Shown: positions 1-64,000 of the stretch, piece by piece | Layout of the letters: every line of letters begins with the position of its first letter | Numbering within the stretch: position 1 is the first letter of the stretch | NCBI GenBank assembly: GCA_963813075.1 | Contig: CAWEXU010000030.1 | Span: 384,001 to 448,000, forward strand | Direction of reading: 5' to 3' | DNA length: 64,000 nt | Source of the DNA: Methanotrichaceae archaeon | Lineage (GTDB): Archaea > Halobacteriota > Methanosarcinia > Methanotrichales > Methanotrichaceae | Position numbers and translations under genes: made by a program | Notes under the pieces: generated by a model | What the model saw: only the letters and a program-made list of their open reading frames with translations | Database searches by the model: none | What the model was told of the DNA's origin: nothing

Positions 1-13
1 CAAAGATGACAAT

Positions 14-1213
14 CTATCTAAATAATTTTATAATATTTTCAGAAAATCTGCTGCCTGCTTCCTCAATATCGCCTAAAGAAAAAGTGGCACTCATCACTCG
101 AATGTCTCCCCATTTTTCATCTAGAGGCCGCTCCAAATCCACCGGATAAACAAGAATTGCATCCCTGCATCCGTTCGCAATGGCGTAGGATACCACCTGA
201 TAGATATCGCCATTGGATGGAGCACCAACCTTATACTTGGTGTCCATGATGCATATGCATTTATGATGGGGCTCTTCATAGAGAAGCAAATCAATTGTGA
301 TTATCCTTTTCTGCCTAGGATCTACAATCTTATTCTTCTGGGCTTCAATTGAGTATCCCTTCATGGGATGCGCTTTGAGCCATTCCGCCACGAATCGCTC
401 ATAAAGTCGGGACATGTCTACTACGAAGGGGATCATCTCCCTTTTTCCGACTCTAAATTCTGGGCCCAGGTGCTCCAGGAACAATCTGCAAAGGGCATGC
501 ATCGGCCTGTAGTCGTCATTCAGGCGGTTGTAGTGCCGACCCTGGCAAGCTTCAGGGCCACAAGGCACGGGTTTAGCAAAAGATAACAGCCTTCGATAAG
601 CTTGAGATACGAAGGGCAGCGAGTGCTCGGTACAGAGTCCGCTGCGAAGCAGCTGCCAAAGTGTCCATGCCAGAATGCGGTTGTCATCAACATCGGATGT
701 GTGCTCCTCGAAGTGGCATTTGAGATTCACTTCCCAAGGCCTGATACAGGCATTCTTCAGGTCTATTCGTCCTCGAACGCATGAGATATGATCTGATCTG
801 GGCAAATAGGAGTGATAGAATCCTTGCATGCTCCGATCCAGCACCCTGTGAGCCAGGATATTTGCCATTCGGTCGTAGAAGTCCTCAATAGTATCGCAGT
901 TTAATAGTGCCTTGTCAGACAACTGGAAGCTAGTGAGGTTGTAAGCATATTCCAGCATCCTGAATAGATCTCTGATTTGAATTCCTGGCTTGGGAAGCAA
1001 TCTCAAACCGATATCAGAGGTCAGGGGAATATACCCCACCCATCCCTGGGATTTTAGCCTCCATTTGGAGCCAGGAAGGAAGGAGGTCTCCTCTACGGTT
1101 ACCTTATCGCCATGTCTCTGCTTGATTAGTTCAGCTGCTTCTATAGGCAGCTCTTCCCGGCTAACCTCTACGGGGATGAATTCTGGGAGTTCGATAACGA
1201 TCCTGGTGTTCAT
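14..1213 (-). CDS. mcrC: McrC-family restriction endonuclease subunit
   Basis: McrC-like motifs (GWVGYI, FRMLEYAY, VRGRID, DM..LYERFV, C-terminal ID..DTKYK..DIYQVVSYA PD-(D/E)xK). The start at 1213 overlaps the mcrB stop (ATGA). Confidence 0.92.
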   Translation of the reverse strand: MNTRIVIELPEFIPVEVSREELPIEAAELIKQRHGDKVTVEETSFLPGSKWRLKSQGWVGYIPLTSDIGLRLLPKPGIQIRDLFRMLEYAYNLTSFQLSDKALLNCDTIEDFYDRMANILAHRVLDRSMQGFYHSYLPRSDHISCVRGRIDLKNACIRPWEVNLKCHFEEHTSDVDDNRILAWTLWQLLRSGLCTEHSLPFVSQAYRRLLSFAKPVPCGPEACQGRHYNRLNDDYRPMHALCRLFLEHLGPEFRVGKREMIPFVVDMSRLYERFVAEWLKAHPMKGYSIEAQKNKIVDPRQKRIITIDLLLYEEPHHKCICIMDTKYKVGAPSNGDIYQVVSYAIANGCRDAILVYPVDLERPLDEKWGDIRVMSATFSLGDIEEAGSRFSENIIKLFR

Positions 1214-3600
1214 TGGTTTATGCGGTCCATTATGTTTTTCCATCTGTAATTGTTCAATTTTTCCTTATCGTGGAAGAAGTACTCTTCAAGATAGGGCTCA
1301 ATCTCCATCTTCCAGATATCTTCCAATTGATCGTCCAAATCCTCATTAATGAAGTAGGAGATACCTACTTCGTACTGTGGATCCCTGATATCTTCGTTCA
1401 AGCCCTTTAAGACCTGAATTAGCCCATCTACGGGAAATCCGGTTCTTTTTTGTTCATGGTACATCCTTAAGATGCCGTACTCCGGCTGCAGGCGCAGGAA
1501 GGCAAATCTTCTGCGCAATGCGTGATCTACCAGAGCAATAGACCTGTCAGCCGTGTTCATTGTGCCGATTATCCTCACATTTTCAGGTATGCTAAAGCCC
1601 TCTCCAGCCGCCAATTGGATCTTTTTCCCTCGGTATTCCAGAAGATACATCAGCTCGCCGAAGACTCGGGCGAGGTTTGCCCGGTTGATCTCATCGATGA
1701 TTAGAACGCACATGCCATTGCAATTGCGGGCTCTATTGCAGAAATTCAAGAACTGTCCGGGGATAATAGAGTATTCAAGATTGCCGTCATCATCTCGGAT
1801 TTTTGGCCTTATTCCCTGGATGAAGTCCTCGTAGGAATATGCAGGGTGAAACTGTATGATGTCTTTGAAGCCATAACCTCCGCCTATGAGGTGTCTTGCT
1901 ATATGGTCTGCAACGAAGGTCTTTCCAGTTCCTGGCGGGCCGTAGATTATGGCTTGACCCTTGCGATGTATTGCTTTGATCCAACTATCAAGGCGATCTT
2001 TATCCAAACCAGTCTCTTTTGAGCATTGCTCCAAGGAATAATCGAGATTTTTGCGCGGAAAGCGGATCAAATCTTTGATAGCTTTTGCCTCTTCGTCGGT
2101 TAAGGCAAAAATGGTTCCTTGTGGTTGGCGCAGGATTTGCATTGATTTAAGTAGAGGATCATTAAGAAGCTCCTGGGGCGAAATTACCTTCTCAAGAATC
2201 CGTTCGATGGAGATGCGAACATCAAAGAACTCATCGCTTTCTTCGCTGAGGATCTTTGCGACTCCAACAATTCCTGCATCTTCTCCTGACTTCCACAGGT
2301 ATACTGTATCGTTTGCATGGATCTTATCACGGTGTTGATCTACTTTCCATGTCATCTCATTTATCTCGTTAATTGACTCATTGATATCGAAAGTATTGGG
2401 ATTAGCCTGGAATATCCAAGAGGAAGATATGCCCAGAAGAGCAAATTCGGGCCATTTTGTCTCTGGCTGATCGGTTTGAATAAACTTCAAAGCTTCTGAA
2501 GTAAGTCGCCAGAGATATCCTTCTTTTACACCGCCGTTAGTGTTCAACGGACCATCCTTAATGGCCAACTCTTGAAGATCTCCGGAGAATTTGCTTAGAG
2601 GAATGGGCGGGATAAGATCGTGATAATCAACCTGAACCATATTGACTTCATCATATCTGCCATATGGCCGATTGGCAGCAACTGCAGAAGCGGTGGCCCG
2701 GCCAACATATAGCAATTTGCCATTCGCATAGTGTAGTATGATATCCTCAGGTACAATTTCTACAAGTCTCTCCCAATGGGAGAAAAAGCGACGGCCTTCG
2801 GATTTTTTAGGAGCACAGAGGACACCATCTTTTTGCTCTTCCTTGATCGAGCTTCCTTGATTAACCCACCAAACATTCTTCACAAGGCGTGGATTTAAAA
2901 GCCTTTCAAGTTCAAGCTCTTTACCATCGAAAATAGCCTCAACCTTTTTATTATAACACACAAAAATAAGGGATTGAATATCCACCATATCTTGAGGTTT
3001 ATATTCTATTAAATCATCCTTGAGTTGATGGGAGATCTCCTTGATATTGAAATAAGTTTCACCAGATGGAGTGGAATTGAATCCCAGATCCTCAACACCT
3101 AGATATTTAAAAAATGCCTTAGTGGCCTTTGGTTTGATGAACATCTCCGTATCAGGATGACACATGAAGAGGAAGTAGGTTGGAAAGGTCCATTTATTAG
3201 GAAGCCCATTATCCTTAACAAATTTTAAGAAACCATCGAGTCTGTCTTGAGATGGACTCGATCCATGGAGGAGCTGAAATATCTGTCTGCAGAATGACTG
3301 CTTGTCCAGCTTATCATCTTCGAGGATTGCTAGATCGCCTGTTGACGGCACATTCGTCCAGAGAAGATTCGTTGCATTCGCGATGCTCTTAAGCCTTGAG
3401 ATGATTTCATCGAATTTATTCTCGTCCAACAATCTGCTCAATTCAGCCTCACTCAATAGCTCTTTTGCTTTTGCTATGGCCTCACGCTTGTAATCGGTCT
3501 CGTCCTCCAAATAGCTCGAATCTGAAAAATTGGTCCATCCAGGGTAGGTCTTTTGCATTAATGAGACTAAATCTTCGATCTTCTGTTTGGCAATTGGCAT
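1210..3600 (-). CDS. mcrB: McrB-family AAA+ GTPase with long N-terminus containing a PUA-like (WWVNQG) and an EVE-like domain
   Basis: GPPGTGKT Walker A, QFHPAYSYEDFIQG, IIDEINRAN Walker B and NTADRS signature; directly upstream of mcrC. Confidence 0.93.
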   Translation of the reverse strand: MPIAKQKIEDLVSLMQKTYPGWTNFSDSSYLEDETDYKREAIAKAKELLSEAELSRLLDENKFDEIISRLKSIANATNLLWTNVPSTGDLAILEDDKLDKQSFCRQIFQLLHGSSPSQDRLDGFLKFVKDNGLPNKWTFPTYFLFMCHPDTEMFIKPKATKAFFKYLGVEDLGFNSTPSGETYFNIKEISHQLKDDLIEYKPQDMVDIQSLIFVCYNKKVEAIFDGKELELERLLNPRLVKNVWWVNQGSSIKEEQKDGVLCAPKKSEGRRFFSHWERLVEIVPEDIILHYANGKLLYVGRATASAVAANRPYGRYDEVNMVQVDYHDLIPPIPLSKFSGDLQELAIKDGPLNTNGGVKEGYLWRLTSEALKFIQTDQPETKWPEFALLGISSSWIFQANPNTFDINESINEINEMTWKVDQHRDKIHANDTVYLWKSGEDAGIVGVAKILSEESDEFFDVRISIERILEKVISPQELLNDPLLKSMQILRQPQGTIFALTDEEAKAIKDLIRFPRKNLDYSLEQCSKETGLDKDRLDSWIKAIHRKGQAIIYGPPGTGKTFVADHIARHLIGGGYGFKDIIQFHPAYSYEDFIQGIRPKIRDDDGNLEYSIIPGQFLNFCNRARNCNGMCVLIIDEINRANLARVFGELMYLLEYRGKKIQLAAGEGFSIPENVRIIGTMNTADRSIALVDHALRRRFAFLRLQPEYGILRMYHEQKRTGFPVDGLIQVLKGLNEDIRDPQYEVGISYFINEDLDDQLEDIWKMEIEPYLEEYFFHDKEKLNNYRWKNIMDRINQ

Positions 3601-3631
3601 TTACTTATCCCCTCGATCCTGCAAAGCCGGC

Positions 3632-5171
3632 TCAAAACTCATAGCGCTTTCCCTCTTCCACCAGCAGCACATTCTCGAAATTACTGGCAAACCACTTCCG
3701 TGCCTCGGTATGAACCGGCACTATGCAATCCGGATCTATCTGCTCGATAGCCCAGGTGATATCCTCGGTCGATGCATGGCCCGAAGCATGATAGCGCTTC
3801 TCAAAGTCCAGATCGCCGTTCTCATCCAGGGAGAAGCCACGGGAATTGATATTAAAGCGCCGCAGCCAGTGCCACAGCCTCTTGAAATCGATCTCCATCT
3901 CCTCACTAAAGGCCTCGCAGGCAGAGTAGATGTAAGTTCCGCTTTCTGGCTTGATGTCCAGCAGGTGCTTCATATCAAAGAAGGAGAAGCACAGGATGTA
4001 ATCCTCTGGGCGCTTTCGGATCGAGGTATGATCAACGTATCGATCAGCATAATGAGTCTCGACAACCTCCTGCTCCCATTTCCTCTTCGATTTATCCATG
4101 ATCTCGCTGTAGATCCGAAGCTCATCGGTGGTACATGATCCGCCGATGCACTGCAGAGTGTGCAGCATATAGATATCCTTGGCCATGGCCACCAGCTCCC
4201 TGCCGCTCTTCCGGGCAATCTCCTGGAAGGACTCCAGCCTCTCGAAGTTCCGGGGGGAGAAGTCGGCTATGACCAGGCCGGAGGAGGATTCAACGCTCTC
4301 CCTGCAGGCCTCACAGACCGATCGCTCAGAGGTCTTCTCCCCCTCAGACGGACCTGCTCGCGTTCCTTCCGTGATCAGAACAGATGCATCTTTTGCCCGG
4401 CTGATGAACTCCCGAGTGGATTGCTCTTTTTTGCCGTGCAGGCGAAAGTCGCCCGTATAGGCCACCGTCGTCTCGCCTCTGAGGATGTAGGCTGTAGCTC
4501 CGAAGATGGAGTGGTCGACGGGATGGGCGGAGATCTGGAAGGGGAAGGCGGCATTATCAAAGCAGCAGCATTTCCCTGGGTCCAGCTTCTTGGCTCTCTT
4601 GCCGTCCTGTCCAGGCTTGCGGGAGAGAAAAGAGGTCAGCGCATCGGATGGCTCCTCGGTGCAGCAGAAGTCCCTGCCCTGGCAGCTCATGCCGGCCGCA
4701 GATGAGAGATAAAGGCCGCCCAGCTTTTCGGATGCTTGGCGAGGAGAGAAATAGGCGGTGTCCGTCTCCAGGGAGGAGACGCCAGGTGTCCTGCATTCCT
4801 TTCATTATGGCAATGCTCTCCGCTGAGGCCACCAGGGGGATGTCCTTTTTCAGCATCCCGATATTGCCACAGTGATCGAGATGGGCGTGGGTGAGGAGGA
4901 CTGCCGTCACCTTGAGGGTGGGGAACTGGCTCATGGAAAGGTCAGAGGGGATGAGGTCCGGTCGGTAGATATTGAGCTTGGGCAGCAGGTCCAGGTGCAT
5001 GAGGTCGTGAATCCCGCGAGTGTCCCGGCTCTTTAAAAAATCCTCGTAGAAGGCCCCGTATTTGCCGAAGTTCTTGCCAAAATCCAGGAAGACCCCCTCT
5101 CCGCTCTGCTCAAGGTAGATCTTGTTTCCCCCGATGCCATGAGCACCATCATAGACCGTTAGCGATATCAT
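3632..5171 (-). CDS. Metallo-beta-lactamase/beta-CASP (RNase J-like) hydrolase, split by a +1 frameshift near 4785
   Basis: THAHLDH motif in ORF 4557-5171; YTGDFRLHG, LITEGT, HASGH and PVHTE motifs in ORF 3632-4690. Removing one base joins the two frames. Confidence 0.85.
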
Positions 5172-5243
5172 CTATCTCTCCCTCCTATAACCAATGCAGA
5201 GAATGGGAAGGAGAAATATAAGTTTTTTTGAGACAGCTCTTCT

Positions 5244-7790
5244 TCAGGCCTTATTCCTGCCATTGAAGATCTTCAGTGCTTCAAACCATAGAATGCTCCC
5301 TATCCCGGCGGCAAAACAAATGGCTATGTCAATAAAATGCAGATAGGCAAAGCTGAATATCTCTCGAAGGAAGGGGACATATATCGCCATTGCCAGGAAG
5401 ACCAGGGCTCCTCCCACCACCCACCAAAGGGCAGGATTGGGAGTGGTCATTGTCTCCAGGATGGTCCTGGTCCAGGATCTGTTTGCTAAAATCAGGGCCA
5501 GGTTTGCCGCAATGAGCGTGGTATAGGTCAGTGCCCTGGCTTCGGCTTCACCCTGACCACGATAGAGTGAGACGGCATAGATCGCCATCACTATGGCCAG
5601 GACGCTCAAGCCTTGAAGCAGACTGAGTCCCAATGCATGACTGCTAAACAGAGGGGCATTTGGATCTCTGGGCGGCCGGTCCATCACATCTCTCTCCTCC
5701 GGCTCGGCCTCAAAGGCAATTGAGCAGGCAGGATCGATGATAAGCTCCAGGAGGACCACATGAACCGGGAAAAATATCAACGGCCATCCCAGGAGCACGG
5801 GAATAAGCGAAATGCCGGCAATAGGCACATGTATGGCCAGAATGTAGGCCATGGCCTTCTTGATATTATCGAATATCCTGCGGCCTGACTTTACCGCCTT
5901 GACGATGGAGGAGAAGTCGTCGTCCAAGAGCACCAGAGATGCTGACTCGCGGGCCACGTCTGTGCCCCGGCCTCCCATGGCTATTCCGATATCGGCAGCT
6001 TTCAGGGCGGGTGCATCGTTCACCCCGTCGCCGGTCATGGCCACGACCTCTCCATTGGCCTTTAAGGCCGAGACAAGCCTCAGCTTCTGTTCAGGCGCAA
6101 CGCGTGAGAAAATTGACGTTTCCCGGACCTTCTCCTGAAGTTCTTGATCGCTCAGTCCTGACAGTTCGGGACCGGTAATGACCTTATCCGATGGTAGACC
6201 AATTTGCCTGGCTATAGCCTGAGCAGTGCCTGGATAGTCTCCAGTTATCATCACTACTCGAATCCCGGCAGAATAGCATTCCTTAATGGCCTCCGGAACC
6301 CCTGGCCGCACCGGGTCTTCCATACCGATCAAGCCCAGAAATTTGAACTGGAAGTCGTGCTGTCCATCGGGCAGATCAGTCTCCTGGAATGAGGCCTTGG
6401 CTACACCTAAGACCCGCATGCCCTCACGAGCCATGGTCTGGATGTTGTTGGAAAGCTCTTTTTGCTGATCTGGATCGATGTGACACAGTTCTGCAATCGC
6501 TTCCGGTGCACCCTTGGCAGCGATCACAAACTCATTTCCCGAAGTCGATCTCCAGACGCGGGACATGGCCAGCAGCTTTTTGGATAACGGATACTCCCGA
6601 ACCAGCTCCCAGTCCCGGTGGATGTGCTCAGTTCTGGCCAGGTAGTCCTCGCCCAGCTTTTTGAAGGCCTTCTCCATGGGGTCGAAGGGATCGATCTGAC
6701 TGGCCAGAATGGAAAACTCAACCACCTCATGAATGGCCTCTGGCAAATTATCTCTGCCGTCATCCAATTCGACGAATTCACCGCGAGCGAATATCCGTTT
6801 CACCTTCATGCGGTTCAAAGTTAAGGTGCCGGTCTTGTCCGTGCAGAGCACAGTGGCAGAGCCGAGCGTCTCTACCGCCGGAACACGCCGGGTCAAGACG
6901 TTATTCTGAGAGATTCTCCACGCTCCCAGGGCCAGAAATACGGTCAAGACCACCGGGAACTCTTCCGGCAGCACGGCCATGGCGGTGGTTATCCCTGCCA
7001 GGATTCCTTGCAGCCAGTTGCCTCGGGTTATGCCATAGGCAACCACTACCATTAGGCACAGTCCCAAACCGAGCAACGCCAGGTTGCGTACCAGCAGATT
7101 GGTCTCTTTCTGAAGGGCCGTCTCCTCTGACTTGACCTGCTCTAAAGCTCTTCCAATCTTGCCGATCTCCGTGTTCATTCCCGTAGCCCTGGCCACTGCC
7201 ACCCCCTGGCCCTGCACCACCAGGCTTCCAGAGTAGACGAATGGCAGATCATCTCCGCCCGGTCTGGCCATTACAGGCGAGTCGGTCTCAGCGCATACCT
7301 TCCGGACTGAGACCGATTCACCGGTGAGAAGGGATTCATCTGCAGAAAGATTGGTGCAGCTCAGCAAAACGGCATCTGCAGGCACACGGTCGCCTTCTGC
7401 AAGGACGATCAGATCTCCCGGGACCACATCCCTTCCCGCTATCCTTCTTTCCACACCATCCCGGATTACCAGTGCACGGGGGCTGGACATGTCTCGCAAG
7501 GCCTCTAGGGCCCTTTCAGTCTTGCGTTCCTGATAGAAAGTGATGCCCATAACGATCAGGACTGAGCCCATGAGTATCAGGGCCTCTTGAAGATCTCCAA
7601 GCAAAAAATAAACCAGACCGCCTGCTACCAGGAGCAGGAACATAGGCTCTTTGACAACTTCAAAGGCAATGGCAAAGGCGCTGCGGGGTTTGGCTGAGGG
7701 CAGCTCGTTGTAGCCCACTTCTGTTAGCAGTTTTGCCGCCTCGGCTTCGGTGAGGCCTCCAGCGGTTTTTATATCAAAATCCTCCGCCAA
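5244..7790 (-). CDS. Cation-transporting P-type ATPase (P2, Ca2+-type)
   Basis: TGES, PEE(F)P, DKTGTLT, KGAPE, MITGD and GDGVNDAPALK motifs. Start placed at a TTG after a GAGGT SD; exact start uncertain. Confidence 0.93.
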   Translation of the reverse strand: MAEDFDIKTAGGLTEAEAAKLLTEVGYNELPSAKPRSAFAIAFEVVKEPMFLLLVAGGLVYFLLGDLQEALILMGSVLIVMGITFYQERKTERALEALRDMSSPRALVIRDGVERRIAGRDVVPGDLIVLAEGDRVPADAVLLSCTNLSADESLLTGESVSVRKVCAETDSPVMARPGGDDLPFVYSGSLVVQGQGVAVARATGMNTEIGKIGRALEQVKSEETALQKETNLLVRNLALLGLGLCLMVVVAYGITRGNWLQGILAGITTAMAVLPEEFPVVLTVFLALGAWRISQNNVLTRRVPAVETLGSATVLCTDKTGTLTLNRMKVKRIFARGEFVELDDGRDNLPEAIHEVVEFSILASQIDPFDPMEKAFKKLGEDYLARTEHIHRDWELVREYPLSKKLLAMSRVWRSTSGNEFVIAAKGAPEAIAELCHIDPDQQKELSNNIQTMAREGMRVLGVAKASFQETDLPDGQHDFQFKFLGLIGMEDPVRPGVPEAIKECYSAGIRVVMITGDYPGTAQAIARQIGLPSDKVITGPELSGLSDQELQEKVRETSIFSRVAPEQKLRLVSALKANGEVVAMTGDGVNDAPALKAADIGIAMGGRGTDVARESASLVLLDDDFSSIVKAVKSGRRIFDNIKKAMAYILAIHVPIAGISLIPVLLGWPLIFFPVHVVLLELIIDPACSIAFEAEPEERDVMDRPPRDPNAPLFSSHALGLSLLQGLSVLAIVMAIYAVSLYRGQGEAEARALTYTTLIAANLALILANRSWTRTILETMTTPNPALWWVVGGALVFLAMAIYVPFLREIFSFAYLHFIDIAICFAAGIGSILWFEALKIFNGRNKA

Positions 7791-7981
7791 TAGCACTACC
7801 TCTCCCTGTACAATAGTCCGGGTATTTTCGTTGTTAATCCTGGGTGAAGAGATAGATATCAATCCATTGGTCTTCGGTTGAGAGATGATCAGTTGAGGAT
7901 TCGAAGGGCCTTTCAAAGCTCGGGCCATGATTGGTTCACTCCAATTTATCTTCAAGGTTTAAAAATGTAGTAAAATCCAAA

Positions 7982-8236
7982 ATGTGGTTAAATCCAAAGA
8001 TTTTAAGGAACCTCTTAGCATCTCCTTTTTATCCTGGCAGGATGTATCGATTTTCCATGTTCCTGCCTGGAGAGGATTACAGGGAATCCTTTCGCAAAGA
8101 ATGCCAATTCGCTATGGAGAGGAAGGGCAACATATTGGATATCGACGGCAGCGAAGCTGTGGAGGAACTGGCCCGGTCCCTGGAGAAAGTAGGGATAGCA
8201 AAGGTCAAGAAAGATAGCATCAAGTGGAAGCGATGA
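7982..8236 (+). CDS. Small hypothetical protein or gene fragment
   Basis: Protein-like C-terminal half, ends 9 bp before the AEC gene; no recognisable motif. Confidence 0.3.
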   Translation: MWLNPKILRNLLASPFYPGRMYRFSMFLPGEDYRESFRKECQFAMERKGNILDIDGSEAVEELARSLEKVGIAKVKKDSIKWKR

Positions 8237-8245
8237 GGACCGGCC

Positions 8246-9169
8246 ATGGCTTTTGAAACAACTCTCACCACCATGATCATCTTCTTTTTCATCCTGGCGG
8301 TGGGTTTTGTAGCCGGAAAATTAGGAATCATCAAGCAGGAGTTCATGGGGAGCTTCTCGCAGATGATCACGAAGATCTTTCTGCCCGCACTCATCTTCTA
8401 TTCAACCACCAGCAGCACAACGCGCCAGATGGTGTTCGAAAACTATTGGATTCTCATTCTGGCTGCGGGGTTCTATTTCCTGATCGCTGTTGTCACCTGG
8501 TCCTTAGCGCGAATCATGCGCATTCCGCACGACAAAGACCGCATTTTCCAGTTTGCGTTCATTTTCGGTAACACGGCATTTGTGGGTATGCCGTTGCTCG
8601 CAGCGGTATTCCCCGATTATGGGCTGTTTTTCATGTGTCTTTTTTCCATCGTCGATCAGTTGCTGTTTTGGACCTTTGGCATTTGGCTTTCAACAGCGCG
8701 CGACAGGCAAACGGCTCGCTTCAACCCAAAGAAGTTGCTCACACCCAACATCATCGCCATCCTTTTAGCGCTTGCATTTGTTCTGCTGGATATTCTGCTG
8801 CCGAGCATCATCAATAATGCCCTGGGCACCATTAGCAAGGCCACCGGTGCCTTGTGCATGCTCTATCTGGGGGCGATGATTTGCTTTTCCGAATTCGGTA
8901 CTGTGCTCAAGCGTGCCGAGGTGTACGTGGGCATTGCGGTCAAGATGGTTCTGCTGCCCATTGCCGTAGGTCTGCTGCTCATGCAAACGCCGCTGCCCTA
9001 TGAGATGGTCGCCTCCATGACCCTGGTCATGGCCCTTCCAGTCATGACGGTGGTGCCCATGATAGCCTCCGCAAATGGGCACGAAGGAGACTATGCCACG
9101 GGTATTGCCGTGGTGTCGTTTATAGCGTGTGTGGTTACCATTCCGCTGGTTGCCTTTGTGGTTCTCTAG
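8246..9169 (+). CDS. AEC (auxin efflux carrier) family transporter
   Basis: ~10 hydrophobic segments, LPALIF, FGNTAFVGMP and C-terminal TIP motif typical of Mem_trans/AEC. Confidence 0.88.
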   Translation: MAFETTLTTMIIFFFILAVGFVAGKLGIIKQEFMGSFSQMITKIFLPALIFYSTTSSTTRQMVFENYWILILAAGFYFLIAVVTWSLARIMRIPHDKDRIFQFAFIFGNTAFVGMPLLAAVFPDYGLFFMCLFSIVDQLLFWTFGIWLSTARDRQTARFNPKKLLTPNIIAILLALAFVLLDILLPSIINNALGTISKATGALCMLYLGAMICFSEFGTVLKRAEVYVGIAVKMVLLPIAVGLLLMQTPLPYEMVASMTLVMALPVMTVVPMIASANGHEGDYATGIAVVSFIACVVTIPLVAFVVL

Positions 9170-9416
9170 TGGAATGGGGATCAGTTCAACAGGAGGCCGA
9201 GCAAGAATGGCTGGGCTTTCTGGAACCGCAAAAGAACATTGCCGAGTAATTGAGAAATGGCTCATCAGCCCGATTTTAAAGGCGGACCACATCCCGTAGC
9301 TCCTCCACTCAGCTCCTGGCGATAGTGCGGGGCAAATTCTGTAGACTGGCAAAGCATAATGCTATAGTGCATGATGCACATAGTGCATTTAGGAATTGTA
9401 CTTGGGGGAATTGATT

Positions 9417-9914
9417 ATGCGTTATCAGCTGAAGAACAAACTATTCAGCATCGGCGGCGATGCGATGATCCAGGACGCCAGCGGGCGCGACCTGTTATTT
9501 GTGGATGGAAAAGCCATCAGCCTGGGACGGCGCTTAGAGATCAAGGACTTGCAGGGTAATGTGGCTAGCGACCATCCAGCAGCAGTTGATTGCCCTGACG
9601 CCCACCTTTGAGATTCACCAGCGTGGCGAAGTTCAGCGCCAAAATTTCCATGAAGCTGCTCTCGCTGCGCGACCGGCTGAAGATCGACGTGCCCGGCAAC
9701 GACGACCTGGAAGCGCGCGGCGATATCTTCCACCATGAGTACGGGATCTTCCGCGGCAGTCGCGAGGTGGCGCATATCTCGAAGGCGTGGATTGCCCTGA
9801 GCGACACCTACGGCATCGATATCGACGACGACCAGGACCAGGTGCTCATTCTGGCCTGCGCGGTGGTGATCGACGAAATTCTCGACATGCGCCAGAGCGG
9901 GACATTAGAATTAA
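9417..9914 (+). pseudogene. LURP-one-related (Tubby C-terminal-like/scramblase) gene, frameshifted copy
   Basis: Paralogue of 10221-10715 with indels near 9560-9630 and at the C-terminus; may partly be sequencing error. Confidence 0.8.
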
Positions 9915-9984
9915 ACGGAAGGCATGTTTTAAAGCCGCTCCGTTTTGTTTTCTTCATGCTGTTCGAGACGAGATTTGCGCTCCT

Positions 9985-10026
9985 GGCTTTCGGGCATCTC
10001 CATAGGGTTGCTCGCATGGCCGCAGG
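9985..10026 (+). repeat. GC-rich palindromic repeat R, copy 0 (5' half only, truncated at duplication junction)
   Basis: GGCTTTCGGGCATCTCCATAGGGTTGCTCGCATGGCCGCAGG. Confidence 0.85.
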
Positions 10027-10220
10027 AACCGCAAAAGAACATTGCCGAGTAATTCAGAAATGGCTCATCAGCCCGATTTTAAAGGCGGACCACATCCCGT
10101 AGCTCCTCCACTCATCTCCTGGCGATAGTGCGGGGCAAATTCTGTAGACTGGCAAAGCATAATGGCTATAGTGCATGATGCATATAGTGCATTTAGGAAC
10201 TGTACTTGGGGGAATTGATT

Positions 10221-10715
10221 ATGCGTTATCAGTTGAAGGACAAATTATTCAGCATCGGCGGCGATGCGATGATCCAGGACGCCAGCGGGCGCGATCTATT
10301 ATTTGTGGATGGAAAAGCTATCAGCCTGGGACGGCGCTTAGAGATCAAGGACTTGGAGGGCAATGTGGTGGCGAGCATACAGCAGCAGTTGATTGCCCTG
10401 ACGCCCACCTTTGAGATTCAGCAGCGTGAAGGATTCAGCGCCAGGATTTCCCTGAAGCTGCTCTCGCTTCGTGACCGGCTGAAGATCGACGTGCCCGGCA
10501 ACGACGACCTGGAAGCGCGCGGCAATATCTTTCAGCATGAATACGGGATCTTTCGCGGCAAGCGCGAGGTGGCACATATCTCGAAGGCGTGGATCTCCCT
10601 GGGCGACACCTACGGCATCGATATCGACGACGACCAGGACCAGGTTCTCATTCTGGCCTGCGCGGTGGTGATCGACGAAATTCTCGATATGCGCCAGAAG
10701 GCGGATTTTGATTAA
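10221..10715 (+). CDS. LURP-one-related / Tubby C-terminal-like protein
   Basis: MRYQLKDKLFSIGGD..VDGK..GNIFQHEY..AHISKAWISLGDTYGIDI..LILACAVVID pattern characteristic of the family. Confidence 0.88.
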   Translation: MRYQLKDKLFSIGGDAMIQDASGRDLLFVDGKAISLGRRLEIKDLEGNVVASIQQQLIALTPTFEIQQREGFSARISLKLLSLRDRLKIDVPGNDDLEARGNIFQHEYGIFRGKREVAHISKAWISLGDTYGIDIDDDQDQVLILACAVVIDEILDMRQKADFD

Positions 10716-10785
10716 ACGGAAGGCATGTTCCAAAGCCGCTCCTTTTTGTTTTCTTCATGCTGTTCGAGACGAGATTTGCGCTCCT

Positions 10786-10867
10786 GGCTTTCGGGCATCT
10801 TCCATAGGGTTGCCGCATGGCCGCAGGGCGCGGCGGGCGGGCGCTCGCATGCGCGGCGGGGCTGCCA
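10786..10867 (+). repeat. GC-rich palindromic repeat R, copy 1
   Basis: GGCTTTCGGGCATCTTCC..GGGTTGCCGCATGGCC..GGCGGGCGGGCGCTCGCATGCGCGGCGGGGCTGCCA. Confidence 0.88.
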
Positions 10868-10978
10868 TCGGGGGCCAGAGGGCGATGGGAGTGCAAAGGT
10901 TCTTATTCAACACAGCCAAACATATCTGAATGGAGGCGTGATCAGTTGGTTTGCTCAGATAACCTGGAGGTCAAAAAT

Positions 10979-11125
10979 ATGATGTCACCTGTCGTTAATG
11001 CTGTAAAGGCTAACTCTGAGACAGGCAAAGAGTTCATCGAGGGCATCAGAGAGGGCCTGGAGGATTTTGCTGAGGGCCGCTGTAAGGTCTTCAAGGATGC
11101 CGATGAGCATTGGCCTACCTGCTAA
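10979..11125 (+). CDS. Putative RelB-like antitoxin (~50 aa), copy 1, frameshift near C-terminus
   Basis: EFIEGIREGLEDFAEGRCKVFKDADE, GGAGGT SD; paralogous to 12440-12592 and 15259-15411; followed by a RelE-like remnant. Confidence 0.65.
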   Translation: MMSPVVNAVKANSETGKEFIEGIREGLEDFAEGRCKVFKDADEHWPTC

Positions 11126-11139
11126 AACCCTGATTTATC

Positions 11140-11439
11140 GAATTTTGATCCTTTAAGGCATCTAGGCCCCTCCTTCCAAGTCATTTTCATAAGCAATTCA
11201 AGAAGCTGACGAAAAAGGATCTGCTTGGGCAAAGGTTTGGGAAGACAGACCCAGAAACGATATGTGAAAATCCCGAAATAGGCGGACCCAAAAGCCACGG
11301 CTAGAAGGGCCTTCAGAGGCGACCTATGTCAGACCCTGTTGTGACCATTTACGGCGTACTTCGGCATATTTTGCCTACGTGTTTTGAACATAGTCAGATC
11401 ATCATACATAAAGGCGTATGCAATGTGCAGTGCATCTAA
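11140..11439 (+). pseudogene. Degenerate RelE/ParE-like toxin remnant
   Basis: Fragments in shifting frames (SHFHKQFKKLTKKD, ICENPEIG, DHH..KAY) resemble RelE; lies directly after the antitoxin. Confidence 0.5.
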
Positions 11440-11658
11440 TGAAATAGTCGAAAGCACATTAGACATTGAAGCTCCGAATTGGCCTGCTAGCTAACCACTC
11501 GCAACAGGTAGCGCGTTAGCCCCGAAGCGCCAGCTCGCGGCACCTATGAAGAAATCGAGATGAAATCAGTCGGCTGCTGTCACCTTAACTCGGTCTCTCT
11601 GCAACTGCGATGACATCTAGCTGATGGTCTATCTTTGACAGAGGTTACTCTGACGATT

Positions 11659-11737
11659 GGATTTCTGGCATCTTCCGCAGGGTTGCCCGCATGGCCGAGG
11701 GCGCGGGCGGGTCGCTCGCATGCACGCGGGGCTGCCA
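11659..11737 (+). repeat. GC-rich palindromic repeat R, copy 2
   Basis: GGATTTCTGGCATCTTCCGCAGGGTTGCCCGCATGGCCGAGGGCGCGGGCGGGTCGCTCGCATGCACGCGGGGCTGCCA. Confidence 0.88.
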
Positions 11738-11883
11738 TAACCCCGGGCCGGGGGACAAACTATGAGGACATGCCGGATCCGAAACGCATGAAAGGAGCTT
11801 CCAACTTACTGAAATGGCCAGGGCAAAAAACTGGTGGGATTTCTGGCGATAGGAATTGATGCCAAAAGATGAGTTGATCAGTC

Positions 11884-12126
11884 GTGTCGTTCTCTTTGAA
11901 GATGCTGCGCCCGGCCAAGAAAGAACTTGACAAGATGAATAAGACCCGGGCGCAAAAGATCTATAACCACATCGAGCAGCTTAAGAGAGAGCCATTTCGA
12001 CCAAGCCCAGGGATGAACATTGATAAAGTGGCAGGCAAACAGAAGCATCCAGCCTACCGCTTGAAGATCGGACGAATTCGGGTTGAGTATTTCGTAGTAA
12101 GAGGATATACAAGAGGAGACCAATAA
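11884..12126 (+). pseudogene. RelE-family toxin, copy lacking 59 nt at the 3' end
   Basis: Near-identical to 14645-14920 up to RVEYFV, then the segment encoding DGQVIVIFNIFMKKRKSDYR is missing. Confidence 0.8.
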
Positions 12127-12130
12127 TATT

Positions 12131-12325
12131 ATGATGGCCAGCAGCAAGACCAGATTACCTAAAGACGAATCTCTATCCGAGAGGGATTTCGAAGGCGTGA
12201 TATCCGAAGGCGAAGAGACCGAGTGCGCAGATAAGATTTGGGAGTATTATGAGAGGCATTTGGATGAGCTTGAGGACCTGGATGAATACGCCAAGAAACG
12301 CGGTCTTGTGAAACACGCAATTTAG
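12131..12325 (+). CDS. Small acidic protein, putative antitoxin downstream of relE
   Basis: 64 aa, acidic, AGGAG SD, duplicated at 14951-15145. Confidence 0.6.
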   Translation: MMASSKTRLPKDESLSERDFEGVISEGEETECADKIWEYYERHLDELEDLDEYAKKRGLVKHAI

Positions 12326-12439
12326 AAATCTCGTAATTTTAGTAATCAAAGAAAATTTTGGAATTCCTTCCTTGGAGACGAGCGCTAATAAGGGCATGAT
12401 CAGTCGGTTTGCTCAGACTAGCCGGAGGTCAAGGATCTG

Positions 12440-12592
12440 ATGACTCCAGTGGTCGAGCCAGCAAAGGCTGACTCTGAGGCAGGTAAGGAGTTCATCGAAG
12501 GGATCCGAGAGGGCCTGGTGGACTTTGCTGAGGGCCGCTTTATGGTCTTCAAGGATGCAGATGAGCTATTGGCCTGTTTGTTGAGCCATTGA
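12440..12592 (+). CDS. Putative RelB-like antitoxin (50 aa), copy 2
   Basis: MTPVVEPAKADSEAGKEFIEGIREGLVDFAEGRFMVFKDADELLACLLSH; below the ORF-track cutoff; GGAGGT SD. Confidence 0.65.
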   Translation: MTPVVEPAKADSEAGKEFIEGIREGLVDFAEGRFMVFKDADELLACLLSH

Positions 12593-12654
12593 TATTTCCT
12601 ATTTTGCTCCCTCGGATCTTCTGTAAGTTTTATCGGTAATAGCTCTTCGAGGTT

Positions 12655-12728
12655 GGCTTTTGGGCATTCTTCTCCAGCTTGCCCGCAGGCGCGCGCGGGC
12701 GAGCGCTCGCATGCATGCGGGGCAGGCA
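12655..12728 (+). repeat. GC-rich palindromic repeat R, copy 3 (followed by G-rich tail to ~12815 and a degenerate 5' half at 12838-12870)
   Basis: GGCTTTTGGGCATTCTTC..TTGCCCGCAGGCGCGCGCGGGCGAGCGCTCGCATGCATGCGGGGCAGGCA. Confidence 0.85.
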
Positions 12729-12934
12729 CTGGGGGGCCGGGAGGGCGAATGGACGGGGAAGGGGGCTGGGCCTGGGATCTGTGGCCGGGCGGCAGTGGGA
12801 TGCGGGATGCAGGGGGTAGGAGCGCCAGTGCTCCTATGCCTTCGGGCCTTCCCAGGGTCGCAAGGGCATGAAGGAAATTAGCTCACAGATTCTCATCGAC
12901 AGTTTCATATACAAAAATTGTAAACATAAGTATC

Positions 12935-13162
12935 ATGTCAACTAATGTTTACAGCATCCGGATAGATGATCGTGTTCGCCGGATGATGGATGAGATGAAT
13001 GACGTCAACTGGCAGGTCGAGATCAGACAGTCAGTGGAGAGGATGGTCCGGGAGAAGAAGAAGCAGAAGCTATTGGCGGAGGCAAAAGAGCTATGGGAGG
13101 ACCAGATTCCTAATAAAATTGGGGCGGCAGAGATGATCAGGGAGGATCGAGATGCCAGATAA
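12935..13162 (+). CDS. vapB: VapB-type (RHH) antitoxin
   Basis: YSIRID..VNW..EIR and C-terminal AAEMIREDRD typical of archaeal VapB; overlaps vapC. Confidence 0.85.
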   Translation: MSTNVYSIRIDDRVRRMMDEMNDVNWQVEIRQSVERMVREKKKQKLLAEAKELWEDQIPNKIGAAEMIREDRDAR

Positions 13163-13562
13163 GGTGGTCCTTGATTCAAGTGTAATCGCTGCTATGTTCT
13201 TTAGAGAAGATGCTTCAACGCGGGCATTAGAAGCAGCTGCAAAATCCGACTTGATCACCCTGGATCTTGCTATTGCTGAGGTTGGGAATGTGGCCTGGAA
13301 GCAAGTCGCCTTCTGTGGTGGGGATAAAGACCTGACATTAGCGGCCTATAAGAAATGCCAGAGTTTCATCTCAGAGGCGTGTGAACTCATCCGGGCTGAG
13401 GATCTGACCATGGAGGCATACAATATCTCTTTTGAGACCGGGACTGCTTTCTACGATTCGCTCTTCCTGGCAGCCGCAGAGGCAAGGCAAGTGCCACTCT
13501 TGACTCTGGACAGAAAGCTGTATGAGAAGGCCAAGCCAACCCGGAATGTGCAGCTGATTTAG
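13152..13562 (+). CDS. vapC: VapC PIN-domain toxin
   Basis: VVLDSS, EVGN, YDSLFLA and LLTLD acidic PIN motifs. Confidence 0.92.
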   Translation: MPDKVVLDSSVIAAMFFREDASTRALEAAAKSDLITLDLAIAEVGNVAWKQVAFCGGDKDLTLAAYKKCQSFISEACELIRAEDLTMEAYNISFETGTAFYDSLFLAAAEARQVPLLTLDRKLYEKAKPTRNVQLI

Positions 13563-13743
13563 GAGGCAGAACTGCAGAGTTGCTTCTCTGCAAATTGTTC
13601 AAGGATGCCGGAGTCACCGCGGCCTTTGAACAGACCAAATCGTGAGCGGGCTGTGGAGCTAGCAACTCCTGGCACCCGGACTGCTCTATATTGAGGGGTG
13701 ACAGACGATGCGTGGGCGATTATCCTTCCATGCAGGCGCCTTT

Positions 13744-13782
13744 GCGCGCGCGGGCGGGCGCTCGCATGCACGCAGGGCTGCC
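13744..13782 (+). repeat. GC-rich palindromic repeat R, copy 4 (3' half clear, 5' half degenerate from ~13712)
   Basis: GCGCGCGCGGGCGGGCGCTCGCATGCACGCAGGGCTGCC. Confidence 0.85.
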
Positions 13783-13854
13783 TCGGGGGGGCAGGGCATC
13801 AATTCTAATTCAGAAGGACGTGAATACGACATTGTAGTAGGGCGAAATTCCGCT

Positions 13855-14067
13855 TTAATGCGATGGGCGTTCTTTCTTCGCCCGATCGAAGATCTCTTCA
13901 ATGCTCTGCCCTTCGTATAGCCTTCTGGAGATCTCGACATAGTCGGTGGGCTCACGGTGAAACATACCCAGAAACTTATGTGCTCTGGCCGGCCCAAGGG
14001 CTCGGTAGAGGGCGTCAAGGCCCCTTGCCCTTATCTCAGCGTCGTCCATTTCGCCTACTTCGGACAT
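13855..14067 (-). CDS. 70-aa protein resembling antitoxin-like partners of PIN toxins (orphan here)
   Basis: EIRARGLDALYRALGP..KFL..DY..SIEEI pattern; TTTTATA box and GAGGT SD upstream; partial second copy at ~19952-20156. Confidence 0.65.
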   Translation of the reverse strand: MSEVGEMDDAEIRARGLDALYRALGPARAHKFLGMFHREPTDYVEISRRLYEGQSIEEIFDRAKKERPSH

Positions 14068-14644
14068 TATTTTACCTCACGTCCGATATAGTGTAGTCCG
14101 CCTCAATATAAAAGGCAGACGCAAGGTGCAGTGCATCCTTTGAGGAATGCTGCTAATTGGAAAGCCCGTAGCCTAGACAGATCTCATACGTGATGGATGA
14201 CTCTCGATTGGTTTGACATTATCGACTCGACCATTTATGGAAAAGTCGTGGCTGCATCCAGACATTGGAACTCCTGATTAGTCTGCGCGTAAGCCCCGTA
14301 GCGCCGACTCGCGGCACCCTGGAAGAAAGAGTGGAGATCTAGTCCTCGCCTGAATCGGACGAGTCACATCTGCAGTTGAACGACGTTAGCATATCTTTTG
14401 TTTAGCACAGAAGATCTAACAACGTTTTCGGAGTCCCGCGCGGTTAAACGCGCTGGGGTGACGGGGCCCACTCCAGGCCGTGGCGGCCCCCCTAACCCCG
14501 CGTCCGCGGGGAACAAATTATGAGGACATGCCCTCGATCCCTAAACGCATGAAAGGAGCTTCCAATTACTGAAATGGGCCAGGGCAAAAAACTGGTGGGA
14601 TTTCTGGCGATAGAAATTAATGCTAAAAGATGAGTTGATAAATC

Positions 14645-14920
14645 GTGTCGTTCTCTTTGAAGATGCTGCGCCCGGCCAAGAAAGAACTTGACAAGATGAA
14701 TAAAGAGCAGGCGCAAAAAATCTATAACCACATCGAGCAGCTCAAGAGAGAGCCATTTCGACCAAGCCCAGGGATGAACATTGATAAAGTGGCAGGCAAA
14801 CAGAAGCCTCCAGCCTACCGCTTGAAGATCGGACGAATTCGGGTTGAGTATTTCGTAGATGGGCAAGTGATCGTGATTTTTAATATCTTCATGAAGAAAC
14901 GGAAATCTGATTACAGATAA
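14645..14920 (+). CDS. relE: RelE/ParE-family toxin (intact)
   Basis: AKKELDKM..KIYNHIEQL..P..YRLKIGRIRVEY..IF..KRKSDY. Confidence 0.85.
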   Translation: MSFSLKMLRPAKKELDKMNKEQAQKIYNHIEQLKREPFRPSPGMNIDKVAGKQKPPAYRLKIGRIRVEYFVDGQVIVIFNIFMKKRKSDYR

Positions 14921-14950
14921 GAGGATATACAAGAGGAGACCAATAATATT

Positions 14951-15145
14951 ATGATGGCCGGCAGCAAGACCAGATTACCTAAAGACGAATCTCTATCTGA
15001 GAGGGATTTCGAAGGCGTGATATCCGAAGGCGAAGAGACCGAGTGCGCGGATAAGATTTGGGAGTATTATGAGAGGCATATGGACGAGCTTGAGGACCTG
15101 GATGAATACGCCAAGAAACGCGGTCTTGTGAAACAGGCAATTTAG
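14951..15145 (+). CDS. Small acidic protein, putative antitoxin downstream of relE
   Basis: Duplicate of 12131-12325. Confidence 0.6.
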   Translation: MMAGSKTRLPKDESLSERDFEGVISEGEETECADKIWEYYERHMDELEDLDEYAKKRGLVKQAI

Positions 15146-15258
15146 AAATCTCGTAATTTTAGTAATCCAAGAAAATTTTGGAAATCCCTTCCTGGAGACG
15201 AGCGCTAATAGGGGCATAATCAGTCGGTTTGCTTAGACAACCGGAGGTCAAGGATCTG

Positions 15259-15411
15259 ATGTCATCTGTCGTCAAGCCAGCAAAAGTTGACTCTGAGGCA
15301 GTTAAGGAGTTCATCGAGGGCATCCGAGAGGGCCTGGAGGACTTTGCTGAGGGCCGCTGTGTGGTCTTCAAGGATGCCGATGAGCTATTGGCCTGTTTGT
15401 TGAGCCATTGA
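15259..15411 (+). CDS. Putative RelB-like antitoxin (50 aa), copy 3
   Basis: MSSVVKPAKVDSEAVKEFIEGIREGLEDFAEGRCVVFKDADELLACLLSH. Confidence 0.65.
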   Translation: MSSVVKPAKVDSEAVKEFIEGIREGLEDFAEGRCVVFKDADELLACLLSH

Positions 15412-15473
15412 TATTTCCTATTTTGCTCCCTCGGATCTTCTGTAAGGTCTATCGGTAATAGCTCTTCGAGGTT

Positions 15474-15551
15474 GGCTTTTGGGCATTCTCCTCCAGCTTG
15501 CCCGCATGGCTGTGCGCGCGGGCGGGCGCTCACATGCACGCGGGGCAGCCA
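15474..15551 (+). repeat. GC-rich palindromic repeat R, copy 5
   Basis: GGCTTTTGGGCATTCTCC..TTGCCCGCATGGCTGTGCGCGCGGGCGGGCGCTCACATGCACGCGGGGCAGCCA. Confidence 0.88.
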
Positions 15552-15752
15552 CTCAGAGAGTCGGGAGGGCGAAAGAGGGGGAGGAGAGCCATGTGGTCTG
15601 TGGCCGGGTGGCAGTGGGATGCGCAGATAGAGGGGGCGGTGCAGATGTGGGCGGAGGCTGGCGAGTTTGGCAATGGGATGGTACCTGAGCAGTTGCAGAC
15701 AGGGCATCGGTTTCGATTCGAGATTCCCAAATTCCATGCTTTCACCATAAAG

Positions 15753-16892
15753 CTAAACTACTGTCCTAATTTTCTCTATCGCCCAGTTAAATACGAGCAA
15801 GAACTTCTCCAGAGCCTCTCCATTCAGTGTCGATAATGGAATAGACGGGCCTTTGTCGACGGCGTCAATCGAAAGATTGATTCCTGGGATTTCATTTAAC
15901 CTATTGAGCAATTCTTTGCGCAAATCCTCGCTATCAAATGGCGGTTTAGTTTTGAGGTAATAGAAATAAGTCTCGATTCCTCCTGTTGTCCAGACTGCAA
16001 AAAGATAGTGCGATGCACCCTTGCTCTCTATAATAGGAGTAAAGGAGCCTCGTGTCTTACCATTGCCCCACCATATCCTATCTGTATTTTGCTTCGCCCA
16101 GGCGAGAATTTTTTTTGCCGATTCGATTCCATCGGAGTTAGATCTGGATGCAAGCTCCTGGAAAAATGATGGCTCATCCCATTTGCCAACATTAGAAAGA
16201 GATTTCCTTGCGTTTGCCACAGCAGTCTGGCCTATTACTCTCGGAACCAATGTTTTTGATTTTTCCCCACTATACTGTCTAACCTCTACAGCCAGAACCT
16301 CTGCCGGATTCATCTGTCCATTTAGGAATTCGACGATCTGTTGAAGCTCTTTTGGTATCTCATCTGCCACAAAGAGAAGCCTTATGTGGCCCGCCTGCAG
16401 ATTGATCTTAACCTGGCTCCAAAATTTGTCTACAGGATCTATGTCTTCTGGAGTTGCTTTGATCAGGCTTAAGATCATCTTATTTGGATCTTCTCCAGCT
16501 TCATTGGCCGAAGCTTCAAACACAGCACGGATCGACTCCACAGGCCAATGAGCGACGCAATTGGCTGCATAATCCAGCATCTGCCCGACAACCTTGCGTC
16601 TGGTGTCGTTATTATTGCTCTGCTTCACCTCGACTAATGTAGGTACTGCATCTTGGTCCAGGAATAAGTGATCCAGATACCATCTATCCGATCCGCCATC
16701 GTCTTCTGGCACCCCCATTTCCCTGGACACATGAAGCCATCGTCTGGGATTAGCTTCATCGATTTGATCCCCCGCCAGCAATTCAGGATGCTTTTCCAAG
16801 AGGGACTGAAGGATGTATTCACTCTTGTAGGGTTCCTTATCCATCGATTCAAGTCTGCCATCATCCGATAGTGAATATATTTTATCAGCCGT
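15753..16892 (-). CDS. NucS/restriction-endonuclease-like PD-(D/E)xK protein with C-terminal accessory domain
   Basis: E..LQ.LL, RE, LDHLFLDQD..LVEVK and VVGQMLDYAA motifs. Protein-like sequence begins at ACG-GCT-GAT (16892); start uncertain. Confidence 0.7.
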   Translation of the reverse strand, partial: TADKIYSLSDDGRLESMDKEPYKSEYILQSLLEKHPELLAGDQIDEANPRRWLHVSREMGVPEDDGGSDRWYLDHLFLDQDAVPTLVEVKQSNNNDTRRKVVGQMLDYAANCVAHWPVESIRAVFEASANEAGEDPNKMILSLIKATPEDIDPVDKFWSQVKINLQAGHIRLLFVADEIPKELQQIVEFLNGQMNPAEVLAVEVRQYSGEKSKTLVPRVIGQTAVANARKSLSNVGKWDEPSFFQELASRSNSDGIESAKKILAWAKQNTDRIWWGNGKTRGSFTPIIESKGASHYLFAVWTTGGIETYFYYLKTKPPFDSEDLRKELLNRLNEIPGINLSIDAVDKGPSIPLSTLNGEALEKFLLVFNWAIEKIRTVV

Positions 16893-17017
16893 GTCGCATC
16901 CCCGCCTGTATTGCCCGCAGCAATAAAAGGTTAGCTTGGCATTACTTGAATCTGTTGGGAGAGCCAATAGCTCCAACGTACTTACGCAAGTTATTCGCTC
17001 ATCTTACGAAGTGAGAC

Positions 17018-17137
17018 AGCGGCAGCCCACCCCAAAGGATGAGGTATGCTTCAGGCCGTGCTTCGGTTAGACGGAATCCAGAAACAATCGGGATCGTAGG
17101 TCCACTGGATTTAAAGACCAGATAAAATTGTGAATCT
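17018..17137. other. Structured non-coding element, copy A (homologous to reverse complement of 31759-31892)
   Basis: 29/38 ungapped identity in the core (17021-17058 vs 31886-31849) plus two further collinear stem-loops. Confidence 0.6.
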
Positions 17138-17354
17138 GTATCGTATTGCGAGGAGGACCTGTTAATAACCTTAAGAAAACATGAAAACAGGGCGAGGGTC
17201 GGTTTCCGCTACGGAATATTCCTGCAAATTTTTACAGCAAATCGTCACGCTACCGGAAAATTAGAGCGAAAGAGTAAAAACATTGATGTATTCGTTATGG
17301 GGACCATCAACTTTAAGTTAATCGGAATCCTCCTATGGGAATGGAGGGAATCGA

Positions 17355-17543
17355 GTGGAACGACAACATGTAATTTCCAGTAATATAAAATCAGTAGGAT
17401 ATGATCAAATTTCAAATATTTTAGAAATAGAGTTCGATAATGGGCGTACATATCAATATTTTGATGTGCCCAATCAAATTTATTTGTCCTTAATCGAAGC
17501 AGCTTCAAAAGGAGAATATTTTCATAATATTATAGAAATCTAG
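17355..17543 (+). CDS. KTSC domain protein
   Basis: SSNIKSVGYD..LEIEF.NG..YQY.DVP..Y..L..A.SKG.YF is the KTSC consensus. Confidence 0.92.
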   Translation: MERQHVISSNIKSVGYDQISNILEIEFDNGRTYQYFDVPNQIYLSLIEAASKGEYFHNIIEI

Positions 17544-17581
17544 ATTTGAATTCAAGCAATTCTTTAAAGGAGGATTGAGTA

Positions 17582-19587
17582 TTGATAATAGAATCTATTT
17601 ATATAAAAAATTACAGATCTGTTTTGGAAGAGACACTTTATTTCGATAATTTAACTGCACTAGTCGGCGCCAATGGCTCTGGAAAGTCTTCTTTCTTACA
17701 TGCCTTAGAGTTGTTCTATGGCCAATCGCCAAAAGTTGAGAGTGAAGATTTCTATAATGAGGATATAACAAAGGATATCATAATTGCCATAACATTCAAA
17801 GAGCTAAAAGAAGAAAAAGAAATATTTTCTAGATATATCCAAGATGATAGATTAAAGGTAGAACGGATCTTTGCTTGGAATAATGGAAAAGTAATAGCCA
17901 AATATCATGGATTTAGTCTCCAAAACCCTCGGTTCAAAGCATTGCGCGAAGCCTTTGAGATCAAGGATAGGGGCAAGAAAGCCAAAGAAGAATATGAATT
18001 CTTGCGTACAGATAGTGATTATATGGATCTGCCTCCTTGGTCATACTTAAAGACGGCTCAAGAGAATATAAAATCGTGGGAAGAAGAAAATCAAAAAAAA
18101 TGCGATCGCCATCGAGATGATGGCCAGTTCTTTGGATTTAATGAAGTCGGATTAGGTTATCTAGGAAAGTTTACTAAGTTCCTGTTTATCCCAGCTATAA
18201 GGGATGCATCTTCTGATTCGGTAGATGGAAAGGGTTCAGTAATTACGTATCTCATGGATTTAGTTGTCCGAAGTGTGTTGGCCCAAAAAGATGGTGTTAA
18301 AGAACTAAAAGAGGAAACACAAAGAAAATACCAAGAAATTATGGATCCGACTAAATTACCAGAGTTAAACCTATTAGCAGAGAGGATGACAGGAACCTTG
18401 AGAACTTTTGTTCCTGATGCCAAAGTGGAGCTCAAATGGCTTAGCTTAGAACAAATTGAAATACCTTCGCCAAAAGCGGAAGTTAAGTTAGTAGAAGACG
18501 GCTATCCTTCTGCCGTAGCAAGAACTGGACATGGCCTGCAGAGAGCATTCATTTTAACTATGCTGCAACATTTGGCACTGGCACAAACAGTCGAAAAGCA
18601 GTCCGAGACAGAAGCGAGTGAAGATAAATCTGAGATGGATAACAAATTACCCAATCTCGTTTTGGCCATAGAAGAGCCTGAGCTTTATCAGCATCCTAAT
18701 AGACAGCGACATTTTGCTAAGATATTAATGCAATTATCTTGCATGAAGATTCCAGGAGTAGCCGAAAGGACTCAAATTATATATGGAACTCATTCTCCAT
18801 TATTCGTAGGGATTGACCGGATTGAACAAATTAGGCTACTGAGAAAAATAGGCATTGCAGATGATAGGCCCAAAATTTCAAAGATATTTAGTACCGACTT
18901 AGACGAAGTAGGTAGAAGAGTTTCGGAGATAGAAGGTAAGCCAACAGCCGAAATGTATACGAAGCAGACGACATTGCCTCGGCTTAAGACCATCATGACT
19001 CCATGGATGAATGAAGGTTTTTTTGCAGATGTTGCGATCCTGGTCGAAGGAGAAGATGACCGAGCAGCCATATTAGGTATAGCCAAAGCAAAGGGCTATG
19101 ATCTTGAAGGTAATGGTTTCTCAGTGATTCCTTGCGGCGGCAAGACAAATATTAGTAGACCATATATTATTTTTAATAATTTAAATATTCCACTATATAT
19201 AATTTGGGATGGAGATTTCGGTAAAGGGGAAACGCAAGGCATATGCAAAGAATGTGGACGTCCACTGGACAAAAAGCCAGATCCAAAGGAAAACCATAAG
19301 CTTCTCAGATTAATGGGTAAGAAAGAAGAGGATTGGCCTGAATATATAGAAGAGAATTTTGCCAGCTTTAAAACAGAATTGGAGAGCACCTTGGAAGACT
19401 GAAATTGGTCATGAAGTTTTTGAGAAATGTCTCGGAAGATGCCAAGTTGAATTTTGTATTGCAAAACGAAAGCATGCAATAAAGATATCCAAGTGTAATC
19501 ACGACGATTTTGAAATATGCTAAAGATGAAGGCAACACCAGTAAGTCTCTGGATGAAATATTGGATAGGATCATGGCATTGAAATAG
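17582..19587 (+). CDS. OLD-family ATP-dependent nuclease (ABC ATPase + TOPRIM), frameshifts near 19398 and 19485
   Basis: IKNYRS, GANGSGKS, GHGLQR, IEEPELYQHP, THSP, LVEGEDD and WDGD motifs; C-terminus continues in other frames to TAG at 19587. Confidence 0.88.
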
Positions 19588-19951
19588 ATTAAAGGAACAG
19601 GATGCTAAGCTTGCAGGTATTCAGTTGAGGGATAGCTATATAGATGAGTGATCAAGACCTGCTATCTTCAGAAGGCTTTTATGAGTTGTGGATCGGATCG
19701 TAGCATCCCTCTAGCTAAGAGAGTAACAAGGCCCTGAAGATCCTGGATCGCATAGAGCTTAGCTACTAAAGCAAATAACATGAGTTCCTCTGCGGTCAAG
19801 CTATCCAAGTAAGGCAAGCGTATACCTTTAAGAACTCCATAGCTTTATGAAGACTCTTAACTTGATGGGAGGATATTCCTTATGAAAGAGTTGGCGAGCT
19901 ATGAAGGAGGCCACGAGGATGGGTGTTGAGATGAAAGAAGATTTTTATGTT

Positions 19952-20156
19952 GGCGTCATTTCCTAATTCAGAAGGACTTGAATATGGCATTGCAGGAGGG
20001 CGAAATCCCGCTTCAATGCGATGTGCGTCTTTCTTCGCCCGATCAAAGATCTCTTCAATGCTCTGCTCTTCGTATATCCTTCTGGAGATCTCGACATAGT
20101 CGGCAGGCTCACGGTGAAACATAATCAGAAATTTATGGGCTCTGTTGGACCGGGGC
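19952..20156 (-). pseudogene. 5'-truncated copy of the 70-aa ORF cassette (13795-14000)
   Basis: RAHKFL.MFHREP.DYVEISRR.YE.QSIEEIFDRAKK plus shared downstream non-coding sequence. Confidence 0.8.
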
Positions 20157-20192
20157 ACGGAAATCTCGTGTAATTTCAATCTTTTTAAAATA

Positions 20193-20532
20193 TTAGTATT
20201 CTATGATTTCCTCACCATAAAAATTTTTTCGCACATCCATATGTGTCTTAAATATTTGACATGAATTCTTTATTTCTTGCTCTATTGCAAGGATCCGGTT
20301 AATTAATTCATTCTCAAAGATACAACCTATCATTAGCATTTCCATAGTTATGTTTTGTTCGTGCTTTTCATCTATTTGTATTGAAGACAATATCGATCTT
20401 TTTTAATTTATATTTATTCATTAATTCGGTTTCTTCTTCGGTTAATTCCGCTCTTGCAGACAACGAATACAATATTTGTCTTTTCCACAGAATATTACTT
20501 TCAGATTGATTCTTTATAAGAGATAGCTTCAT
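20193..20532 (-). CDS. Small hypothetical protein, split by a frameshift near 20385
   Basis: Two overlapping AT-rich ORFs that read as one ~110-aa protein ending FYGEEIIEY. Confidence 0.55.
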
Positions 20533-20608
20533 GCGATCCTCTCTGTATATTTTCATTTTATTTTATATAATATTGGTTCCTCAGATTCCAGCCGGGTGTA
20601 AAGGAGAG

Positions 20609-22260
20609 CTATTCTTCAGGCATGATGATTTTAGCCTTGACTCCTACTTGGTCAAGCAAGTAGAGCAGCCCGCCACCATCAATTAGTTCAAGAGGCTTAT
20701 CCTTTGCGAATTCATATGCATCAGGACCGTACCCGCTGGTTGTCACAATAATACCCTTGCTCGCCCCTTCATTCATCATTGTGCCATATAGATCACGCAC
20801 TGCAGAAACACCCACGGTATTTTTATATCTCTTGGCTTGAATTACCACTTTGCCGCCAAGGATAGGGCGAATGTCAAATGCTACTGCATCTACTCCACCA
20901 TCTTTTGATGCGCGGGTCAGCTTACTCTCTAGCCCCATCTTACCAAATAGATTACTTGTCAGATTTTCAAATTCACCGTAGGTTAAATCCATCAGGTTTG
21001 GCCTTGAATCAATGCCGCTTAAAACATCACCTTGTTCGATAAAGCGCTTATCAACCATATCAAATTCGACAACAGGCTTTACAGGCAATTGCTCATCAGG
21101 ACGAGATGACACCTGTGCACCAAGATTACGTAGACATACCAGCTTATCAATCCGACTTAGATTTAATTCATTAAAGCTATCTTTCGTTGTTCTTACAGAA
21201 ATTAAGCAGGGGTGAGCGTCTTTTCCAGTTGCTGGATCAGTCGTTGTGACAAAACCGTTAAACGTGACAACCTGGATGTGATTGCCTTGATCAGCTTCCA
21301 AAATTTCATGGATGGTACGAATGGTAATTGCAGCTACAATATCTTGATACAATGCTTTCATTTCGCTTGGCTTTCTGGCTTTTCCACAACATCGTCTTTT
21401 GATTTGTTGTATTTGTATTCTGCTACATTAGGGATAACATCGATCCACGGTAACTCGTATTCGACTACCATCTCTTTTGATTCCGGCGCATAAGCCAGTC
21501 GGAAACTCTTTGTAAATCCTTCAGGGTATTCAGAGCGTTCAAGTACCATTGTCGTATAGGTCTTTATGGCAGATGGATCTCCAGATTTATATGCAGCCTC
21601 TAGCTCACTTACTTCTTGATCGCGTTGCTGCACCTTTCTCAAAAATGCTTCGTGATTGCTATCGTATTCTGTTTTTAATTGCTCAAGTTTAGACTTCTTC
21701 TCGCATTCAAGTGCGTCATATGCTTTGACTGCATTATCATATTCAGCTTCTGCTGCTTGAGTTTCACGCTGATGTCGGCCTTTCATGCCCAAAGCGTTTT
21801 CAAGGAATCCCATTGATTTAACATTCTTCAAATAATCTTGCTTATCTGGGCGAGGAACTACCATTATTAATTCTTGCGGCGGTGTAAAAGGCGGAAATTC
21901 GTCTTTCACTCTCAAGGAGTCGAATTCAATAGTATCATCAATGTCGAGTGTATGTTCTAAGATTTTGCTTAGCTCTAAAATATAATTAGCATTTGCTTCA
22001 TTTTTCTCTTCAGTTTCTTCGATTCGGCCAGCAACATATTGCTGCTTAGCTTCTTTCTCCAGTTGCTTTCTTTCCTTCTCTGATTGGGCCATCTGGCGTC
22101 TTGCCGCTATCTCAGCTTGTTTCCTTTGCCGTTCTGCTGCCTTGAGCTGAGCTGCTTGTGCTTTTAATAGTCTTTTGCGATTGGTTTCTGCTTCACGACT
22201 AGCCCGAGCCGCCTCACGAGCAACGGCTTTCATCCAATTTGAGGTGAAACTTTTAGCCAT
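20609..22260 (-). CDS. mrr: Mrr-like restriction endonuclease with N-terminal coiled coil, split by a frameshift near 21380
   Basis: C-terminal Mrr_cat motifs EFE, DGGVD, IQAKRY, VRDLYG, IVTTS and LIDG. Adding one C restores KPRKPSEMKALY. Confidence 0.85.
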
Positions 22261-22485
22261 AACTATAGCCCATCCGTCAGTCTATATGAGTTTCTGAGCA
22301 TATCAACGGATTTTCCTCTACGAAATGATGGTGAGATCTATCACACGAAAAAGCTTTCGATATAAATATGAGAATTTTCTCGTATTAACGCTCGCGAGCA
22401 AGACACAACATCTCACATAATTTGACTACTACTTGTGGGGCCGGCTAAAAATATCTAGACTCACCATTCATTCAATAAATAGTCT

Positions 22486-22857
22486 TTATGGAGCTCCAAT
22501 TGGGACTCCTACTATCTGTTCAAATGAAGCCGCGAAGATGATAAATCCTATAATTGTTGTTATGGCCCCCATAGCAGATACCGTGTAATAGATTATGCTC
22601 AAGTAACCTCTCCTATTCTCGCGTTTCCAGTGGTCATTAATGAAAGTAATCCCAAACATAATGAATAATCCAGCAACGACTCTCGCCTCAGGCCCGAGAT
22701 CTCTTACCTGCGACATGATTCCTATCCAGAAAATAGTGATCCATGCCAAAACTATCATTATTAGCTTAAATACTTCAATAACTGCAGTTACAGATTGTGA
22801 AGGAGCTTTGCTCGAATCCGGATCAGAAGATTCTTCCACGATATTCTCATTTGACAT
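22486..22857 (-). CDS. Hypothetical membrane protein (3 TM)
   Basis: Three hydrophobic segments; starts immediately after the tRNA 3' end. Confidence 0.55.
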   Translation of the reverse strand: MSNENIVEESSDPDSSKAPSQSVTAVIEVFKLIMIVLAWITIFWIGIMSQVRDLGPEARVVAGLFIMFGITFINDHWKRENRRGYLSIIYYTVSAMGAITTIIGFIIFAASFEQIVGVPIGAP

Positions 22858-22872
22858 GTCTTATAATATCTA

Positions 22873-22955
22873 TGCGGGGGACGGGAGTCGAACCCGCGAA
22901 CACCTTCGTGACAGGGTCCTAAGCCCTGCGCCTTTAACCACTTGGCAACCCCCGC
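22873..22955 (-). tRNA. tRNA-Leu (TAG)
   Basis: GCGGGGG acceptor stem, D-loop TGG, CAGGG-CTTAGGA-CCCTG anticodon arm, long variable arm, GGTTCGACTCC T-arm, discriminator A, no encoded CCA. Confidence 0.97.
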
Positions 22956-23197
22956 GCTTGCTATCGACTTTCTGATAATCTCGCCCTTGGTAGTACGGGA
23001 CTTGGCCTTCATTGCTTCGCGGTGGATAAAAACATATCGAAGCCAATGGATTATGGGGCTCTTCGCTATAATTGCGCGGGTAGTGTACTGCAGAAAATAT
23101 TCCTTTGTGCCTTCGTGCCTTTGTGGTGAGGCCTGAGCATCCCGATTTCACCCGAGACAAATAGGCACAAAGAAAAGAAAATAGGGCTCAACGCTAT

Positions 23198-23657
23198 CTA
23201 TCCTTCTGCGATCCCTTCAGGCCCGCCGCCCTTGCGCGCCCTCCTGGCCGCCGCTATCAGCTCTCTCATCTCCCCGGGGGAGAGATCGTGCCTGTGCTTC
23301 TGATCATCCCACTCCCGCCGGAAGGGATAAAAGTACTCATAAAGCTCCAGAATATCCCGGGACCAGAGAACCAATACCCTCTTCTATCACTGCCATCTTG
23401 ATATGCAGCGGCAGGATCTCGAAGATTCTCAGGTCGTACTTCTCGGAACGAAGATGGGAGACGAACTCCCTCCACAGCCCTGCCCTATCCTCTGCCTCCG
23501 GGGCCACCAGGCAGAGGTCTATGTCGCTATCCGGCCCGGCATCGCCCCGCGCCCAGGAGCCGTAGAGCAGCACTCCTAAAACCCTCTTCTCCCAGGAGGG
23601 CTCTGCCAGAAACTGCAGCTCTTTTCCTAGCCGTTCGCTAACGACCTCTCCAGCCAT
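23198..23657 (-). CDS. Minimal nucleotidyltransferase (MNT) antitoxin, +1 frameshift near 23372
   Basis: LYGSWARG..DSDIDL; corrected frame continues LELYEYFYPFRREWDDQKHR. Confidence 0.85.
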
Positions 23658-24067
23658 CCCTCCACCTCCTCTCCGAAGGCGACAATCCCGCCCTCCAGAT
23701 CCTTCATGCTCTGCATGGCTACAAGATCGTCTCTCCGATTGTACCTGTGGACCAGATGGTTGCGAAGGCCATTGGCCTCGATGAGAACCTCTCGGGACTG
23801 GGCGGAAAGAGCAGCGAGCCTTTCCAGGTTGCTGTAATCATCCTGAGATGTTATGCCCAGATCCTTGCACATCATCGCCACCAGATCCAGGCTGGCCTCT
23901 ACTGCCTCCTGAAAGGCTTTGTAGACTGCGAGCTTGGTCTTGTCGTCCTCTAAAAAATCGTCCTCGGAGACCTCCGCCAGCCACTCCTGCACCTGTCCCG
24001 CTCTCTTAAAAACCATATCCAGCTTATCTTTGTACCGGCAGGCTCTTTTTGCAGTGATGTGGATCAT
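23627..24067 (-). CDS. HEPN (DUF86/HepT-like) RNase toxin
   Basis: GLRNHLVHRY Rx4HxY motif; overlaps the MNT gene. Confidence 0.9.
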   Translation of the reverse strand: MIHITAKRACRYKDKLDMVFKRAGQVQEWLAEVSEDDFLEDDKTKLAVYKAFQEAVEASLDLVAMMCKDLGITSQDDYSNLERLAALSAQSREVLIEANGLRNHLVHRYNRRDDLVAMQSMKDLEGGIVAFGEEVEGWLERSLANG

Positions 24068-24075
24068 GGAACACC

Positions 24076-25000
24076 TCACTTCTCGCACTGCTTCTCTCCC
24101 ATCAGCCAGGCCATCACTGCTTTGCTGGTGTGCATCCGGTTCTCCGCCTCATCGAATACCCGGGACCTGGGCCCGTCCATCACCTCATCGGTGATCTCCT
24201 GCCCCCGGTGGGCGGGCAGACAGTGCAGGGCAATAGCCCCCTCCGCCGCAGCGGCCATGAGTTCGGAGTTGATCTGATACCGTCCGAATACCCGCAGGCG
24301 CTCCGCCTCCTCCGCCTCATCCCCCATGGAGACCCAGGTGTCGGTGACCAAAACGTCCGCACCTCCGGCCGCCTCCTCCGGCTCCTCGACCACCCGCGGG
24401 CTTCCCCCCAGGGCGCGGGCCTCTTCCAGTATCGCAGGCCTGGGCTGGTACCCTGGCGGGGAGGCCACAGTGATCTCCATCCCCAGGATGGCCGAGGCCA
24501 GGATCAGGGAGTTGCAGACGTTGTTCCCATCCCCAACCCAGCCGATCCGCAGGCCATCCAGAGCCTGAAAGTTCTGGCGAATGGTCTGCAGGTCCGCCAA
24601 TATCTGCAGCGGATGCTCCCAGTCGGAGAGGGCATTGACTACGGGACACGGACGCATGCTCCGCCAGCTGGAGCACAGTGCCGTGAGAGTGGACCCGGGC
24701 GGTGATGCCATGCACATATCGGGAGAGAACTCGGGCCGTATCGGCAATGGTCTCCCCCCGGCCCAGCTGCAATTCGTTTGCCGATAGGTATAGCGGATGG
24801 CCGCCCAGCTCCCAGGCTGCCACCTCCAGGCTGACCCGGGTCCTGGTGGAGGGCTTCTCGAAGATCATGGCCAGGCTCTTTCCCTCCAGCGGCTGGCCGT
24901 GCTGGCCGCGCCTGGCCCGGAAGGCCTCAGCGCTCTGGATCAGCTGCAGAATATCCTCTCGGGAGAGGTCGGCTATGGAGATGAGATTCATGCTCTGCAC
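24076..25000 (-). CDS. argF: Ornithine carbamoyltransferase, +1 frameshift near 24647
   Basis: FEKPSTRTR, HPLQILAD, GDGNNV, TDTWVSMG, HCLP and AENR motifs across two frames. Confidence 0.95.
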
Positions 25001-25007
25001 CTCACTC

Positions 25008-25395
25008 TTACTCTTTTATCCTCTGCACAATCTCGGACAGTGCAGTCACATTATCCTGAGAGGGTGTGACCGTGGCTGATATACCTTTGAACCCCAGGGC
25101 ACCGTGCCTGCACGGCTCGTCGTCCTCCAGCTGATGGGACCACGGGCTTTCGATCATGAACGCCACGCCCGGATGAGCCTTATCCCCAGACGCCCTGGCC
25201 ACGAGCACCAACTTGCCTCATCTCATTCTCCACGGAAACCCGCGCCCCGTCCTTCACCCCCAGATTTGCCAGGTCCTCCTTGTCCATGAGGATCTGGGCG
25301 CTGAGCTGAAGGCACTCATCGGAGTGCATCCCTTTCCTTTCCGCCTCATACTGGAAGATATCCTCGTAGGTGGCGATCTTAACTTCCACTGCCAT
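25008..25395 (-). CDS. fwdD: Formylmethanofuran dehydrogenase subunit D-like protein, frameshift near 25219
   Basis: Molybdopterin dinucleotide-binding pattern (DL..LGVKDG..V.V..G..F..SPW..GFKG); follows fwdB. Confidence 0.75.
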
Positions 25396-26646
25396 TTACA
25401 TCGCCTCCATAATCCTGGTCAGAATCTGCTCTTCTGCCAGCCTTTCCGTCTTCATAAATGGCTCTAAGCTCACCTTCATCCCGTCCGTTCGGATGGCCGT
25501 CCCCCCGGCCTCCAGGCCGGAGATGGCGGACGGTATGACCACTAAAGCAGCATCGGAGGTGATAGACCGGCACGAATCTATGGCGATGATGGGCACCTTG
25601 GCCAGAGCCCTGGCCACGCCCACGGGCAGCTCTGCCAGCGGGTCAGAGCCTAAGGCCAGGAGGGCATCAGCCCTCTTCGCCGCCCCGGCGAGGGTGTCCT
25701 CCGAGCGGTGAAGAACCTCCCCTTTGTCATGCTGAAATGACACCCCCTTAACATATCCCGTCCGGTCAAGCAATAGCTGGTTGAACCCGCGGGTGTTGAA
25801 CCCTCCTGCCACTGGAATGGCCTTGAAGGTGGTGACCTCATTCAGCCGGGCCATTAAATCAGAGAATAGCTCCATCTTGCCCTGCAGGGACTGGAGCATA
25901 CTCCTGCCGGGGAAGATCACCCCGTACTCAGTCTTCTTAAGAATGCTCCCCAGCTCGATCATCTTCTTCTTGTCCCCGAACTTGGGAATCTTCCCCTCCA
26001 GCACATTCAGCATCGCCTCCAAAAACTGGAGATCCTCACCCGGACCGATCCGGTAGGTGGTGTCGGGACAGAGTTTGGCAGTGGGAGATTCCCTCACATC
26101 CACCACGATGCAGGTCCTCTCCTCCTCGTAGCTCTTCTGCCTCTTCTCGCCCCTGGGGAAATAGGAGAACCGGGACAGATGGCGGGGCTGGCTGCTGGAG
26201 GGGTCTGAACCCCAGAATATGGACGTGTCGGCATAGTTGCGCACGTCGTCTAAAGTGCAGCTGGGAACCTTTCCCGCCAGGACCATTTCCATGAAGATGC
26301 CCTCGCAATAGGTTGAGGGATCATCAACAGCAGCGCCAATCCTCTCCGCCAGATCCATTCCCGCCGCCTGAGCCTCGGAAGAGGAGTTTGACCAGCCGTA
26401 AATCAGGGGTGACTTGGCATCCTTCAAAATCTCTGCCGCTCGGGCGATGGCCTGGTCCAGGGAGACATCCCGGCCCTCGATCATGGGCTTAGTCCTTTCG
26501 GCAAATAGGCTCTGGTAATGGGCCTGCCCCTTTCGGCAGATGTTTCTTGCCTGGGGGACAGCTTCCTTATCCGGGTAAAGGATATCCTCGCAGATGAGCG
26601 CGCAGCCTGTGCAGCTCTTGTAGTTGTAGTCGGTCATACAAATCAC
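25396..26646 (-). CDS. fwdB: Formylmethanofuran dehydrogenase subunit B
   Basis: CTGCALICEDI, PLIYGWS, CTLDDVRN.AD..FWGSDP..PRHLSR and GTAIRTDG motifs. Confidence 0.92.
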   Translation of the reverse strand: MICMTDYNYKSCTGCALICEDILYPDKEAVPQARNICRKGQAHYQSLFAERTKPMIEGRDVSLDQAIARAAEILKDAKSPLIYGWSNSSSEAQAAGMDLAERIGAAVDDPSTYCEGIFMEMVLAGKVPSCTLDDVRNYADTSIFWGSDPSSSQPRHLSRFSYFPRGEKRQKSYEEERTCIVVDVRESPTAKLCPDTTYRIGPGEDLQFLEAMLNVLEGKIPKFGDKKKMIELGSILKKTEYGVIFPGRSMLQSLQGKMELFSDLMARLNEVTTFKAIPVAGGFNTRGFNQLLLDRTGYVKGVSFQHDKGEVLHRSEDTLAGAAKRADALLALGSDPLAELPVGVARALAKVPIIAIDSCRSITSDAALVVIPSAISGLEAGGTAIRTDGMKVSLEPFMKTERLAEEQILTRIMEAM

Positions 26647-26647
26647 C

Positions 26648-27109
26648 TCAGACGAACTCTATGGCCTTGCTCGGGCAGGTGGCAGTACAGGCATTGCAGA
26701 GAATTTTATTGGGCCCGAATCGGCGGCACTCCTCAAGATTGAAGGCCTTCACCACGCCATCCTCCACCCGCAAGATGACCTTCTCGCTCTCCGGACCGAG
26801 GCCCGCGCCGCACCTGGTGGGCTCAGCCGCCACATTGACCGGACAGGCGATAACGCAGTTGCCGCAGCCAAAACACTTCTCCGGATGAATGACCAGGCCG
26901 GTATCCGAGGCGCTCTCCAGCGGAGCCACAATCTCCCTCAGCTTGGCGAGCTTGGCCTCGTACTTCTTCTCTTCAATTAGTGGAGTGCACTCATCCAGCT
27001 TCTTCTCCCGGCCCAGAAGGCCCACGGCAAAAGCCATGCAGGTGGGAAGCCCGCACTTCTTGCAGTTGGTCTTGGGCAATAGCATATAAAGTTCCATGGC
27101 GCTGACCAT
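26648..27109 (-). CDS. fwdG: FwdG-like 4Fe-4S ferredoxin with N-terminal FeS domain
   Basis: LPKTNCKKCG..TCMAFA..C; CFGCGNCVIACP; C..CNACTATCP. Confidence 0.8.
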   Translation of the reverse strand: MVSAMELYMLLPKTNCKKCGLPTCMAFAVGLLGREKKLDECTPLIEEKKYEAKLAKLREIVAPLESASDTGLVIHPEKCFGCGNCVIACPVNVAAEPTRCGAGLGPESEKVILRVEDGVVKAFNLEECRRFGPNKILCNACTATCPSKAIEFV

Positions 27110-27213
27110 AACCAGATACCTCAGTTTGGGATGGATACAATAGTTGCCTCAATCTCGATCATATTTATTGCCTGCGCAAAGCTTTTCATACTTCTTCAGG
27201 AATTGTCTTTTCA

Positions 27214-28956
27214 ATGCCCTTCAGCAACCCCACCGCCCTCCTGGGCCTCCTCGGAATAATACCTCTGGTGATAATCTACCTCATCCGGCCCCGGCCAAAG
27301 GAGGTCCGCTTCTCTTCCACCCTGTTTTTGCGTGAGGGGGAGGCGAAGCGCACCGCTGTGCTCAGCCGTCTGATAAGCGATCCCCTCTTCTGGGTGCAGC
27401 TTTTGGCCCTGTGCTCTCTCTCCCTGGCTGCCGCCGGGCCCTACATCGAAGAGCAGGGACCGGCAAGCAGCCACCTGGTGGTGGTTCTGGACGGCTCGGC
27501 CAGCATGCAGGCCTCATTTTCCGCTGCCCTGAATCTCATCGATCCAAACCTGGACCGCTATGAGAAAATCAGCATCATCCTGGCCAAGAACATGCCTGAA
27601 ACGGTCCTGGTCGAGGGCAGCCAGGCTGAGGCCCGCGATCTTCTATCGCAGCTTGAGCCGGCCGCAGTCTCCGCCGACCTCTCCAGCGCATTGACCCAGG
27701 CTGGCATACTCCTGGGCGGCAGCGGGGGAGATATCCTGCTGGCCTCGGACTTCGCCAGCTGGACGGGAGACGACCCCGATGTCACCCGCAGGCTCATCGA
27801 GGCCAGCGGCCGGGTGGGAATAGTCTTTGCCGACTCATACCAGGGAAAAGAGAACATCGCCCTGACCGAGGGCTGGAATGTGCCGGGAACGGGATACGTC
27901 AATCACACCGCTCTGGTCCACAACTACGGCCCGGCAAAGACGGTGCCCATCACCATCACCGGTCCGGGAGGCACTACCCGCCAGGCGGCCCAGATCCCTC
28001 AGGGCGGCGATTACTACCTATCCTTCACTGCTTATCCCGGAGTGAATCAGATCTCATTGGAGCTGGAGGACGCCATCTCCTGGGACAACCAGGCCTATGT
28101 ATATGTCCCCAGCCTGGCGAAGAAGAATGTCCTTTATCTGGGCGAGCCAGGGCCAGCGCTAAAAGCCCTCCAGTCCCTGCCCAATGTGGATGTGATGACC
28201 TCGGGCAGATACTCGGACTTCGATCTGATCGTCCTGGCAAAGAATGCCTCCGTGGACGGCGAGCTGAACCGCTACATCGACGGGGGCAGGGTGATCTATA
28301 TCTCTTCGGAGCTGAGCAATCCGGAGTACCTTCCGGCCAGGGTGACGGGAAAGCTATCCGGCCCGGCCAGCCTGTGGGTTAGAAATCCTGGGTTCGCTGA
28401 AGGCCTGCACTTCGATGAGATCGGAATTTATGCTTACCCGGAAGCTGCTCCTCGCCGGGGCTCCACCACCATAGTGGAGGCCAATGGGGTCCCCATCCTC
28501 TCCTACTGGCGGCTGGGCGAGGGAATTGTGGTCTATAACGGCCTGGAGATGGACTCGGACTTCTATCTGCGCCCCGAGTACCCCATATTCTGGTATCAGA
28601 TGGTCAACTGGATGACCGGAGTCCCCGATATTGAGGACTCCAACCGGAAGACCGGCGAAGTCATCGCTTTGGGTGAGCAGGGCCCCATCCAGGCCCCCGG
28701 AGGGAACCTCTTCGCCAGCACCGTAAGCTTAGACCAGGTGGGAGTCTATCGCTTCCTGGGTCGGGCAGTGGCGGCGAACATGTACAACCCCACCGAGTCC
28801 TCCCTTTTCCGCAGCCGGGACTTTGAGGGGGGAGAGTTTTTGGGAGAGGTCGGCAATGCCACCGTAAAGAAGGACCTATCCCTCTGGGTGATAGCCCTGG
28901 CCGCCCTGGCCATCATCCTGGAGCTTTTAATCATGCGCTGGAGGAGAGAGACATGA
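27214..28956 (+). CDS. BatA-type N-terminal double-TM + vWA domain protein
   Basis: F.NP.AL..P..IIYLIRP..FSS..FL, VVLDGSASM MIDAS, C-terminal TM. Confidence 0.85.
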   Translation: MPFSNPTALLGLLGIIPLVIIYLIRPRPKEVRFSSTLFLREGEAKRTAVLSRLISDPLFWVQLLALCSLSLAAAGPYIEEQGPASSHLVVVLDGSASMQASFSAALNLIDPNLDRYEKISIILAKNMPETVLVEGSQAEARDLLSQLEPAAVSADLSSALTQAGILLGGSGGDILLASDFASWTGDDPDVTRRLIEASGRVGIVFADSYQGKENIALTEGWNVPGTGYVNHTALVHNYGPAKTVPITITGPGGTTRQAAQIPQGGDYYLSFTAYPGVNQISLELEDAISWDNQAYVYVPSLAKKNVLYLGEPGPALKALQSLPNVDVMTSGRYSDFDLIVLAKNASVDGELNRYIDGGRVIYISSELSNPEYLPARVTGKLSGPASLWVRNPGFAEGLHFDEIGIYAYPEAAPRRGSTTIVEANGVPILSYWRLGEGIVVYNGLEMDSDFYLRPEYPIFWYQMVNWMTGVPDIEDSNRKTGEVIALGEQGPIQAPGGNLFASTVSLDQVGVYRFLGRAVAANMYNPTESSLFRSRDFEGGEFLGEVGNATVKKDLSLWVIALAALAIILELLIMRWRRET

Positions 28957-31313
28957 TTCAGGATCTTTATTTTGCCCGGCCGGAGCTTCTCTGGGCCCTG
29001 CCACCATTAGCCGTGCTGGGGCTGGTCTACATCCACCTCCGGGCCAAAAACAAGATATTAGCCCTCTCCAGGCTGCTGATATTCTGCCTGATACTGGCCG
29101 CGGCGGCCAATCCATACTTTGTCCAGACCCAGGTCGTCCAGTCGCAAAAGCCGAGCATCACCGTCCTGGACGATAAGACCGGCTCGATGGCGGTATTCGA
29201 TCCAGATGTGGCGGCCAGAGTTGCCGATCTGACAAGCGCCTCCATCCGCTCCTTCTCCGGCGACTCGACCCCTCTGGGGGACAGGATCCTCCAGCATGCT
29301 CTTCCCGGGAGCACCATCCTCCTGGTGACGGACGGCTACAGCAATAGCGGCCGATCGCTGGCGGACGCCCTGGCCCTGGCCAGAGCCTCCAATACCACGG
29401 TCTTCGCCCTCTCCTTCGATCCGGCCAGAGCAGATGCAGGTGTAGAGATATCCGGTGCCAACACCGCCGTTTTGGGAGGGGACTATCCTTTCCGGGTGAT
29501 GGTCAGGACCTCTCTGAACTACAGCGGCCCCTTATCCGTCTATGCTGATGAGAAGCAGATCTACAGCGACCAGATCCTGGCCAATGGGAGCGATTCCATC
29601 AAGATCTCTCACTCCTTCCTGGAGACGGGAAACCATATCCTGCGAGCGGAGATCGCCCCGGATATGCAGCCTATAAACGATGTCTATCTGAAGTCGATAT
29701 ATGTCGTTCCAAAGCCTGAGGTTCTCTTCCTCTCCCCGGCCGACTCCCCCCTTGCCCAGAACGCGAGAGAGCTCTACAAATTGACTGCGGTCTCCGAGCT
29801 CCCCTCCGATCTGCGGGGCTACAAGTCCATAATCATTGATGATGCTCAATATAGCGCAAGCCTCGACCGGCTGGAGGATTATGTGCGCGAGGGAGGTGGC
29901 CTGGTGGTGGTGGGGGGCAAGGATTCCTTTGATCTGGGAGAATACCGCAACTCCACTCTGGAGAAGTTCCTTCCAGTGCAGTCCTTCCCCAGTCGTTTTG
30001 AGGGGGGCAAGACCCTCATATTCGTCCTGGACATCTCCTTCAGCCTGCTTTCTACCCAAACCAAAGACGGCACCACATTGCTCGACTATGAAAAAGCCCT
30101 GGCAGTGGAGCTACTGAAGTCCCCGCAGTTCCAGGACTATAACGTGGGACTGGTGGTCTTTGGCACCCGGGCCTACAATGTGATCGATCCCGTTCCCCTC
30201 TCCCGGAGCCAGACCGTCCTCGCAGACAGGATCACCACTCTCGCCCCCACGGGAACGGAAAACAGCTACCTGGACTCGGGACTGGAGCTGGCGCATGATA
30301 TGATCCAGGCAAGCGGAGGCGAGGGGGAGATGATCGTCCTTTCGGACGGAAACCTGCAGAACTATGAGGAGGTGGTGGCCCGATCCAAAGAACTGATCCG
30401 GGAGATGAACATCACCACCAGGCTGATTCAGGTCCAGGCCTTCCCCGGCATGACCGGGAGCTTCCCGGATATCGCCAGCAACACTGGCTCTGAGTTCACC
30501 GCTTTTGTCTATCCTGACTCTCTGACCACCATCAGTGCCCCTCTATCTGAGGAGCCCAGCCTGCCGGAGAAAAACCTCTCCACCTATGCCCTGGCCGTGG
30601 TCAATAAGAATCACTATATCACCGCCGACTTGGAGATGAACGCCACTATTACCGGCTTTAATGATGCCACACCCAAACCAGGCTCTTTGAAGCTGGTGGC
30701 ACTGGCCGATGGCAAGCCCGTTCTCACTGTATGGCGCTACGGCCTGGGCAGGGTTGCCGCCCTCACCACGGACAACGGCAACGCCTGGGCCGGTCAGCTC
30801 TACAGCAGTCCCAGCTCTCAGTTGATCTCCTCCGCAGTCAACTGGGCGGTGGGAGACCCCCGGCCGGAGACGGACAGAGTGGAGGCAGAGGATGGCTGGC
30901 AGGACAGCCCCCTGCAGATCACCATTGCCAGCACCTCCCGGCCCAGCCTCCCGGAGGCAGAGGTGGAGAAGATCGGAGACAACAGATACCTGGCGACATT
31001 CACTCCCAACAGCACTGGCATCTATTATATTGGAGATTATGGTGTGGCGGTGAACTATCCTCTGGAGTACAGATATATCGGATTCAATCCGGAGCTTTCG
31101 GGGCTAATCATGGCCAATGGGGGCAAGGTCTTCACTGAGGAGGAGGCGGCAAGGAGTCTGATAGCGGAAGCGGCCCGGACCAGCCAGAGAACTGTGCAGG
31201 AGAGGACATCCAGAAGAGATGCTCTGCTACTTTTTGCTCTCTTGATATTCCTGCTGGAGATAGTATCAAGAAAGATCAATGAGATACGCCGGCAGGGGCG
31301 GACCAAGCGCTGA
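28953..31313 (+). CDS. vWA domain + class I glutamine-amidotransferase-like membrane protein
   Basis: Two vWA-like segments (LDDKTGSM/VTDG; VLDISFS/LSDG), YVREGGGLVVVGG and WRYGLGRVAA. Confidence 0.8.
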   Translation: MIQDLYFARPELLWALPPLAVLGLVYIHLRAKNKILALSRLLIFCLILAAAANPYFVQTQVVQSQKPSITVLDDKTGSMAVFDPDVAARVADLTSASIRSFSGDSTPLGDRILQHALPGSTILLVTDGYSNSGRSLADALALARASNTTVFALSFDPARADAGVEISGANTAVLGGDYPFRVMVRTSLNYSGPLSVYADEKQIYSDQILANGSDSIKISHSFLETGNHILRAEIAPDMQPINDVYLKSIYVVPKPEVLFLSPADSPLAQNARELYKLTAVSELPSDLRGYKSIIIDDAQYSASLDRLEDYVREGGGLVVVGGKDSFDLGEYRNSTLEKFLPVQSFPSRFEGGKTLIFVLDISFSLLSTQTKDGTTLLDYEKALAVELLKSPQFQDYNVGLVVFGTRAYNVIDPVPLSRSQTVLADRITTLAPTGTENSYLDSGLELAHDMIQASGGEGEMIVLSDGNLQNYEEVVARSKELIREMNITTRLIQVQAFPGMTGSFPDIASNTGSEFTAFVYPDSLTTISAPLSEEPSLPEKNLSTYALAVVNKNHYITADLEMNATITGFNDATPKPGSLKLVALADGKPVLTVWRYGLGRVAALTTDNGNAWAGQLYSSPSSQLISSAVNWAVGDPRPETDRVEAEDGWQDSPLQITIASTSRPSLPEAEVEKIGDNRYLATFTPNSTGIYYIGDYGVAVNYPLEYRYIGFNPELSGLIMANGGKVFTEEEAARSLIAEAARTSQRTVQERTSRRDALLLFALLIFLLEIVSRKINEIRRQGRTKR

Positions 31314-31383
31314 TCCTCACCATCAGATTTTAATAGCATAATCCGCTTTATTCAGGTACATTTATGGAGGTAACTGTCACCAA

Positions 31384-31692
31384 ATGAGTTCTCAAATGTG
31401 TGCCGTCTGCGGCCTTCCCCAGGAGCTATGCATCTGCGAGGAGGTTGCCAAGGAGCAGCAAAGGATTGTAGTCAAAGTCCAAAAGCGCAGGTATGGTAAA
31501 GAGGTGACAGTTATTCAGGGCATTGATCCCCATGAGATCGATCTCCAAGAGCTGTGCACCCATCTGAAGTCCAAGCTGGCCTGCGGCGGGACGGTAAAGG
31601 ACAACCTGATCGAGCTTCAGGGCAACCATATCCAGAGGATAAAGGATATCCTGGTCAAGAAGGGATTCGGCGCAGATCAGATAAGCACCTGA
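31384..31692 (+). CDS. sui1: Translation initiation factor aIF-1 / SUI1
   Basis: [28 protein letters not shown] and IELQG motifs. Confidence 0.96.
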
Positions 31693-31747
31693 ATTTCATT
31701 ATCTTATTTTTATCGATCTGCAGCGAGATCCTGGTTGCTTATTGCAT

Positions 31748-31892
31748 CGGGAGCGTGAAGGGTCACGAATACCCCAACATCTAAGTTGGGGCTGAAGTGA
31801 ACCCTCTCCCGGTTTTCGTATTTCCATAAAACCGAGCGTGAGGGCGTGCGGCCCGAATTATACCCTATCCTTTGGGTGGGGTGGCCACACGC
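31748..31892. ncRNA. Highly structured intergenic element, copy B (candidate ncRNA or IS200/IS605-end-derived element)
   Basis: Nested stems GCGTGCGGCC/GGCCACACGC, ACCCTATCC/GGGTGGGGT, CGGTTTT/AAAACCG, AGGGTCAC/GTGAACCCT and CCCCAAC/GTTGGGG; homologous to 17018-17137. Confidence 0.5.
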
Positions 31893-31917
31893 AGTTTGAT
31901 TTCTCTTTGCGTTATTA

Positions 31918-32316
31918 TTATGAGTGCGAGCCCAATGCCTGCCTGCCCTCGTCTCCTCGAATGGTCTCAGAAGGAGTCTCCTCTTCAGAGCTCATCACAA
32001 TGGAGAATATCCACTCGCTGAGGCTGGCGCAGTGCTCGGGGATGCACTCCTCGATGCAACCTGCACAGGGCTCGAAGGCATCCACAGCCATAAGGGGATC
32101 GAAACGTCTGCCGCCGGGCCTGCTTACGCAAAAAAGCCTATACGTCCTGATACCGTCGACCGATTCCACCTCTCTGGTGATAAAGCGATCTTTGAGGAGC
32201 TTGGCCACAATGCGGGAGCATTTGCGTGAATCGATCTTCAGAGCTTTCCACAGGTCGCTTTGCAAAGCTCCCTCAGGATGCGATTTAATATAATCTAATG
32301 CTTCCTCGACAGACAT
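31918..32316 (-). CDS. Winged-HTH protein with C-terminal Cys cluster (RPC34/TFE-beta-like)
   Basis: G.LQSDLWK.L.IDSRKCSRI..L wHTH; PCAGC...C.P..C..L..W motif. Confidence 0.75.
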   Translation of the reverse strand: MSVEEALDYIKSHPEGALQSDLWKALKIDSRKCSRIVAKLLKDRFITREVESVDGIRTYRLFCVSRPGGRRFDPLMAVDAFEPCAGCIEECIPEHCASLSEWIFSIVMSSEEETPSETIRGDEGRQALGSHS

Positions 32317-32326
32317 CCCTTACCTC

Positions 32327-32551
32327 TCACTCAACCGGGCTGATTAGAATGATGTTATTGCCTCGCAGGATAACCGATCCCAAAGAGCGAGTCTTCTCGC
32401 CACCGATCAACTCCACGGTCTCCAGCAGATGGAGGTTCAAGTATTCGTCCACGCTGTTGAGAACACCTTCCAGGACATACCGCGGTGATCCCTTCATCTC
32501 CACCTGAATCTTGCTTCCTACCAGACTCTGTACCTTCTTAGTTGGGAACAT
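32327..32551 (-). CDS. Sm-like (Lsm/SmAP) protein
   Basis: Sm1 (EGVL.SVDEYLNLHL) and Sm2 (VILRGNNI) motifs. Confidence 0.95.
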   Translation of the reverse strand: MFPTKKVQSLVGSKIQVEMKGSPRYVLEGVLNSVDEYLNLHLLETVELIGGEKTRSLGSVILRGNNIILISPVE

Positions 32552-32637
32552 ATATCAGACTCCTTGGCCACCTTCGACAGATAAAGCTCAGCAGTTTGGG
32601 CTATCCATCGATATGCTACAATCAATACCTTGCATAT

Positions 32638-32865
32638 CTAGGCGGATTGTACGCCTTTTACCCCTTTGACGCTCTTCATGAGCTCTTTCTCGATGAAGTT
32701 CTTCAGTGTCATCTGGGAGAAGGGACAGCCTGCGCAGTGTCCCTGCAGCCTTACGGTCACAATGCCATCAGTGATGTCAACCAGCTCAACGTCTCCGCCA
32801 TCTACGCGAAGGCCTTCCCTGATCTTACCCAGGGCAGCTTCCACCTCGTCATTTAGGTTCTGCAT
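32638..32865 (-). CDS. NifU C-terminal (Nfu) domain protein
   Basis: DGGDVELV..V.LQGHCAGCP.S..TLK..IE. Confidence 0.93.
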   Translation of the reverse strand: MQNLNDEVEAALGKIREGLRVDGGDVELVDITDGIVTVRLQGHCAGCPFSQMTLKNFIEKELMKSVKGVKGVQSA

Positions 32866-33199
32866 GAGTAGTATCGTCTCCTTTCACCTTTATGGAATTA
32901 ACCTGGTGCCCGATGATGGTGAACCTTATCCCTTTTAAAGCTTCCTCGAGCTGCCTTATGAGCTGCTGACATTTGTCTGATCCCACTACGGTATTAACCA
33001 TGACACCGGGTTCAGAATGGTCCCGGATGGCCTTTAAAGCCATATCAGGATCCTCGCTCAGCCGGAAGCTTTTCCAGCTGGTGGGAGCCATTCCCTGGTA
33101 CTCGATGAGGTAAAAGCCGGTGATCCCCAGCTCCGTCAAGCTGTTGATGACTCTGACGAGATGCTCGTGATCTACAAAAATCTTGACCATGGTCTTCAT
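32849..33199 (-). CDS. Conserved methanogen PII-like protein (MJ1244-like)
   Basis: V.IFV..INSL...GITGFYL.EY.GM.P..W..F pattern. Confidence 0.7.
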   Translation of the reverse strand: MKTMVKIFVDHEHLVRVINSLTELGITGFYLIEYQGMAPTSWKSFRLSEDPDMALKAIRDHSEPGVMVNTVVGSDKCQQLIRQLEEALKGIRFTIIGHQVNSIKVKGDDTTHAEPK

Positions 33200-33293
33200 G
33201 GATTTTCCTCTTACATATATCGATCATCAGCCCTTATAAACTTCGCGATATCGGGATATTCTTTTATCCTACCCGAGCCATGCATGCCCTACC

Positions 33294-33773
33294 ATGGCAT
33301 CCAGAGATATTAGAGATGTGCTGAATGGCAGGGGAATCACAGAGGAGGAGATCGTATCTGCAGCAATGGCGTTATACTTCCCCCATCCCGGGGTGGAGAC
33401 GCGCGAGCGAGCGGAAACGGTATTCCGGCAGGAGATGGACCTTGCCCTATCCGACCCCAACCTGGCTCTGCTCATCTACGCCGCTGTCCTCCTGGAGTCG
33501 GAGGGGGAGAGATGCAACCTTCCCAACCTGAATTCGTCCGACTATGAGAACGACCTGACCTGCCTTATCGCGGACGAGGTCTTGGGCCTGAGCATAGCCA
33601 AGTATGTGGGAGGCTATAAGGGATTGTTCGATTATGTGCGCTATGACAAGGCTAAACCGGGAATACTCGCCCGGCTGGGCCCCTTTCTGGATGATGCAAT
33701 GGCCGGCCTGATCGGCGGAGTCTCAGCCAATATGTACACCAGGGCCGCGCACGCTCAGGGGATCGGCAATTGA
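33294..33773 (+). CDS. cobZ: Alpha-ribazole phosphatase CobZ (PgpA-like)
   Basis: LSDPN, LIADEVLG..IA.Y.GG.KG.F..RYD..KPGIL..LGPFLDD; adjacent to cobS. Confidence 0.85.
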   Translation: MASRDIRDVLNGRGITEEEIVSAAMALYFPHPGVETRERAETVFRQEMDLALSDPNLALLIYAAVLLESEGERCNLPNLNSSDYENDLTCLIADEVLGLSIAKYVGGYKGLFDYVRYDKAKPGILARLGPFLDDAMAGLIGGVSANMYTRAAHAQGIGN

Positions 33774-34534
33774 AAGACCTCCTTTTCGCCCTCAAATCCG
33801 GCTTTGGCTGGCTGTCCACCATACCGGTGGGAATATCCATGGAGGGAGTCGAGGCCCTGATGGACCATGTTTATGTCTTCCCCCTGGTGGGTATGGTCAT
33901 AGGGTCGATCCTGGGAGCGGTATCCTTCATTGCTCTGCAGGCATTTCCGGCTAGCCTGGCCGCTGTCGTGGTGATAGTCGCCATCTATTGGCTCTGCGGC
34001 ATAAACCACATCGATGGCCTGGCGGACTTTGCCGATGGTGTGATCGCTCACGGCACGAGGGAGAAGAAGATCGCCGCCATGAAGGACGTATACATGGGGA
34101 CCGGGGGAGGGCTTTATATCGTCGTTATCATCCTGGCGGCATTTGCCGTCCTGTCCAGCCTGCCGGTGGGGCTTTTTCCCCTGGCGGTTCTCGCGGCCGA
34201 GGTCAGTGCCAAAGAGGCCATGATATCCTTTGCCGCTTTCTCCACCTCCCTGCAGAAGGGATTCGGGCAGATAATGATTGACCGGACGGACCGGAGGCAT
34301 TTTCTAATCGGCCTTGTCATATCCGCATTCATCTGCGCAGCCGTTCTGGGGCCTCTGGGCCTGGCGGTCCTGGCCTCGGCCCAGCTGGCTGCCCATTACA
34401 TGGTGCGGGCTTCGAAGAGGAACTTCGGAGGGGCCAGCGGCGACGGTATAGGTGCGACAAACGAACTGGCCAGAGTTACCGCTCTGGCGGCTGCCCTGGC
34501 CTTAGGAGGTGTTCTCCCCTGGACGCTCTGGTGA
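33770..34534 (+). CDS. cobS: Adenosylcobinamide-GDP ribazoletransferase
   Basis: LSTIP, HIDGLADFADG, MKD...G.GG and FGG.SGD..GA..E motifs. Confidence 0.93.
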   Translation: MKDLLFALKSGFGWLSTIPVGISMEGVEALMDHVYVFPLVGMVIGSILGAVSFIALQAFPASLAAVVVIVAIYWLCGINHIDGLADFADGVIAHGTREKKIAAMKDVYMGTGGGLYIVVIILAAFAVLSSLPVGLFPLAVLAAEVSAKEAMISFAAFSTSLQKGFGQIMIDRTDRRHFLIGLVISAFICAAVLGPLGLAVLASAQLAAHYMVRASKRNFGGASGDGIGATNELARVTALAAALALGGVLPWTLW

Positions 34535-35122
34535 TGGCCGGAGGCCGCGGCTCGCGTCTGAACAGAGGCGAGAAGCCCATGGTGACCATCTTCGGACGGA
34601 AGCTGATCGAGTATGTGGCCCTGGCCCTGGAGGATAGCTCTGTGGATAGGATCTATGTCGCCACCACTGATAATGTGCCCCTGACCCGGGCCTGGGCTCT
34701 GGAATGGGGGCTTTCAGTGGTGGACACCCCGGGAATGGGCTTTGTCCCGGATATGATCAGTGCGGTGAAGGCGGCAGAAGTTCTCGATCCCATATTGATC
34801 ATCATGGCCGATCTGCCCCTGATCACCAGCGATCTTATCGATAGCATAATCGATGTCTACGAAGGTCGTCCTGAGCCCGCTCTCTCCACCCATACTCCAC
34901 TGGAGCTGCACCGCCGTCTGGGCCGCCGGCCCGATTCCCTTTTCAATTACCAGGGCCAGCTGATCGTCCCCTCGGGGATAAATGTGCTGGACGGTGAAAA
35001 GATCGAAAGAGAGCAGGAGGACTACCATCTGATAATGGAGAGGATCGAATTGGCAGTGAATGTGAATGTTGTCAGAGGACCTCCGCCTCTGCGAGAGGAT
35101 ATTGCAAGGTGATTTTATTTGA
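34519..35122 (+). CDS. cobY: GTP:adenosylcobinamide-phosphate guanylyltransferase (CobY), +1 frameshift near 35074
   Basis: (M)DALVMAGGRGSRL..EKP, ADLP, GIN and NVN motifs; cob cluster context; apparent CTG start. Confidence 0.85.
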
Positions 35123-35481
35123 ATAACAGCATAACGATAAATAATGAGAAGTTCTCTCTTGAAGACCTGATGCTGCTCACTGGAGAGGATGAGGTGAAAG
35201 AGCCGAAGGGCTATATCCTTCTCGTGGCAAGGGCGCTGCATAATCCCATGAGGCTCCCCTGGCTGCTCAAAGAGATATGCGGCCTGTGTATCAAGGAGGA
35301 GGAGCAAAGGGATATGAGGCTCAGCCTGATCCGGGTGCAGGTGGAAGCCGAGCTGAAGATGAACCAGGATATCCAGAGATTTCAGCAGAGGCGCTATGTG
35401 GCCCAGGTGATTGAGATCCTGCTGTTCAACGATCTGATGCTTGCCCCCAGGGAAGCGGTGGAAGAGGGCGATATGGAGTAG
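35119..35481 (+). CDS. Conserved hypothetical protein
   Basis: Host-like codon usage, coupled to the cobY stop. Confidence 0.75.
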   Translation: MNNSITINNEKFSLEDLMLLTGEDEVKEPKGYILLVARALHNPMRLPWLLKEICGLCIKEEEQRDMRLSLIRVQVEAELKMNQDIQRFQQRRYVAQVIEILLFNDLMLAPREAVEEGDME

Positions 35482-35603
35482 TCAGACCCCCACAATTCCC
35501 ACTTGGGAGGATATCGCGGCGCGGCAAAAATAGTCATGAGGTTCTGCCTGACCTCTCAGGAGACCTCTTCTTTGGCTCATGCTCAGTTCTGGCACAAGCT
35601 CAG

Positions 35604-36053
35604 TTATACGGTATCATTCTGTGCAGTTGGGACAGTCTGTGCTGCAGGGGAGACCTGTGCTGCTGCCTTGCTCTGGGATACGCTGCTTCCTACGTATGCC
35701 GTTTTTGCCGTAAGTCCCACTTTAGCCGCATTTACAGTGATATTGCTCTTGCCAGCATCCGGATCGTAGCTCAGGAATTCATTGATGCTCTGGGTGTAGG
35801 TAGCAGATGCCAGGCCACCTGGGTTCTTGGCGAAGGCAATGTTATCGAATACGGTCGGATTTATTCCTGAGAGACGCACAGCATATGGATTATTCCAGAC
35901 ATATCCTGGATCAAACGGATTTATTGTGCTCCTGTTTATCGTCGGCACATCTTCGAGATTGCTTTGCACTGCTGCAGAGGGCAGCTGGGCAATTGCGGGC
36001 ATTGTCATAGCCAGCATGATTGCCATGATCAATATATTAAAAATTTTTGTCAT
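35604..36053 (-). CDS. Secreted hypothetical protein
   Basis: AGGAGG SD, signal peptide MTKIFNILIMAIMLAMTMPAIA. Confidence 0.7.
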   Translation of the reverse strand: MTKIFNILIMAIMLAMTMPAIAQLPSAAVQSNLEDVPTINRSTINPFDPGYVWNNPYAVRLSGINPTVFDNIAFAKNPGGLASATYTQSINEFLSYDPDAGKSNITVNAAKVGLTAKTAYVGSSVSQSKAAAQVSPAAQTVPTAQNDTV

Positions 36054-36331
36054 GTTAATCCTCCTAAACGAGCATCTCGCCCTTGTTTTTATAGATCTGG
36101 CAGAAATGCAGCCATCGATCGAATTTGCGAATACCGTATCGTGGGAGCTGAATGCCATCTCATCACGGATGATGGCGAATCAAACCATAATGATAATAAA
36201 CCTTGTGGTTATCCTTCAAAAAGGAGAGGAAGGTGAAGGATATGCCTTTTCAACCCCTCACCCCCCGGTTATCGTCCACTCTGATCAGATCGACCGAATC
36301 CGGAAACCTCACGGCTGATCTTCTGGAGAGA

Positions 36332-37367
36332 CTACTTCACCTGAACCTTGAACTCATACTTTCCTCCTCCCATCCTCAACGTCCAGATCCGCCAGCCCGA
36401 TGGGAAGGAGGTGCTCTTATCAGCGATTCCTTTGAGATCAAACTGGATGGCATCACCCTTCTTGAACTCCCCTGCGGCCAGGGTCTGGCCCAAGGGTGAA
36501 CGGCCCGACCTCGGTATTGTTCACCAGCAAGATCGCATCCCCCGTTTTTGCCTTGGTCATGGTGATATAAAGGGTGCCGTCTATTGGGGCGGTGATGTCC
36601 GGTGCCCCTGGTGAGGGTGGGACCGAACCCGTGCCAATGGCTGCGGAATAGAAGGGGAAGGTTGAGCCCATGCCGCACTCTCCCTCCTTGATCTTGAACC
36701 ATCCATCCTCTCCCCAGGATGTACTCCAGGAGTTCTTCCCGATCCAGCAATCTTCGGCATCATTATAGCCCACAATCAGAACGGCGTGGTTGCCCACGAA
36801 GTCCCCGTAATCCTGGCTGTAGACTCCGCCGTCATGGTCGAAGAAGTCTGCATAGACCGCCAGTCCGCTCATTATTGGTCCGGTTGAGGCGATGTGGGCT
36901 TTGGCCTGGTCAGAGCTATATATCGTCTTATAGGATGTGATTTTAGTCAATCGGCTTTTGAAATCAGGGCATGGCTTCCAGTCTCCAGCATATGGACAGC
37001 AGAGCTCGTCGCATACCCCTGACTCCGCTGCCATGAGCATGCGCACGAACTGGGCACCCGACTCGCACCTTCCTCCGCCCCGGGGAAAAAGATATGCCTC
37101 GGAGAGATCGGGCTGCAAGGTGGCGTCTTTTTTCGTGATTTCCATCATCGACTCCATCAGGGCGACAGTGGCGAAGGAAACGCAGCTGCCGCATTTTCCC
37201 TGGTCGCGAATGGGGGTGGTATAGTTTTTGCCCTCAAAATTCCTCCAGTCAAAGGAGCGGGGATGCTCCACCGCCCTGAGAAGCTTTGCCGTGGCGGCAA
37301 ACATGGCCATATTATGCTGAATTTCTGCCGGCGATACTATCAGCCCGGTCGAATAGGTCTTTCCCAT
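36332..37367 (-). CDS. Papain-family (C1A) cysteine peptidase, frameshift near 36490
   Basis: FDWR, DQGKCGSC, LSE, NHAVLIVGY, KNSW..WGEDGWF; C-terminus continues in another frame to TAG at 36332. Confidence 0.9.
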
Positions 37368-37579
37368 AGTCTTTCATCTCCCTTACAATGGCTGCAGTGA
37401 CCATTTTGTCAATTCAAAGATCGCAGAAGGATCATATTTCTATAGTATAATAGGCGGGATGGAATAAATACTTGGCTGTGCAGGCCTATCTTTTCAGCAC
37501 TCTGTTCCTGGAAGGTTCACACTGGAAAACATTTAAAATTCCGTCCATCCTATATCATCCCCGGCTGAGGTGTACGGAA

Positions 37580-38168
37580 ATGAGAATTAAAATGATGTGG
37601 ATCGCAATTATCCTGATATTTCTATCATGCTTATCGATCCAGGTCTTTGCCCTGGATCCGGGAACCATAGCGGTGCCCAGCATCACCGGGGCGAACATGG
37701 ATATGCCCAAGCCCCTGATCACCCCACCCAGCTATGGATATGTCCGATCCCTCCACCAAAGTCACTGTGGTGGAGGGCAAGAAAGATCCATTCTCGGATG
37801 GATCGCCTTTCAATGAGAGCCAAAAGGGCGATGCGGCTAAATTTAATGGGAAATGGACGGTGAAGTTTGCCGGTCGCAGTGATGTCTCGTTGGGCCTGGA
37901 CCTATGGGCTTCCGGAGGGAGCAATGTGATGGGCTTTGGTGAGCTGAGGGAGGGCCAGTCCAATAACTCCGTCTCCGCCAGTGGCTCATTTGATGGCGAA
38001 GGTCTTATGCTGGCGGTCAAATCCGCTGCGCCAAAGTACCAGGGCCAAAGGTATGATGGATGCGATCTGGATCTGGTTTTATTGAACGATACCCTATCCG
38101 GAAGTTACATTTTGAAGTGGCAGGGAGAGATACAGGATAAGGGAAATGCCACCGCAGTGAGGACGTAG
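37580..38168 (+). CDS. Secreted protein with C-terminal beta-barrel-like domain, frameshift near 37725
   Basis: Signal peptide in one frame, GKW-initiated beta-rich domain in the next; paralogous to the 39.6-41.5 kb genes. Confidence 0.7.
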
Positions 38169-38242
38169 TCCGGGCAGGGAGATTCTCTTCACCCGGAGAA
38201 ACAATTTATATGGCTTAAAGAACCACGGGAAAATGAAGCATT

Positions 38243-39580
38243 ATGGTCCTGGACAACTTAGGCGGATCGCTGCGCAATGCCCTGAAAAAGATTGCCTCAG
38301 CGAACAAAATCGATAAAGCCCTGGTCGACGAAGCGGTGCGGGAGATCCAGCGTGCCCTCCTGCAGGCAGACGTGAATGTGAAGCTGGTAATGCAGCTTTC
38401 CAACACCATCAAATCCAGAGCCCTTGACGAGAAGCCCGCTGCTGGGATGAACCCGCGCGAGCACGTGATAAATATCGTCTACCAGGAGCTGATCAACCTG
38501 GTAGGTCGTGGCGCGGACATCCCCCTGAAAAAGCAGAACATCATGCTCGTCGGCCTGCAGGGCTCGGGAAAGACGACCACCGCCGCAAAGCTGGCCACCT
38601 TCTTTCAGAGGAAGGGGCTGAGGACGGCGGTGATATGCGCCGACACCTTCCGGGCGGGAGCATTTGATCAGCTCAAGGCCCTGTGCGAGAAGCAGGGCAT
38701 ATTCTTCTACGGCGAGAAGGGCAACCCCGATGCCCCGGCGGTGGCCAGAAACGGCCTGGAGGCCACCAAGAAGTACGACATCCGGATTGTGGACACTGCA
38801 GGGAGGCATGCCCTGGAGGGGGACCTGATCCAGGAGATGAAGGACATCCATGCGGTGGTAAACGCCGAGCAGAAGCTGCTGGTGATGGACGCCGCTTTAG
38901 GCCAGCAGGCCAGCGATCAAGCGCGGGCATTCAACGAGGCGGTCAATATCACCGGGGTTATCATCACCAAGCTCGACGGCACGGCCAAGGGCGGCGGGGC
39001 GCTGTCCGCGGTGGCGGAGACCAAAACCTCGGTGGCCTTCATCGGCGTGGGCGAGACCCCGGCGGACCTGGAGAAGTTCGAGGCGGACAGGTTCATCTCC
39101 CGCATGCTGGGCATGGGCGACATCAAAACCCTCATCGAGCGGGCCCAGGAGGTGCAGACGGAGCAGGAGGTGGATGTCGAGTCCCTGATGCGGGGCAAGT
39201 TCTCCCTCCGGGATATGTACCAGCAGATGGAGGCCATGAACAAGCTCGGGCCATTGAAGCAGATCATGCAGATGCTGCCCCTGGGGGGCATGGGAGTCGA
39301 GCTCTCGGACAAAGAGTATCAGATGACCAAGGACCGGCTGGACAAGTACCGGGTGGTCATGGACTCCATGACTGCAGCAGAACTCGAGGACCCCAAGATC
39401 ATCACCGCCTCGCGCATCAAGCGCATATCCCAGGGGAGCGGCGCCTCACCCGAGCTGGTCCGGGAATTGCTCAAATCCCATCAGGCCATGCAAAAAGCGA
39501 TCAAAGGGATGAGGGGCGGAATGGGCAAGATGAACATGAAACGGATGATGAAGAGGTTCAATCCCGGGGCAAAAATGTAG
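38243..39580 (+). CDS. srp54: Signal recognition particle 54 kDa protein
   Basis: [29 protein letters not shown] and Met-rich M domain. Confidence 0.98.
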
Positions 39581-39651
39581 AGCCGGATCTCGGGCCCATT
39601 TTCGGCCAGGGAATTCCTATTTTCGCACCATTTTCGCCGCTGCGGTCATAT

Positions 39652-40164
39652 TCACTCTGGCATCCACCTACCTGTTGCCTCTCCCTGCACAATCCTTCCA
39701 TCGGCTAGTGTCTCGCTGAAATTTCCCGCCACGCTGCTGCCTTCGGCTGCCAGGCTGAATTCGAGCATTCCTCCGCGGCTGGAATTTATATTCAGAGAAA
39801 CGGCATTGCCGCTCACGGACCCCACTGCCAGCAGCGTCTCCGTCCCATTAAATCCCTTCATGCTCCCCTCGCCGGTAAGATTTGCTCCCGCGCGATTGAG
39901 GATGAGATAGACGCTTCTGGTATCGTTCAGGCTCAGGCTCATCCGGCTCTTTGATCCTCCTGGCGAATTCTGAACGGACAGGGAGCTGGACACAAGGCTC
40001 TGTTTAAGAAACTCATCGTGGCCCTGCATATCGATGTTCATGGCGGAATCGCCCAGGAAATTCGACGAGGTCCCTCCCACGGAGCAGCAGCCAGCCGCTG
40101 CTGCCGATCCATTTGCCAGGGCCAAAAGCACAAAAGTCAATACCGCAATCATTCTTTTCATCAT
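39652..40164 (-). CDS. Secreted protein, beta-barrel paralogue
   Basis: Signal peptide MMKRMIAVLTFVLLALA; C-terminal domain aligns with neighbours. Confidence 0.7.
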   Translation of the reverse strand: MMKRMIAVLTFVLLALANGSAAAAGCCSVGGTSSNFLGDSAMNIDMQGHDEFLKQSLVSSSLSVQNSPGGSKSRMSLSLNDTRSVYLILNRAGANLTGEGSMKGFNGTETLLAVGSVSGNAVSLNINSSRGGMLEFSLAAEGSSVAGNFSETLADGRIVQGEATGRWMPE

Positions 40165-40201
40165 TGTATTCCTTCTTGGACTGCTGCTTTTGTAGATGCT
40201 T

Positions 40202-40807
40202 TTATTGATCCTGCTCGATGGGCTGCCTTTTCCCAGGCTCTGCACCGCTTCCGCATATGATCCTGGTCTTTGGAAGGGGGGAGACGCCGCCAATGAGGTT
40301 TATGTCATCCTCCTGAGCGGCGGAAAGGATCATTCTTCCGGTAACTGTTCCCGATTCAATCTTCTTCCCCCGAGAAAATGTCTCATACTCTCCGGAAACA
40401 AAGCTGCCACTGGCGGAAAGCTGCAGCTTGAAGACCTCCTCACTACCCGGTGGGGTGACGAACACCGTCATACCTTTTTCTCCAACCGATCCGGCGGCAG
40501 TGACATTCAGGCTCGTCCCTTCGCCATTGAGCCTTCCGGAGCCTAAAATCAGCTCTTCCTGCTGAAACATCTCCAGCTCCAGCTGTCCGGCCAGGATGCC
40601 AGACAGATCAAGAGACCAGGTGCCTGTATAGTTCGCCAGAAGAGAAAGCTGGCCGATCTCGGCCGGATTTGCCGCCTCTTTGCCCACCGCCAGAGGAGAG
40701 AGTATTCCCGTGCCCGTGGAGACGGTGCCCATATACCCCTGCGATGCTGCCATGCCCACCAGGGTCATCGTTGCCAGTACCGCCAACAGAATTCTCATCA
40801 ATTCCAT
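40202..40807 (-). CDS. Secreted protein, beta-barrel paralogue
   Basis: Signal peptide; GTWSLDL..LEMFQ..G.G..VTAAGSV..L.L..SGEY. Confidence 0.75.
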   Translation of the reverse strand: MELMRILLAVLATMTLVGMAASQGYMGTVSTGTGILSPLAVGKEAANPAEIGQLSLLANYTGTWSLDLSGILAGQLELEMFQQEELILGSGRLNGEGTSLNVTAAGSVGEKGMTVFVTPPGSEEVFKLQLSASGSFVSGEYETFSRGKKIESGTVTGRMILSAAQEDDINLIGGVSPLPKTRIICGSGAEPGKRQPIEQDQ

Positions 40808-40850
40808 TTAATCACTCCGAGAATATAAAAAAAATTGGCAGATAAGGTCT

Positions 40851-41460
40851 TTATGCTGCCAGACTGACCGGAGCTGTGGCCGCATACGAAGCCAGCAGCT
40901 TTCCAGAGGCTATTCCCGGCTGGATCACGCCCGGAGCGGTATAGATATAGTCCCCGTTCATGGATCCTGGGGTTATAGTCAGGCTCAGCCGATAGAGGCT
41001 CTGGCTGGCCACCGGGGTGACGAACAGAGCCACTCTATCTCCCAGCACCGTGCCGGCGGCAGTGACCTGGGCCAGGACACCTTCTCTCATCAGCACACCA
41101 TAGCCCGATACTGCATCTTGGTTCTGGAACAGATTAAGGATTGAGGTAGCTGGTGGCTGCCCCGGTAAGGGTAAAAGACCAGTTTCCTGCTATCGGCGCA
41201 TATTTTATGGGCACACGGGTCACGGCATTGGGGCTCATCCCCGTCTGTCTGTCAGTATAAAACAGGCTCTCATTCCTGAAGGACAGCGAGGGGTCCTCTC
41301 CCGGGCCATAGACTCCTTCAGTAACCTCCTCTTTTATCTGGCTGCCGGACATCTCCTCGGTGGGAAACACCGGTACCGCATTCACTGGGTCGGCTCCCTG
41401 GGCCGCTGCCGAGAGGCATGCGACCAGGGCCAACGCCATTGCCACAAACTTGAATCCCAT
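40851..41460 (-). CDS. Secreted protein, beta-barrel paralogue, frameshift near 41138
   Basis: Signal peptide; GNWSFTL..NLFQ..GYG..VTAAGTV..NGDY across two frames. Confidence 0.7.
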
Positions 41461-41497
41461 TCTCCTGATACCTCCAGATGATAGCATACCTGGAGGC

Positions 41498-43642
41498 TCA
41501 TAAACCTTGTCTTTTCAAGAAAGAGCGATCATGCTCTGAATTGATAAAAAAATAATTTAAGAACTTTAATCTCTTCGCTCTTTCCACCCTCTGGTAGTGG
41601 CGGTACATGATTCCCAGGGCATCTGCCACCTGCTCCGGGGTCGAGAAGACCGGTATTCCTGCCTTCTCCATCTTGATCACCCCGGGCATCATAAACTCCT
41701 TTCCGGCAACGCAGGCGATGATGGGCTTTCCCTTGTAGTCGATGCTCTTCAGGGCATCAACGTAGCTGTCTAAGATCTCCGCCTGGAGGATGACGATGAA
41801 GCTGCCCACGTCTTCGCTATCGACGCCAATCTCTATGGTGCTCTTCACAATCCTGGCATCCTGGCTGAAGGTGTAGTCCACTGGATTCATGCCGCAGACG
41901 TAGTCAGGCAAAAGATCCATAAGTCTCTCTTTCAGGGGCTCTTCCAGCTCGGAGAGGCGCATGCCGTTATCGGTGATGGCATCAGCGGCGATCACTCCCA
42001 AGGAGCCGGCATAGGTTATGATGAACACCCCCTCCCGGTCCGGCAGTGGCTGCTTGGATATGGCCCTTGCCAGGTTGAACATATGCTCGTAGTCCCGGGC
42101 GCGGATGATACCCGACTGGCGGAATACCGAGCTGAAGATCTGGTCGTTTCCGGCCAGGGATGCAGTATGGGATGCCACAGCCTTCTTTCCCGCCTCGGTC
42201 CGGCCGGACTTGAGCACCACTATGGGTTTATCCATGGTGATCTGCCGGGCCAGGTCTATGAAGCGCCTGCCCCCTTTCACCGACTCCAGGTACATGCAGA
42301 TGACATTGATTTTCTCGTCTTTGCTCACCGCCTCCATGATATCGGTCTCATTGATGTCCAATTTATTGCCGATGGTGGCGATGATGCCGAAGTCCATGAT
42401 ATGGCGCAGCCCCCAGAGCATCCCGGCAGCACAAACCCCGGCCTGGGAGACCAGGCCGATATTGCCCTGGCTTAAGGCATCCACAATCCCTATGGACTGC
42501 ACCATGCTGCAGTGGGTATTGATGATCCCGGAGCAGTTCGGCCCCAGCAATCGCACCCCGTACTTATCGGCGATCTCTTTCATCTGCAGTTCGATCTTCT
42601 TGCCCTCCGGCCCCAGCTCGGCAAACCCCGCCGACTCGACCACGATATAGCGCACGCCGCACTGGCAGCACTCCTCCACCACATCTGCAGTCATGCCTGC
42701 GGAGACCAGGATGATGGCCACATCCACCGGCTCGTGCACAGCGCTGATCCGGGGATAGGCTTTGATGCCCTGGATCTCATCTGCCCGGGGATTGATGGGG
42801 TAGAGCATACCCTTAAACCCGTGGCTGACCAGATTGTTGAAAACATTCCAGCCCAGCTTGCCGGGAGTGCCGGATGCCCCGATCACGGCAATGCTCTGGG
42901 GGTAGAAGAGGTCATGCAGGTCCTGCTTTTCCTTCCCGGCGGGGGGGCTTGCCCTGGGCTCGCCCAGGATGATGCGAGCGTCGACCACGGTGTATCCATC
43001 GGGATAGAGGAACACGGGATTCAGGTCCATCTCCCGTATACTGGGCTCTGAGTCCACATAATCTGATATTTTCATCAGCAGATCCTTCAAGGCCTCGATA
43101 TCCGCACTGTGGCCCCGGCTGCCCTTTAAGAGGGTATAGCCCCGGATCTCCTCGATCATCTCCCCTGCATCCGAACGGGTGATGGGAATGGAGCGGAAGC
43201 TGACATCCTTCAAGACCTCGACGAATACCCCGCCCAGGCCGAACATCAGAACCGGCCCGAAGGTGGGGTCATTTGCCACTCCCACGATGGCCTCTATTCC
43301 CGGCGGGGCCATCCTCTGAACCGATATGCCCTCCACCGGCCTTCCCTGGAATGCGCTGGCTATGTCCCTGTAACCCTTCCGGACCTCTTTTTCATCAATC
43401 AATTGGAGCTTGACCCCTCCTGCATCGGATTTATGGATGACGTCCGAAGAGAGGACCTTCAAGGCGACGGGCGAGTCCAGGGACTTGAATATATCCACTG
43501 CCTCATCCTCTGACCTTGCCACTCTGGATCCGGTGGTCCTGATTCCCAGCTCCTCTAAAATGGCCTTGCTCTCGTTCTCCATAAGATAGCTTCTGTCTTC
43601 CCGCTTTGCTCTATCCATGATGTCTTTGATTAGTCCTGCCAT
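41498..43642 (-). CDS. Acetate/acyl-CoA ligase (ADP-forming) family, fused beta-alpha domain order
   Basis: N-terminal ATP-grasp (HKSDAGGV, DPTFGPVLMFGLGG, DLNP), then CoA-binding (SIAVIGAS, GPNC) and phospho-His motif SHTASLAG. Confidence 0.92.
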   Translation of the reverse strand: MAGLIKDIMDRAKREDRSYLMENESKAILEELGIRTTGSRVARSEDEAVDIFKSLDSPVALKVLSSDVIHKSDAGGVKLQLIDEKEVRKGYRDIASAFQGRPVEGISVQRMAPPGIEAIVGVANDPTFGPVLMFGLGGVFVEVLKDVSFRSIPITRSDAGEMIEEIRGYTLLKGSRGHSADIEALKDLLMKISDYVDSEPSIREMDLNPVFLYPDGYTVVDARIILGEPRASPPAGKEKQDLHDLFYPQSIAVIGASGTPGKLGWNVFNNLVSHGFKGMLYPINPRADEIQGIKAYPRISAVHEPVDVAIILVSAGMTADVVEECCQCGVRYIVVESAGFAELGPEGKKIELQMKEIADKYGVRLLGPNCSGIINTHCSMVQSIGIVDALSQGNIGLVSQAGVCAAGMLWGLRHIMDFGIIATIGNKLDINETDIMEAVSKDEKINVICMYLESVKGGRRFIDLARQITMDKPIVVLKSGRTEAGKKAVASHTASLAGNDQIFSSVFRQSGIIRARDYEHMFNLARAISKQPLPDREGVFIITYAGSLGVIAADAITDNGMRLSELEEPLKERLMDLLPDYVCGMNPVDYTFSQDARIVKSTIEIGVDSEDVGSFIVILQAEILDSYVDALKSIDYKGKPIIACVAGKEFMMPGVIKMEKAGIPVFSTPEQVADALGIMYRHYQRVERAKRLKFLNYFFINSEHDRSFLKRQGL

Positions 43643-43723
43643 TTTCAACCCCTGATTGCCCATTTTTCGTTATCGCTTTGCCCATCAATTGAAGGGACGT
43701 TATTTTAAGAATACGCCCCATAG

Positions 43724-43815
43724 CTAAATTTTTCGTTCATTACATGGTACGGCCTCACATGCCAACATAGAAATGTCTCCAATTAGCACTGAGTTCGTCC
43801 TAAATTTTTCGTTCA
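43724..43815. promoter_or_regulatory. 16-bp direct repeat CTAAATTTTTCGTTCA (43724 and 43800) upstream of the acyl-CoA ligase
   Basis: Exact repeat, 76 bp apart; reads TGAACGAAAAATTTAG (BRE/TATA-like) on the gene strand. Confidence 0.5.
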
Positions 43816-43909
43816 GAAAATGATCGATCTATAAAAAAGTGAGAAGGATTTACGATGTGCTGCGTTCAATAAAGAAATTAAGAGTTGCCGGTTTGGCTAT
43901 TCTCTCAGC

Positions 43910-44173
43910 TCACCAGCAGCCCCAGGAGTCAGCAGGATCGGTGCTGAAGAATGACCATATGCCGATGCTCCAGCTTGTTGAAGTTCTCGATGCAGATCCG
44001 CCGCTGCAGATATTTGGCATAAGACCGGTTGTTGTCGGCACAGTGACCGATGGAATGGCACACCAGGATGGCGAGCTGGTGCTGATCGAATTTTGAGCGC
44101 AGGCGACACTCATGCTCCCCGAAATTGCCATCAAGAGCAATACGAGTGCAAATAGCCATATTTTCAAAGACAT
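43910..44173 (-). CDS. Small secreted Ser/Thr/Trp/Cys-rich protein
   Basis: GGAGG SD, signal-peptide-like N-terminus, 87 aa. Confidence 0.5.
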   Translation of the reverse strand: MSLKIWLFALVLLLMAISGSMSVACAQNSISTSSPSWCAIPSVTVPTTTGLMPNICSGGSASRTSTSWSIGIWSFFSTDPADSWGCW

Positions 44174-44302
44174 TTCCAGAAGGCCTCCAATTAGATTATT
44201 AATGTTTAATTATGATTTTCCTCCCTATTATACTTATTGGTAGTATGCCAGACCGCAAATGGAAGCGATGATCTTATCTCAGATAAAAGGCCATTATCTC
44301 TC

Positions 44303-45046
44303 ATGGAAAAGGATATTGTCCAGGTCATCCTTGAGAAGGAGCTTTCTGTCAAGAACCCCATTTTGATAGAGGGATTCCCGGGAATAGGCCTGGTAGGGAA
44401 CATCGCCAGCCAGTACATCGTCAACGACCTTAAGATGACCTACGTCGGGGCCATGAACTCCAAATACTTCCCGCCACTGGCAGTCCTTCTGGGCGGGGTG
44501 GTGAACATGCCCGTTCGCATCTATGAGGATGCAAACAAGGGCCTGGTGGTTCTCACCGCCGATATACCCGTTCATCCCCTGGCCTCATATGATGTTGGAA
44601 GGGAGATCGTGGCCTGGGCGGAGTCCATCAATGTCAAGGAATTGATCTGCCTGGCAGGAATAACCGTGATGGACGATCAGAACCGGGTCTTCGGCGCTGT
44701 GAGCCGCCCTGAGCTGCTGGATAGGATAAAGGGGAAGGCAGAGATCTTCGAGGTCGGGACGATCACCGGAATCACCGGCAGCATAATGAACGAGTGCCGC
44801 ATAAGAAACCTGCCCGCTGTCTGCCTCCTGGGGGAGACGGCGTCCGCAGAGCCTGATCCCAGATCGGCAATCGCAGCCATAGATACCATAAACAAGATCT
44901 ATGACCTGGGGGTGAACACTGCCAAGCTCGCGGAGCAGGCAGAGGAGATCGAGGTGCAGATGGCTCAGCTGGCCCAGCAGATGAAAGCGGCCTCGCCCGA
45001 GGAACAGCAGACCCAGATGCCCAAAGAGTTCCCAATGTACGGGTGA
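44303..45046 (+). CDS. Proteasome assembly chaperone (PAC2) family protein
   Basis: LIEGFPGIGLVG.IA, PVRIY, G.I.GITG and PDPRSA motifs. Confidence 0.9.
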   Translation: MEKDIVQVILEKELSVKNPILIEGFPGIGLVGNIASQYIVNDLKMTYVGAMNSKYFPPLAVLLGGVVNMPVRIYEDANKGLVVLTADIPVHPLASYDVGREIVAWAESINVKELICLAGITVMDDQNRVFGAVSRPELLDRIKGKAEIFEVGTITGITGSIMNECRIRNLPAVCLLGETASAEPDPRSAIAAIDTINKIYDLGVNTAKLAEQAEEIEVQMAQLAQQMKAASPEEQQTQMPKEFPMYG

Positions 45047-45052
45047 TGCCAG

Positions 45053-45442
45053 ATGATTTACACAAGCCTAACCGGATTATCCAGAAATGTGATAAAGGAG
45101 ATTCAAGTCGCCAGAGTGAGGACCGTGGAGATCAGGAGCCCGAACAACTTCTTTGCCATCTCCGGCTGCCAGCCCGGGGAAAGGATCTTCGTCACCGATT
45201 CGAGCGCTCTTGATGTCGTCCCAGGCACAACCGGCCTGATCACCAGCATAAAGGCTCTGCAACTCATAACCCACCGAACCATCCAGTCCGGAGAGAACTA
45301 TTATGAAGAGAGCGAGTCTCAGGCGGCCAGGCTGCAGCTGCAGCTGGTGGGCGTCGGTCGGGTGAGGAGGATCGCCTCCATTGAGCCGGGAACGCCCCTG
45401 ACCCTGGACGTGGATGAGGTAAGGTACTGCGGAGCGCGATAG
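45053..45442 (+). CDS. DUF473-like conserved archaeal protein
   Basis: LTG.S..VI..RT.EIRS..N..G..F.T pattern. Confidence 0.7.
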   Translation: MIYTSLTGLSRNVIKEIQVARVRTVEIRSPNNFFAISGCQPGERIFVTDSSALDVVPGTTGLITSIKALQLITHRTIQSGENYYEESESQAARLQLQLVGVGRVRRIASIEPGTPLTLDVDEVRYCGAR

Positions 45443-45480
45443 AGCCTCCCTTTTTTTAGATAGGAGCGATAGCTTTTGCC

Positions 45481-46932
45481 ATGAAGGTCCTTTTGGTCAC
45501 TGGAAGGCTGGCATCCGGGCAGGTCAAAAGATGTGCCTGTGGCGCAGATGTGCTGGTGGCGGATGTTGATGTAGCGGCATTTATCACTCCGGAGATGCTC
45601 TGCCGGGCGGCCCCTTGTGGATACGACATGATACTGATTCCCGGGGCCATAACCGCCGATTTCCGAGATGCTGAGAAGGCTCTTGGCACCAGGATCCGCC
45701 TGGGGCCGAAGCATGCCATAGACCTGACATCTATCCTGCCCTGCCTGGATGAGGTCGAGCTCTCCACCACCGTTCCCGCCTGTGCCCTGATGGGGGAGAA
45801 AAGAAGTAAGGAGGCCATAATTCAGTTGGAAGGGCTGGAAGCCAGCGCTTCTTGCCAGTTAACCCTTAAAGGGGTCAAGATCGGGGGCAGCTCGCGGATG
45901 AAGGTCCTGGCGGAGATCGTCGATGCCACCCGGCTTGATGATCTGGCCCTTAGAGAGAAGATCAGATACTTCGAGGGTCAGGGGGCTGACCTGATCGACC
46001 TGGGGGCATCTTTGGATGCCACTCCTGCCTGCATCAAAAGGGCTCTTGAGACGGCAAAAGAGGCTACCCTTCTTCCCATAAGCATAGACGCCGTCCGGCC
46101 GGAGCTTATCTTTGCCGGCATCGAGGCCGGGGCGGACATGATACTGAGCCTTAACGGCGAGAACCTCCCCCTGGTGGGAAGAACAGTGGCCGAAGCGGGC
46201 ATACCGGCGGTGGTCATACCTGGGCCCGGATCGGTCACATTGGAAGAGAACCTGGCCCGGGCGAGAGGTTATTCAATCCAGGCGATTGCCGATCCGGTTC
46301 TCGATCCGCCCCTGATGGGCCTGGCCCGGTCACTGAATAGATACATCCACTTCCGGGACTCTGAGCCCGATGTCCCACTATTTTTCGGGGTGGGCAATGT
46401 CACTGAGCTCATGGATGCCGACAGTCCTGGGGCCAATCTCCTTTTATCCGTCCTGGGCTCGGAGGTGGGGGCCTCTTTGCTCTTCACTCCCGAGTACAGC
46501 GCCAAAGCGATGGGCTCCATCCACGAGCTGGCCGTGGCCTCGAGGATGGTCGTCCTTGCCCAGTGCCGCCAGACCCCTCCCAAGGATCTGGGACTGGACC
46601 TGTTGATCCTCAAGGAGAAGAGGAGGATTTTCGAGGAACCCCCTCCCGGAGCAGTGGTAGAGGCCTCAAAAGAGCATGAGTACCAGCCGGATTCTGCCGG
46701 AAGCTTCAGGATCCTCCTCTCCGGGGGAAAGATCCTGGCAATAAATGGCAAGATCACTGTGGCCGGCACCAGCGCGCGGGATATTCTCAACACCCTCATC
46801 GACCTGGGATTGGTAAGCAGGCTCGACCATGCCGGCTATCTGGGCCGGGAGCTGGAGCGGGCCCAGATCGCCCTTCAACTCGATCGGAGCTATATCCAGG
46901 ACGAGCCTCTCTGGCAGAGAAAGGTTAAATAA
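45481..46932 (+). CDS. Dihydropteroate synthase-like protein
   Basis: LLVTG.LA, GPKHA.D, AEIVDA, G.GNVTEL.DADS.G.N and HA.YLGREL motifs. Confidence 0.88.
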   Translation: MKVLLVTGRLASGQVKRCACGADVLVADVDVAAFITPEMLCRAAPCGYDMILIPGAITADFRDAEKALGTRIRLGPKHAIDLTSILPCLDEVELSTTVPACALMGEKRSKEAIIQLEGLEASASCQLTLKGVKIGGSSRMKVLAEIVDATRLDDLALREKIRYFEGQGADLIDLGASLDATPACIKRALETAKEATLLPISIDAVRPELIFAGIEAGADMILSLNGENLPLVGRTVAEAGIPAVVIPGPGSVTLEENLARARGYSIQAIADPVLDPPLMGLARSLNRYIHFRDSEPDVPLFFGVGNVTELMDADSPGANLLLSVLGSEVGASLLFTPEYSAKAMGSIHELAVASRMVVLAQCRQTPPKDLGLDLLILKEKRRIFEEPPPGAVVEASKEHEYQPDSAGSFRILLSGGKILAINGKITVAGTSARDILNTLIDLGLVSRLDHAGYLGRELERAQIALQLDRSYIQDEPLWQRKVK

Positions 46933-46955
46933 TAATTATTGTTGAGGGAAAGAGG

Positions 46956-47813
46956 ATGAATCAGAAGGCTTTCGCTATCTTCGTAGGCGTTCTTATGGTG
47001 CTCTCTGGAATTGCGTACTTCCTGCCCATAGGCACCAATAACAGCGAGATTGTCGTACCGTCAACTAACGATTCCCTGGAGACATTTCAGGTTAAGGGTA
47101 GCCTGGTGGAGTGGAGCTTCGATGGACTGGGAGATGTCCTGGAGATGGCACCGCAGAGCACAGATATGGCATACTGGATTGACATCAACTCATCGCAGAA
47201 CCTAACCTCTGCGGCGAGGATGGCCCTGCCCCAGTCCATCGGCCTGACCTATGGGAACCAGCTTTACACCACCCAGATCGAAAGGCTGGCGGAGATCCGT
47301 TTCAACAATACCTGGGCGGAGTTCCACTGGATCCGGCCTTATCCTCTGGCCTACGACGGCCTGGTCATACCCCATGATGGCTATATGATGATCCCCGTGG
47401 GCACGGACTATGCCATGGTCATGGGCAGGCCCACTCTGTTCGGGCCGCAAGAGGGAATAAAGCAGTCACTGGATGTGATATCAGGAGGCCAGCCGGCAGA
47501 AGACTTCACCCTGGTTAATGATAGCGAAGCTGATCTGCAGGTAGCAGCTCTTGGTCGCGGAGGGAGGAGTATGCCTTTAGCCGGCGGGTATAAGGAGTTC
47601 AACCTCATGGTTACTGAATCCCAGGATCGGGCGGATGGTTTTGATATCGTCTCCCGCATTCTCCAGCCGACCGCAGATACGAGTAGTAAGATAAAGGACC
47701 TGGCCGAAAAGAGCGATCTGGAGTATTCTGCCCGTGGATCGGAAGGAGAATTGTCCGGATTTGTACCTGGGACAAATATCCAGGATGTGCTGATGGCACT
47801 TCTTGGACCCTAG
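46956..47813 (+). CDS. Membrane-anchored hypothetical protein
   Basis: N-terminal TM, long ORF with host codon usage. Confidence 0.75.
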   Translation: MNQKAFAIFVGVLMVLSGIAYFLPIGTNNSEIVVPSTNDSLETFQVKGSLVEWSFDGLGDVLEMAPQSTDMAYWIDINSSQNLTSAARMALPQSIGLTYGNQLYTTQIERLAEIRFNNTWAEFHWIRPYPLAYDGLVIPHDGYMMIPVGTDYAMVMGRPTLFGPQEGIKQSLDVISGGQPAEDFTLVNDSEADLQVAALGRGGRSMPLAGGYKEFNLMVTESQDRADGFDIVSRILQPTADTSSKIKDLAEKSDLEYSARGSEGELSGFVPGTNIQDVLMALLGP

Positions 47814-47925
47814 CGCAACCTTTTTACATGTGGAACTAATGGCAGATCTAGTCTTAAGGTATGATCCAAGAGGCGCTTTTGCGATGAATGATGATGGGCA
47901 CCGTTGCCCGGAAGGAGAATAAATT

Positions 47926-48294
47926 ATGGCAAGACCAATATATGTAAGGTTTGATGTTCCAGCAGATCTGGCTACCAAATCCCTTGAAGCCCTTGAGATG
48001 GCTCGCGATACCGGCAGAATAAAGAAGGGGACTAACGAGGCCACCAAGGCCATTGAGAGGGGTGTAGCCCGTCTGGTTATCGTCGGTGAGGATGTTCAGC
48101 CTCCTGAGATCGTAGCTCATATTCCCGCTCTATGCGAAGAGAAGAAGACTCCCTATATCTATGTCAAGAAGCAGAGCGAGCTTGGCGCCGCCGCAGGTTT
48201 GGGCGTGAAGAGCGCAGCTGCGGCCATAGTGGAGCCGGGAAAAGGAAAAGATCTGGTGGATGAGATCGTCCAGAAAGTTGGATCATTGAAGTAG
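47926..48294 (+). CDS. rpl7ae: 50S ribosomal protein L7Ae
   Basis: [24 protein letters not shown]. Confidence 0.98.
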
Positions 48295-48304
48295 GTGATA
48301 TCCG

Positions 48305-48517
48305 ATGGAGGATGATAGCGGAATACCGGCGGAGGTCATCGAGGTAATCGGCGTCACTGGCATGCATGGGGAAGCAATGCAGATCAAGTGCCGCATTCTT
48401 GAGGGAAATAACAAGGGGCGAATCATCACCAGGAACAGCATGGGGCCCATAAGAATCGGCGATATCCTTATGCTGCTGGAGACGGCGAGAGAGGCAAAGA
48501 AGCTTACCAGCAGGTGA
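48305..48517 (+). CDS. rps28e: 30S ribosomal protein S28e
   Basis: [35 protein letters not shown]. Confidence 0.97.
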
Positions 48518-48522
48518 AGTAG

Positions 48523-48693
48523 ATGGAAGAGAGAAAGTGCAGCTTCTGCAATAGGACCATCGAGCCGGGCACGGGAAAGCTCTATGCCAAGAAGGATGGA
48601 ACGGTATTTTACTTCTGCTCTGCCAAATGCGAGAACAACGTGGCCCTTGGCCGGGTGACGAGAAGGATAAAGTGGGCCCGCAAGGGGGCATAA
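48523..48693 (+). CDS. rpl24e: 50S ribosomal protein L24e (56 aa, missing from the ORF track)
   Basis: [41 protein letters not shown]. Confidence 0.96.
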
Positions 48694-48699
48694 GGCCTG

Positions 48700-49155
48700 G
48701 TGGATATAGAGAGAACATTCATCATGGTCAAGCCCGATGGCGTCCAGCGGGGCCTGGTGGGCATGATCCTGCAGAGAATCGAGGCGAAAGGCTTCAAGAT
48801 CGTGGCCATGAAGCTGGCCCGGATGCCTGAGGAGAAGGCCAAAGAGCATTATGCGGAGCATGTGGGCAAGAAGTTCTACCAGGATCTGGTGGACTTCATC
48901 ACCTCTGGGCCCTCCGTCTCCCTGGTGGTCGAGGGCAAAGGGGCCATTGCCGCCATGAGGAAGATGAACGGCGCTACAAATCCTGTGGATGCCGTCCCGG
49001 GAACCATTCGCGGTGACTGGGGGATCGAGATGGGACGGAATGTGGTGCACGGCTCAGACTCCCCGGCATCGGCCTCTCGCGAGATCGCTCTTCACTTCGA
49101 ACCGTTCGAGCTGGTCGAATACAAGCGAATAGATGAAGAATGGCTCTACGAGTAG
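48700..49155 (+). CDS. ndk: Nucleoside diphosphate kinase
   Basis: ERTF.MVKPDGVQRGLVG, PGTIRGD and NVVHGSDS motifs. Confidence 0.98.
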   Translation: MDIERTFIMVKPDGVQRGLVGMILQRIEAKGFKIVAMKLARMPEEKAKEHYAEHVGKKFYQDLVDFITSGPSVSLVVEGKGAIAAMRKMNGATNPVDAVPGTIRGDWGIEMGRNVVHGSDSPASASREIALHFEPFELVEYKRIDEEWLYE

Positions 49156-49254
49156 CTCCTGGCAGAAGCCATCTGCCAGGCTCTCATGGGAGCCTTTAAA
49201 TTCTCAAAAAATAAATTGCTTTTTTAAGGCTAATTCTCTGAGAAGCGATCTTTC

Positions 49255-51063
49255 ATGCAGAATAAATCCAAAAAAACCGGCAAGGCAAAGGGAAAGGAAT
49301 CCACCCTCAGGACGCCAATCGTAGTGGTAATGGGGCATGTGGATCACGGCAAGACCACGCTCCTGGATAAGATCCGGGGGACAGCGGTTGCCAAGGGTGA
49401 GGCCGGCCTGATCACCCAGCACATCGGAGCCACAGAGGTTCCCCTGGATGTGGTTCAGGATTTCTGCGGATCGCATTTCGGAAAGGATATTCAGATCCCC
49501 GGGCTGCTGTTCATCGATACCCCGGGGCATCATGCCTTCACCTCCATGCGCAGCCGGGGCGGCTCATTGGCTGACCTGGCGGTGCTGATCGTGGACGTAA
49601 ACGAGGGATTCCAGCCCCAGACCATCGAGTCTTTGAGCATCCTCAAGCGCTTCAAGACTCCATTTGTGGTCGCCGCCAATAAGATGGACCGCATCGGCGG
49701 ATGGCATACCACTCCTAATTCTCCCTTCGCCAAAAGCCTGAAGGCGCAGAACGAGAGGGTCTCCGAGAACCTCGATACCAGGTTGTATGAGCTGGTGGGA
49801 GAGCTCTACAAGTACGGCTTTGATGCTGACCGCTATGATCGCATCACCGACTTCACCCGGACGGTGGGGATTGTGCCCATCAGCGCCATCACCGGCGAGG
49901 GAGTTCCGGACCTTCTCATGATCCTGGTGGGTCTGGCGCAGAGGTTCCTCAAGGATAATCTGCAGCTCACCGCCACTGGACCGGGTCTTGGCACCATTCT
50001 CGAGGTCAAGGAGGAGAAGGGTCTTGGCACCACCCTTGACGTCATCCTTTATAACGGGGAATTTTTTGCCGGGGATACGGTGATAGTCGGCACCTCTCGC
50101 GAGCCTCTGGTCACCAAGATCAGGGCTCTTCTCAAGCCCAAACCCCTGGCTGAGATCAGGAGCGAGGAGAGGTTCCTGCCGGTCAAGCATGTATCTGCCG
50201 CCTCCGGGGTCAAGGTATCCGCGCCAAAGCTGGATAATGCCCTGGCCGGGTCAACCATTCGGGTGGTCTCCAATCCGGATGAGTTGGAGGCACTATCACG
50301 GGAGTTGAAGTCCGAGCTGGAAGCGGTCAGAATAGACACCGAAAATGAGGGGGTAATTCTCAAGTCGGACACCATCGGCTCGCTGGAGGCCCTGGTGGGA
50401 GAGCTCAAGGCAAGAGACATTCGCATTCACTATGCCGATGTGGGGCCCATATCCCGAAGGGATGTGATAAGGGCTGCTGCCATAAACGATCCCCTCCTCT
50501 CCGCTATCCTGGGATTCAATGTGGACATACTGCCCGATGCCTTAAGCGAGATCCAGAAGACTCTTGTTCCCGTCTTCTCGAGCGAGATCATCTATACCAT
50601 CATCGAGAGCTATGAGCACTGGGTGGAGGACCAGAAGATCAAGATGGAGCAGGAGCGCCTGGAAGCGGTCATCCGGCCGGGAGCGGTGCGCATACTCCCA
50701 GATTGCGTCTTCCGCCAGTCCAAGCCCGCGGTGGTGGGAGTTCAGGTCATCGGCGGCATCGTCAGGACCCAGGTAAACCTGATGAGAGAGGACGGGGCCA
50801 ACGTGGGTGTGGTTAAAGGCATCCAGGCTCATAATGAGAACCAGGGATCGGCAACCGTCGGCCAGGAGGTGGCCATATCCATCGACGGGCCCACGGTGGG
50901 CCGGCAGATCCATGAGGGCGATATCCTCTATGTCAACATCCCGGAAAAGCATGCCCGTATTGTGGAATTGGAGCTGAAACCCAAGCTGGCCGAGGATGAG
51001 AGAGAGGTCCTGGAGAACTTCCTGGAGATCAAGCGCAAGAAGGATCCCTTCTGGGGGAGGTAG
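49255..51063 (+). CDS. infB: Translation initiation factor aIF5B (IF-2)
   Basis: GHVDHGKTT, DTPGH and NKMD motifs; C-terminal PFWG. Confidence 0.98.
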   Translation: MQNKSKKTGKAKGKESTLRTPIVVVMGHVDHGKTTLLDKIRGTAVAKGEAGLITQHIGATEVPLDVVQDFCGSHFGKDIQIPGLLFIDTPGHHAFTSMRSRGGSLADLAVLIVDVNEGFQPQTIESLSILKRFKTPFVVAANKMDRIGGWHTTPNSPFAKSLKAQNERVSENLDTRLYELVGELYKYGFDADRYDRITDFTRTVGIVPISAITGEGVPDLLMILVGLAQRFLKDNLQLTATGPGLGTILEVKEEKGLGTTLDVILYNGEFFAGDTVIVGTSREPLVTKIRALLKPKPLAEIRSEERFLPVKHVSAASGVKVSAPKLDNALAGSTIRVVSNPDELEALSRELKSELEAVRIDTENEGVILKSDTIGSLEALVGELKARDIRIHYADVGPISRRDVIRAAAINDPLLSAILGFNVDILPDALSEIQKTLVPVFSSEIIYTIIESYEHWVEDQKIKMEQERLEAVIRPGAVRILPDCVFRQSKPAVVGVQVIGGIVRTQVNLMREDGANVGVVKGIQAHNENQGSATVGQEVAISIDGPTVGRQIHEGDILYVNIPEKHARIVELELKPKLAEDEREVLENFLEIKRKKDPFWGR

Positions 51064-51109
51064 GATATGGCTTTCATGGCTTTAGCGCTAACTTCTTTCC
51101 GGCAGGGTA

Positions 51110-51715
51110 ATGCCTATGGACCTGCCGCTTAACGAGATCATAATTCCCCTCATTGCCGTCGGCCTGGCGGAGATGGGCGACAAGACTCAGCTCTCTGTGA
51201 TACTTCTCTCCTCTCGCACCCGGGAGTACACCTCGCTCCTGGCCGGAGTTATGCTCGCATTTCTGATCACAGACGGAATTGCCATTCTCATCGGCTCCTG
51301 GGTTACAGGCGTCATTCCCCTCCATCTGCTAAAACTGATATCCGGCGGGGTGTTCATTCTGTTTGGGGCGATGATTCTCAGAGGGGGTCAAGAGGAGGCT
51401 GAAGAGGGGGGCGGGCTATCTTCCGGAAATGCTCTGGTGTCCGGATTTTCCCTGATCTTTCTCTCGGAGTGGGGGGATAAGACCCAGATCGCATCGGCAC
51501 TCTTCGCCACGGAGTATGATCCGGTCATGGTCTTCATAGGGGTCATGGCAGCGCTATTCATTCTCTCTGCTATGGCGGTCTATCTGGGAAAGATCATCTC
51601 TGGTAAGGTCGACCGGAGGCTGGTATCCAGGATAGCGGGCACAGTGTTCTTGATAATAGGCCTGGCGATCATCATCTCGATGGTAGTGCCATATGCGTTA
51701 GCTATTATATTCTAA
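51110..51715 (+). CDS. TMEM165/GDT1 (UPF0016) family cation transporter
   Basis: Two E.GDKTQ motifs. Confidence 0.93.
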   Translation: MPMDLPLNEIIIPLIAVGLAEMGDKTQLSVILLSSRTREYTSLLAGVMLAFLITDGIAILIGSWVTGVIPLHLLKLISGGVFILFGAMILRGGQEEAEEGGGLSSGNALVSGFSLIFLSEWGDKTQIASALFATEYDPVMVFIGVMAALFILSAMAVYLGKIISGKVDRRLVSRIAGTVFLIIGLAIIISMVVPYALAIIF

Positions 51716-51828
51716 TAGCCTAATAAAATAGAATATGAAAATAAAATAGAATATGGCAATAGAAAGGCCTTTGCCTTAAAGGCATAATGCCCTGCTATTG
51801 CTGCAGATTGTGTTGCGTTTTATCTGAT

Positions 51829-52023
51829 CTAAACCTTTTCTACCTTATCAGCCTTGGGGCCTTTCTCACCCTCAATGACATCGAAGCTAACCTTGTCGCC
51901 CTCATCGATTGCGACACCGGGCTTCAAGCCAGTTACGTGAACGAAATAGTCCTTGCCATCGTCGCCAGCTATGAATCCAAAGCTCTTGACTCTATTGAAA
52001 AACTTTACTGTTCCAGTTACCAT
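51829..52023 (-). CDS. Cold-shock protein (CspA-like)
   Basis: GTVKFFN..FGFI (RNP1), DYFVH (RNP2), G.KGPKA. Confidence 0.93.
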   Translation of the reverse strand: MVTGTVKFFNRVKSFGFIAGDDGKDYFVHVTGLKPGVAIDEGDKVSFDVIEGEKGPKADKVEKV

Positions 52024-52199
52024 TGTTTATTCCTCAATACGGTTAGAACTTTGGGATGATCTTCAACTACTTATAGTTGCTGGCAGCCCACCGCTCCGCG
52101 GGTCAAGAACAGCCATGTGAAGCTGCATCTACAGGAAAAGGTTTTATAGAAGAGCAAATACTGCTTAGTCGAGAATCATTTGCTGGAGGATTATTATAC

Positions 52200-53894
52200 A
52201 TGGCAGGAATGGGCGGATCACCAATTATCATTTTGAGAGATACCCGCAGAGAGTCGGGGACAGAAGCCATCTCGAATAACATCATGGCAGCACGCGCGGT
52301 GGCCAATGCCGTGCGCAGCTCCATGGGCCCCAAGGGCATGGACAAGCTGCTGGTGGACTCCATTGGTGACGTTACGATCACCAACGATGGGGTGACCATC
52401 CTCAAGGAGATGGATGTCCAGCATCCGGCTGCCAAGATGCTCATCGAGGCCGCCAAGACCCAGGATAAAGAGGTGGGAGACGGCACCACCACTGTGGCCG
52501 TGCTGGCGGGGGAGCTTCTCAAAAAGGCGGAGGTCCTCTTGGACCAGAAGGTCCACCCCACGATGATTGTCCAGGGCTACAGAATGGCGGCAGACAAAGC
52601 AGTCCAGATTGCGAAGTCCATCGCTTTCGATGCCCAGGAGTCCGATCGCCCTCTGCTGGAGAGGATCGCCAGGACTGCCATGACCGGCAAGCTAGCAGAC
52701 TCGCCTGACAGCAAGATGGCCGGGTACGCCGTTGATCTGGTCCTCAATGCCACTGAAGACTATGGGGGAAAAAGAGTCTTTGATATGGACCGGGTCAATG
52801 TGGAGAAGAAGGTGGGCGAGAGCAGCGCAGACTCGGAGATCATCGAGGGAGTGGTGATCGACAAGGAGATCGTCCACCAGAACATGCCCCGCAAGGTCAC
52901 AAATGCCCGGGTAGCTCTACTCTCCTGTCCAATAGAATCCAAGGACACTGAGACCAAGACTGAGGTGCAGATAACCTCTTCGGAACAGTTCCAGATGTTC
53001 ATGGATCACGAGAAGATGAGGGTGAAGGAGGCAGCGGACAAGGTTATTGCCAGCGGTGCCAATGTGGTCTTCTGCCAGAAAGGGATCGATGACCTGGCCC
53101 AGCATTACCTCGCCCGAGCAGGAGTTCTCGCCCTGAGGAGGGTGATCAAGAAGGACCTGGACAAGCTGGCCAAGTCCACAGGAGCTAACATCGTCACCAG
53201 CCTGGATGAGCTGAAACCCTCTGACCTGGGCTCTGCTGCTCTGGTGGAGGAGCGACGGGTGGGTAGCGGTATCATGACATTTATCACCGGCACCAAGAAC
53301 CGAGCTGCGACCCTCCTCCTTCGAGGTGGCACCCAGCAGGTCTTAAATGGCCTGGAAAGGGCTCTTGATGATGCACTGCATGCAGTGGCGGACGTGGTGG
53401 AGGACCGGAAGCTGGTGGTGGGCGGAGGAGCCCCAGAGATAGAGATCGCAATGCGCTTGCGGGAATATGCCGCCACCCTGAAGGGCAGGGAGCAGCTGGC
53501 AGTCGCCAGGTTCGCCGAAGCGATGGAGATCGTGCCCAAGACCCTGGCGGAGAACGCCGGGTTCGATGCCATAGATAAGATCGCCGAGCTGAAGAGCAGT
53601 CACTCCAGCAATAAGAACGTGGGACTGAATGCCTACAGCGGAGAGACGGTGGACATGTATGAGCTGGGCGTGGTCGAGCCCCTGCGAGTCAAGATCCAGG
53701 CCATCTTATCGGCCACCGACGCAGCCTGCCTGATCCTGCGCATCGACGACGTCCTGGCCTCCACCAAGAAGCCTCCTGCCCGGCCCGCCGGCCCAGGCGG
53801 CATGCCTCCTGGGATGGGTGGCATGGGAGGTATGGGTGGTATGGGCGGCATGCCCGGAATGGGAATGGGCGGAATGCCTCCTGGGATGTTCTGA
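52200..53894 (+). CDS. ths: Thermosome (group II chaperonin) subunit
   Basis: GPKGMDK, ITNDG.TIL, GDGTTT and GGM-rich tail. Confidence 0.97.
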
Positions 53895-53914
53895 ACATCC
53901 CAACACCATTTTTT
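53883..53914 (+). terminator. Hairpin GGGATGTTC-T-GAACATCCC across the thermosome stop, followed by a T-run
   Basis: Perfect 9-bp inverted repeat and TTTTTT shortly after. Confidence 0.5.
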
Positions 53915-54100
53915 ATGGACCGGACGTACTTTTTTATTGGCCTGGACATACTCTTTTATTTTTGGTTATTCCTGATGCTGCTTTGGATAACGCATCAATT
54001 TACACCTGACGGAAATTAGGTAATGCAAATTCTTTATGCATATTGATAACGTTATCTATATATAACTTATAAAGAGATCCCTTTCTGAGGTCGAGCAGCA

Positions 54101-54886
54101 ATGGAAGGATATTGGATCTGGCTGGCTTTCCTGGCCTTAGCGCTGATATCACTGAGCATCATCCAGCTGGAAGCTGGTCGGAATAAAAGGCTTCTAGCAG
54201 GCCATCGCCAGATGCAAATGGATGTGCAAAAGCTGCAGGGCCAGCTCAGGGAAAAGGAGATGAAGCTGGACCAGCTCCAGCGGGGGTACGGGCAGTTGCT
54301 CAAACTTAAGGGCCGCAGCCTGGATCTGGAAGAGGAGCTAAAGAAAGCGAAGAGATCATCTGAGTACGAATCAATGGAGAGGCTGCAGTACCTGGAGAGC
54401 TACCTTGCCCGCCAGGACCAGGATCCATCTGCCGTCTTCCTGGGCACCTTTCCCCCTCTTCGCCTCCACTCCATTGAAGACCGGCTCAGCCGGATGCTGG
54501 AGACGGCCAGGTTTGAGGTGGTGGTCGTATCCCCCTGGATAAAGAGGCCGACCTGGAATCGGATTTCCGCTCCATTGCAGAAGTTCTTCCGCCGGGGTGG
54601 GAGGCTGGTGGTGTTCATGAGAGGGCGGGAATCGGACTACCGCTCGGGAATGAGCGATGATATCCAGGATGAGGTCAGGAGGCTGGGTGGAGAGATCCTG
54701 TTCGTACATTCCCTGCATGCCAAGATCTATATGATCGACAGAAAGGAGGCGATAGTCACCTCTGCCAATCTCTCTCAGGGAGGGATAGACGATAACTACG
54801 AGGCAGGAGTGTGGCTGAACGACCCCCATGTCATCCGCGATATCTGTGCTTATGTCGATGGCCTGTACAGGTGCCGCCAGAATTGA
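54101..54886 (+). CDS. Membrane-anchored coiled-coil + phospholipase D-family (single HKD) protein
   Basis: N-terminal TM, coiled coil, SPW, HAKIYMID..TSANLS..NYEAG. Confidence 0.85.
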   Translation: MEGYWIWLAFLALALISLSIIQLEAGRNKRLLAGHRQMQMDVQKLQGQLREKEMKLDQLQRGYGQLLKLKGRSLDLEEELKKAKRSSEYESMERLQYLESYLARQDQDPSAVFLGTFPPLRLHSIEDRLSRMLETARFEVVVVSPWIKRPTWNRISAPLQKFFRRGGRLVVFMRGRESDYRSGMSDDIQDEVRRLGGEILFVHSLHAKIYMIDRKEAIVTSANLSQGGIDDNYEAGVWLNDPHVIRDICAYVDGLYRCRQN

Positions 54887-54959
54887 AGAGAGGAAAGGAT
54901 CTTCTATTCCATCTGTTAAAACCTGCTCTGAATTCAGGCGATTTGGAGGGCTGAGCCAT

Positions 54960-55521
54960 TTGTCAAGGATATAGATCTGGTGAGGTTTATTCTCCGGACG
55001 AGGATACATTTCTTCTCCTCGAGGCGGCTATGAAAGAGGCCCGCCCAGAGGATCATGTGCTCGAGGTCGGATGCGGCTCGGGCCTGATTTCTCTGGAGTT
55101 GGCCGGGCAGGTGGAGAGGCTCGTCGCCCTGGACATAAATCCTCATGCCGTCAGGGCGACCAGGGAGAGGGGGGTGGAGGTGGTGAGGTCTGACCTCTTC
55201 GGAGGGATAAAAGGGCGGTTCGATCTGATCTTATTCAATCCCCCTTATCTTCCCACCCAAAAAAGTGAGCGAAGCGATCAATGGATCAACTATGCCCTGG
55301 ACGGGGGAGAGAGTGGCCGGGAGACCATAGGCCGGTTCTTGGCTCATCTGGCGGACCATCTCCGGCCGGGGGGAAGAGCCCTGCTTCTCATATCCAGCCT
55401 GACCGGACCGGAGGAGGTGGAGGAGATGGCAGAGGCTGCCGGGCTGGCCTCAGAGAGGGTGGCCAGCAAAGGATGCTTTTTTGAACGGCTCATGGTGCTG
55501 AGAATCACAGTCCGTAATTGA
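54960..55521 (+). CDS. HemK2/PrmC-type methyltransferase
   Basis: VYSPDEDTFLL, LEVGCGSG, FNPPY and DGG..GR motifs; 5' end needs a 1-base correction to reach the TTG at 54960. Confidence 0.9.
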
Positions 55522-55567
55522 GTCCCCTCGGGTCAGGGTGATTCATGGATCTAATCTTATCAATATC

Positions 55568-56506
55568 TCAATCCGAGATGCTTGTGGTTCCATCGCCTTT
55601 CTCCTCCAGCAGATCGATCAGCTTTTCCAGCACCTCAAATACCCCTTCACCGGTCTCGGTGGACATCTCGGGCAGGTCAATGTATCTTTTGATGTCCGTT
55701 TTATTGGCCACGATCAGCATGGGCAACTGGATCCAATTCTTCAGGTCTTCTGCTAAGCTAAGCTGTGAATCCAGAGGATAGCCGCAATGCTCGCTTGGGT
55801 CCAGAATGTATAGAACTACCCCCTGCAAATGGCTGAGGGCGGCCACGGTCTGCCTCTCGATCTCATTTCTCTCCGCCATTGGCCGGTCGAGCAATCCGGG
55901 AGTATCCATCACCTGATACTTCCTGTCGTCCCGAACAAAGTGGCCCACAATTATCCCTTTAGTGGTAAATGGATAGCTTGCCACCTCGGGTTTGGCTCCA
56001 GTGATGCGGATGATGAAGCTTGATTTGCCCACATTGGGATAGCCGGCGATGAGAATGACTGGCATTAGGGGGTCAATTGTCGGGATCTTGCGAAGCAGAT
56101 TTCTGGCTTTGTTCAGGAAGAGCATGTCCTTCTCAATCGATCTCATCACTGAAGAGAGGCGGCCAAAAGCCGCCTTTCGGAGGGGGGTGCTGTCCGTCCC
56201 TCGGGTTCTCTTGATCTTGCCCACATACTCTCTTGTTATTATTCGTGTCTGTCTGGAGGCCCAGCGCAGGCGAGACAGGCTGATTCTGATCTTGTCTACG
56301 CCCACTGTTATCTCCACCATCTCTCTGTAAAAAGGAGGAAGATTGTCAAAGGAGGGGAACTTACGGATTAAATTGGCGAGATTGTCTGAGAGGATATTGC
56401 CTGCATTCATGACCATGGACTCATTGTCGGCAGCGCGGGAGGCGCGCCTGAATGATTTATCTAGAAGTTCCTGCGATGTGGGGATAGTTGGAAGACGCTC
56501 AAACAT
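55568..56506 (-). CDS. NOG1-family GTPase
   Basis: GYPNVGKSS, YPFTTK, DTPGLLDR and NKTD motifs. Confidence 0.95.
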   Translation of the reverse strand: MFERLPTIPTSQELLDKSFRRASRAADNESMVMNAGNILSDNLANLIRKFPSFDNLPPFYREMVEITVGVDKIRISLSRLRWASRQTRIITREYVGKIKRTRGTDSTPLRKAAFGRLSSVMRSIEKDMLFLNKARNLLRKIPTIDPLMPVILIAGYPNVGKSSFIIRITGAKPEVASYPFTTKGIIVGHFVRDDRKYQVMDTPGLLDRPMAERNEIERQTVAALSHLQGVVLYILDPSEHCGYPLDSQLSLAEDLKNWIQLPMLIVANKTDIKRYIDLPEMSTETGEGVFEVLEKLIDLLEEKGDGTTSISD

Positions 56507-56660
56507 CGATAGAACTTGCCGGCATTAACAGATAAAGCTTCGGTCCGGCTTCTGCCTCCTTGGGGCCATGTGTGGCCTGGGCGACGGCATTTCTCATTTA
56601 ATAAATGGTTTTCGGAAGGCTTTTATAGTACTTCTTTATCTATATAGATGAGGTGACCTT

Positions 56661-56945
56661 TTGAAGAGACTAGGCACCGCGCTTCATGTCGTGCAAAATA
56701 AGTTGATAGTCCTGAGCGAAGAGATCGTTGGAAGCGAGACCGATATTCCCAGGGGAAACTCCTGGGTGGTGGATCAGAAGAGGACCCGAGTCGGAAAGGT
56801 TTTCGATATATTCGGTCCAGTTGATCGTCCATACATAATCGTTCGGCCAAATAGAGGAATAGATGCCGCTGCCCACATCGGAAAGAAGCTCTATATCGAT
56901 GAGGCGCCGGGGAGAGATAGCAAGTGGAAGAAATTGAAAAGCTGA
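56661..56945 (+). CDS. gar1: Gar1/Naf1 H/ACA RNP component
   Basis: MKRLG..LH, GKV.DIFGPV..PY; upstream of tfb. Confidence 0.9.
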
Positions 56946-57937
56946 GAGAGATAGAGAGGGCGGAACCGGAGAAGCTCAAGGAGCGTACCCGGCTCAAACG
57001 CGAGAAGGAGAAGGTAGACGAGTTTGAGAAGTTTACCGTCGAGTGTCCAGAGTGCAAGAGCCACACCCTGGTGCGCGACTATGAACGGGCAGAACTGGTT
57101 TGCTCCGACTGCGGCCTGGTGATCGATGAGAACTTCATAGATCAGGGGCCGGAATGGAGAGCCTTCGACCACGATCAACGCATGAAGAGGTCGAGGGTTG
57201 GAGCGCCCATGACGTATACCATCCACGACAAGGGACTCTCCACCATGATCGATTGGAGGAACAGGGACTCATATGGCAAGACCATATCCTCCAAGAACAG
57301 GGCTCAGCTCTACCGCTTGAGAAAATGGCAGAGGCGCATCCGGGTCAGCAATGCCACAGAGCGAAACCTGGCATTCGCCCTGTCCGAGCTGGACCGGATG
57401 GCATCAGCCTTGGGTCTGTCCAGGAATGTGCGGGAGACGGCAGCCGTCGTCTACCGCAAGGCAGTGGATAAGAACCTGATCCGGGGGCGGAGCATTGAGG
57501 GCGTGGCCGCAGCAGCGCTCTATGCCGCCTGCCGGCAGTGCAATGTGCCCCGTACTCTGGATGAGATCGCAGAGGTATCCAGGGTATCGAGAAAAGAGAT
57601 CGGCAGGACCTACCGCTTCGTATCCCGGGAGCTGGCCTTAAAGCTCATGCCCACCAGCCCCATCGACTACATTCCCCGCTTCTGCTCCGGCCTGAATCTG
57701 AAGGGCGAGGTGCAGGCCAAGGGAATTGAGATCCTCCGCCAGGCCGCGGAAAAGGAGCTCACCAGCGGGCGCGGGCCCACGGGGGTGGCAGCAGCGGCGA
57801 TCTACATCGCCTCCATCCTCTGCGGGGACCGGCGCACCCAGCGCGAGGTGGCAGATGTGGCGGGAGTGACAGAGGTCACCATCAGGAACCGCTACAAAGA
57901 GCTGGCAGAAGAGCTGGATATAGAGATAATCCTTTGA
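56924..57937 (+). CDS. tfb: Transcription initiation factor B
   Basis: CPEC..C..CG Zn ribbon, GPEWRAF, GRSIE and [12 protein letters not shown] motifs. Confidence 0.98.
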
Positions 57938-57980
57938 AGGGATATCTCTAGCATCTTTTTTTCAGGCAATTGCCCTAGAA

Positions 57981-58700
57981 TCAGATTCCTGTTTTAGCCT
58001 TTATCTGCGAGACGTCTTCTTCTATCTTTGCCAGCCTCTCGGATAGATCATCTCTATAATCAGAACGTATATCATCAATGCTGGCAGCTGTTTCCTCTTT
58101 GGCGGAGTCTATTTTTTCTGCTAGCAGATCTCCTGATGATTTGACCTGATCTCTCACCCCAACGATCTCCGCTTTCAGGTCGTCTCTTGTGACCCTTATC
58201 TCGTCCTTTAATTCCACGCGGGTGGCTTTGACCTCGTCACGCGTAGCTTTCACCTCATCGCGAGTGGCCCTTATCTCTTCTTTGAGTTCTTCGCGAGTGG
58301 CTCGTATCTCATCTTTCAGTTCCACTCGGGTGGCTTTTATCTCCTTAAGCACATCCTTGTTTACGGAGATCAGCTCCTTTAGCAATTCCGCTGCTTGATC
58401 GATCCTCTGATCGGTTTCTCCACTACCCGAGACCACCTTAAAAAATCCCTGGAATTCGTTGGTTGCGGCTGAATACTCCTTCTGGATATCTGCCACCTGA
58501 ATCAGAGTATTCTTGATGTCTATGGCGGCAAGAAGGCTCCCCAGGTCGTAGTCTTGCCCTTCTGCCACCACCTTGACCCGGCCGTCATCGAGGTTCTGGA
58601 CGTAGCCGGTCAGTCCAAAGTCCCTGGCAATGGAAACCACCCTGGCCCGGTAGCCGGTCTTCTGGACCTTGCCGGAGATATAAGCGGTCAGCCTGCGCAT
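57981..58700 (-). CDS. Acylphosphatase domain fused to repetitive coiled coil
   Basis: SGKVQKTGYR, GYVQNL.DG.V.VVAEG; C-terminal E[IV][KR]ATR repeats. Confidence 0.85.
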   Translation of the reverse strand: MRRLTAYISGKVQKTGYRARVVSIARDFGLTGYVQNLDDGRVKVVAEGQDYDLGSLLAAIDIKNTLIQVADIQKEYSAATNEFQGFFKVVSGSGETDQRIDQAAELLKELISVNKDVLKEIKATRVELKDEIRATREELKEEIRATRDEVKATRDEVKATRVELKDEIRVTRDDLKAEIVGVRDQVKSSGDLLAEKIDSAKEETAASIDDIRSDYRDDLSERLAKIEEDVSQIKAKTGI

Positions 58701-59083
58701 TACAGTTAATTGTCGACTCTTTTTATTTAAGCCTATGACCTGAGACGGTAATTTAACTGGAGGATTGATCGGAGGTTGAAGGGTAGGCTATGAGTCTCTC
58801 AGGAGCGAGTCTTATTCAGCCGTGGCTTGGAATCAAGTAAGAAGGAGGGAGGCAAAAGTCAGTGATGTAGGAGGGAAAAGATGTCGACCTTTGCCAATTA
58901 CTATATACGGCAATCGCCGATATAAAAAGATTCCGCTTGGGGGCAATCGGGGAATTGGTCCGGATGATGAATTCAAGCAGCTTCTGGCCACATGCCCCGC
59001 TCTGTGCGCAGGTTAAATGCAAAAAGATCGGGACTAGCAGATCTCCAGACGGGTTGGCTGATGAGAACGCCCCCTGATAAAGA

Positions 59084-59266
59084 CTATTTGCCCGCGGCCT
59101 CTTGCAGCAGCAATTGTGCATCCCCATGCATGCTCGCGAGCTTTCTGGTGATGGGATGATGCGGGCCGTATTCCTGCTCCGCCAGCCCTTTAATCCGCCA
59201 GATGTCGGAGAGGAGCCTGCCGATCTCCTTTTGAACGTACCTGCGGTTTTGCTCGGTCATGGTCAA
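59084..59266 (-). CDS. Small helical hypothetical protein
   Basis: 60-aa amphipathic ORF; no motif recognised. Confidence 0.55.
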   Translation of the reverse strand: MTMTEQNRRYVQKEIGRLLSDIWRIKGLAEQEYGPHHPITRKLASMHGDAQLLLQEAAGK

Positions 59267-59337
59267 AACATCTCGGGCCCTTGAAGCCTCTCTTTCATTT
59301 TACCCTTTTCGCCGTACTTCTTAAAGGCTGGGACTCC

Positions 59338-60590
59338 TTATGCCGCTCTCACTATTGTCCCGCCGATGGAGATGAATAGTAGTATGGAAAAAAGGCCTCC
59401 AAGCAGCCTCTCCAGGATGAAAGCCCATTTTATCCCGAATCCGGATCTTCCCTCGATTCTGGGCAGGGCAGGGGGAGCGATAAAGAGCTTCGTGCCTGAT
59501 AGGAAGACGGTGACGCTGAAGCCCAGAATGTCTATGATATCGCCGTCAACCCATTCCTCGCCCACCGGCAGGACGGCTGGGGTCATATCATTTGGACCGC
59601 CCAGCCCCTGTTCCCACCAGAATAAGGTAAATACGAGAATGATGGCGATGGAGAAGAGAAAGGCATTGAAGGGCTTTGTGCCATATCCATAAAACCATTC
59701 CAGGGGATAGTCTATGAGCTTTCTGAACCACTCTTCTCCATCGTTTACCGCCGGCCATGGCCTGGCTCTGTGCTCCTTTCTATACTGGAAGTAGCAGCTG
59801 TCATAATCCTCGAAATAGCCCAGAGCTTTGAAATTTTTCATTAAAGAAATATAGGCAGTATCGTCATAGACAAGGTGCCCATCAATATTATACCATCTGG
59901 TATATAATTCATCATATCTGGTCTTTGTGAGCGAGAGCATGCCCAGAAAGGTGGTGTTCTCAAAGAGGAGGTCTCCCTTGAACTGACTGCCATTGAAACT
60001 GGCATTTGCATTGAACAGCGCATCATTGAAGTAGGCCTCTTTTTCAAATGTATTGTGAATGAAGTCGGCATCAGCGTTGAATTTCGAGCCCCAAAAGTAG
60101 GTATATCCATAAAATTCCAGGAACCTGAAGCTGGCTGGGCCGTTGAACTGCGAGAATATGAAGTCGGCATTGTCCATAAATTCTGAGTCTCCGAAGTAGG
60201 CATAGCCATTGAATTTTGAACTCATGAAGTGGGCACTACCGTTGAATTTCATGTATGTGAAATAGGCGTCTTTATTGAATTTCGCATCCTTAAACTGGGC
60301 GTCTCCATTGAATTCCGAGTGCTTGAAGTGGACATCCCTGTTAAATATGGTTCTGTCAAAATTCGCTTTATTTTGAAAAACAACGTGGTAAAAATGGACT
60401 GGGAAATCAATTGCCATTCCGCTGAGGTTCAATTCACCCACAATTGTGCAGTTTGCATACTCCGCTGGCTGGCCATCTTTGATATTTTCCAGGACATCTC
60501 CTGCCGGAATGACTCTTCATCTGACACGCCTGCAGATAATCCGATTATGAAAAAGAGAGCGGTCAGGACCAAACCAGGGATTCGACTCAG
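59338..60590 (-). CDS. Secreted pentapeptide-repeat protein with C-terminal membrane (channel-like) module, frameshift near 60515
   Basis: Repeating F...A.F....F units, GYG..P, TM - FS..VF - TM; signal peptide upstream in another frame after AGGAGG. Confidence 0.8.
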
Positions 60591-60734
60591 AAGCTTTTGC
60601 CTCCTGTGGATATATAGGTGGTTTAGCTAAATAAATTTTGCCTGTGGGAGGACGCTGCTTGAGGGGTGCGTCTTAGGAACGCTATCTATTGAGATAAAAA
60701 GGGCTTGATTAATTGAGACTAAAAAAGTGAGGCT

Positions 60735-61175
60735 TCAGGCCTCTTTCTCCTCCTCCGGATACCAGGATACAATGTCACCCTCGGGGTCCTTCAGCACTGC
60801 CAGGTCCCCGCCGTTGTTCCAGATGGATGTGCTCCGGTTCCAGAAGAGGTTCTCTGCGCTGTCATCCCCCTCGCCCGTCCGCACGACCACCTTGGCCCCT
60901 GCGGCGAGGACGAAGTCGGAGAAGGTGTAGGTGTGATTCTGGGCATCGGTCAGCGTCCAGCCGGCCATATTCACGTCCGAGGTGCCTTTGTTGGTGATCT
61001 CCACCCATTCGTCATCCAGGTTCTCCTTCTCCGGGCTTGTGGCCACGAAGTTGGCGGCGGTTATGGCGATCGGAGTCTCTGTTGTGCTGGCGTTCTCTTC
61101 TTGGGCAAGCGCTGTGCCGAGGAACATGATGGCAAGCAAGATGCCGAGCATACCTGTAAATATTTTGTTATTCAT
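60735..61175 (-). CDS. Secreted lamin-tail-domain (LTD) protein
   Basis: EWVEI.N..V...GWTL.D..YTF..L..G..V..WNN.GD...L.D. Confidence 0.9.
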   Translation of the reverse strand: MNNKIFTGMLGILLAIMFLGTALAQEENASTTETPIAITAANFVATSPEKENLDDEWVEITNKGTSDVNMAGWTLTDAQNHTYTFSDFVLAAGAKVVVRTGEGDDSAENLFWNRSTSIWNNGGDLAVLKDPEGDIVSWYPEEEKEA

Positions 61176-61414
61176 CGATTCACCTTTTAATTATTTTTTG
61201 ATTTTAGCAAGAGCCAGATCCATTCAATGTTATATAAATTTTTCTACAGTATTATTAACTGTCCCGCAGGACACCATTGCGGGTGCTCCTGAGTTCGCTT
61301 GCAATGAGGCACACTTGCGATTTCTATCGATCTTTTTGTACCTCCTCCCCTCCGCAATTGCAAAGTATTTATACGAGCCCATAAACACATTAAAGAAAAT
61401 TATGGAGATCAATC

Positions 61415-62086
61415 ATGAAGCTCCCATCAATCTGCATTCTCCTGTTCGCGGCCCTGCTCTTCGGCATCGCCCCGTCCAGCTCGCAGCTGTATTTCACCGT
61501 CTCCGTGCCCGATGGCTGGGATATCACCGGGCTGGGCTGCAATGGCATAACCGCCGTGGACTCCTCCAACCCCGCCCGGGGGATATTGGCCCTGAACCAC
61601 CTGCACCAGGGCTTCGACATCCTGCCCTCGTATACCACGCCCGAGACCTATGTGGAATATTATATGCCGCAGGACTTCAGCCTGGGCGAGACCAGGGTTT
61701 CGGAGATGAAGATCATCGAATATGAGGCCGATCAGCAGCTGTCAAACGCCTACGTCTCCTGGGCCGGCCCCACAAGCTCCGCCAAATCGATGCGCTGCTC
61801 ATTCCTGGTCAACGGCATCCCGGCGGAGGGCTCAATTATGGTGGCGACAAGAGAGCTATTCGGCTATGGAACCACAATCGACCTTCTCTATGGCATCTTC
61901 GCCCCGGCGGAAGAGTTCGAGGAGGAGGCGCCAGTGCTCCTGGAGAGCATCGATTCCATCCGGCTGATACGGGATTACTTCTGCGTCTGCTTTGACTGTC
62001 CTGCATACGATTGTGAATACCAATGCAGCAACGGATGCTGCAATGATCCATGCGACGAGAATGATCGCTGCCCGGAGCTGGAGTAA
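61415..62086 (+). CDS. Secreted protein with Cys-rich C-terminal tail
   Basis: Signal peptide, VPDGW motif, nine Cys near the C-terminus. Confidence 0.75.
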   Translation: MKLPSICILLFAALLFGIAPSSSQLYFTVSVPDGWDITGLGCNGITAVDSSNPARGILALNHLHQGFDILPSYTTPETYVEYYMPQDFSLGETRVSEMKIIEYEADQQLSNAYVSWAGPTSSAKSMRCSFLVNGIPAEGSIMVATRELFGYGTTIDLLYGIFAPAEEFEEEAPVLLESIDSIRLIRDYFCVCFDCPAYDCEYQCSNGCCNDPCDENDRCPELE

Positions 62087-62262
62087 AGCCGTGGGAATTG
62101 CGAAATCCCCGAGTCTGTTATGGCTCGCAAGGCTCAATTGAGGCCACACGCAATCTCAACTTTCAATTTTTTGTAAATTTAATTAAGTTCAGAAGTTTTT
62201 CGGGTGTATCAGAAGGAATCTTCTTATACTAATTGATACTGTTATAATATTTGGTGATCTCT

Positions 62263-62994
62263 ATGATCAACAAAAAAACCCTGGCCATAATCCTGGCAGC
62301 ATTGAATCTTATGCTGCTTGGCTGTGCTTATGATTCCGCTGAGGCTCCAGGGGCAGACAATGTCTCCGCCCAGAGCGAGCCCCTGAACACCACCGGTGCC
62401 CTGAGCCTCTCAGGCCTGAATGAAATGCTTCTTTATGAGAACTCCCAATATGGAATCGGACTGTCTTACCCGGCAGACTGGATTGCCCAGGAGCCCGAGC
62501 CCAACGAAGCGGGAATAATCGTCGGCTTCATGGCCCCCGAGGAGAACATCGATGACCCGACCGTCTATCTGCTGGTGCAGAATGAGGAGCTGCCCGCTGG
62601 GGGGGAGATAACTTTAGATCAGTACAGCCAGGCGGCGCTGAGAATTCTCAAGGAATCGTTGCCCGATCTGGAAGTTCTGAAAGAGAGCAATATTACAATC
62701 GGCGAATTGCCGGGCTATGCCATAGTGTATAACCTGGAAAGCGAGAATACGACCGTTCGAGTTCTGAAAGCCTGGACGGTGGTTGGGGAGGATGCTTATG
62801 TATTCACCTATAACGCTCCCGATGAGCTATATGACCAGTTCGCTGCAGATGCAGCCGATATGATCGATTCCTTTAATGCAGTTGCATCTGTCCAGGATGT
62901 CCAAAGCGCCGGGGCCTGGGAAGAGCAGGCTGCAACAGCGACCTTGGATGAGTCAAAATCAAACGAGGAGGAAAACACCAGCATCACCTATTAA
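62263..62994 (+). CDS. Secreted PsbP/DcrB-like protein
   Basis: YEN..YG..L.YP.DW, I...P.Y..VY, AYVFTY and MIDSF pattern. Confidence 0.8.
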   Translation: MINKKTLAIILAALNLMLLGCAYDSAEAPGADNVSAQSEPLNTTGALSLSGLNEMLLYENSQYGIGLSYPADWIAQEPEPNEAGIIVGFMAPEENIDDPTVYLLVQNEELPAGGEITLDQYSQAALRILKESLPDLEVLKESNITIGELPGYAIVYNLESENTTVRVLKAWTVVGEDAYVFTYNAPDELYDQFAADAADMIDSFNAVASVQDVQSAGAWEEQAATATLDESKSNEEENTSITY

Positions 62995-63160
62995 GAAGAC
63001 CAAGAATAGCGAAAAGGGCAATCCTATCCAGGGGCCAAAGGCCCCTAACGGGCATTATGGATGAGGGATCTTATGATTCTATGAGATCCCTTTCCCGCTT
63101 ATATGGCTTTATCTTTATACGATTTTATGATATCTATCCAATCCACAATGCCTTCTGTCC

Positions 63161-64000
63161 TTATACATCCAAAAGCCAGTCTACAGAGATCGAAGAAAAT
63201 GGATAGTCAGCTAGTATCTCTGCCCTGCTGCTTGTTTGGCAGTTGCCTTCCGTTATTGGCTGTAAGCGGGCAGATTCGATGGCTTTTTCCCTGCTTAAGG
63301 CTCTTGCTGTCAGATATATCCTTCGTCCATTGAGATCCGCCAGATCCTGAGATGCCCAAGTTTTATCCGTCACAGCTACATCCACCACCTCTGGATCATG
63401 GCATATGCGGGATCCGATCTCTGTTCCTGCGGATGAATTAAACCAGGTATATCCTTTATCGATTCTGGCGCTGGTGCTGGACAAACCCCCATCGAATTTA
63501 CGGGACCATTCATCCAGATCAATCCGCCTTCCAGCTATATCGCCGAAGTGATAAGCCCATACCAGGTTGGAACTCCTATTACAGGTACGGTACCCATCCC
63601 AGTAATTCGAGTTACTGATGGTGGCTTGTGCCCCACCAAAATAAGGCAGAGCTCCTTTCTCCTCCTGAGGAACGCCATTAGCTCCGAATCTCGCCCCGGC
63701 AGCGTCACCATCCGCCTGAATAGCTCTCTCTTCAAAAACTACTTTAGATCCCCCTAGATCCGAGGCCCCATGACTGACCCAGGTCGTCTCCAGCCATTGT
63801 TCATCCAGAAAAGCAGCACCGTTTCTGGTTCCAATGTCTCTCTGGTGCTCTAGCCAGACGGATGCATTTCCATTATATCCATCGACCTGACCATCCCTGA
63901 TATTCGTCTTTGACCGGGCCACTTCTCCATCAGGCCGGGCTGCAAACTCCGTAATGTCTATGCTCCTCCCAAAGATGTCTCCGTAGTGATTGGCCGTCGC
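63161..64000 (-). CDS. Hypothetical repeat protein, 5' end outside the window
   Basis: Frame open to the window edge; internal repeats (H.GDI.GR.ID..E). Confidence 0.7.
   Translation of the reverse strand, partial: ATANHYGDIFGRSIDITEFAARPDGEVARSKTNIRDGQVDGYNGNASVWLEHQRDIGTRNGAAFLDEQWLETTWVSHGASDLGGSKVVFEERAIQADGDAAGARFGANGVPQEEKGALPYFGGAQATISNSNYWDGYRTCNRSSNLVWAYHFGDIAGRRIDLDEWSRKFDGGLSSTSARIDKGYTWFNSSAGTEIGSRICHDPEVVDVAVTDKTWASQDLADLNGRRIYLTARALSREKAIESARLQPITEGNCQTSSRAEILADYPFSSISVDWLLDV

What the first reader, a model, noticed from the sequence alone, without database searches (positions are those of the whole stretch)
9222..15640. Integron-like gene-cassette array delimited by a non-attC ~80-bp palindromic repeat
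Seen: a GC-rich element (consensus ~GGCTTTYGGGCATYYTCC..GGTTGCCCGCATGGC..GCGCGGGCGGGCGCTCGCATGCACGCGGGGCTGCCA) recurs in the same orientation at 9985, 10786, 11659, 12655, ~13744 and 15474. A diverged GC-rich equivalent sits at ~14426-14491, so the spacing is ~0.7-1.1 kb. The repeat can fold into a long imperfect hairpin with bulges (outer GGCA/TGCC, inner GCATG..CGAG/CTCG-CATGC in copy 2). Each interval holds one small module: LURP-one, LURP-one, antitoxin+relE remnant, relE module, vapBC, orphan antitoxin, relE module. I did not find the repeat in the 41 kb of core genes. Known: integron arrays and CALINs have this layout (ssDNA-hairpin attC sites, TA-rich cassettes) and occur in some archaea, but attC is bounded by RYYYAAC/GTTRRRY, which this repeat lacks. 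Inference: this may be a different cassette-capture or shuffling system whose recombinase (tyrosine or HUH/Y1 type) is encoded elsewhere.
Basis: partly seen in the sequence, partly recalled or inferred. Interest (0 to 1): 0.85.

Follow-up and report, generated by a model that had tools for sequence, protein, structure and literature searches.

The report
Repeat-shuffled gene modules in a methanogen
In a group of methane-producing archaea, small toxin-antitoxin and defence gene modules sit in a row between same-direction copies of a GC-rich repeat and are reordered between strains by exchanges inside that repeat, much like an integron but apparently without an integron's enzyme, recognition site or fixed cut point.

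Summary
The array is real. Five full copies and one cut-off copy of repeat R lie on one strand at 9984-15676 and nowhere else in this 2.71-Mb genome. R is a degenerate element of about 250-300 bp around a 55-bp core. The 'diverged copy' at 14426 is a different, dispersed repeat (Q). R arrays occur in 6 of 105 family genomes and 22 metagenome contigs, co-oriented and usually 2.5-13 kb 3' of tRNA-Leu(TAG). The same modules recur in different orders, with joints inside R. The integron reading fails its tests: no attC motif (0 of 60), no support for a conserved hairpin, no IntI or consistently linked recombinase, and crossovers scatter over about 85 bp instead of one point. Best reading: homology-driven module exchange at decayed repeats, like the PeSL elements of T4-type phages, here in an archaeal chromosome. 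Parallel arrays use other GC-rich repeats (S, T, U). This scan has noted similar cassette arrays in other archaea, but no note matched this repeat.

The parts
9222..10024 (+). LURP-one module, copy 1 (frameshifted ORF about 9417-9914); 93% identical to copy 2
9984..10026 (+). R1: left arm plus first ~13 nt of the core; right breakpoint of the LURP duplication lies inside the core
10221..10715 (+). LURP-one gene, copy 2 (intact; Pfam LOR E 9.5e-12)
10785..10890 (+). R2 (tail cut short); joins LURP to the 50-aa antitoxin-like/RelE123 module
10979..11530 (+). Antitoxin-like ~50-aa ORF plus RelE/ParE-type toxin gene broken here by several indels (intact 123-aa form in G005, G016, L061); end coordinate approximate
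11657..11775 (+). R3, an R/Q hybrid: R core followed by the right end of repeat Q
11884..12592 (+). RelE91 (shortened by a 59-bp deletion also seen in an independent run), 64-aa ORF and 50-aa ORF
12653..12842 (+). R4 with long G-rich tail
12935..13562 (+). vapB (NF050799) and vapC (PIN)
13715..13795 (+). R5 (vapBC-type left arm, tail cut short)
13855..14067 (-). 70-aa orphan ORF, no family hit; opposite strand
14303..14540 (+). Repeat Q (core about 14441-14524): a separate dispersed repeat, not R
14645..15411 (+). RelE91 (Pfam ParE_toxin 23.6 bits, cut-off 23), 64-aa ORF and 50-aa ORF; 91-92% identical to the first copy of this module
15472..15676 (+). R6, full-length core and tail; left arm extends to about 15415
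15753..16976 (-). 407-aa putative nuclease (weak PADLOC PDC-S11); follows an R copy also in L036
17582..19402 (+). OLD-family ATPase/TOPRIM defence gene of the same island
20609..22260 (-). Mrr-type restriction genes of the same island
22873..22955 (-). tRNA-Leu(TAG), the anchor of the island; R points towards its 3' end

Best explanation
R is a decayed non-coding repeat that has piled up, head to tail, in a variable defence island next to tRNA-Leu(TAG). Because many accessory modules now carry an R right part at their start and an R left part at their end, ordinary homology-dependent recombination between any two copies can delete, duplicate, replace or insert whole modules, within a chromosome or with DNA from a related strain. 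The crossover can fall anywhere in the ~100 bp of shared sequence, so no dedicated recombinase or fixed cut site is needed. Toxin-antitoxin modules would be over-retained because their loss is costly. Shown: co-oriented clustering, module reordering, joints inside R, scattered switch points, no attC motif. Inferred: that host recombination (RadA or single-strand annealing) does the exchange, that circular intermediates form, and the role of toxin-antitoxin selection. The origin of R is not established.
For: Module orders differ among 19 loci while module content recurs; the 50-aa/RelE123 module follows five different left neighbours. 38 of 49 flank-sharing pairs lose similarity within -17..+44 of a core anchor. 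Switch intervals of 10 triplets: -6..2, 12..33, 13..14, 14..71, 21..22, 28..30, 41..71, 52..53, 52..58, 76..81; at most 4 overlap, against a minimum of 7 in 150 fixed-site simulations. Other short repeats also serve as joints: Q in R3, and a 59-bp repeat around the peroxiredoxin module of G005. Contigs of public runs show joins R1-R5, R3-R4, R3-R6 and R2-R4 tail. No linked recombinase. Precedent: PeSL elements (PMC2839356, passages).
Against: Uniform orientation, one main locus and a well-kept core suggest selection or an active process that plain recombination does not explain (direct repeats do favour deletion and exchange over inversion, but not spread). The triplets share parents, are not independent, and have 5-22 discordant sites each; gene conversion between copies could blur an originally fixed site, and the simulation did not model it. 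R copies differ by 10-30%, which should limit recombination. Xer-like integrases do occur beside the tRNA in some strains (L035, L037, G005, G027) and a fragment lies beside R and S copies in G077 C8. Joints come from short contigs laid at 88% likeness and may partly be mis-placed R variants.
Confidence: 0.6

Rival explanations
1. A dedicated integron-like system: a trans-acting recombinase or nickase, not yet identified, recognises the R core and starts cassette excision and insertion; branch migration or later gene conversion scatters the apparent crossover. Repeats S, T and U would be sites of sister systems.
For: All multi-copy loci are co-oriented and R points to the tRNA 3' end in 12 of 12 loci that hold both. 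The core is far better kept than the arms, and 86% of cells of a bulged stem can pair. R, S and T share a short GCATGCA-containing motif. The layout recurs with different repeats. Several junctions fall between core positions 12 and 33.
Against: No single crossover point; no covariation; 0 of 10 integrase-centred loci carry R, S or Q; the G027 integrase family is in 33 of 59 genus genomes, 30 of them without strong R hits, and was not found at E<=1e-40 in G000, G005 or G016; G005 is 99% complete and shows no recombinase on the array side of the tRNA.
Confidence: 0.2
2. R is the relic end or origin region of a small integrative element that entered the tRNA-Leu island repeatedly; the array is a stack of decayed insertions and R has no present function, with shuffling only a by-product.
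For: Linkage to a tRNA that hosts integrases; a 47-bp tRNA-Leu 3' fragment lies about 100 bp upstream of the first R in G016; arms are cut at variable points; the T repeat of G026 is about 400 bp with short AT-rich internal repeats.
Against: No intact parent element: no R in viral contigs, plasmids or phages and none near 10 integrase genes. R is not a tRNA piece. S arrays lie away from tRNA and integrase genes in the stretches read. Spacing of about 1 kb with one or two genes is short for such elements.
Confidence: 0.12
3. R is a small selfish repeat (REP- or MITE-like) that inserted between genes of an already variable island and tolerates only that region.
For: A few R copies lie outside the array (G077 C1, C8, C9, C10; G027 C11); repeat Q behaves in this way and sits in the same arrays; Y1 and IS110 transposases are present in the genome.
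Against: 27 of 31 strong hits are in the array (with for the contig overlap); strict co-orientation; no terminal inverted repeats beyond 7-8 bp chance matches in 14 of 14 full copies tested; outside copies carry pieces of array modules with them; no empty site was found.
Confidence: 0.08

Closest known systems
PeSL elements of T4-type phages RB49/phi1 (PMC2839356; passages read)
   Same: Degenerate intergenic repeats in hypervariable regions; accessory genes inserted, deleted or replaced by recombination between copies; crossover at different points within the element; no dedicated recombinase identified; the authors compare it with integrons.
   Different: PeSLs are phage promoter plus terminator units and their mini-circles were shown by inverse PCR. 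R is a GC-rich chromosomal element of an archaeon, has no promoter or terminator signal above shuffles in a bacterial-type scan, and circles are untested. That paper states it had no evidence for this in cellular organisms.
Integrons and CALINs, including archaeal ones (PMC9668308; section 7, passages and one supplement search)
   Same: Co-oriented repeats separating short, mostly co-directional genes; many toxin-antitoxin and defence cassettes; order varies; integrase may be absent (CALIN). One Methanotrichaceae MAG with 2 attCs and no IntI is listed in their Data S1.
   Different: No attC end motifs, no supported folded structure, no fixed crossover, no IntI; R is 250-300 bp with arms cut at variable points.
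IS26/IS6 pseudo-compound transposon arrays and translocatable units (PMC7986276; passages read)
   Same: Directly repeated elements flank cargo; a unit of one repeat plus cargo can be excised by recA-dependent recombination and joins next to another copy.
   Different: R encodes no transposase, has no terminal inverted repeats, and no IS6 transposase above cut-off was found in 5 R-bearing genomes.
tRNA-anchored genomic islands built by repeated integration (own knowledge)
   Same: Island lies 3' of a tRNA; Xer-like integrases and tRNA fragments occur there in some strains.
   Different: The repeat is not a tRNA fragment and the integrases do not track with it.

Membership tests
Integron / CALIN | attC ends RYYYAAC ...
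   0 of 60 R sites have the pair 50-145 bp apart on either strand
Integron / CALIN | Conserved single-strand hairpin with covariation | tested here: not met
   z -1.50..+1.49 in 12 folds; covariation term -0.01; 34-136 of 500 shuffles as high on 51 copies
Integron / CALIN | Fixed crossover point | tested here: not met
   4 of 10 intervals share a point vs 7 or more in simulations; gene conversion not modelled
Integron / CALIN | IntI integrase | tested here: not met
   Best TIGR02249 score 93.7 bits vs cut-off 265 among 4 integrase ORFs or fragments that hit; genome 82.8% complete; absence alone is compatible with a CALIN
Integron / CALIN | Hit to the IntegronFinder attC covariance model | not testable with these tools
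   Model not held; Rfam finds only the tRNA in 9000-24000
Integron / CALIN | Co-oriented array of short variable modules | tested here: met
PeSL-type modular shuffling | Degenerate repeats flank accessory genes in a hypervariable region | tested here: met
PeSL-type modular shuffling | Exchange points lie inside the repeat at variable positions | tested here: met
PeSL-type modular shuffling | Element is a promoter plus terminator stem-loop | tested here: inconclusive
   Bacterial-type scan only: 10 promoter-like sites vs 5.5+-2.3, 4 terminators vs 6.5+-2.7, none typical of R; archaeal promoters not covered
PeSL-type modular shuffling | Mini-circles formed | not testable with these tools
   Only contigs were available
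MITE / IS6 pseudo-compound transposon | Terminal inverted repeats and a partner transposase | tested here: not met
   Longest inverted match 8 bp or less in 14 of 14 full copies; no IS6 transposase over cut-off in 5 genomes
REP / dispersed repeat | Scattered genome-wide in both orientations | tested here: not met
   R: 6 of 6 copies in one locus here; 27 of 31 strong hits in arrays. Met by Q
Tandem tRNA-att island | Repeat is a copy of the tRNA end | tested here: not met

The most novel reading that the evidence does not exclude
R, S, T and U are cognate sites of an undescribed archaeal gene-capture system in which a trans-acting enzyme nicks a GC-rich core (or the G-rich tail folds into a quadruplex that starts recombination) and host recombination then swaps toxin-antitoxin and defence modules: a purpose-built, integrase-free analogue of the integron in acetate-using methanogens.
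Probability: 0.2. Interest if true: 0.85.

Novelty: new variant of a known kind. Interest (0 to 1): 0.58.

Why it matters
Cassette arrays in prokaryotes are normally read as integrons. This is a cellular, archaeal case in which an integron-like layout seems to be built and reshuffled by degenerate repeats alone, a route so far shown for T4-type phages. It recurs with at least three other repeats in the same genus, so it may be a general way for these methanogens to vary their anti-virus and stress genes. It is directly testable: a complete genome (G005) carries five copies, and circles, crossover positions and RadA dependence can be measured. It also warns that 'integron-like' arrays without attC need a crossover test before a new recombinase is assumed.

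Tried and rejected
R as tRNA fragment or known RNA: no Rfam hit but the tRNA, no match to tRNA in a genome-wide blastn of the array. Link of R or Q to this genome's CRISPR repeats: the arrays found have AT-richer, unrelated repeats by eye. G-quadruplex trigger: a G4Hunter-type score is >=1.2 in 54 of 59 copies against 13% of 12,882 genome windows, but only 22 of 52 beat their own shuffles at p<=0.05; kept as a lead only. IS110 link: one IS110 gene follows an R-vapBC-R unit in G077 C10, but none of 5 IS110 hits in G000 is on the array's contig. Y1 transposases: 7 hits in G000, nearest about 280 kb away. Serine resolvase: 0 in G000, G005, G077. IS91-type search found nothing but also rang in no control genome, so it is uninformative. 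Empty-site search for two outlying copies gave mosaic flanks and no clean site. Weak BLAST hits in G006, G007, G015, G017, G021, G028, G034, G036 and pattern hits in G009, G035, G068, G070, G072 were not R. Five of 27 metagenome loci were short pattern matches only and were dropped (L038, L041, L052, L054, L057). Protein atlas look-up of the 70-aa orphan gave only unnamed clusters. Runs with small word shares were not used. Literature: 8 searches listed no paper on this repeat; listings only were seen except for the three papers cited, and subscription journals are not covered.
Full report
Observation. The window is contig C30:384001-448000 of a 2.71-Mb, 82.8% complete genome. A profile built from five copies finds six hits in the whole genome, all on + between window 9984 and 15554; the first is only a left arm and 13 nt of core, cut by the duplication of the LURP module (93% over 809 bp). 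A core 20-mer has 4 matches against 0.01 expected.

Two corrections. R3 ends in a Q right end. Second, R is not a compact palindrome. With copies from other genomes it is about 250-300 bp: a left arm, a 55-bp core and a G-rich tail, with arm and tail cut at different points. Single copies fold no better than shuffles, the consensus fold has no covariation term, and the long bulged stem does not beat shuffled columns on 51 copies.

Distribution. A sequence profile finds strong hits (E<=2.7e-5) in 6 of 105 family genomes, all one genus: 31 hits, 27 in arrays and 4 outside. In an even draw of 151 class genomes only that genus matched. A pattern scan of metagenomes gave 27 loci, of which 22 carry true copies and 17 carry several, co-oriented in all 17 apart from one weak opposite hit at E 0.25; several loci are near-identical to each other or to G005 and G027. 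In 12 of 12 loci that hold both R and an intact tRNA-Leu(TAG), R lies on the 3' side and points at the tRNA. G016 has instead a 47-bp 3' fragment of that tRNA just upstream of its first copy. No copy was found in viral contigs, plasmids or phages.

Shuffling. The same modules recur in different orders in 19 loci. For example: window LURP-A-RelE91-vapBC-orphan-RelE91; G005 A-peroxiredoxin/isochorismatase-vapBC-orphan; L056 vapBC-A; G079 vapBC...LURP-RelE91; L043 RelE91-LURP/ASCH (A = 50-aa ORF plus RelE123). Module A follows five different left neighbours. Cargo elsewhere includes OLD nucleases, SIR2, HNH, methylases, ASCH, NUDIX and secreted proteins. Of 49 pairs that share one flank but not the other, 38 lose similarity within -17..+44 of a core anchor. 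Against this, modules also occur without R at their ends (vapBC inside G016), and other repeats serve as joints too. Contigs from four public runs show joins from R1 to R5, R3 to R4 and R3 to R6, and one bridges 7850-9269; none spans the array, so the exact order in this window is not independently confirmed, and several indels in the RelE123 gene may be decay or assembly error.

Where the exchange happens. For 10 copies with a left and a right parent at 90% or more, the best switch intervals run from core position -6 to 81 (alignments). At most 4 of the 10 can share a point within 5 bp. In 150 simulated sets with one fixed site and one- or three-fold noise the minimum was 7. The triplets share parents and gene conversion was not modelled, so this shows that present-day joints are scattered, not that a fixed site never existed.

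Recombinase. This genome has one tyrosine recombinase hit, on another contig, no resolvase, and Y1 and IS110 genes away from the array. No integrase tested nears the IntI cut-off. Some strains have a Xer-like integrase on the 5' side of the tRNA within a separate element bounded by a tRNA 5'-half repeat. G027 has another on the 3' side, but that family is in 33 of 59 genus genomes, 30 without strong R hits, and was not found at E<=1e-40 in G000, G005 or G016. None of 10 integrase-centred loci carries R, S or Q; one fragment lies beside R and S copies in G077 C8. IS6 was not found over cut-off; the IS91 search was uninformative. No copy of 60 has attC end motifs.

Parallel arrays. A second repeat, S, with a similar GC core and purine-rich tail, separates toxin-antitoxin and defence modules at another locus: 3 co-oriented copies in this genome (C27), 7 in G072, 6 in G079, 3 in G030, 2 in G005, 3-4 in G077. 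Profile scores between R and S are weak (best E 0.004). G026 has five co-oriented copies of a third repeat, T, 3' of the same tRNA-Leu, and G011 and G072 a pair of a fourth, U. Crossovers were not analysed for these.

Mechanism. The simplest account is homology-driven exchange between degenerate direct repeats: a module with an R right part at its start and an R left part at its end can be looped out, duplicated or swapped at any shared stretch. Host RadA or annealing as the agent, circular intermediates, and retention through toxin-antitoxin selection are inferences. How R first spread, and why it keeps one orientation and a well-kept core, is not explained; this leaves about 20% for a dedicated trans-acting system and about 20% for relic or selfish-repeat origins.

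Comparison. It works like the PeSL elements of T4-type phages, where recombination between degenerate intergenic repeats at variable points inserts and deletes accessory genes without a known recombinase (PMC2839356, passages), and like IS26 pseudo-compound arrays (PMC7986276, passages). It has the layout of an integron or CALIN but fails attC motif, structure, fixed-site and IntI tests (PMC9668308, section 7, passages and one supplement search; its Data S1 lists one Methanotrichaceae MAG with two attCs, which I did not examine). Eight paper searches listed nothing on this repeat. Earlier notes of this scan describe similar arrays in other archaea, several with a Xer-like recombinase beside them; none matched this sequence, and I did not find such a link here.

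Verdict. A real, strain-variable, repeat-punctuated module array; not an integron; most likely a chromosomal, archaeal variant of repeat-mediated modular shuffling. New variant of a known kind, interest 0.58.

Noticed in passing
window 14303-14540; G000 C5:142594, C4:91257, C17:133700 and 135011: Repeat Q: a GC-rich dispersed element, high-copy in G016, G027, G030, G077, G079, often near small TA or orphan genes; REP- or MITE-like, partner enzyme unknown.
   Followed up: partly
G000 C27:56408-57953; L090 5491-7955; L106; L107; L112; L113: Repeat S arrays: co-oriented copies separating vapBC, Fic-like, TIR-like and other defence modules; beside a CTP-synthase-like gene in G005, G030, G072 (gene names recalled from the translations, not run through a library).
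   Followed up: partly
L117 2500-9950 (G026): Repeat T, about 400 bp with short AT-rich internal repeats, five co-oriented copies between two tRNA-Leu genes.
   Followed up: partly
L118 3004 and 4183 (G011); L122 8175 and 11005 (G072): Repeat U pair 3' of tRNA-Leu(TAG), with different cargo between the copies.
   Followed up: no
L035 3636-4583; L037 2315-3244; G005 C1:1484251-1487706: A small integrative element with a Xer-like integrase on the 5' side of tRNA-Leu(TAG), bounded in G005 by a 46-bp repeat of the tRNA's 5' half; absent from this window.
   Followed up: partly
window 17255-17336: A short repeat upstream of the KTSC gene that also flanks the peroxiredoxin module in G005 and is a frequent loose-end point in public runs: a second junction hotspot.
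   Followed up: partly
window 19952-20144: A second, broken copy of the 70-aa orphan gene region (89% to 13795-13987) without R.
   Followed up: no
L092 9980-12658 (G077 C10): An R-vapBC-R unit away from the tRNA island, followed by an IS110-family transposase.
   Followed up: partly
window 14-3600: McrBC-type restriction genes on the far side of the P-type ATPase, extending the defence region.
   Followed up: no
G000 C18:2077-3079: The genome's only tyrosine recombinase hit appears split over two ORFs; many frameshifts in this assembly may be sequencing errors.
   Followed up: no

Follow-up and report, generated by a model that had tools for sequence, protein, structure and literature searches.

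Two structured non-coding segments in a Methanotrichaceae genome are probably transposase-less relics of an IS200-type element family

Two related non-coding segments and their surroundings

The window (the whole stretch analysed, 64,000 nt of a Methanotrichaceae contig) carries two related non-coding segments, designated copy A and copy B. Copy A is flanked on one side by the gene for a 407-aa protein and on the other by a gene pair for a KTSC protein and an OLD-like ATPase/TOPRIM protein. The 407-aa protein (window 15753-16976, minus strand) matched neither Pfam nor NCBIfam families; by eye, it contains a D-x(n)-E-x-K stretch of nuclease type. Next to a tRNA-Leu gene (22873-22955), the only gene found by ARAGORN in the window, positions 17355-22260 hold the KTSC gene, the gene for the OLD-like ATPase/TOPRIM protein (606 aa, with its end at 19402) and a pair of Mrr-type nuclease genes. 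A repeat of the tRNA-Leu 3′ end, as an att site marking the far border of the island, was not found within the window. Among the repeat-bearing frames of the island (12418-12729, 13686-14018 and 15159-15737), two have a long, almost identical sequence in common, and in L092 a relative of 15159-15737, the third frame, adjoins an IS5 end. Copy B has sui1 on its left and a convergent gene on its right. The features of both loci are as follows.

17019..17199, minus: copy A, read as a decayed fragment of a ~250-bp sister PATE (profile and alignment to L083)
17026-17044, minus: right-end hairpin of A, core common with B
17045-17048, minus: guide GR of A, CATA
17198..17256, plus: repeat abutting the break of A, likely an IS end remnant (in L090 downstream of a DDE-type transposase gene)
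17256..17332, plus: remnant of an IS5-family end (found behind the IS5 transposase genes of L092 and L094)
31384..31692, plus: sui1, left neighbour of B (Pfam SUI1)
31739..31742, plus: tetranucleotide TTAT serving as target and left cleavage site, part of the host DNA and retained in empty alleles (guide-target covariation)
31743..31900, plus: copy B, read as a complete non-autonomous IS200-group element (PATE) of 158 bp (profile, empty site, tnpA-flanking ends)
31759..31805, plus: left end of B, outer stem 31759-31766 with 31797-31805
31768-31771, plus: left guide GL of B, AATA, inside the outer stem
31772-31791, plus: left subterminal hairpin of B, putative TnpA-binding site by analogy with IS608
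31811..31833, plus: deletion junction of B, previously described as 'stem 2' (profile comparison)
31844..31900, plus: right end of B, outer stem 31844-31853 with 31883-31892
31859-31862, plus: right guide GR of B, TATA (family consensus CATA)
31863-31881, plus: right subterminal hairpin of B
31897-31900, plus: predicted right cleavage site of B, TGAT (guide rule and end conservation)
31918..32316, minus: convergent right neighbour of B (the winged-helix families MarR_2 and B-block of Pfam matched weakly, below cut-off)
32327-32551: Lsm gene preceding the convergent neighbour of B (Pfam LSM)

Relationship and architecture of copies A and B

An earlier sequence-only reading had noticed two similar 38-mers, and these were present as described (A from 17021 on the plus strand, B from 31886 on the minus strand; 29 of 38 positions identical without gaps); the boundaries it gave to the two segments were too short compared with those listed above. 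A profile built from 10 relatives, with A and B left out, found A (E = 1.8e-21) and found B as two halves (E = 3.7e-17 and 5.4e-21), which confirmed the homology.

Copy B joins profile positions 2-81 to positions 178-264 and fits the definition of a PATE given in PMC3119063, namely a non-coding element with two intact ends and an internal deletion. As expected of the IS200 group, subterminal imperfect hairpins are present at both ends on the same strand, and there are no terminal inverted repeats. The interior of B beside its left end is of the short-element type, so an origin from a ~260-bp element is likely; sequence comparison suggests that a ~260-bp PATE probably lost a further ~100 bp at a microhomology of 2-3 nt. 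The changes private to B comprise GR (CATA to TATA) and alterations in both hairpins, and because several changes are found only in B, it may have lost mobility.

Copy A spans profile positions 17-202, with its top strand on the minus strand of the window, and shares 82% identity with the 251-bp element L083 across 17019-17199. Its right-end hairpin and GR are kept, but the right end stops ~12 nt short of its terminus and hardly any of the left end remains. Copy A is a piece of a PATE, not a complete one. Its break at 17199 adjoins two other IS-end repeats, which places A within IS debris. The IS5 transposase assignment in L092 and L094 was clear (NF033581, 208 bits against a cut-off of 140), and all family matches of the DDE-type transposase in L090 were below cut-off. 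The repeat at 17198-17256 recurs in the same genome at C30:383728-383783 and 463905-463961. Copy A is likely immobile.

In the sequence-only reading, the core of both segments was followed by a shared 'stem 2' and a shared third stem. By profile position, the first half of stem 2 is indeed homologous and the rest is not: the third stem of B is the left end of the element, a part missing from A beyond its break at 17199, while the third stem of A is variable middle that was deleted in B. The later stems therefore equate unlike parts of the element, namely the middle of A with the junction and left end of B. Beyond the core, the two copies aligned somewhat better than shuffled sequences (4 of 500 scored as high), a surplus that comes, at least in part, from the shared first half of stem 2.

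The parent family encodes only a Y1 transposase

BLASTN of copy B against its own genome matched two halves, which recur on contig C4 about 570 and about 1,400 bp apart. The first pair (C4:312405-313122, L026, 717 bp) encloses a 150-aa protein that was identified as a Y1 transposase (Pfam Y1_Tnp, PF01797, 7.9e-38; NF033573 IS200/IS605 transposase, 141.7 bits against a cut-off of 55). The proposal that copies might abut tnpA thus held, the same ends flanking a Y1 transposase gene; for tnpB, four queries from the same genome found no match between family ends in the stretches searched. The second pair (C4:322100-323673) encloses a 418-aa frame, presumably an inserted ISL3-type transposase, with no tnpA match there. 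L026 is the only tnpA-bearing family copy in the assembly. The C-terminal tail of its product differs after the catalytic tyrosine from those of L003 and L027 by an apparent frameshift, and its guide and target (GATT and TAAA) satisfy the pairing rule described below at two of three positions only; given the shifted tail and the partial guide fit, the C4 copy is at best a possible supplier of TnpA. The genome assembly is 83% complete and gave 7 TnpA matches and 14 TnpB zinc-finger matches.

BLAST with B matched all 24 genomes of the same genus and none of the 16 genomes from two other families. A pattern scan extended the family to Methanosarcina and further Methanotrichaceae (116 loci of an estimated ~340 stretches), and a metagenome set was collected with the right-end pattern (120 loci of ~960). 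The 126 distinct complete elements were mostly short, with 68 at 240-275 bp, 14 at 200 bp or less and 22 others up to 500 bp; 20 were of tnpA size (650-760 bp) and 2 exceeded 760 bp. TnpA matches were obtained in 29 of 117 left-anchored stretches and in 12 right-anchored stretches. In searches of the literature on IS200 in Methanothrix, Methanosaeta concilii and Methanosarcina (titles) or on T-rich IS200 targets, the family was not found, and a catalogue or supplement may name it; the main text of a 2026 survey of archaeal ISs (PMC13343696) mentions neither these genera nor PATEs.

Several family members were found in other contexts. Complete tnpA-bearing copies (L156 and L161) lie on contigs filed as bacterial MAGs (Omnitrophica and Syntrophorhabdus), which could reflect misbinning or cross-domain transfer. 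One IMG/VR viral contig has the family right end at both contig ends (L338 and L339), with a 312-bp copy in L339. L258 is a 68-bp terminal-only form that lost its core between two similar hairpins. Ten copies of this form (L220, L233, L272, L273, L278, L280, L285, L302, L303 and L304; 188-190 bp) have their hairpin loop interrupted by an inverted-repeat element of ~120 bp, which in most copies is bordered left and right by TTTA; this resembles the small repeats that attack the palindromes of Haloquadratum PATEs (PMC3119063).

Copy B occupies a site that is empty in relatives

The genus was searched with the right-hand neighbour of B, which matched in 56 of 59 genomes, and the best 30 loci, one of which was the window itself, were used for comparison. 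The family profile had no match in any of the 29 loci from relatives around this gene; sui1 and the neighbour gene stand together in 10 of them. Syntenic conservation of B, which the sequence-only reading had proposed to examine, was thus absent, and copy B is a lineage-specific insertion. In the closest empty alleles, TTAT is followed by the T-run that is found after B, with no duplication; the tetranucleotide is therefore retained in the empty site, and the left flank is conserved across copies. The right flank of the empty alleles differs from the B locus by a 1-2 nt indel, and since empty alleles are available for this one site, the exact cut was placed by the guide rule and end conservation. 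A systematic empty-site search with 81 elements gave two pairs, both at the site of B, and a search for an empty site of the C4 copy gave none (0 of 58).

Guide-target covariation defines the targets and the active strand

In IS608, the cleavage sites pair with four-base guides located 5′ of each hairpin (TTAC with AAAG, TCAA with GAAT), and the target remains in the left flank (PMC5934647, PMC3201880). For the pairing register, two pairs are named in PMC3201880 and the third was deduced from the IS608 sequences in PMC5934647. On the tnpA-sense strand of the present family, the cleavage sites match GL and GR in the same way (AATA-TTAT, AATT-TTAA and CATA-TGAT). Left-end guides were scored in 108 of the 117 stretches, nine having been dropped because they lacked guide context or were too short. 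The guide AATA was found with TTAT in 74 of 88 copies, the other 14 lacking an exact TTAT, and AATT was found with TTAA in 16 of 17. A guide ending in A never occurred with a target ending in A, nor a guide ending in T with a target ending in T. The independent metagenome set, with 47 scored, gave 32 AATA-TTAT, 8 AATT-TTAA and 7 other combinations, among them AATA-TTAA and GATA-TTAA, once each. Of 64 right ends, 55 combined CATA with terminal TGAT. Both guide types were present within single named assemblies, and on a tree of 40 short elements from which the guide base had been removed, the guide label changed five times, at least three of these changes being forced by strong branches. The two bases after the right end were T in 59/64 and 55/64 elements, and in 108/119 each in the metagenome set, against a background of 31%; a preference at the +1 base is known for IS608 and ISDra2 (PMC5934647).

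Because the 4-nt left guide tracks the target, this covariation fixes the active strand. The minus strand of B was also considered as the top strand and was rejected, as the empty site retains TTAT and guides lie 5′ of the hairpins solely on the tnpA-sense strand. The sequence-only reading had found the outer stems and the inner hairpin to favour opposite strands. The G-U pair that favoured the minus strand of B proved private to B, with G-C at that position of the outer stem in 84 of 87 relatives; the T-G pair of the inner hairpin on the opposite strand is a conserved feature (77 of 87).

By analogy with IS608, a TnpA made elsewhere would bind the top strand at both inner hairpins, base pairing would join GL to the target and GR to the cleavage site on the right, and a single-stranded circle would be excised ('peel-and-paste') and inserted 3′ of TTAT behind sui1. 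Past transposition of B is likely on this analogy; cleavage and a circle junction are predictions. A right-left joint of a PATE, as in a circle, was not seen in the contigs examined, which are uninformative on excision.

Covariation is confined to the terminal helices

A structural alignment was made from 40 of 68 short elements after dereplication at 93%. The four terminal helices were 97.5% paired, and 9 of 35 pairs had changed on both sides; none of 500 shuffles reached this covariation, a control that is inflated by relatedness. RNAalifold predicted no pair in columns 67-246 of the 40-element alignment. Part of the middle of the family still translates as the C-terminal tail of TnpA (L005 compared with L027). 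An absence of covariation had been named beforehand as grounds for discarding the structural claim, and covariation was found, in the terminal helices only. It is confined to the sites where single-stranded DNA hairpins for TnpA are expected; covariation by itself does not separate DNA hairpins from RNA helices.

Comparison with known systems

The elements resemble the PATEs of Haloquadratum walsbyi, as described in PMC3119063, in that they have no terminal inverted repeats, carry near-terminal palindromes that are alike at both ends, make no target duplication and are too short to code; in both cases they derive from core deletion, of IS605-type elements in H. walsbyi, and terminal-only forms exist. 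They differ in host, being found in Methanotrichaceae and Methanosarcina, in having a tnpA-only parent, and in the GC-rich outer stem that encloses every hairpin. Features in common with IS608 (PMC3201880, PMC5934647) are a TnpA of the Y1 HUH type, imperfect subterminal hairpins whose tips are T-rich, a 4-nt guide on the 5′ side of each hairpin matching the cleavage site, integration 3′ of a tetranucleotide and a base preference directly after the cut. The differences from IS608 (PMC3201880, PMC5934647) are the targets (TTAT or TTAA compared with TTAC), the right end (TGAT compared with TCAA), the preference after the cut (TT at ~90% compared with C at +1), the distance of the left cut from the hairpin foot (29 compared with 19 nt), the start of the right cut site after the hairpin foot (15 compared with 10 nt) and the lack of tnpB. 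Gene-less PATE-like elements with IS200/IS605 ends and predicted mobilisation in trans have also been described in Geobacillus stearothermophilus (PMC10055086); those derive from tnpB or iscB elements and can retain omega-RNA, whereas no TnpB was found here and no scaffold is conserved upstream of the right-end stems.

Interpretation and alternative explanations

From these observations, we consider it very probable that copy B consists of the left and right ends of a TnpA-only IS200-group element joined without the interior, likely moved in trans, and that copy A is a likely dead fragment of a sister miniature. Both are likely transposase-less relics of IS200-type mobile DNA rather than a new RNA gene. 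Of the options raised by the sequence-only reading, stand-alone IS200/IS605-type ends proved apt, B being a complete fused left and right end and A a truncated relative. The non-coding RNA and the omega-RNA or guide-scaffold options were not sustained, as B is non-syntenic, the middle has no consensus pairs and the TnpB search found none between the ends.

Three other explanations were weighed. Copy B could have been kept for a host role, as a terminator, stabiliser or insulator where the transcripts of sui1 and the Lsm operon converge, since it has strong hairpins and stands 50 nt behind sui1 in the T-rich gap of convergent genes. The location is explained by the preference of the family for T right after the insertion point, B is absent from all 29 relatives' loci examined, and it is decaying privately; a host role is accordingly very improbable. 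Transcription data came from 24 runs as assembled contigs only, in which gaps are no evidence of silence. RNA contigs of runs X1-X3 cover the genes flanking B, and among the matches listed none covers 31721-31862; one X3 contig extends 38 nt into the right end of B, and the contigs stop at differing places. Copy A had no RNA contig from runs X1, X3 and X4, with the same reservation about gaps.

The second explanation holds that the PATE also supplies a stand-alone omega-RNA, with scaffold and flanking guide, to a TnpB made elsewhere. As PATEs are said to often encode omega-RNAs (Meers et al., PMC10055086), it was taken seriously. The genome has the TnpB zinc-finger matches noted above; three tnpB elements follow a TTAT target and have a right-end hairpin identical to the family consensus; and B lies in the direction of sui1, so that read-through would copy its top strand. 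Yet TnpB, searched with four queries from the same genome, was found neither in the 117 left-anchored stretches nor, among the 120 anchored at the right end, in those of 150 nt or more; contig ends cut many of the stretches of both sets. Only the 27-nt transposase-binding hairpin is common to the family and seven TnpB right ends in the genome, and the middle has no consensus structure and is partly readable as the TnpA C-terminal tail. Moreover, B deleted most of this middle and A has no 3′ terminus. An upstream partner for the 3′-terminal bases, forming a pseudoknot, is a feature of omega-RNAs. Counting Watson-Crick pairs only, this partner had 3 bp in B, 3-6 bp in TnpB controls and 3-8 bp in relatives, a count that does not tell the groups apart. 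An omega-RNA function of the PATE is highly unlikely, and we would give equally little credence to a read-through RNA from sui1 acting, from the top strand of B, as a minimal guide or decoy for TnpB in trans. The family hairpin is carried by tnpB-only elements at C5:27467-27485, C9:2523-2541, C30:382543-382561 and C30:284501-284520 of the same genome; three of these elements follow TTAT and may share the TnpA of the family.

The least credible explanation, an unannotated cellular family of structured non-coding RNA with two diverged copies, can draw on stable predicted folds, covarying helices and the lack of an Rfam match to A or B (the window at gathering thresholds gave only tRNA-Leu, and both loci, L001 and L082, gave no match at E ≤ 1), but it is largely refuted by the empty sites and tnpA-bearing copies, since B is lineage-specific, copies lie at unrelated sites with a fixed target motif, the structural match of A and B beyond the core is mostly misalignment, and the helices coincide exactly with the tnpA-flanking transposon ends.

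Significance

The reading of A and B as relics of IS200-type DNA removes a false non-coding RNA candidate; its significance is modest. For an abundant IS200-group family of acetoclastic methanogens, miniatures included, the results establish where the ends lie, which strand is active and which targets are used. The family also has a strong TT preference after the cut, which, like its retargeting, would surprise specialists little. Retargeting by a change of guide was shown through engineering for IS608. The present family is a natural case of repeated retargeting via a single guide base, from TTAT to TTAA, with about five switches.
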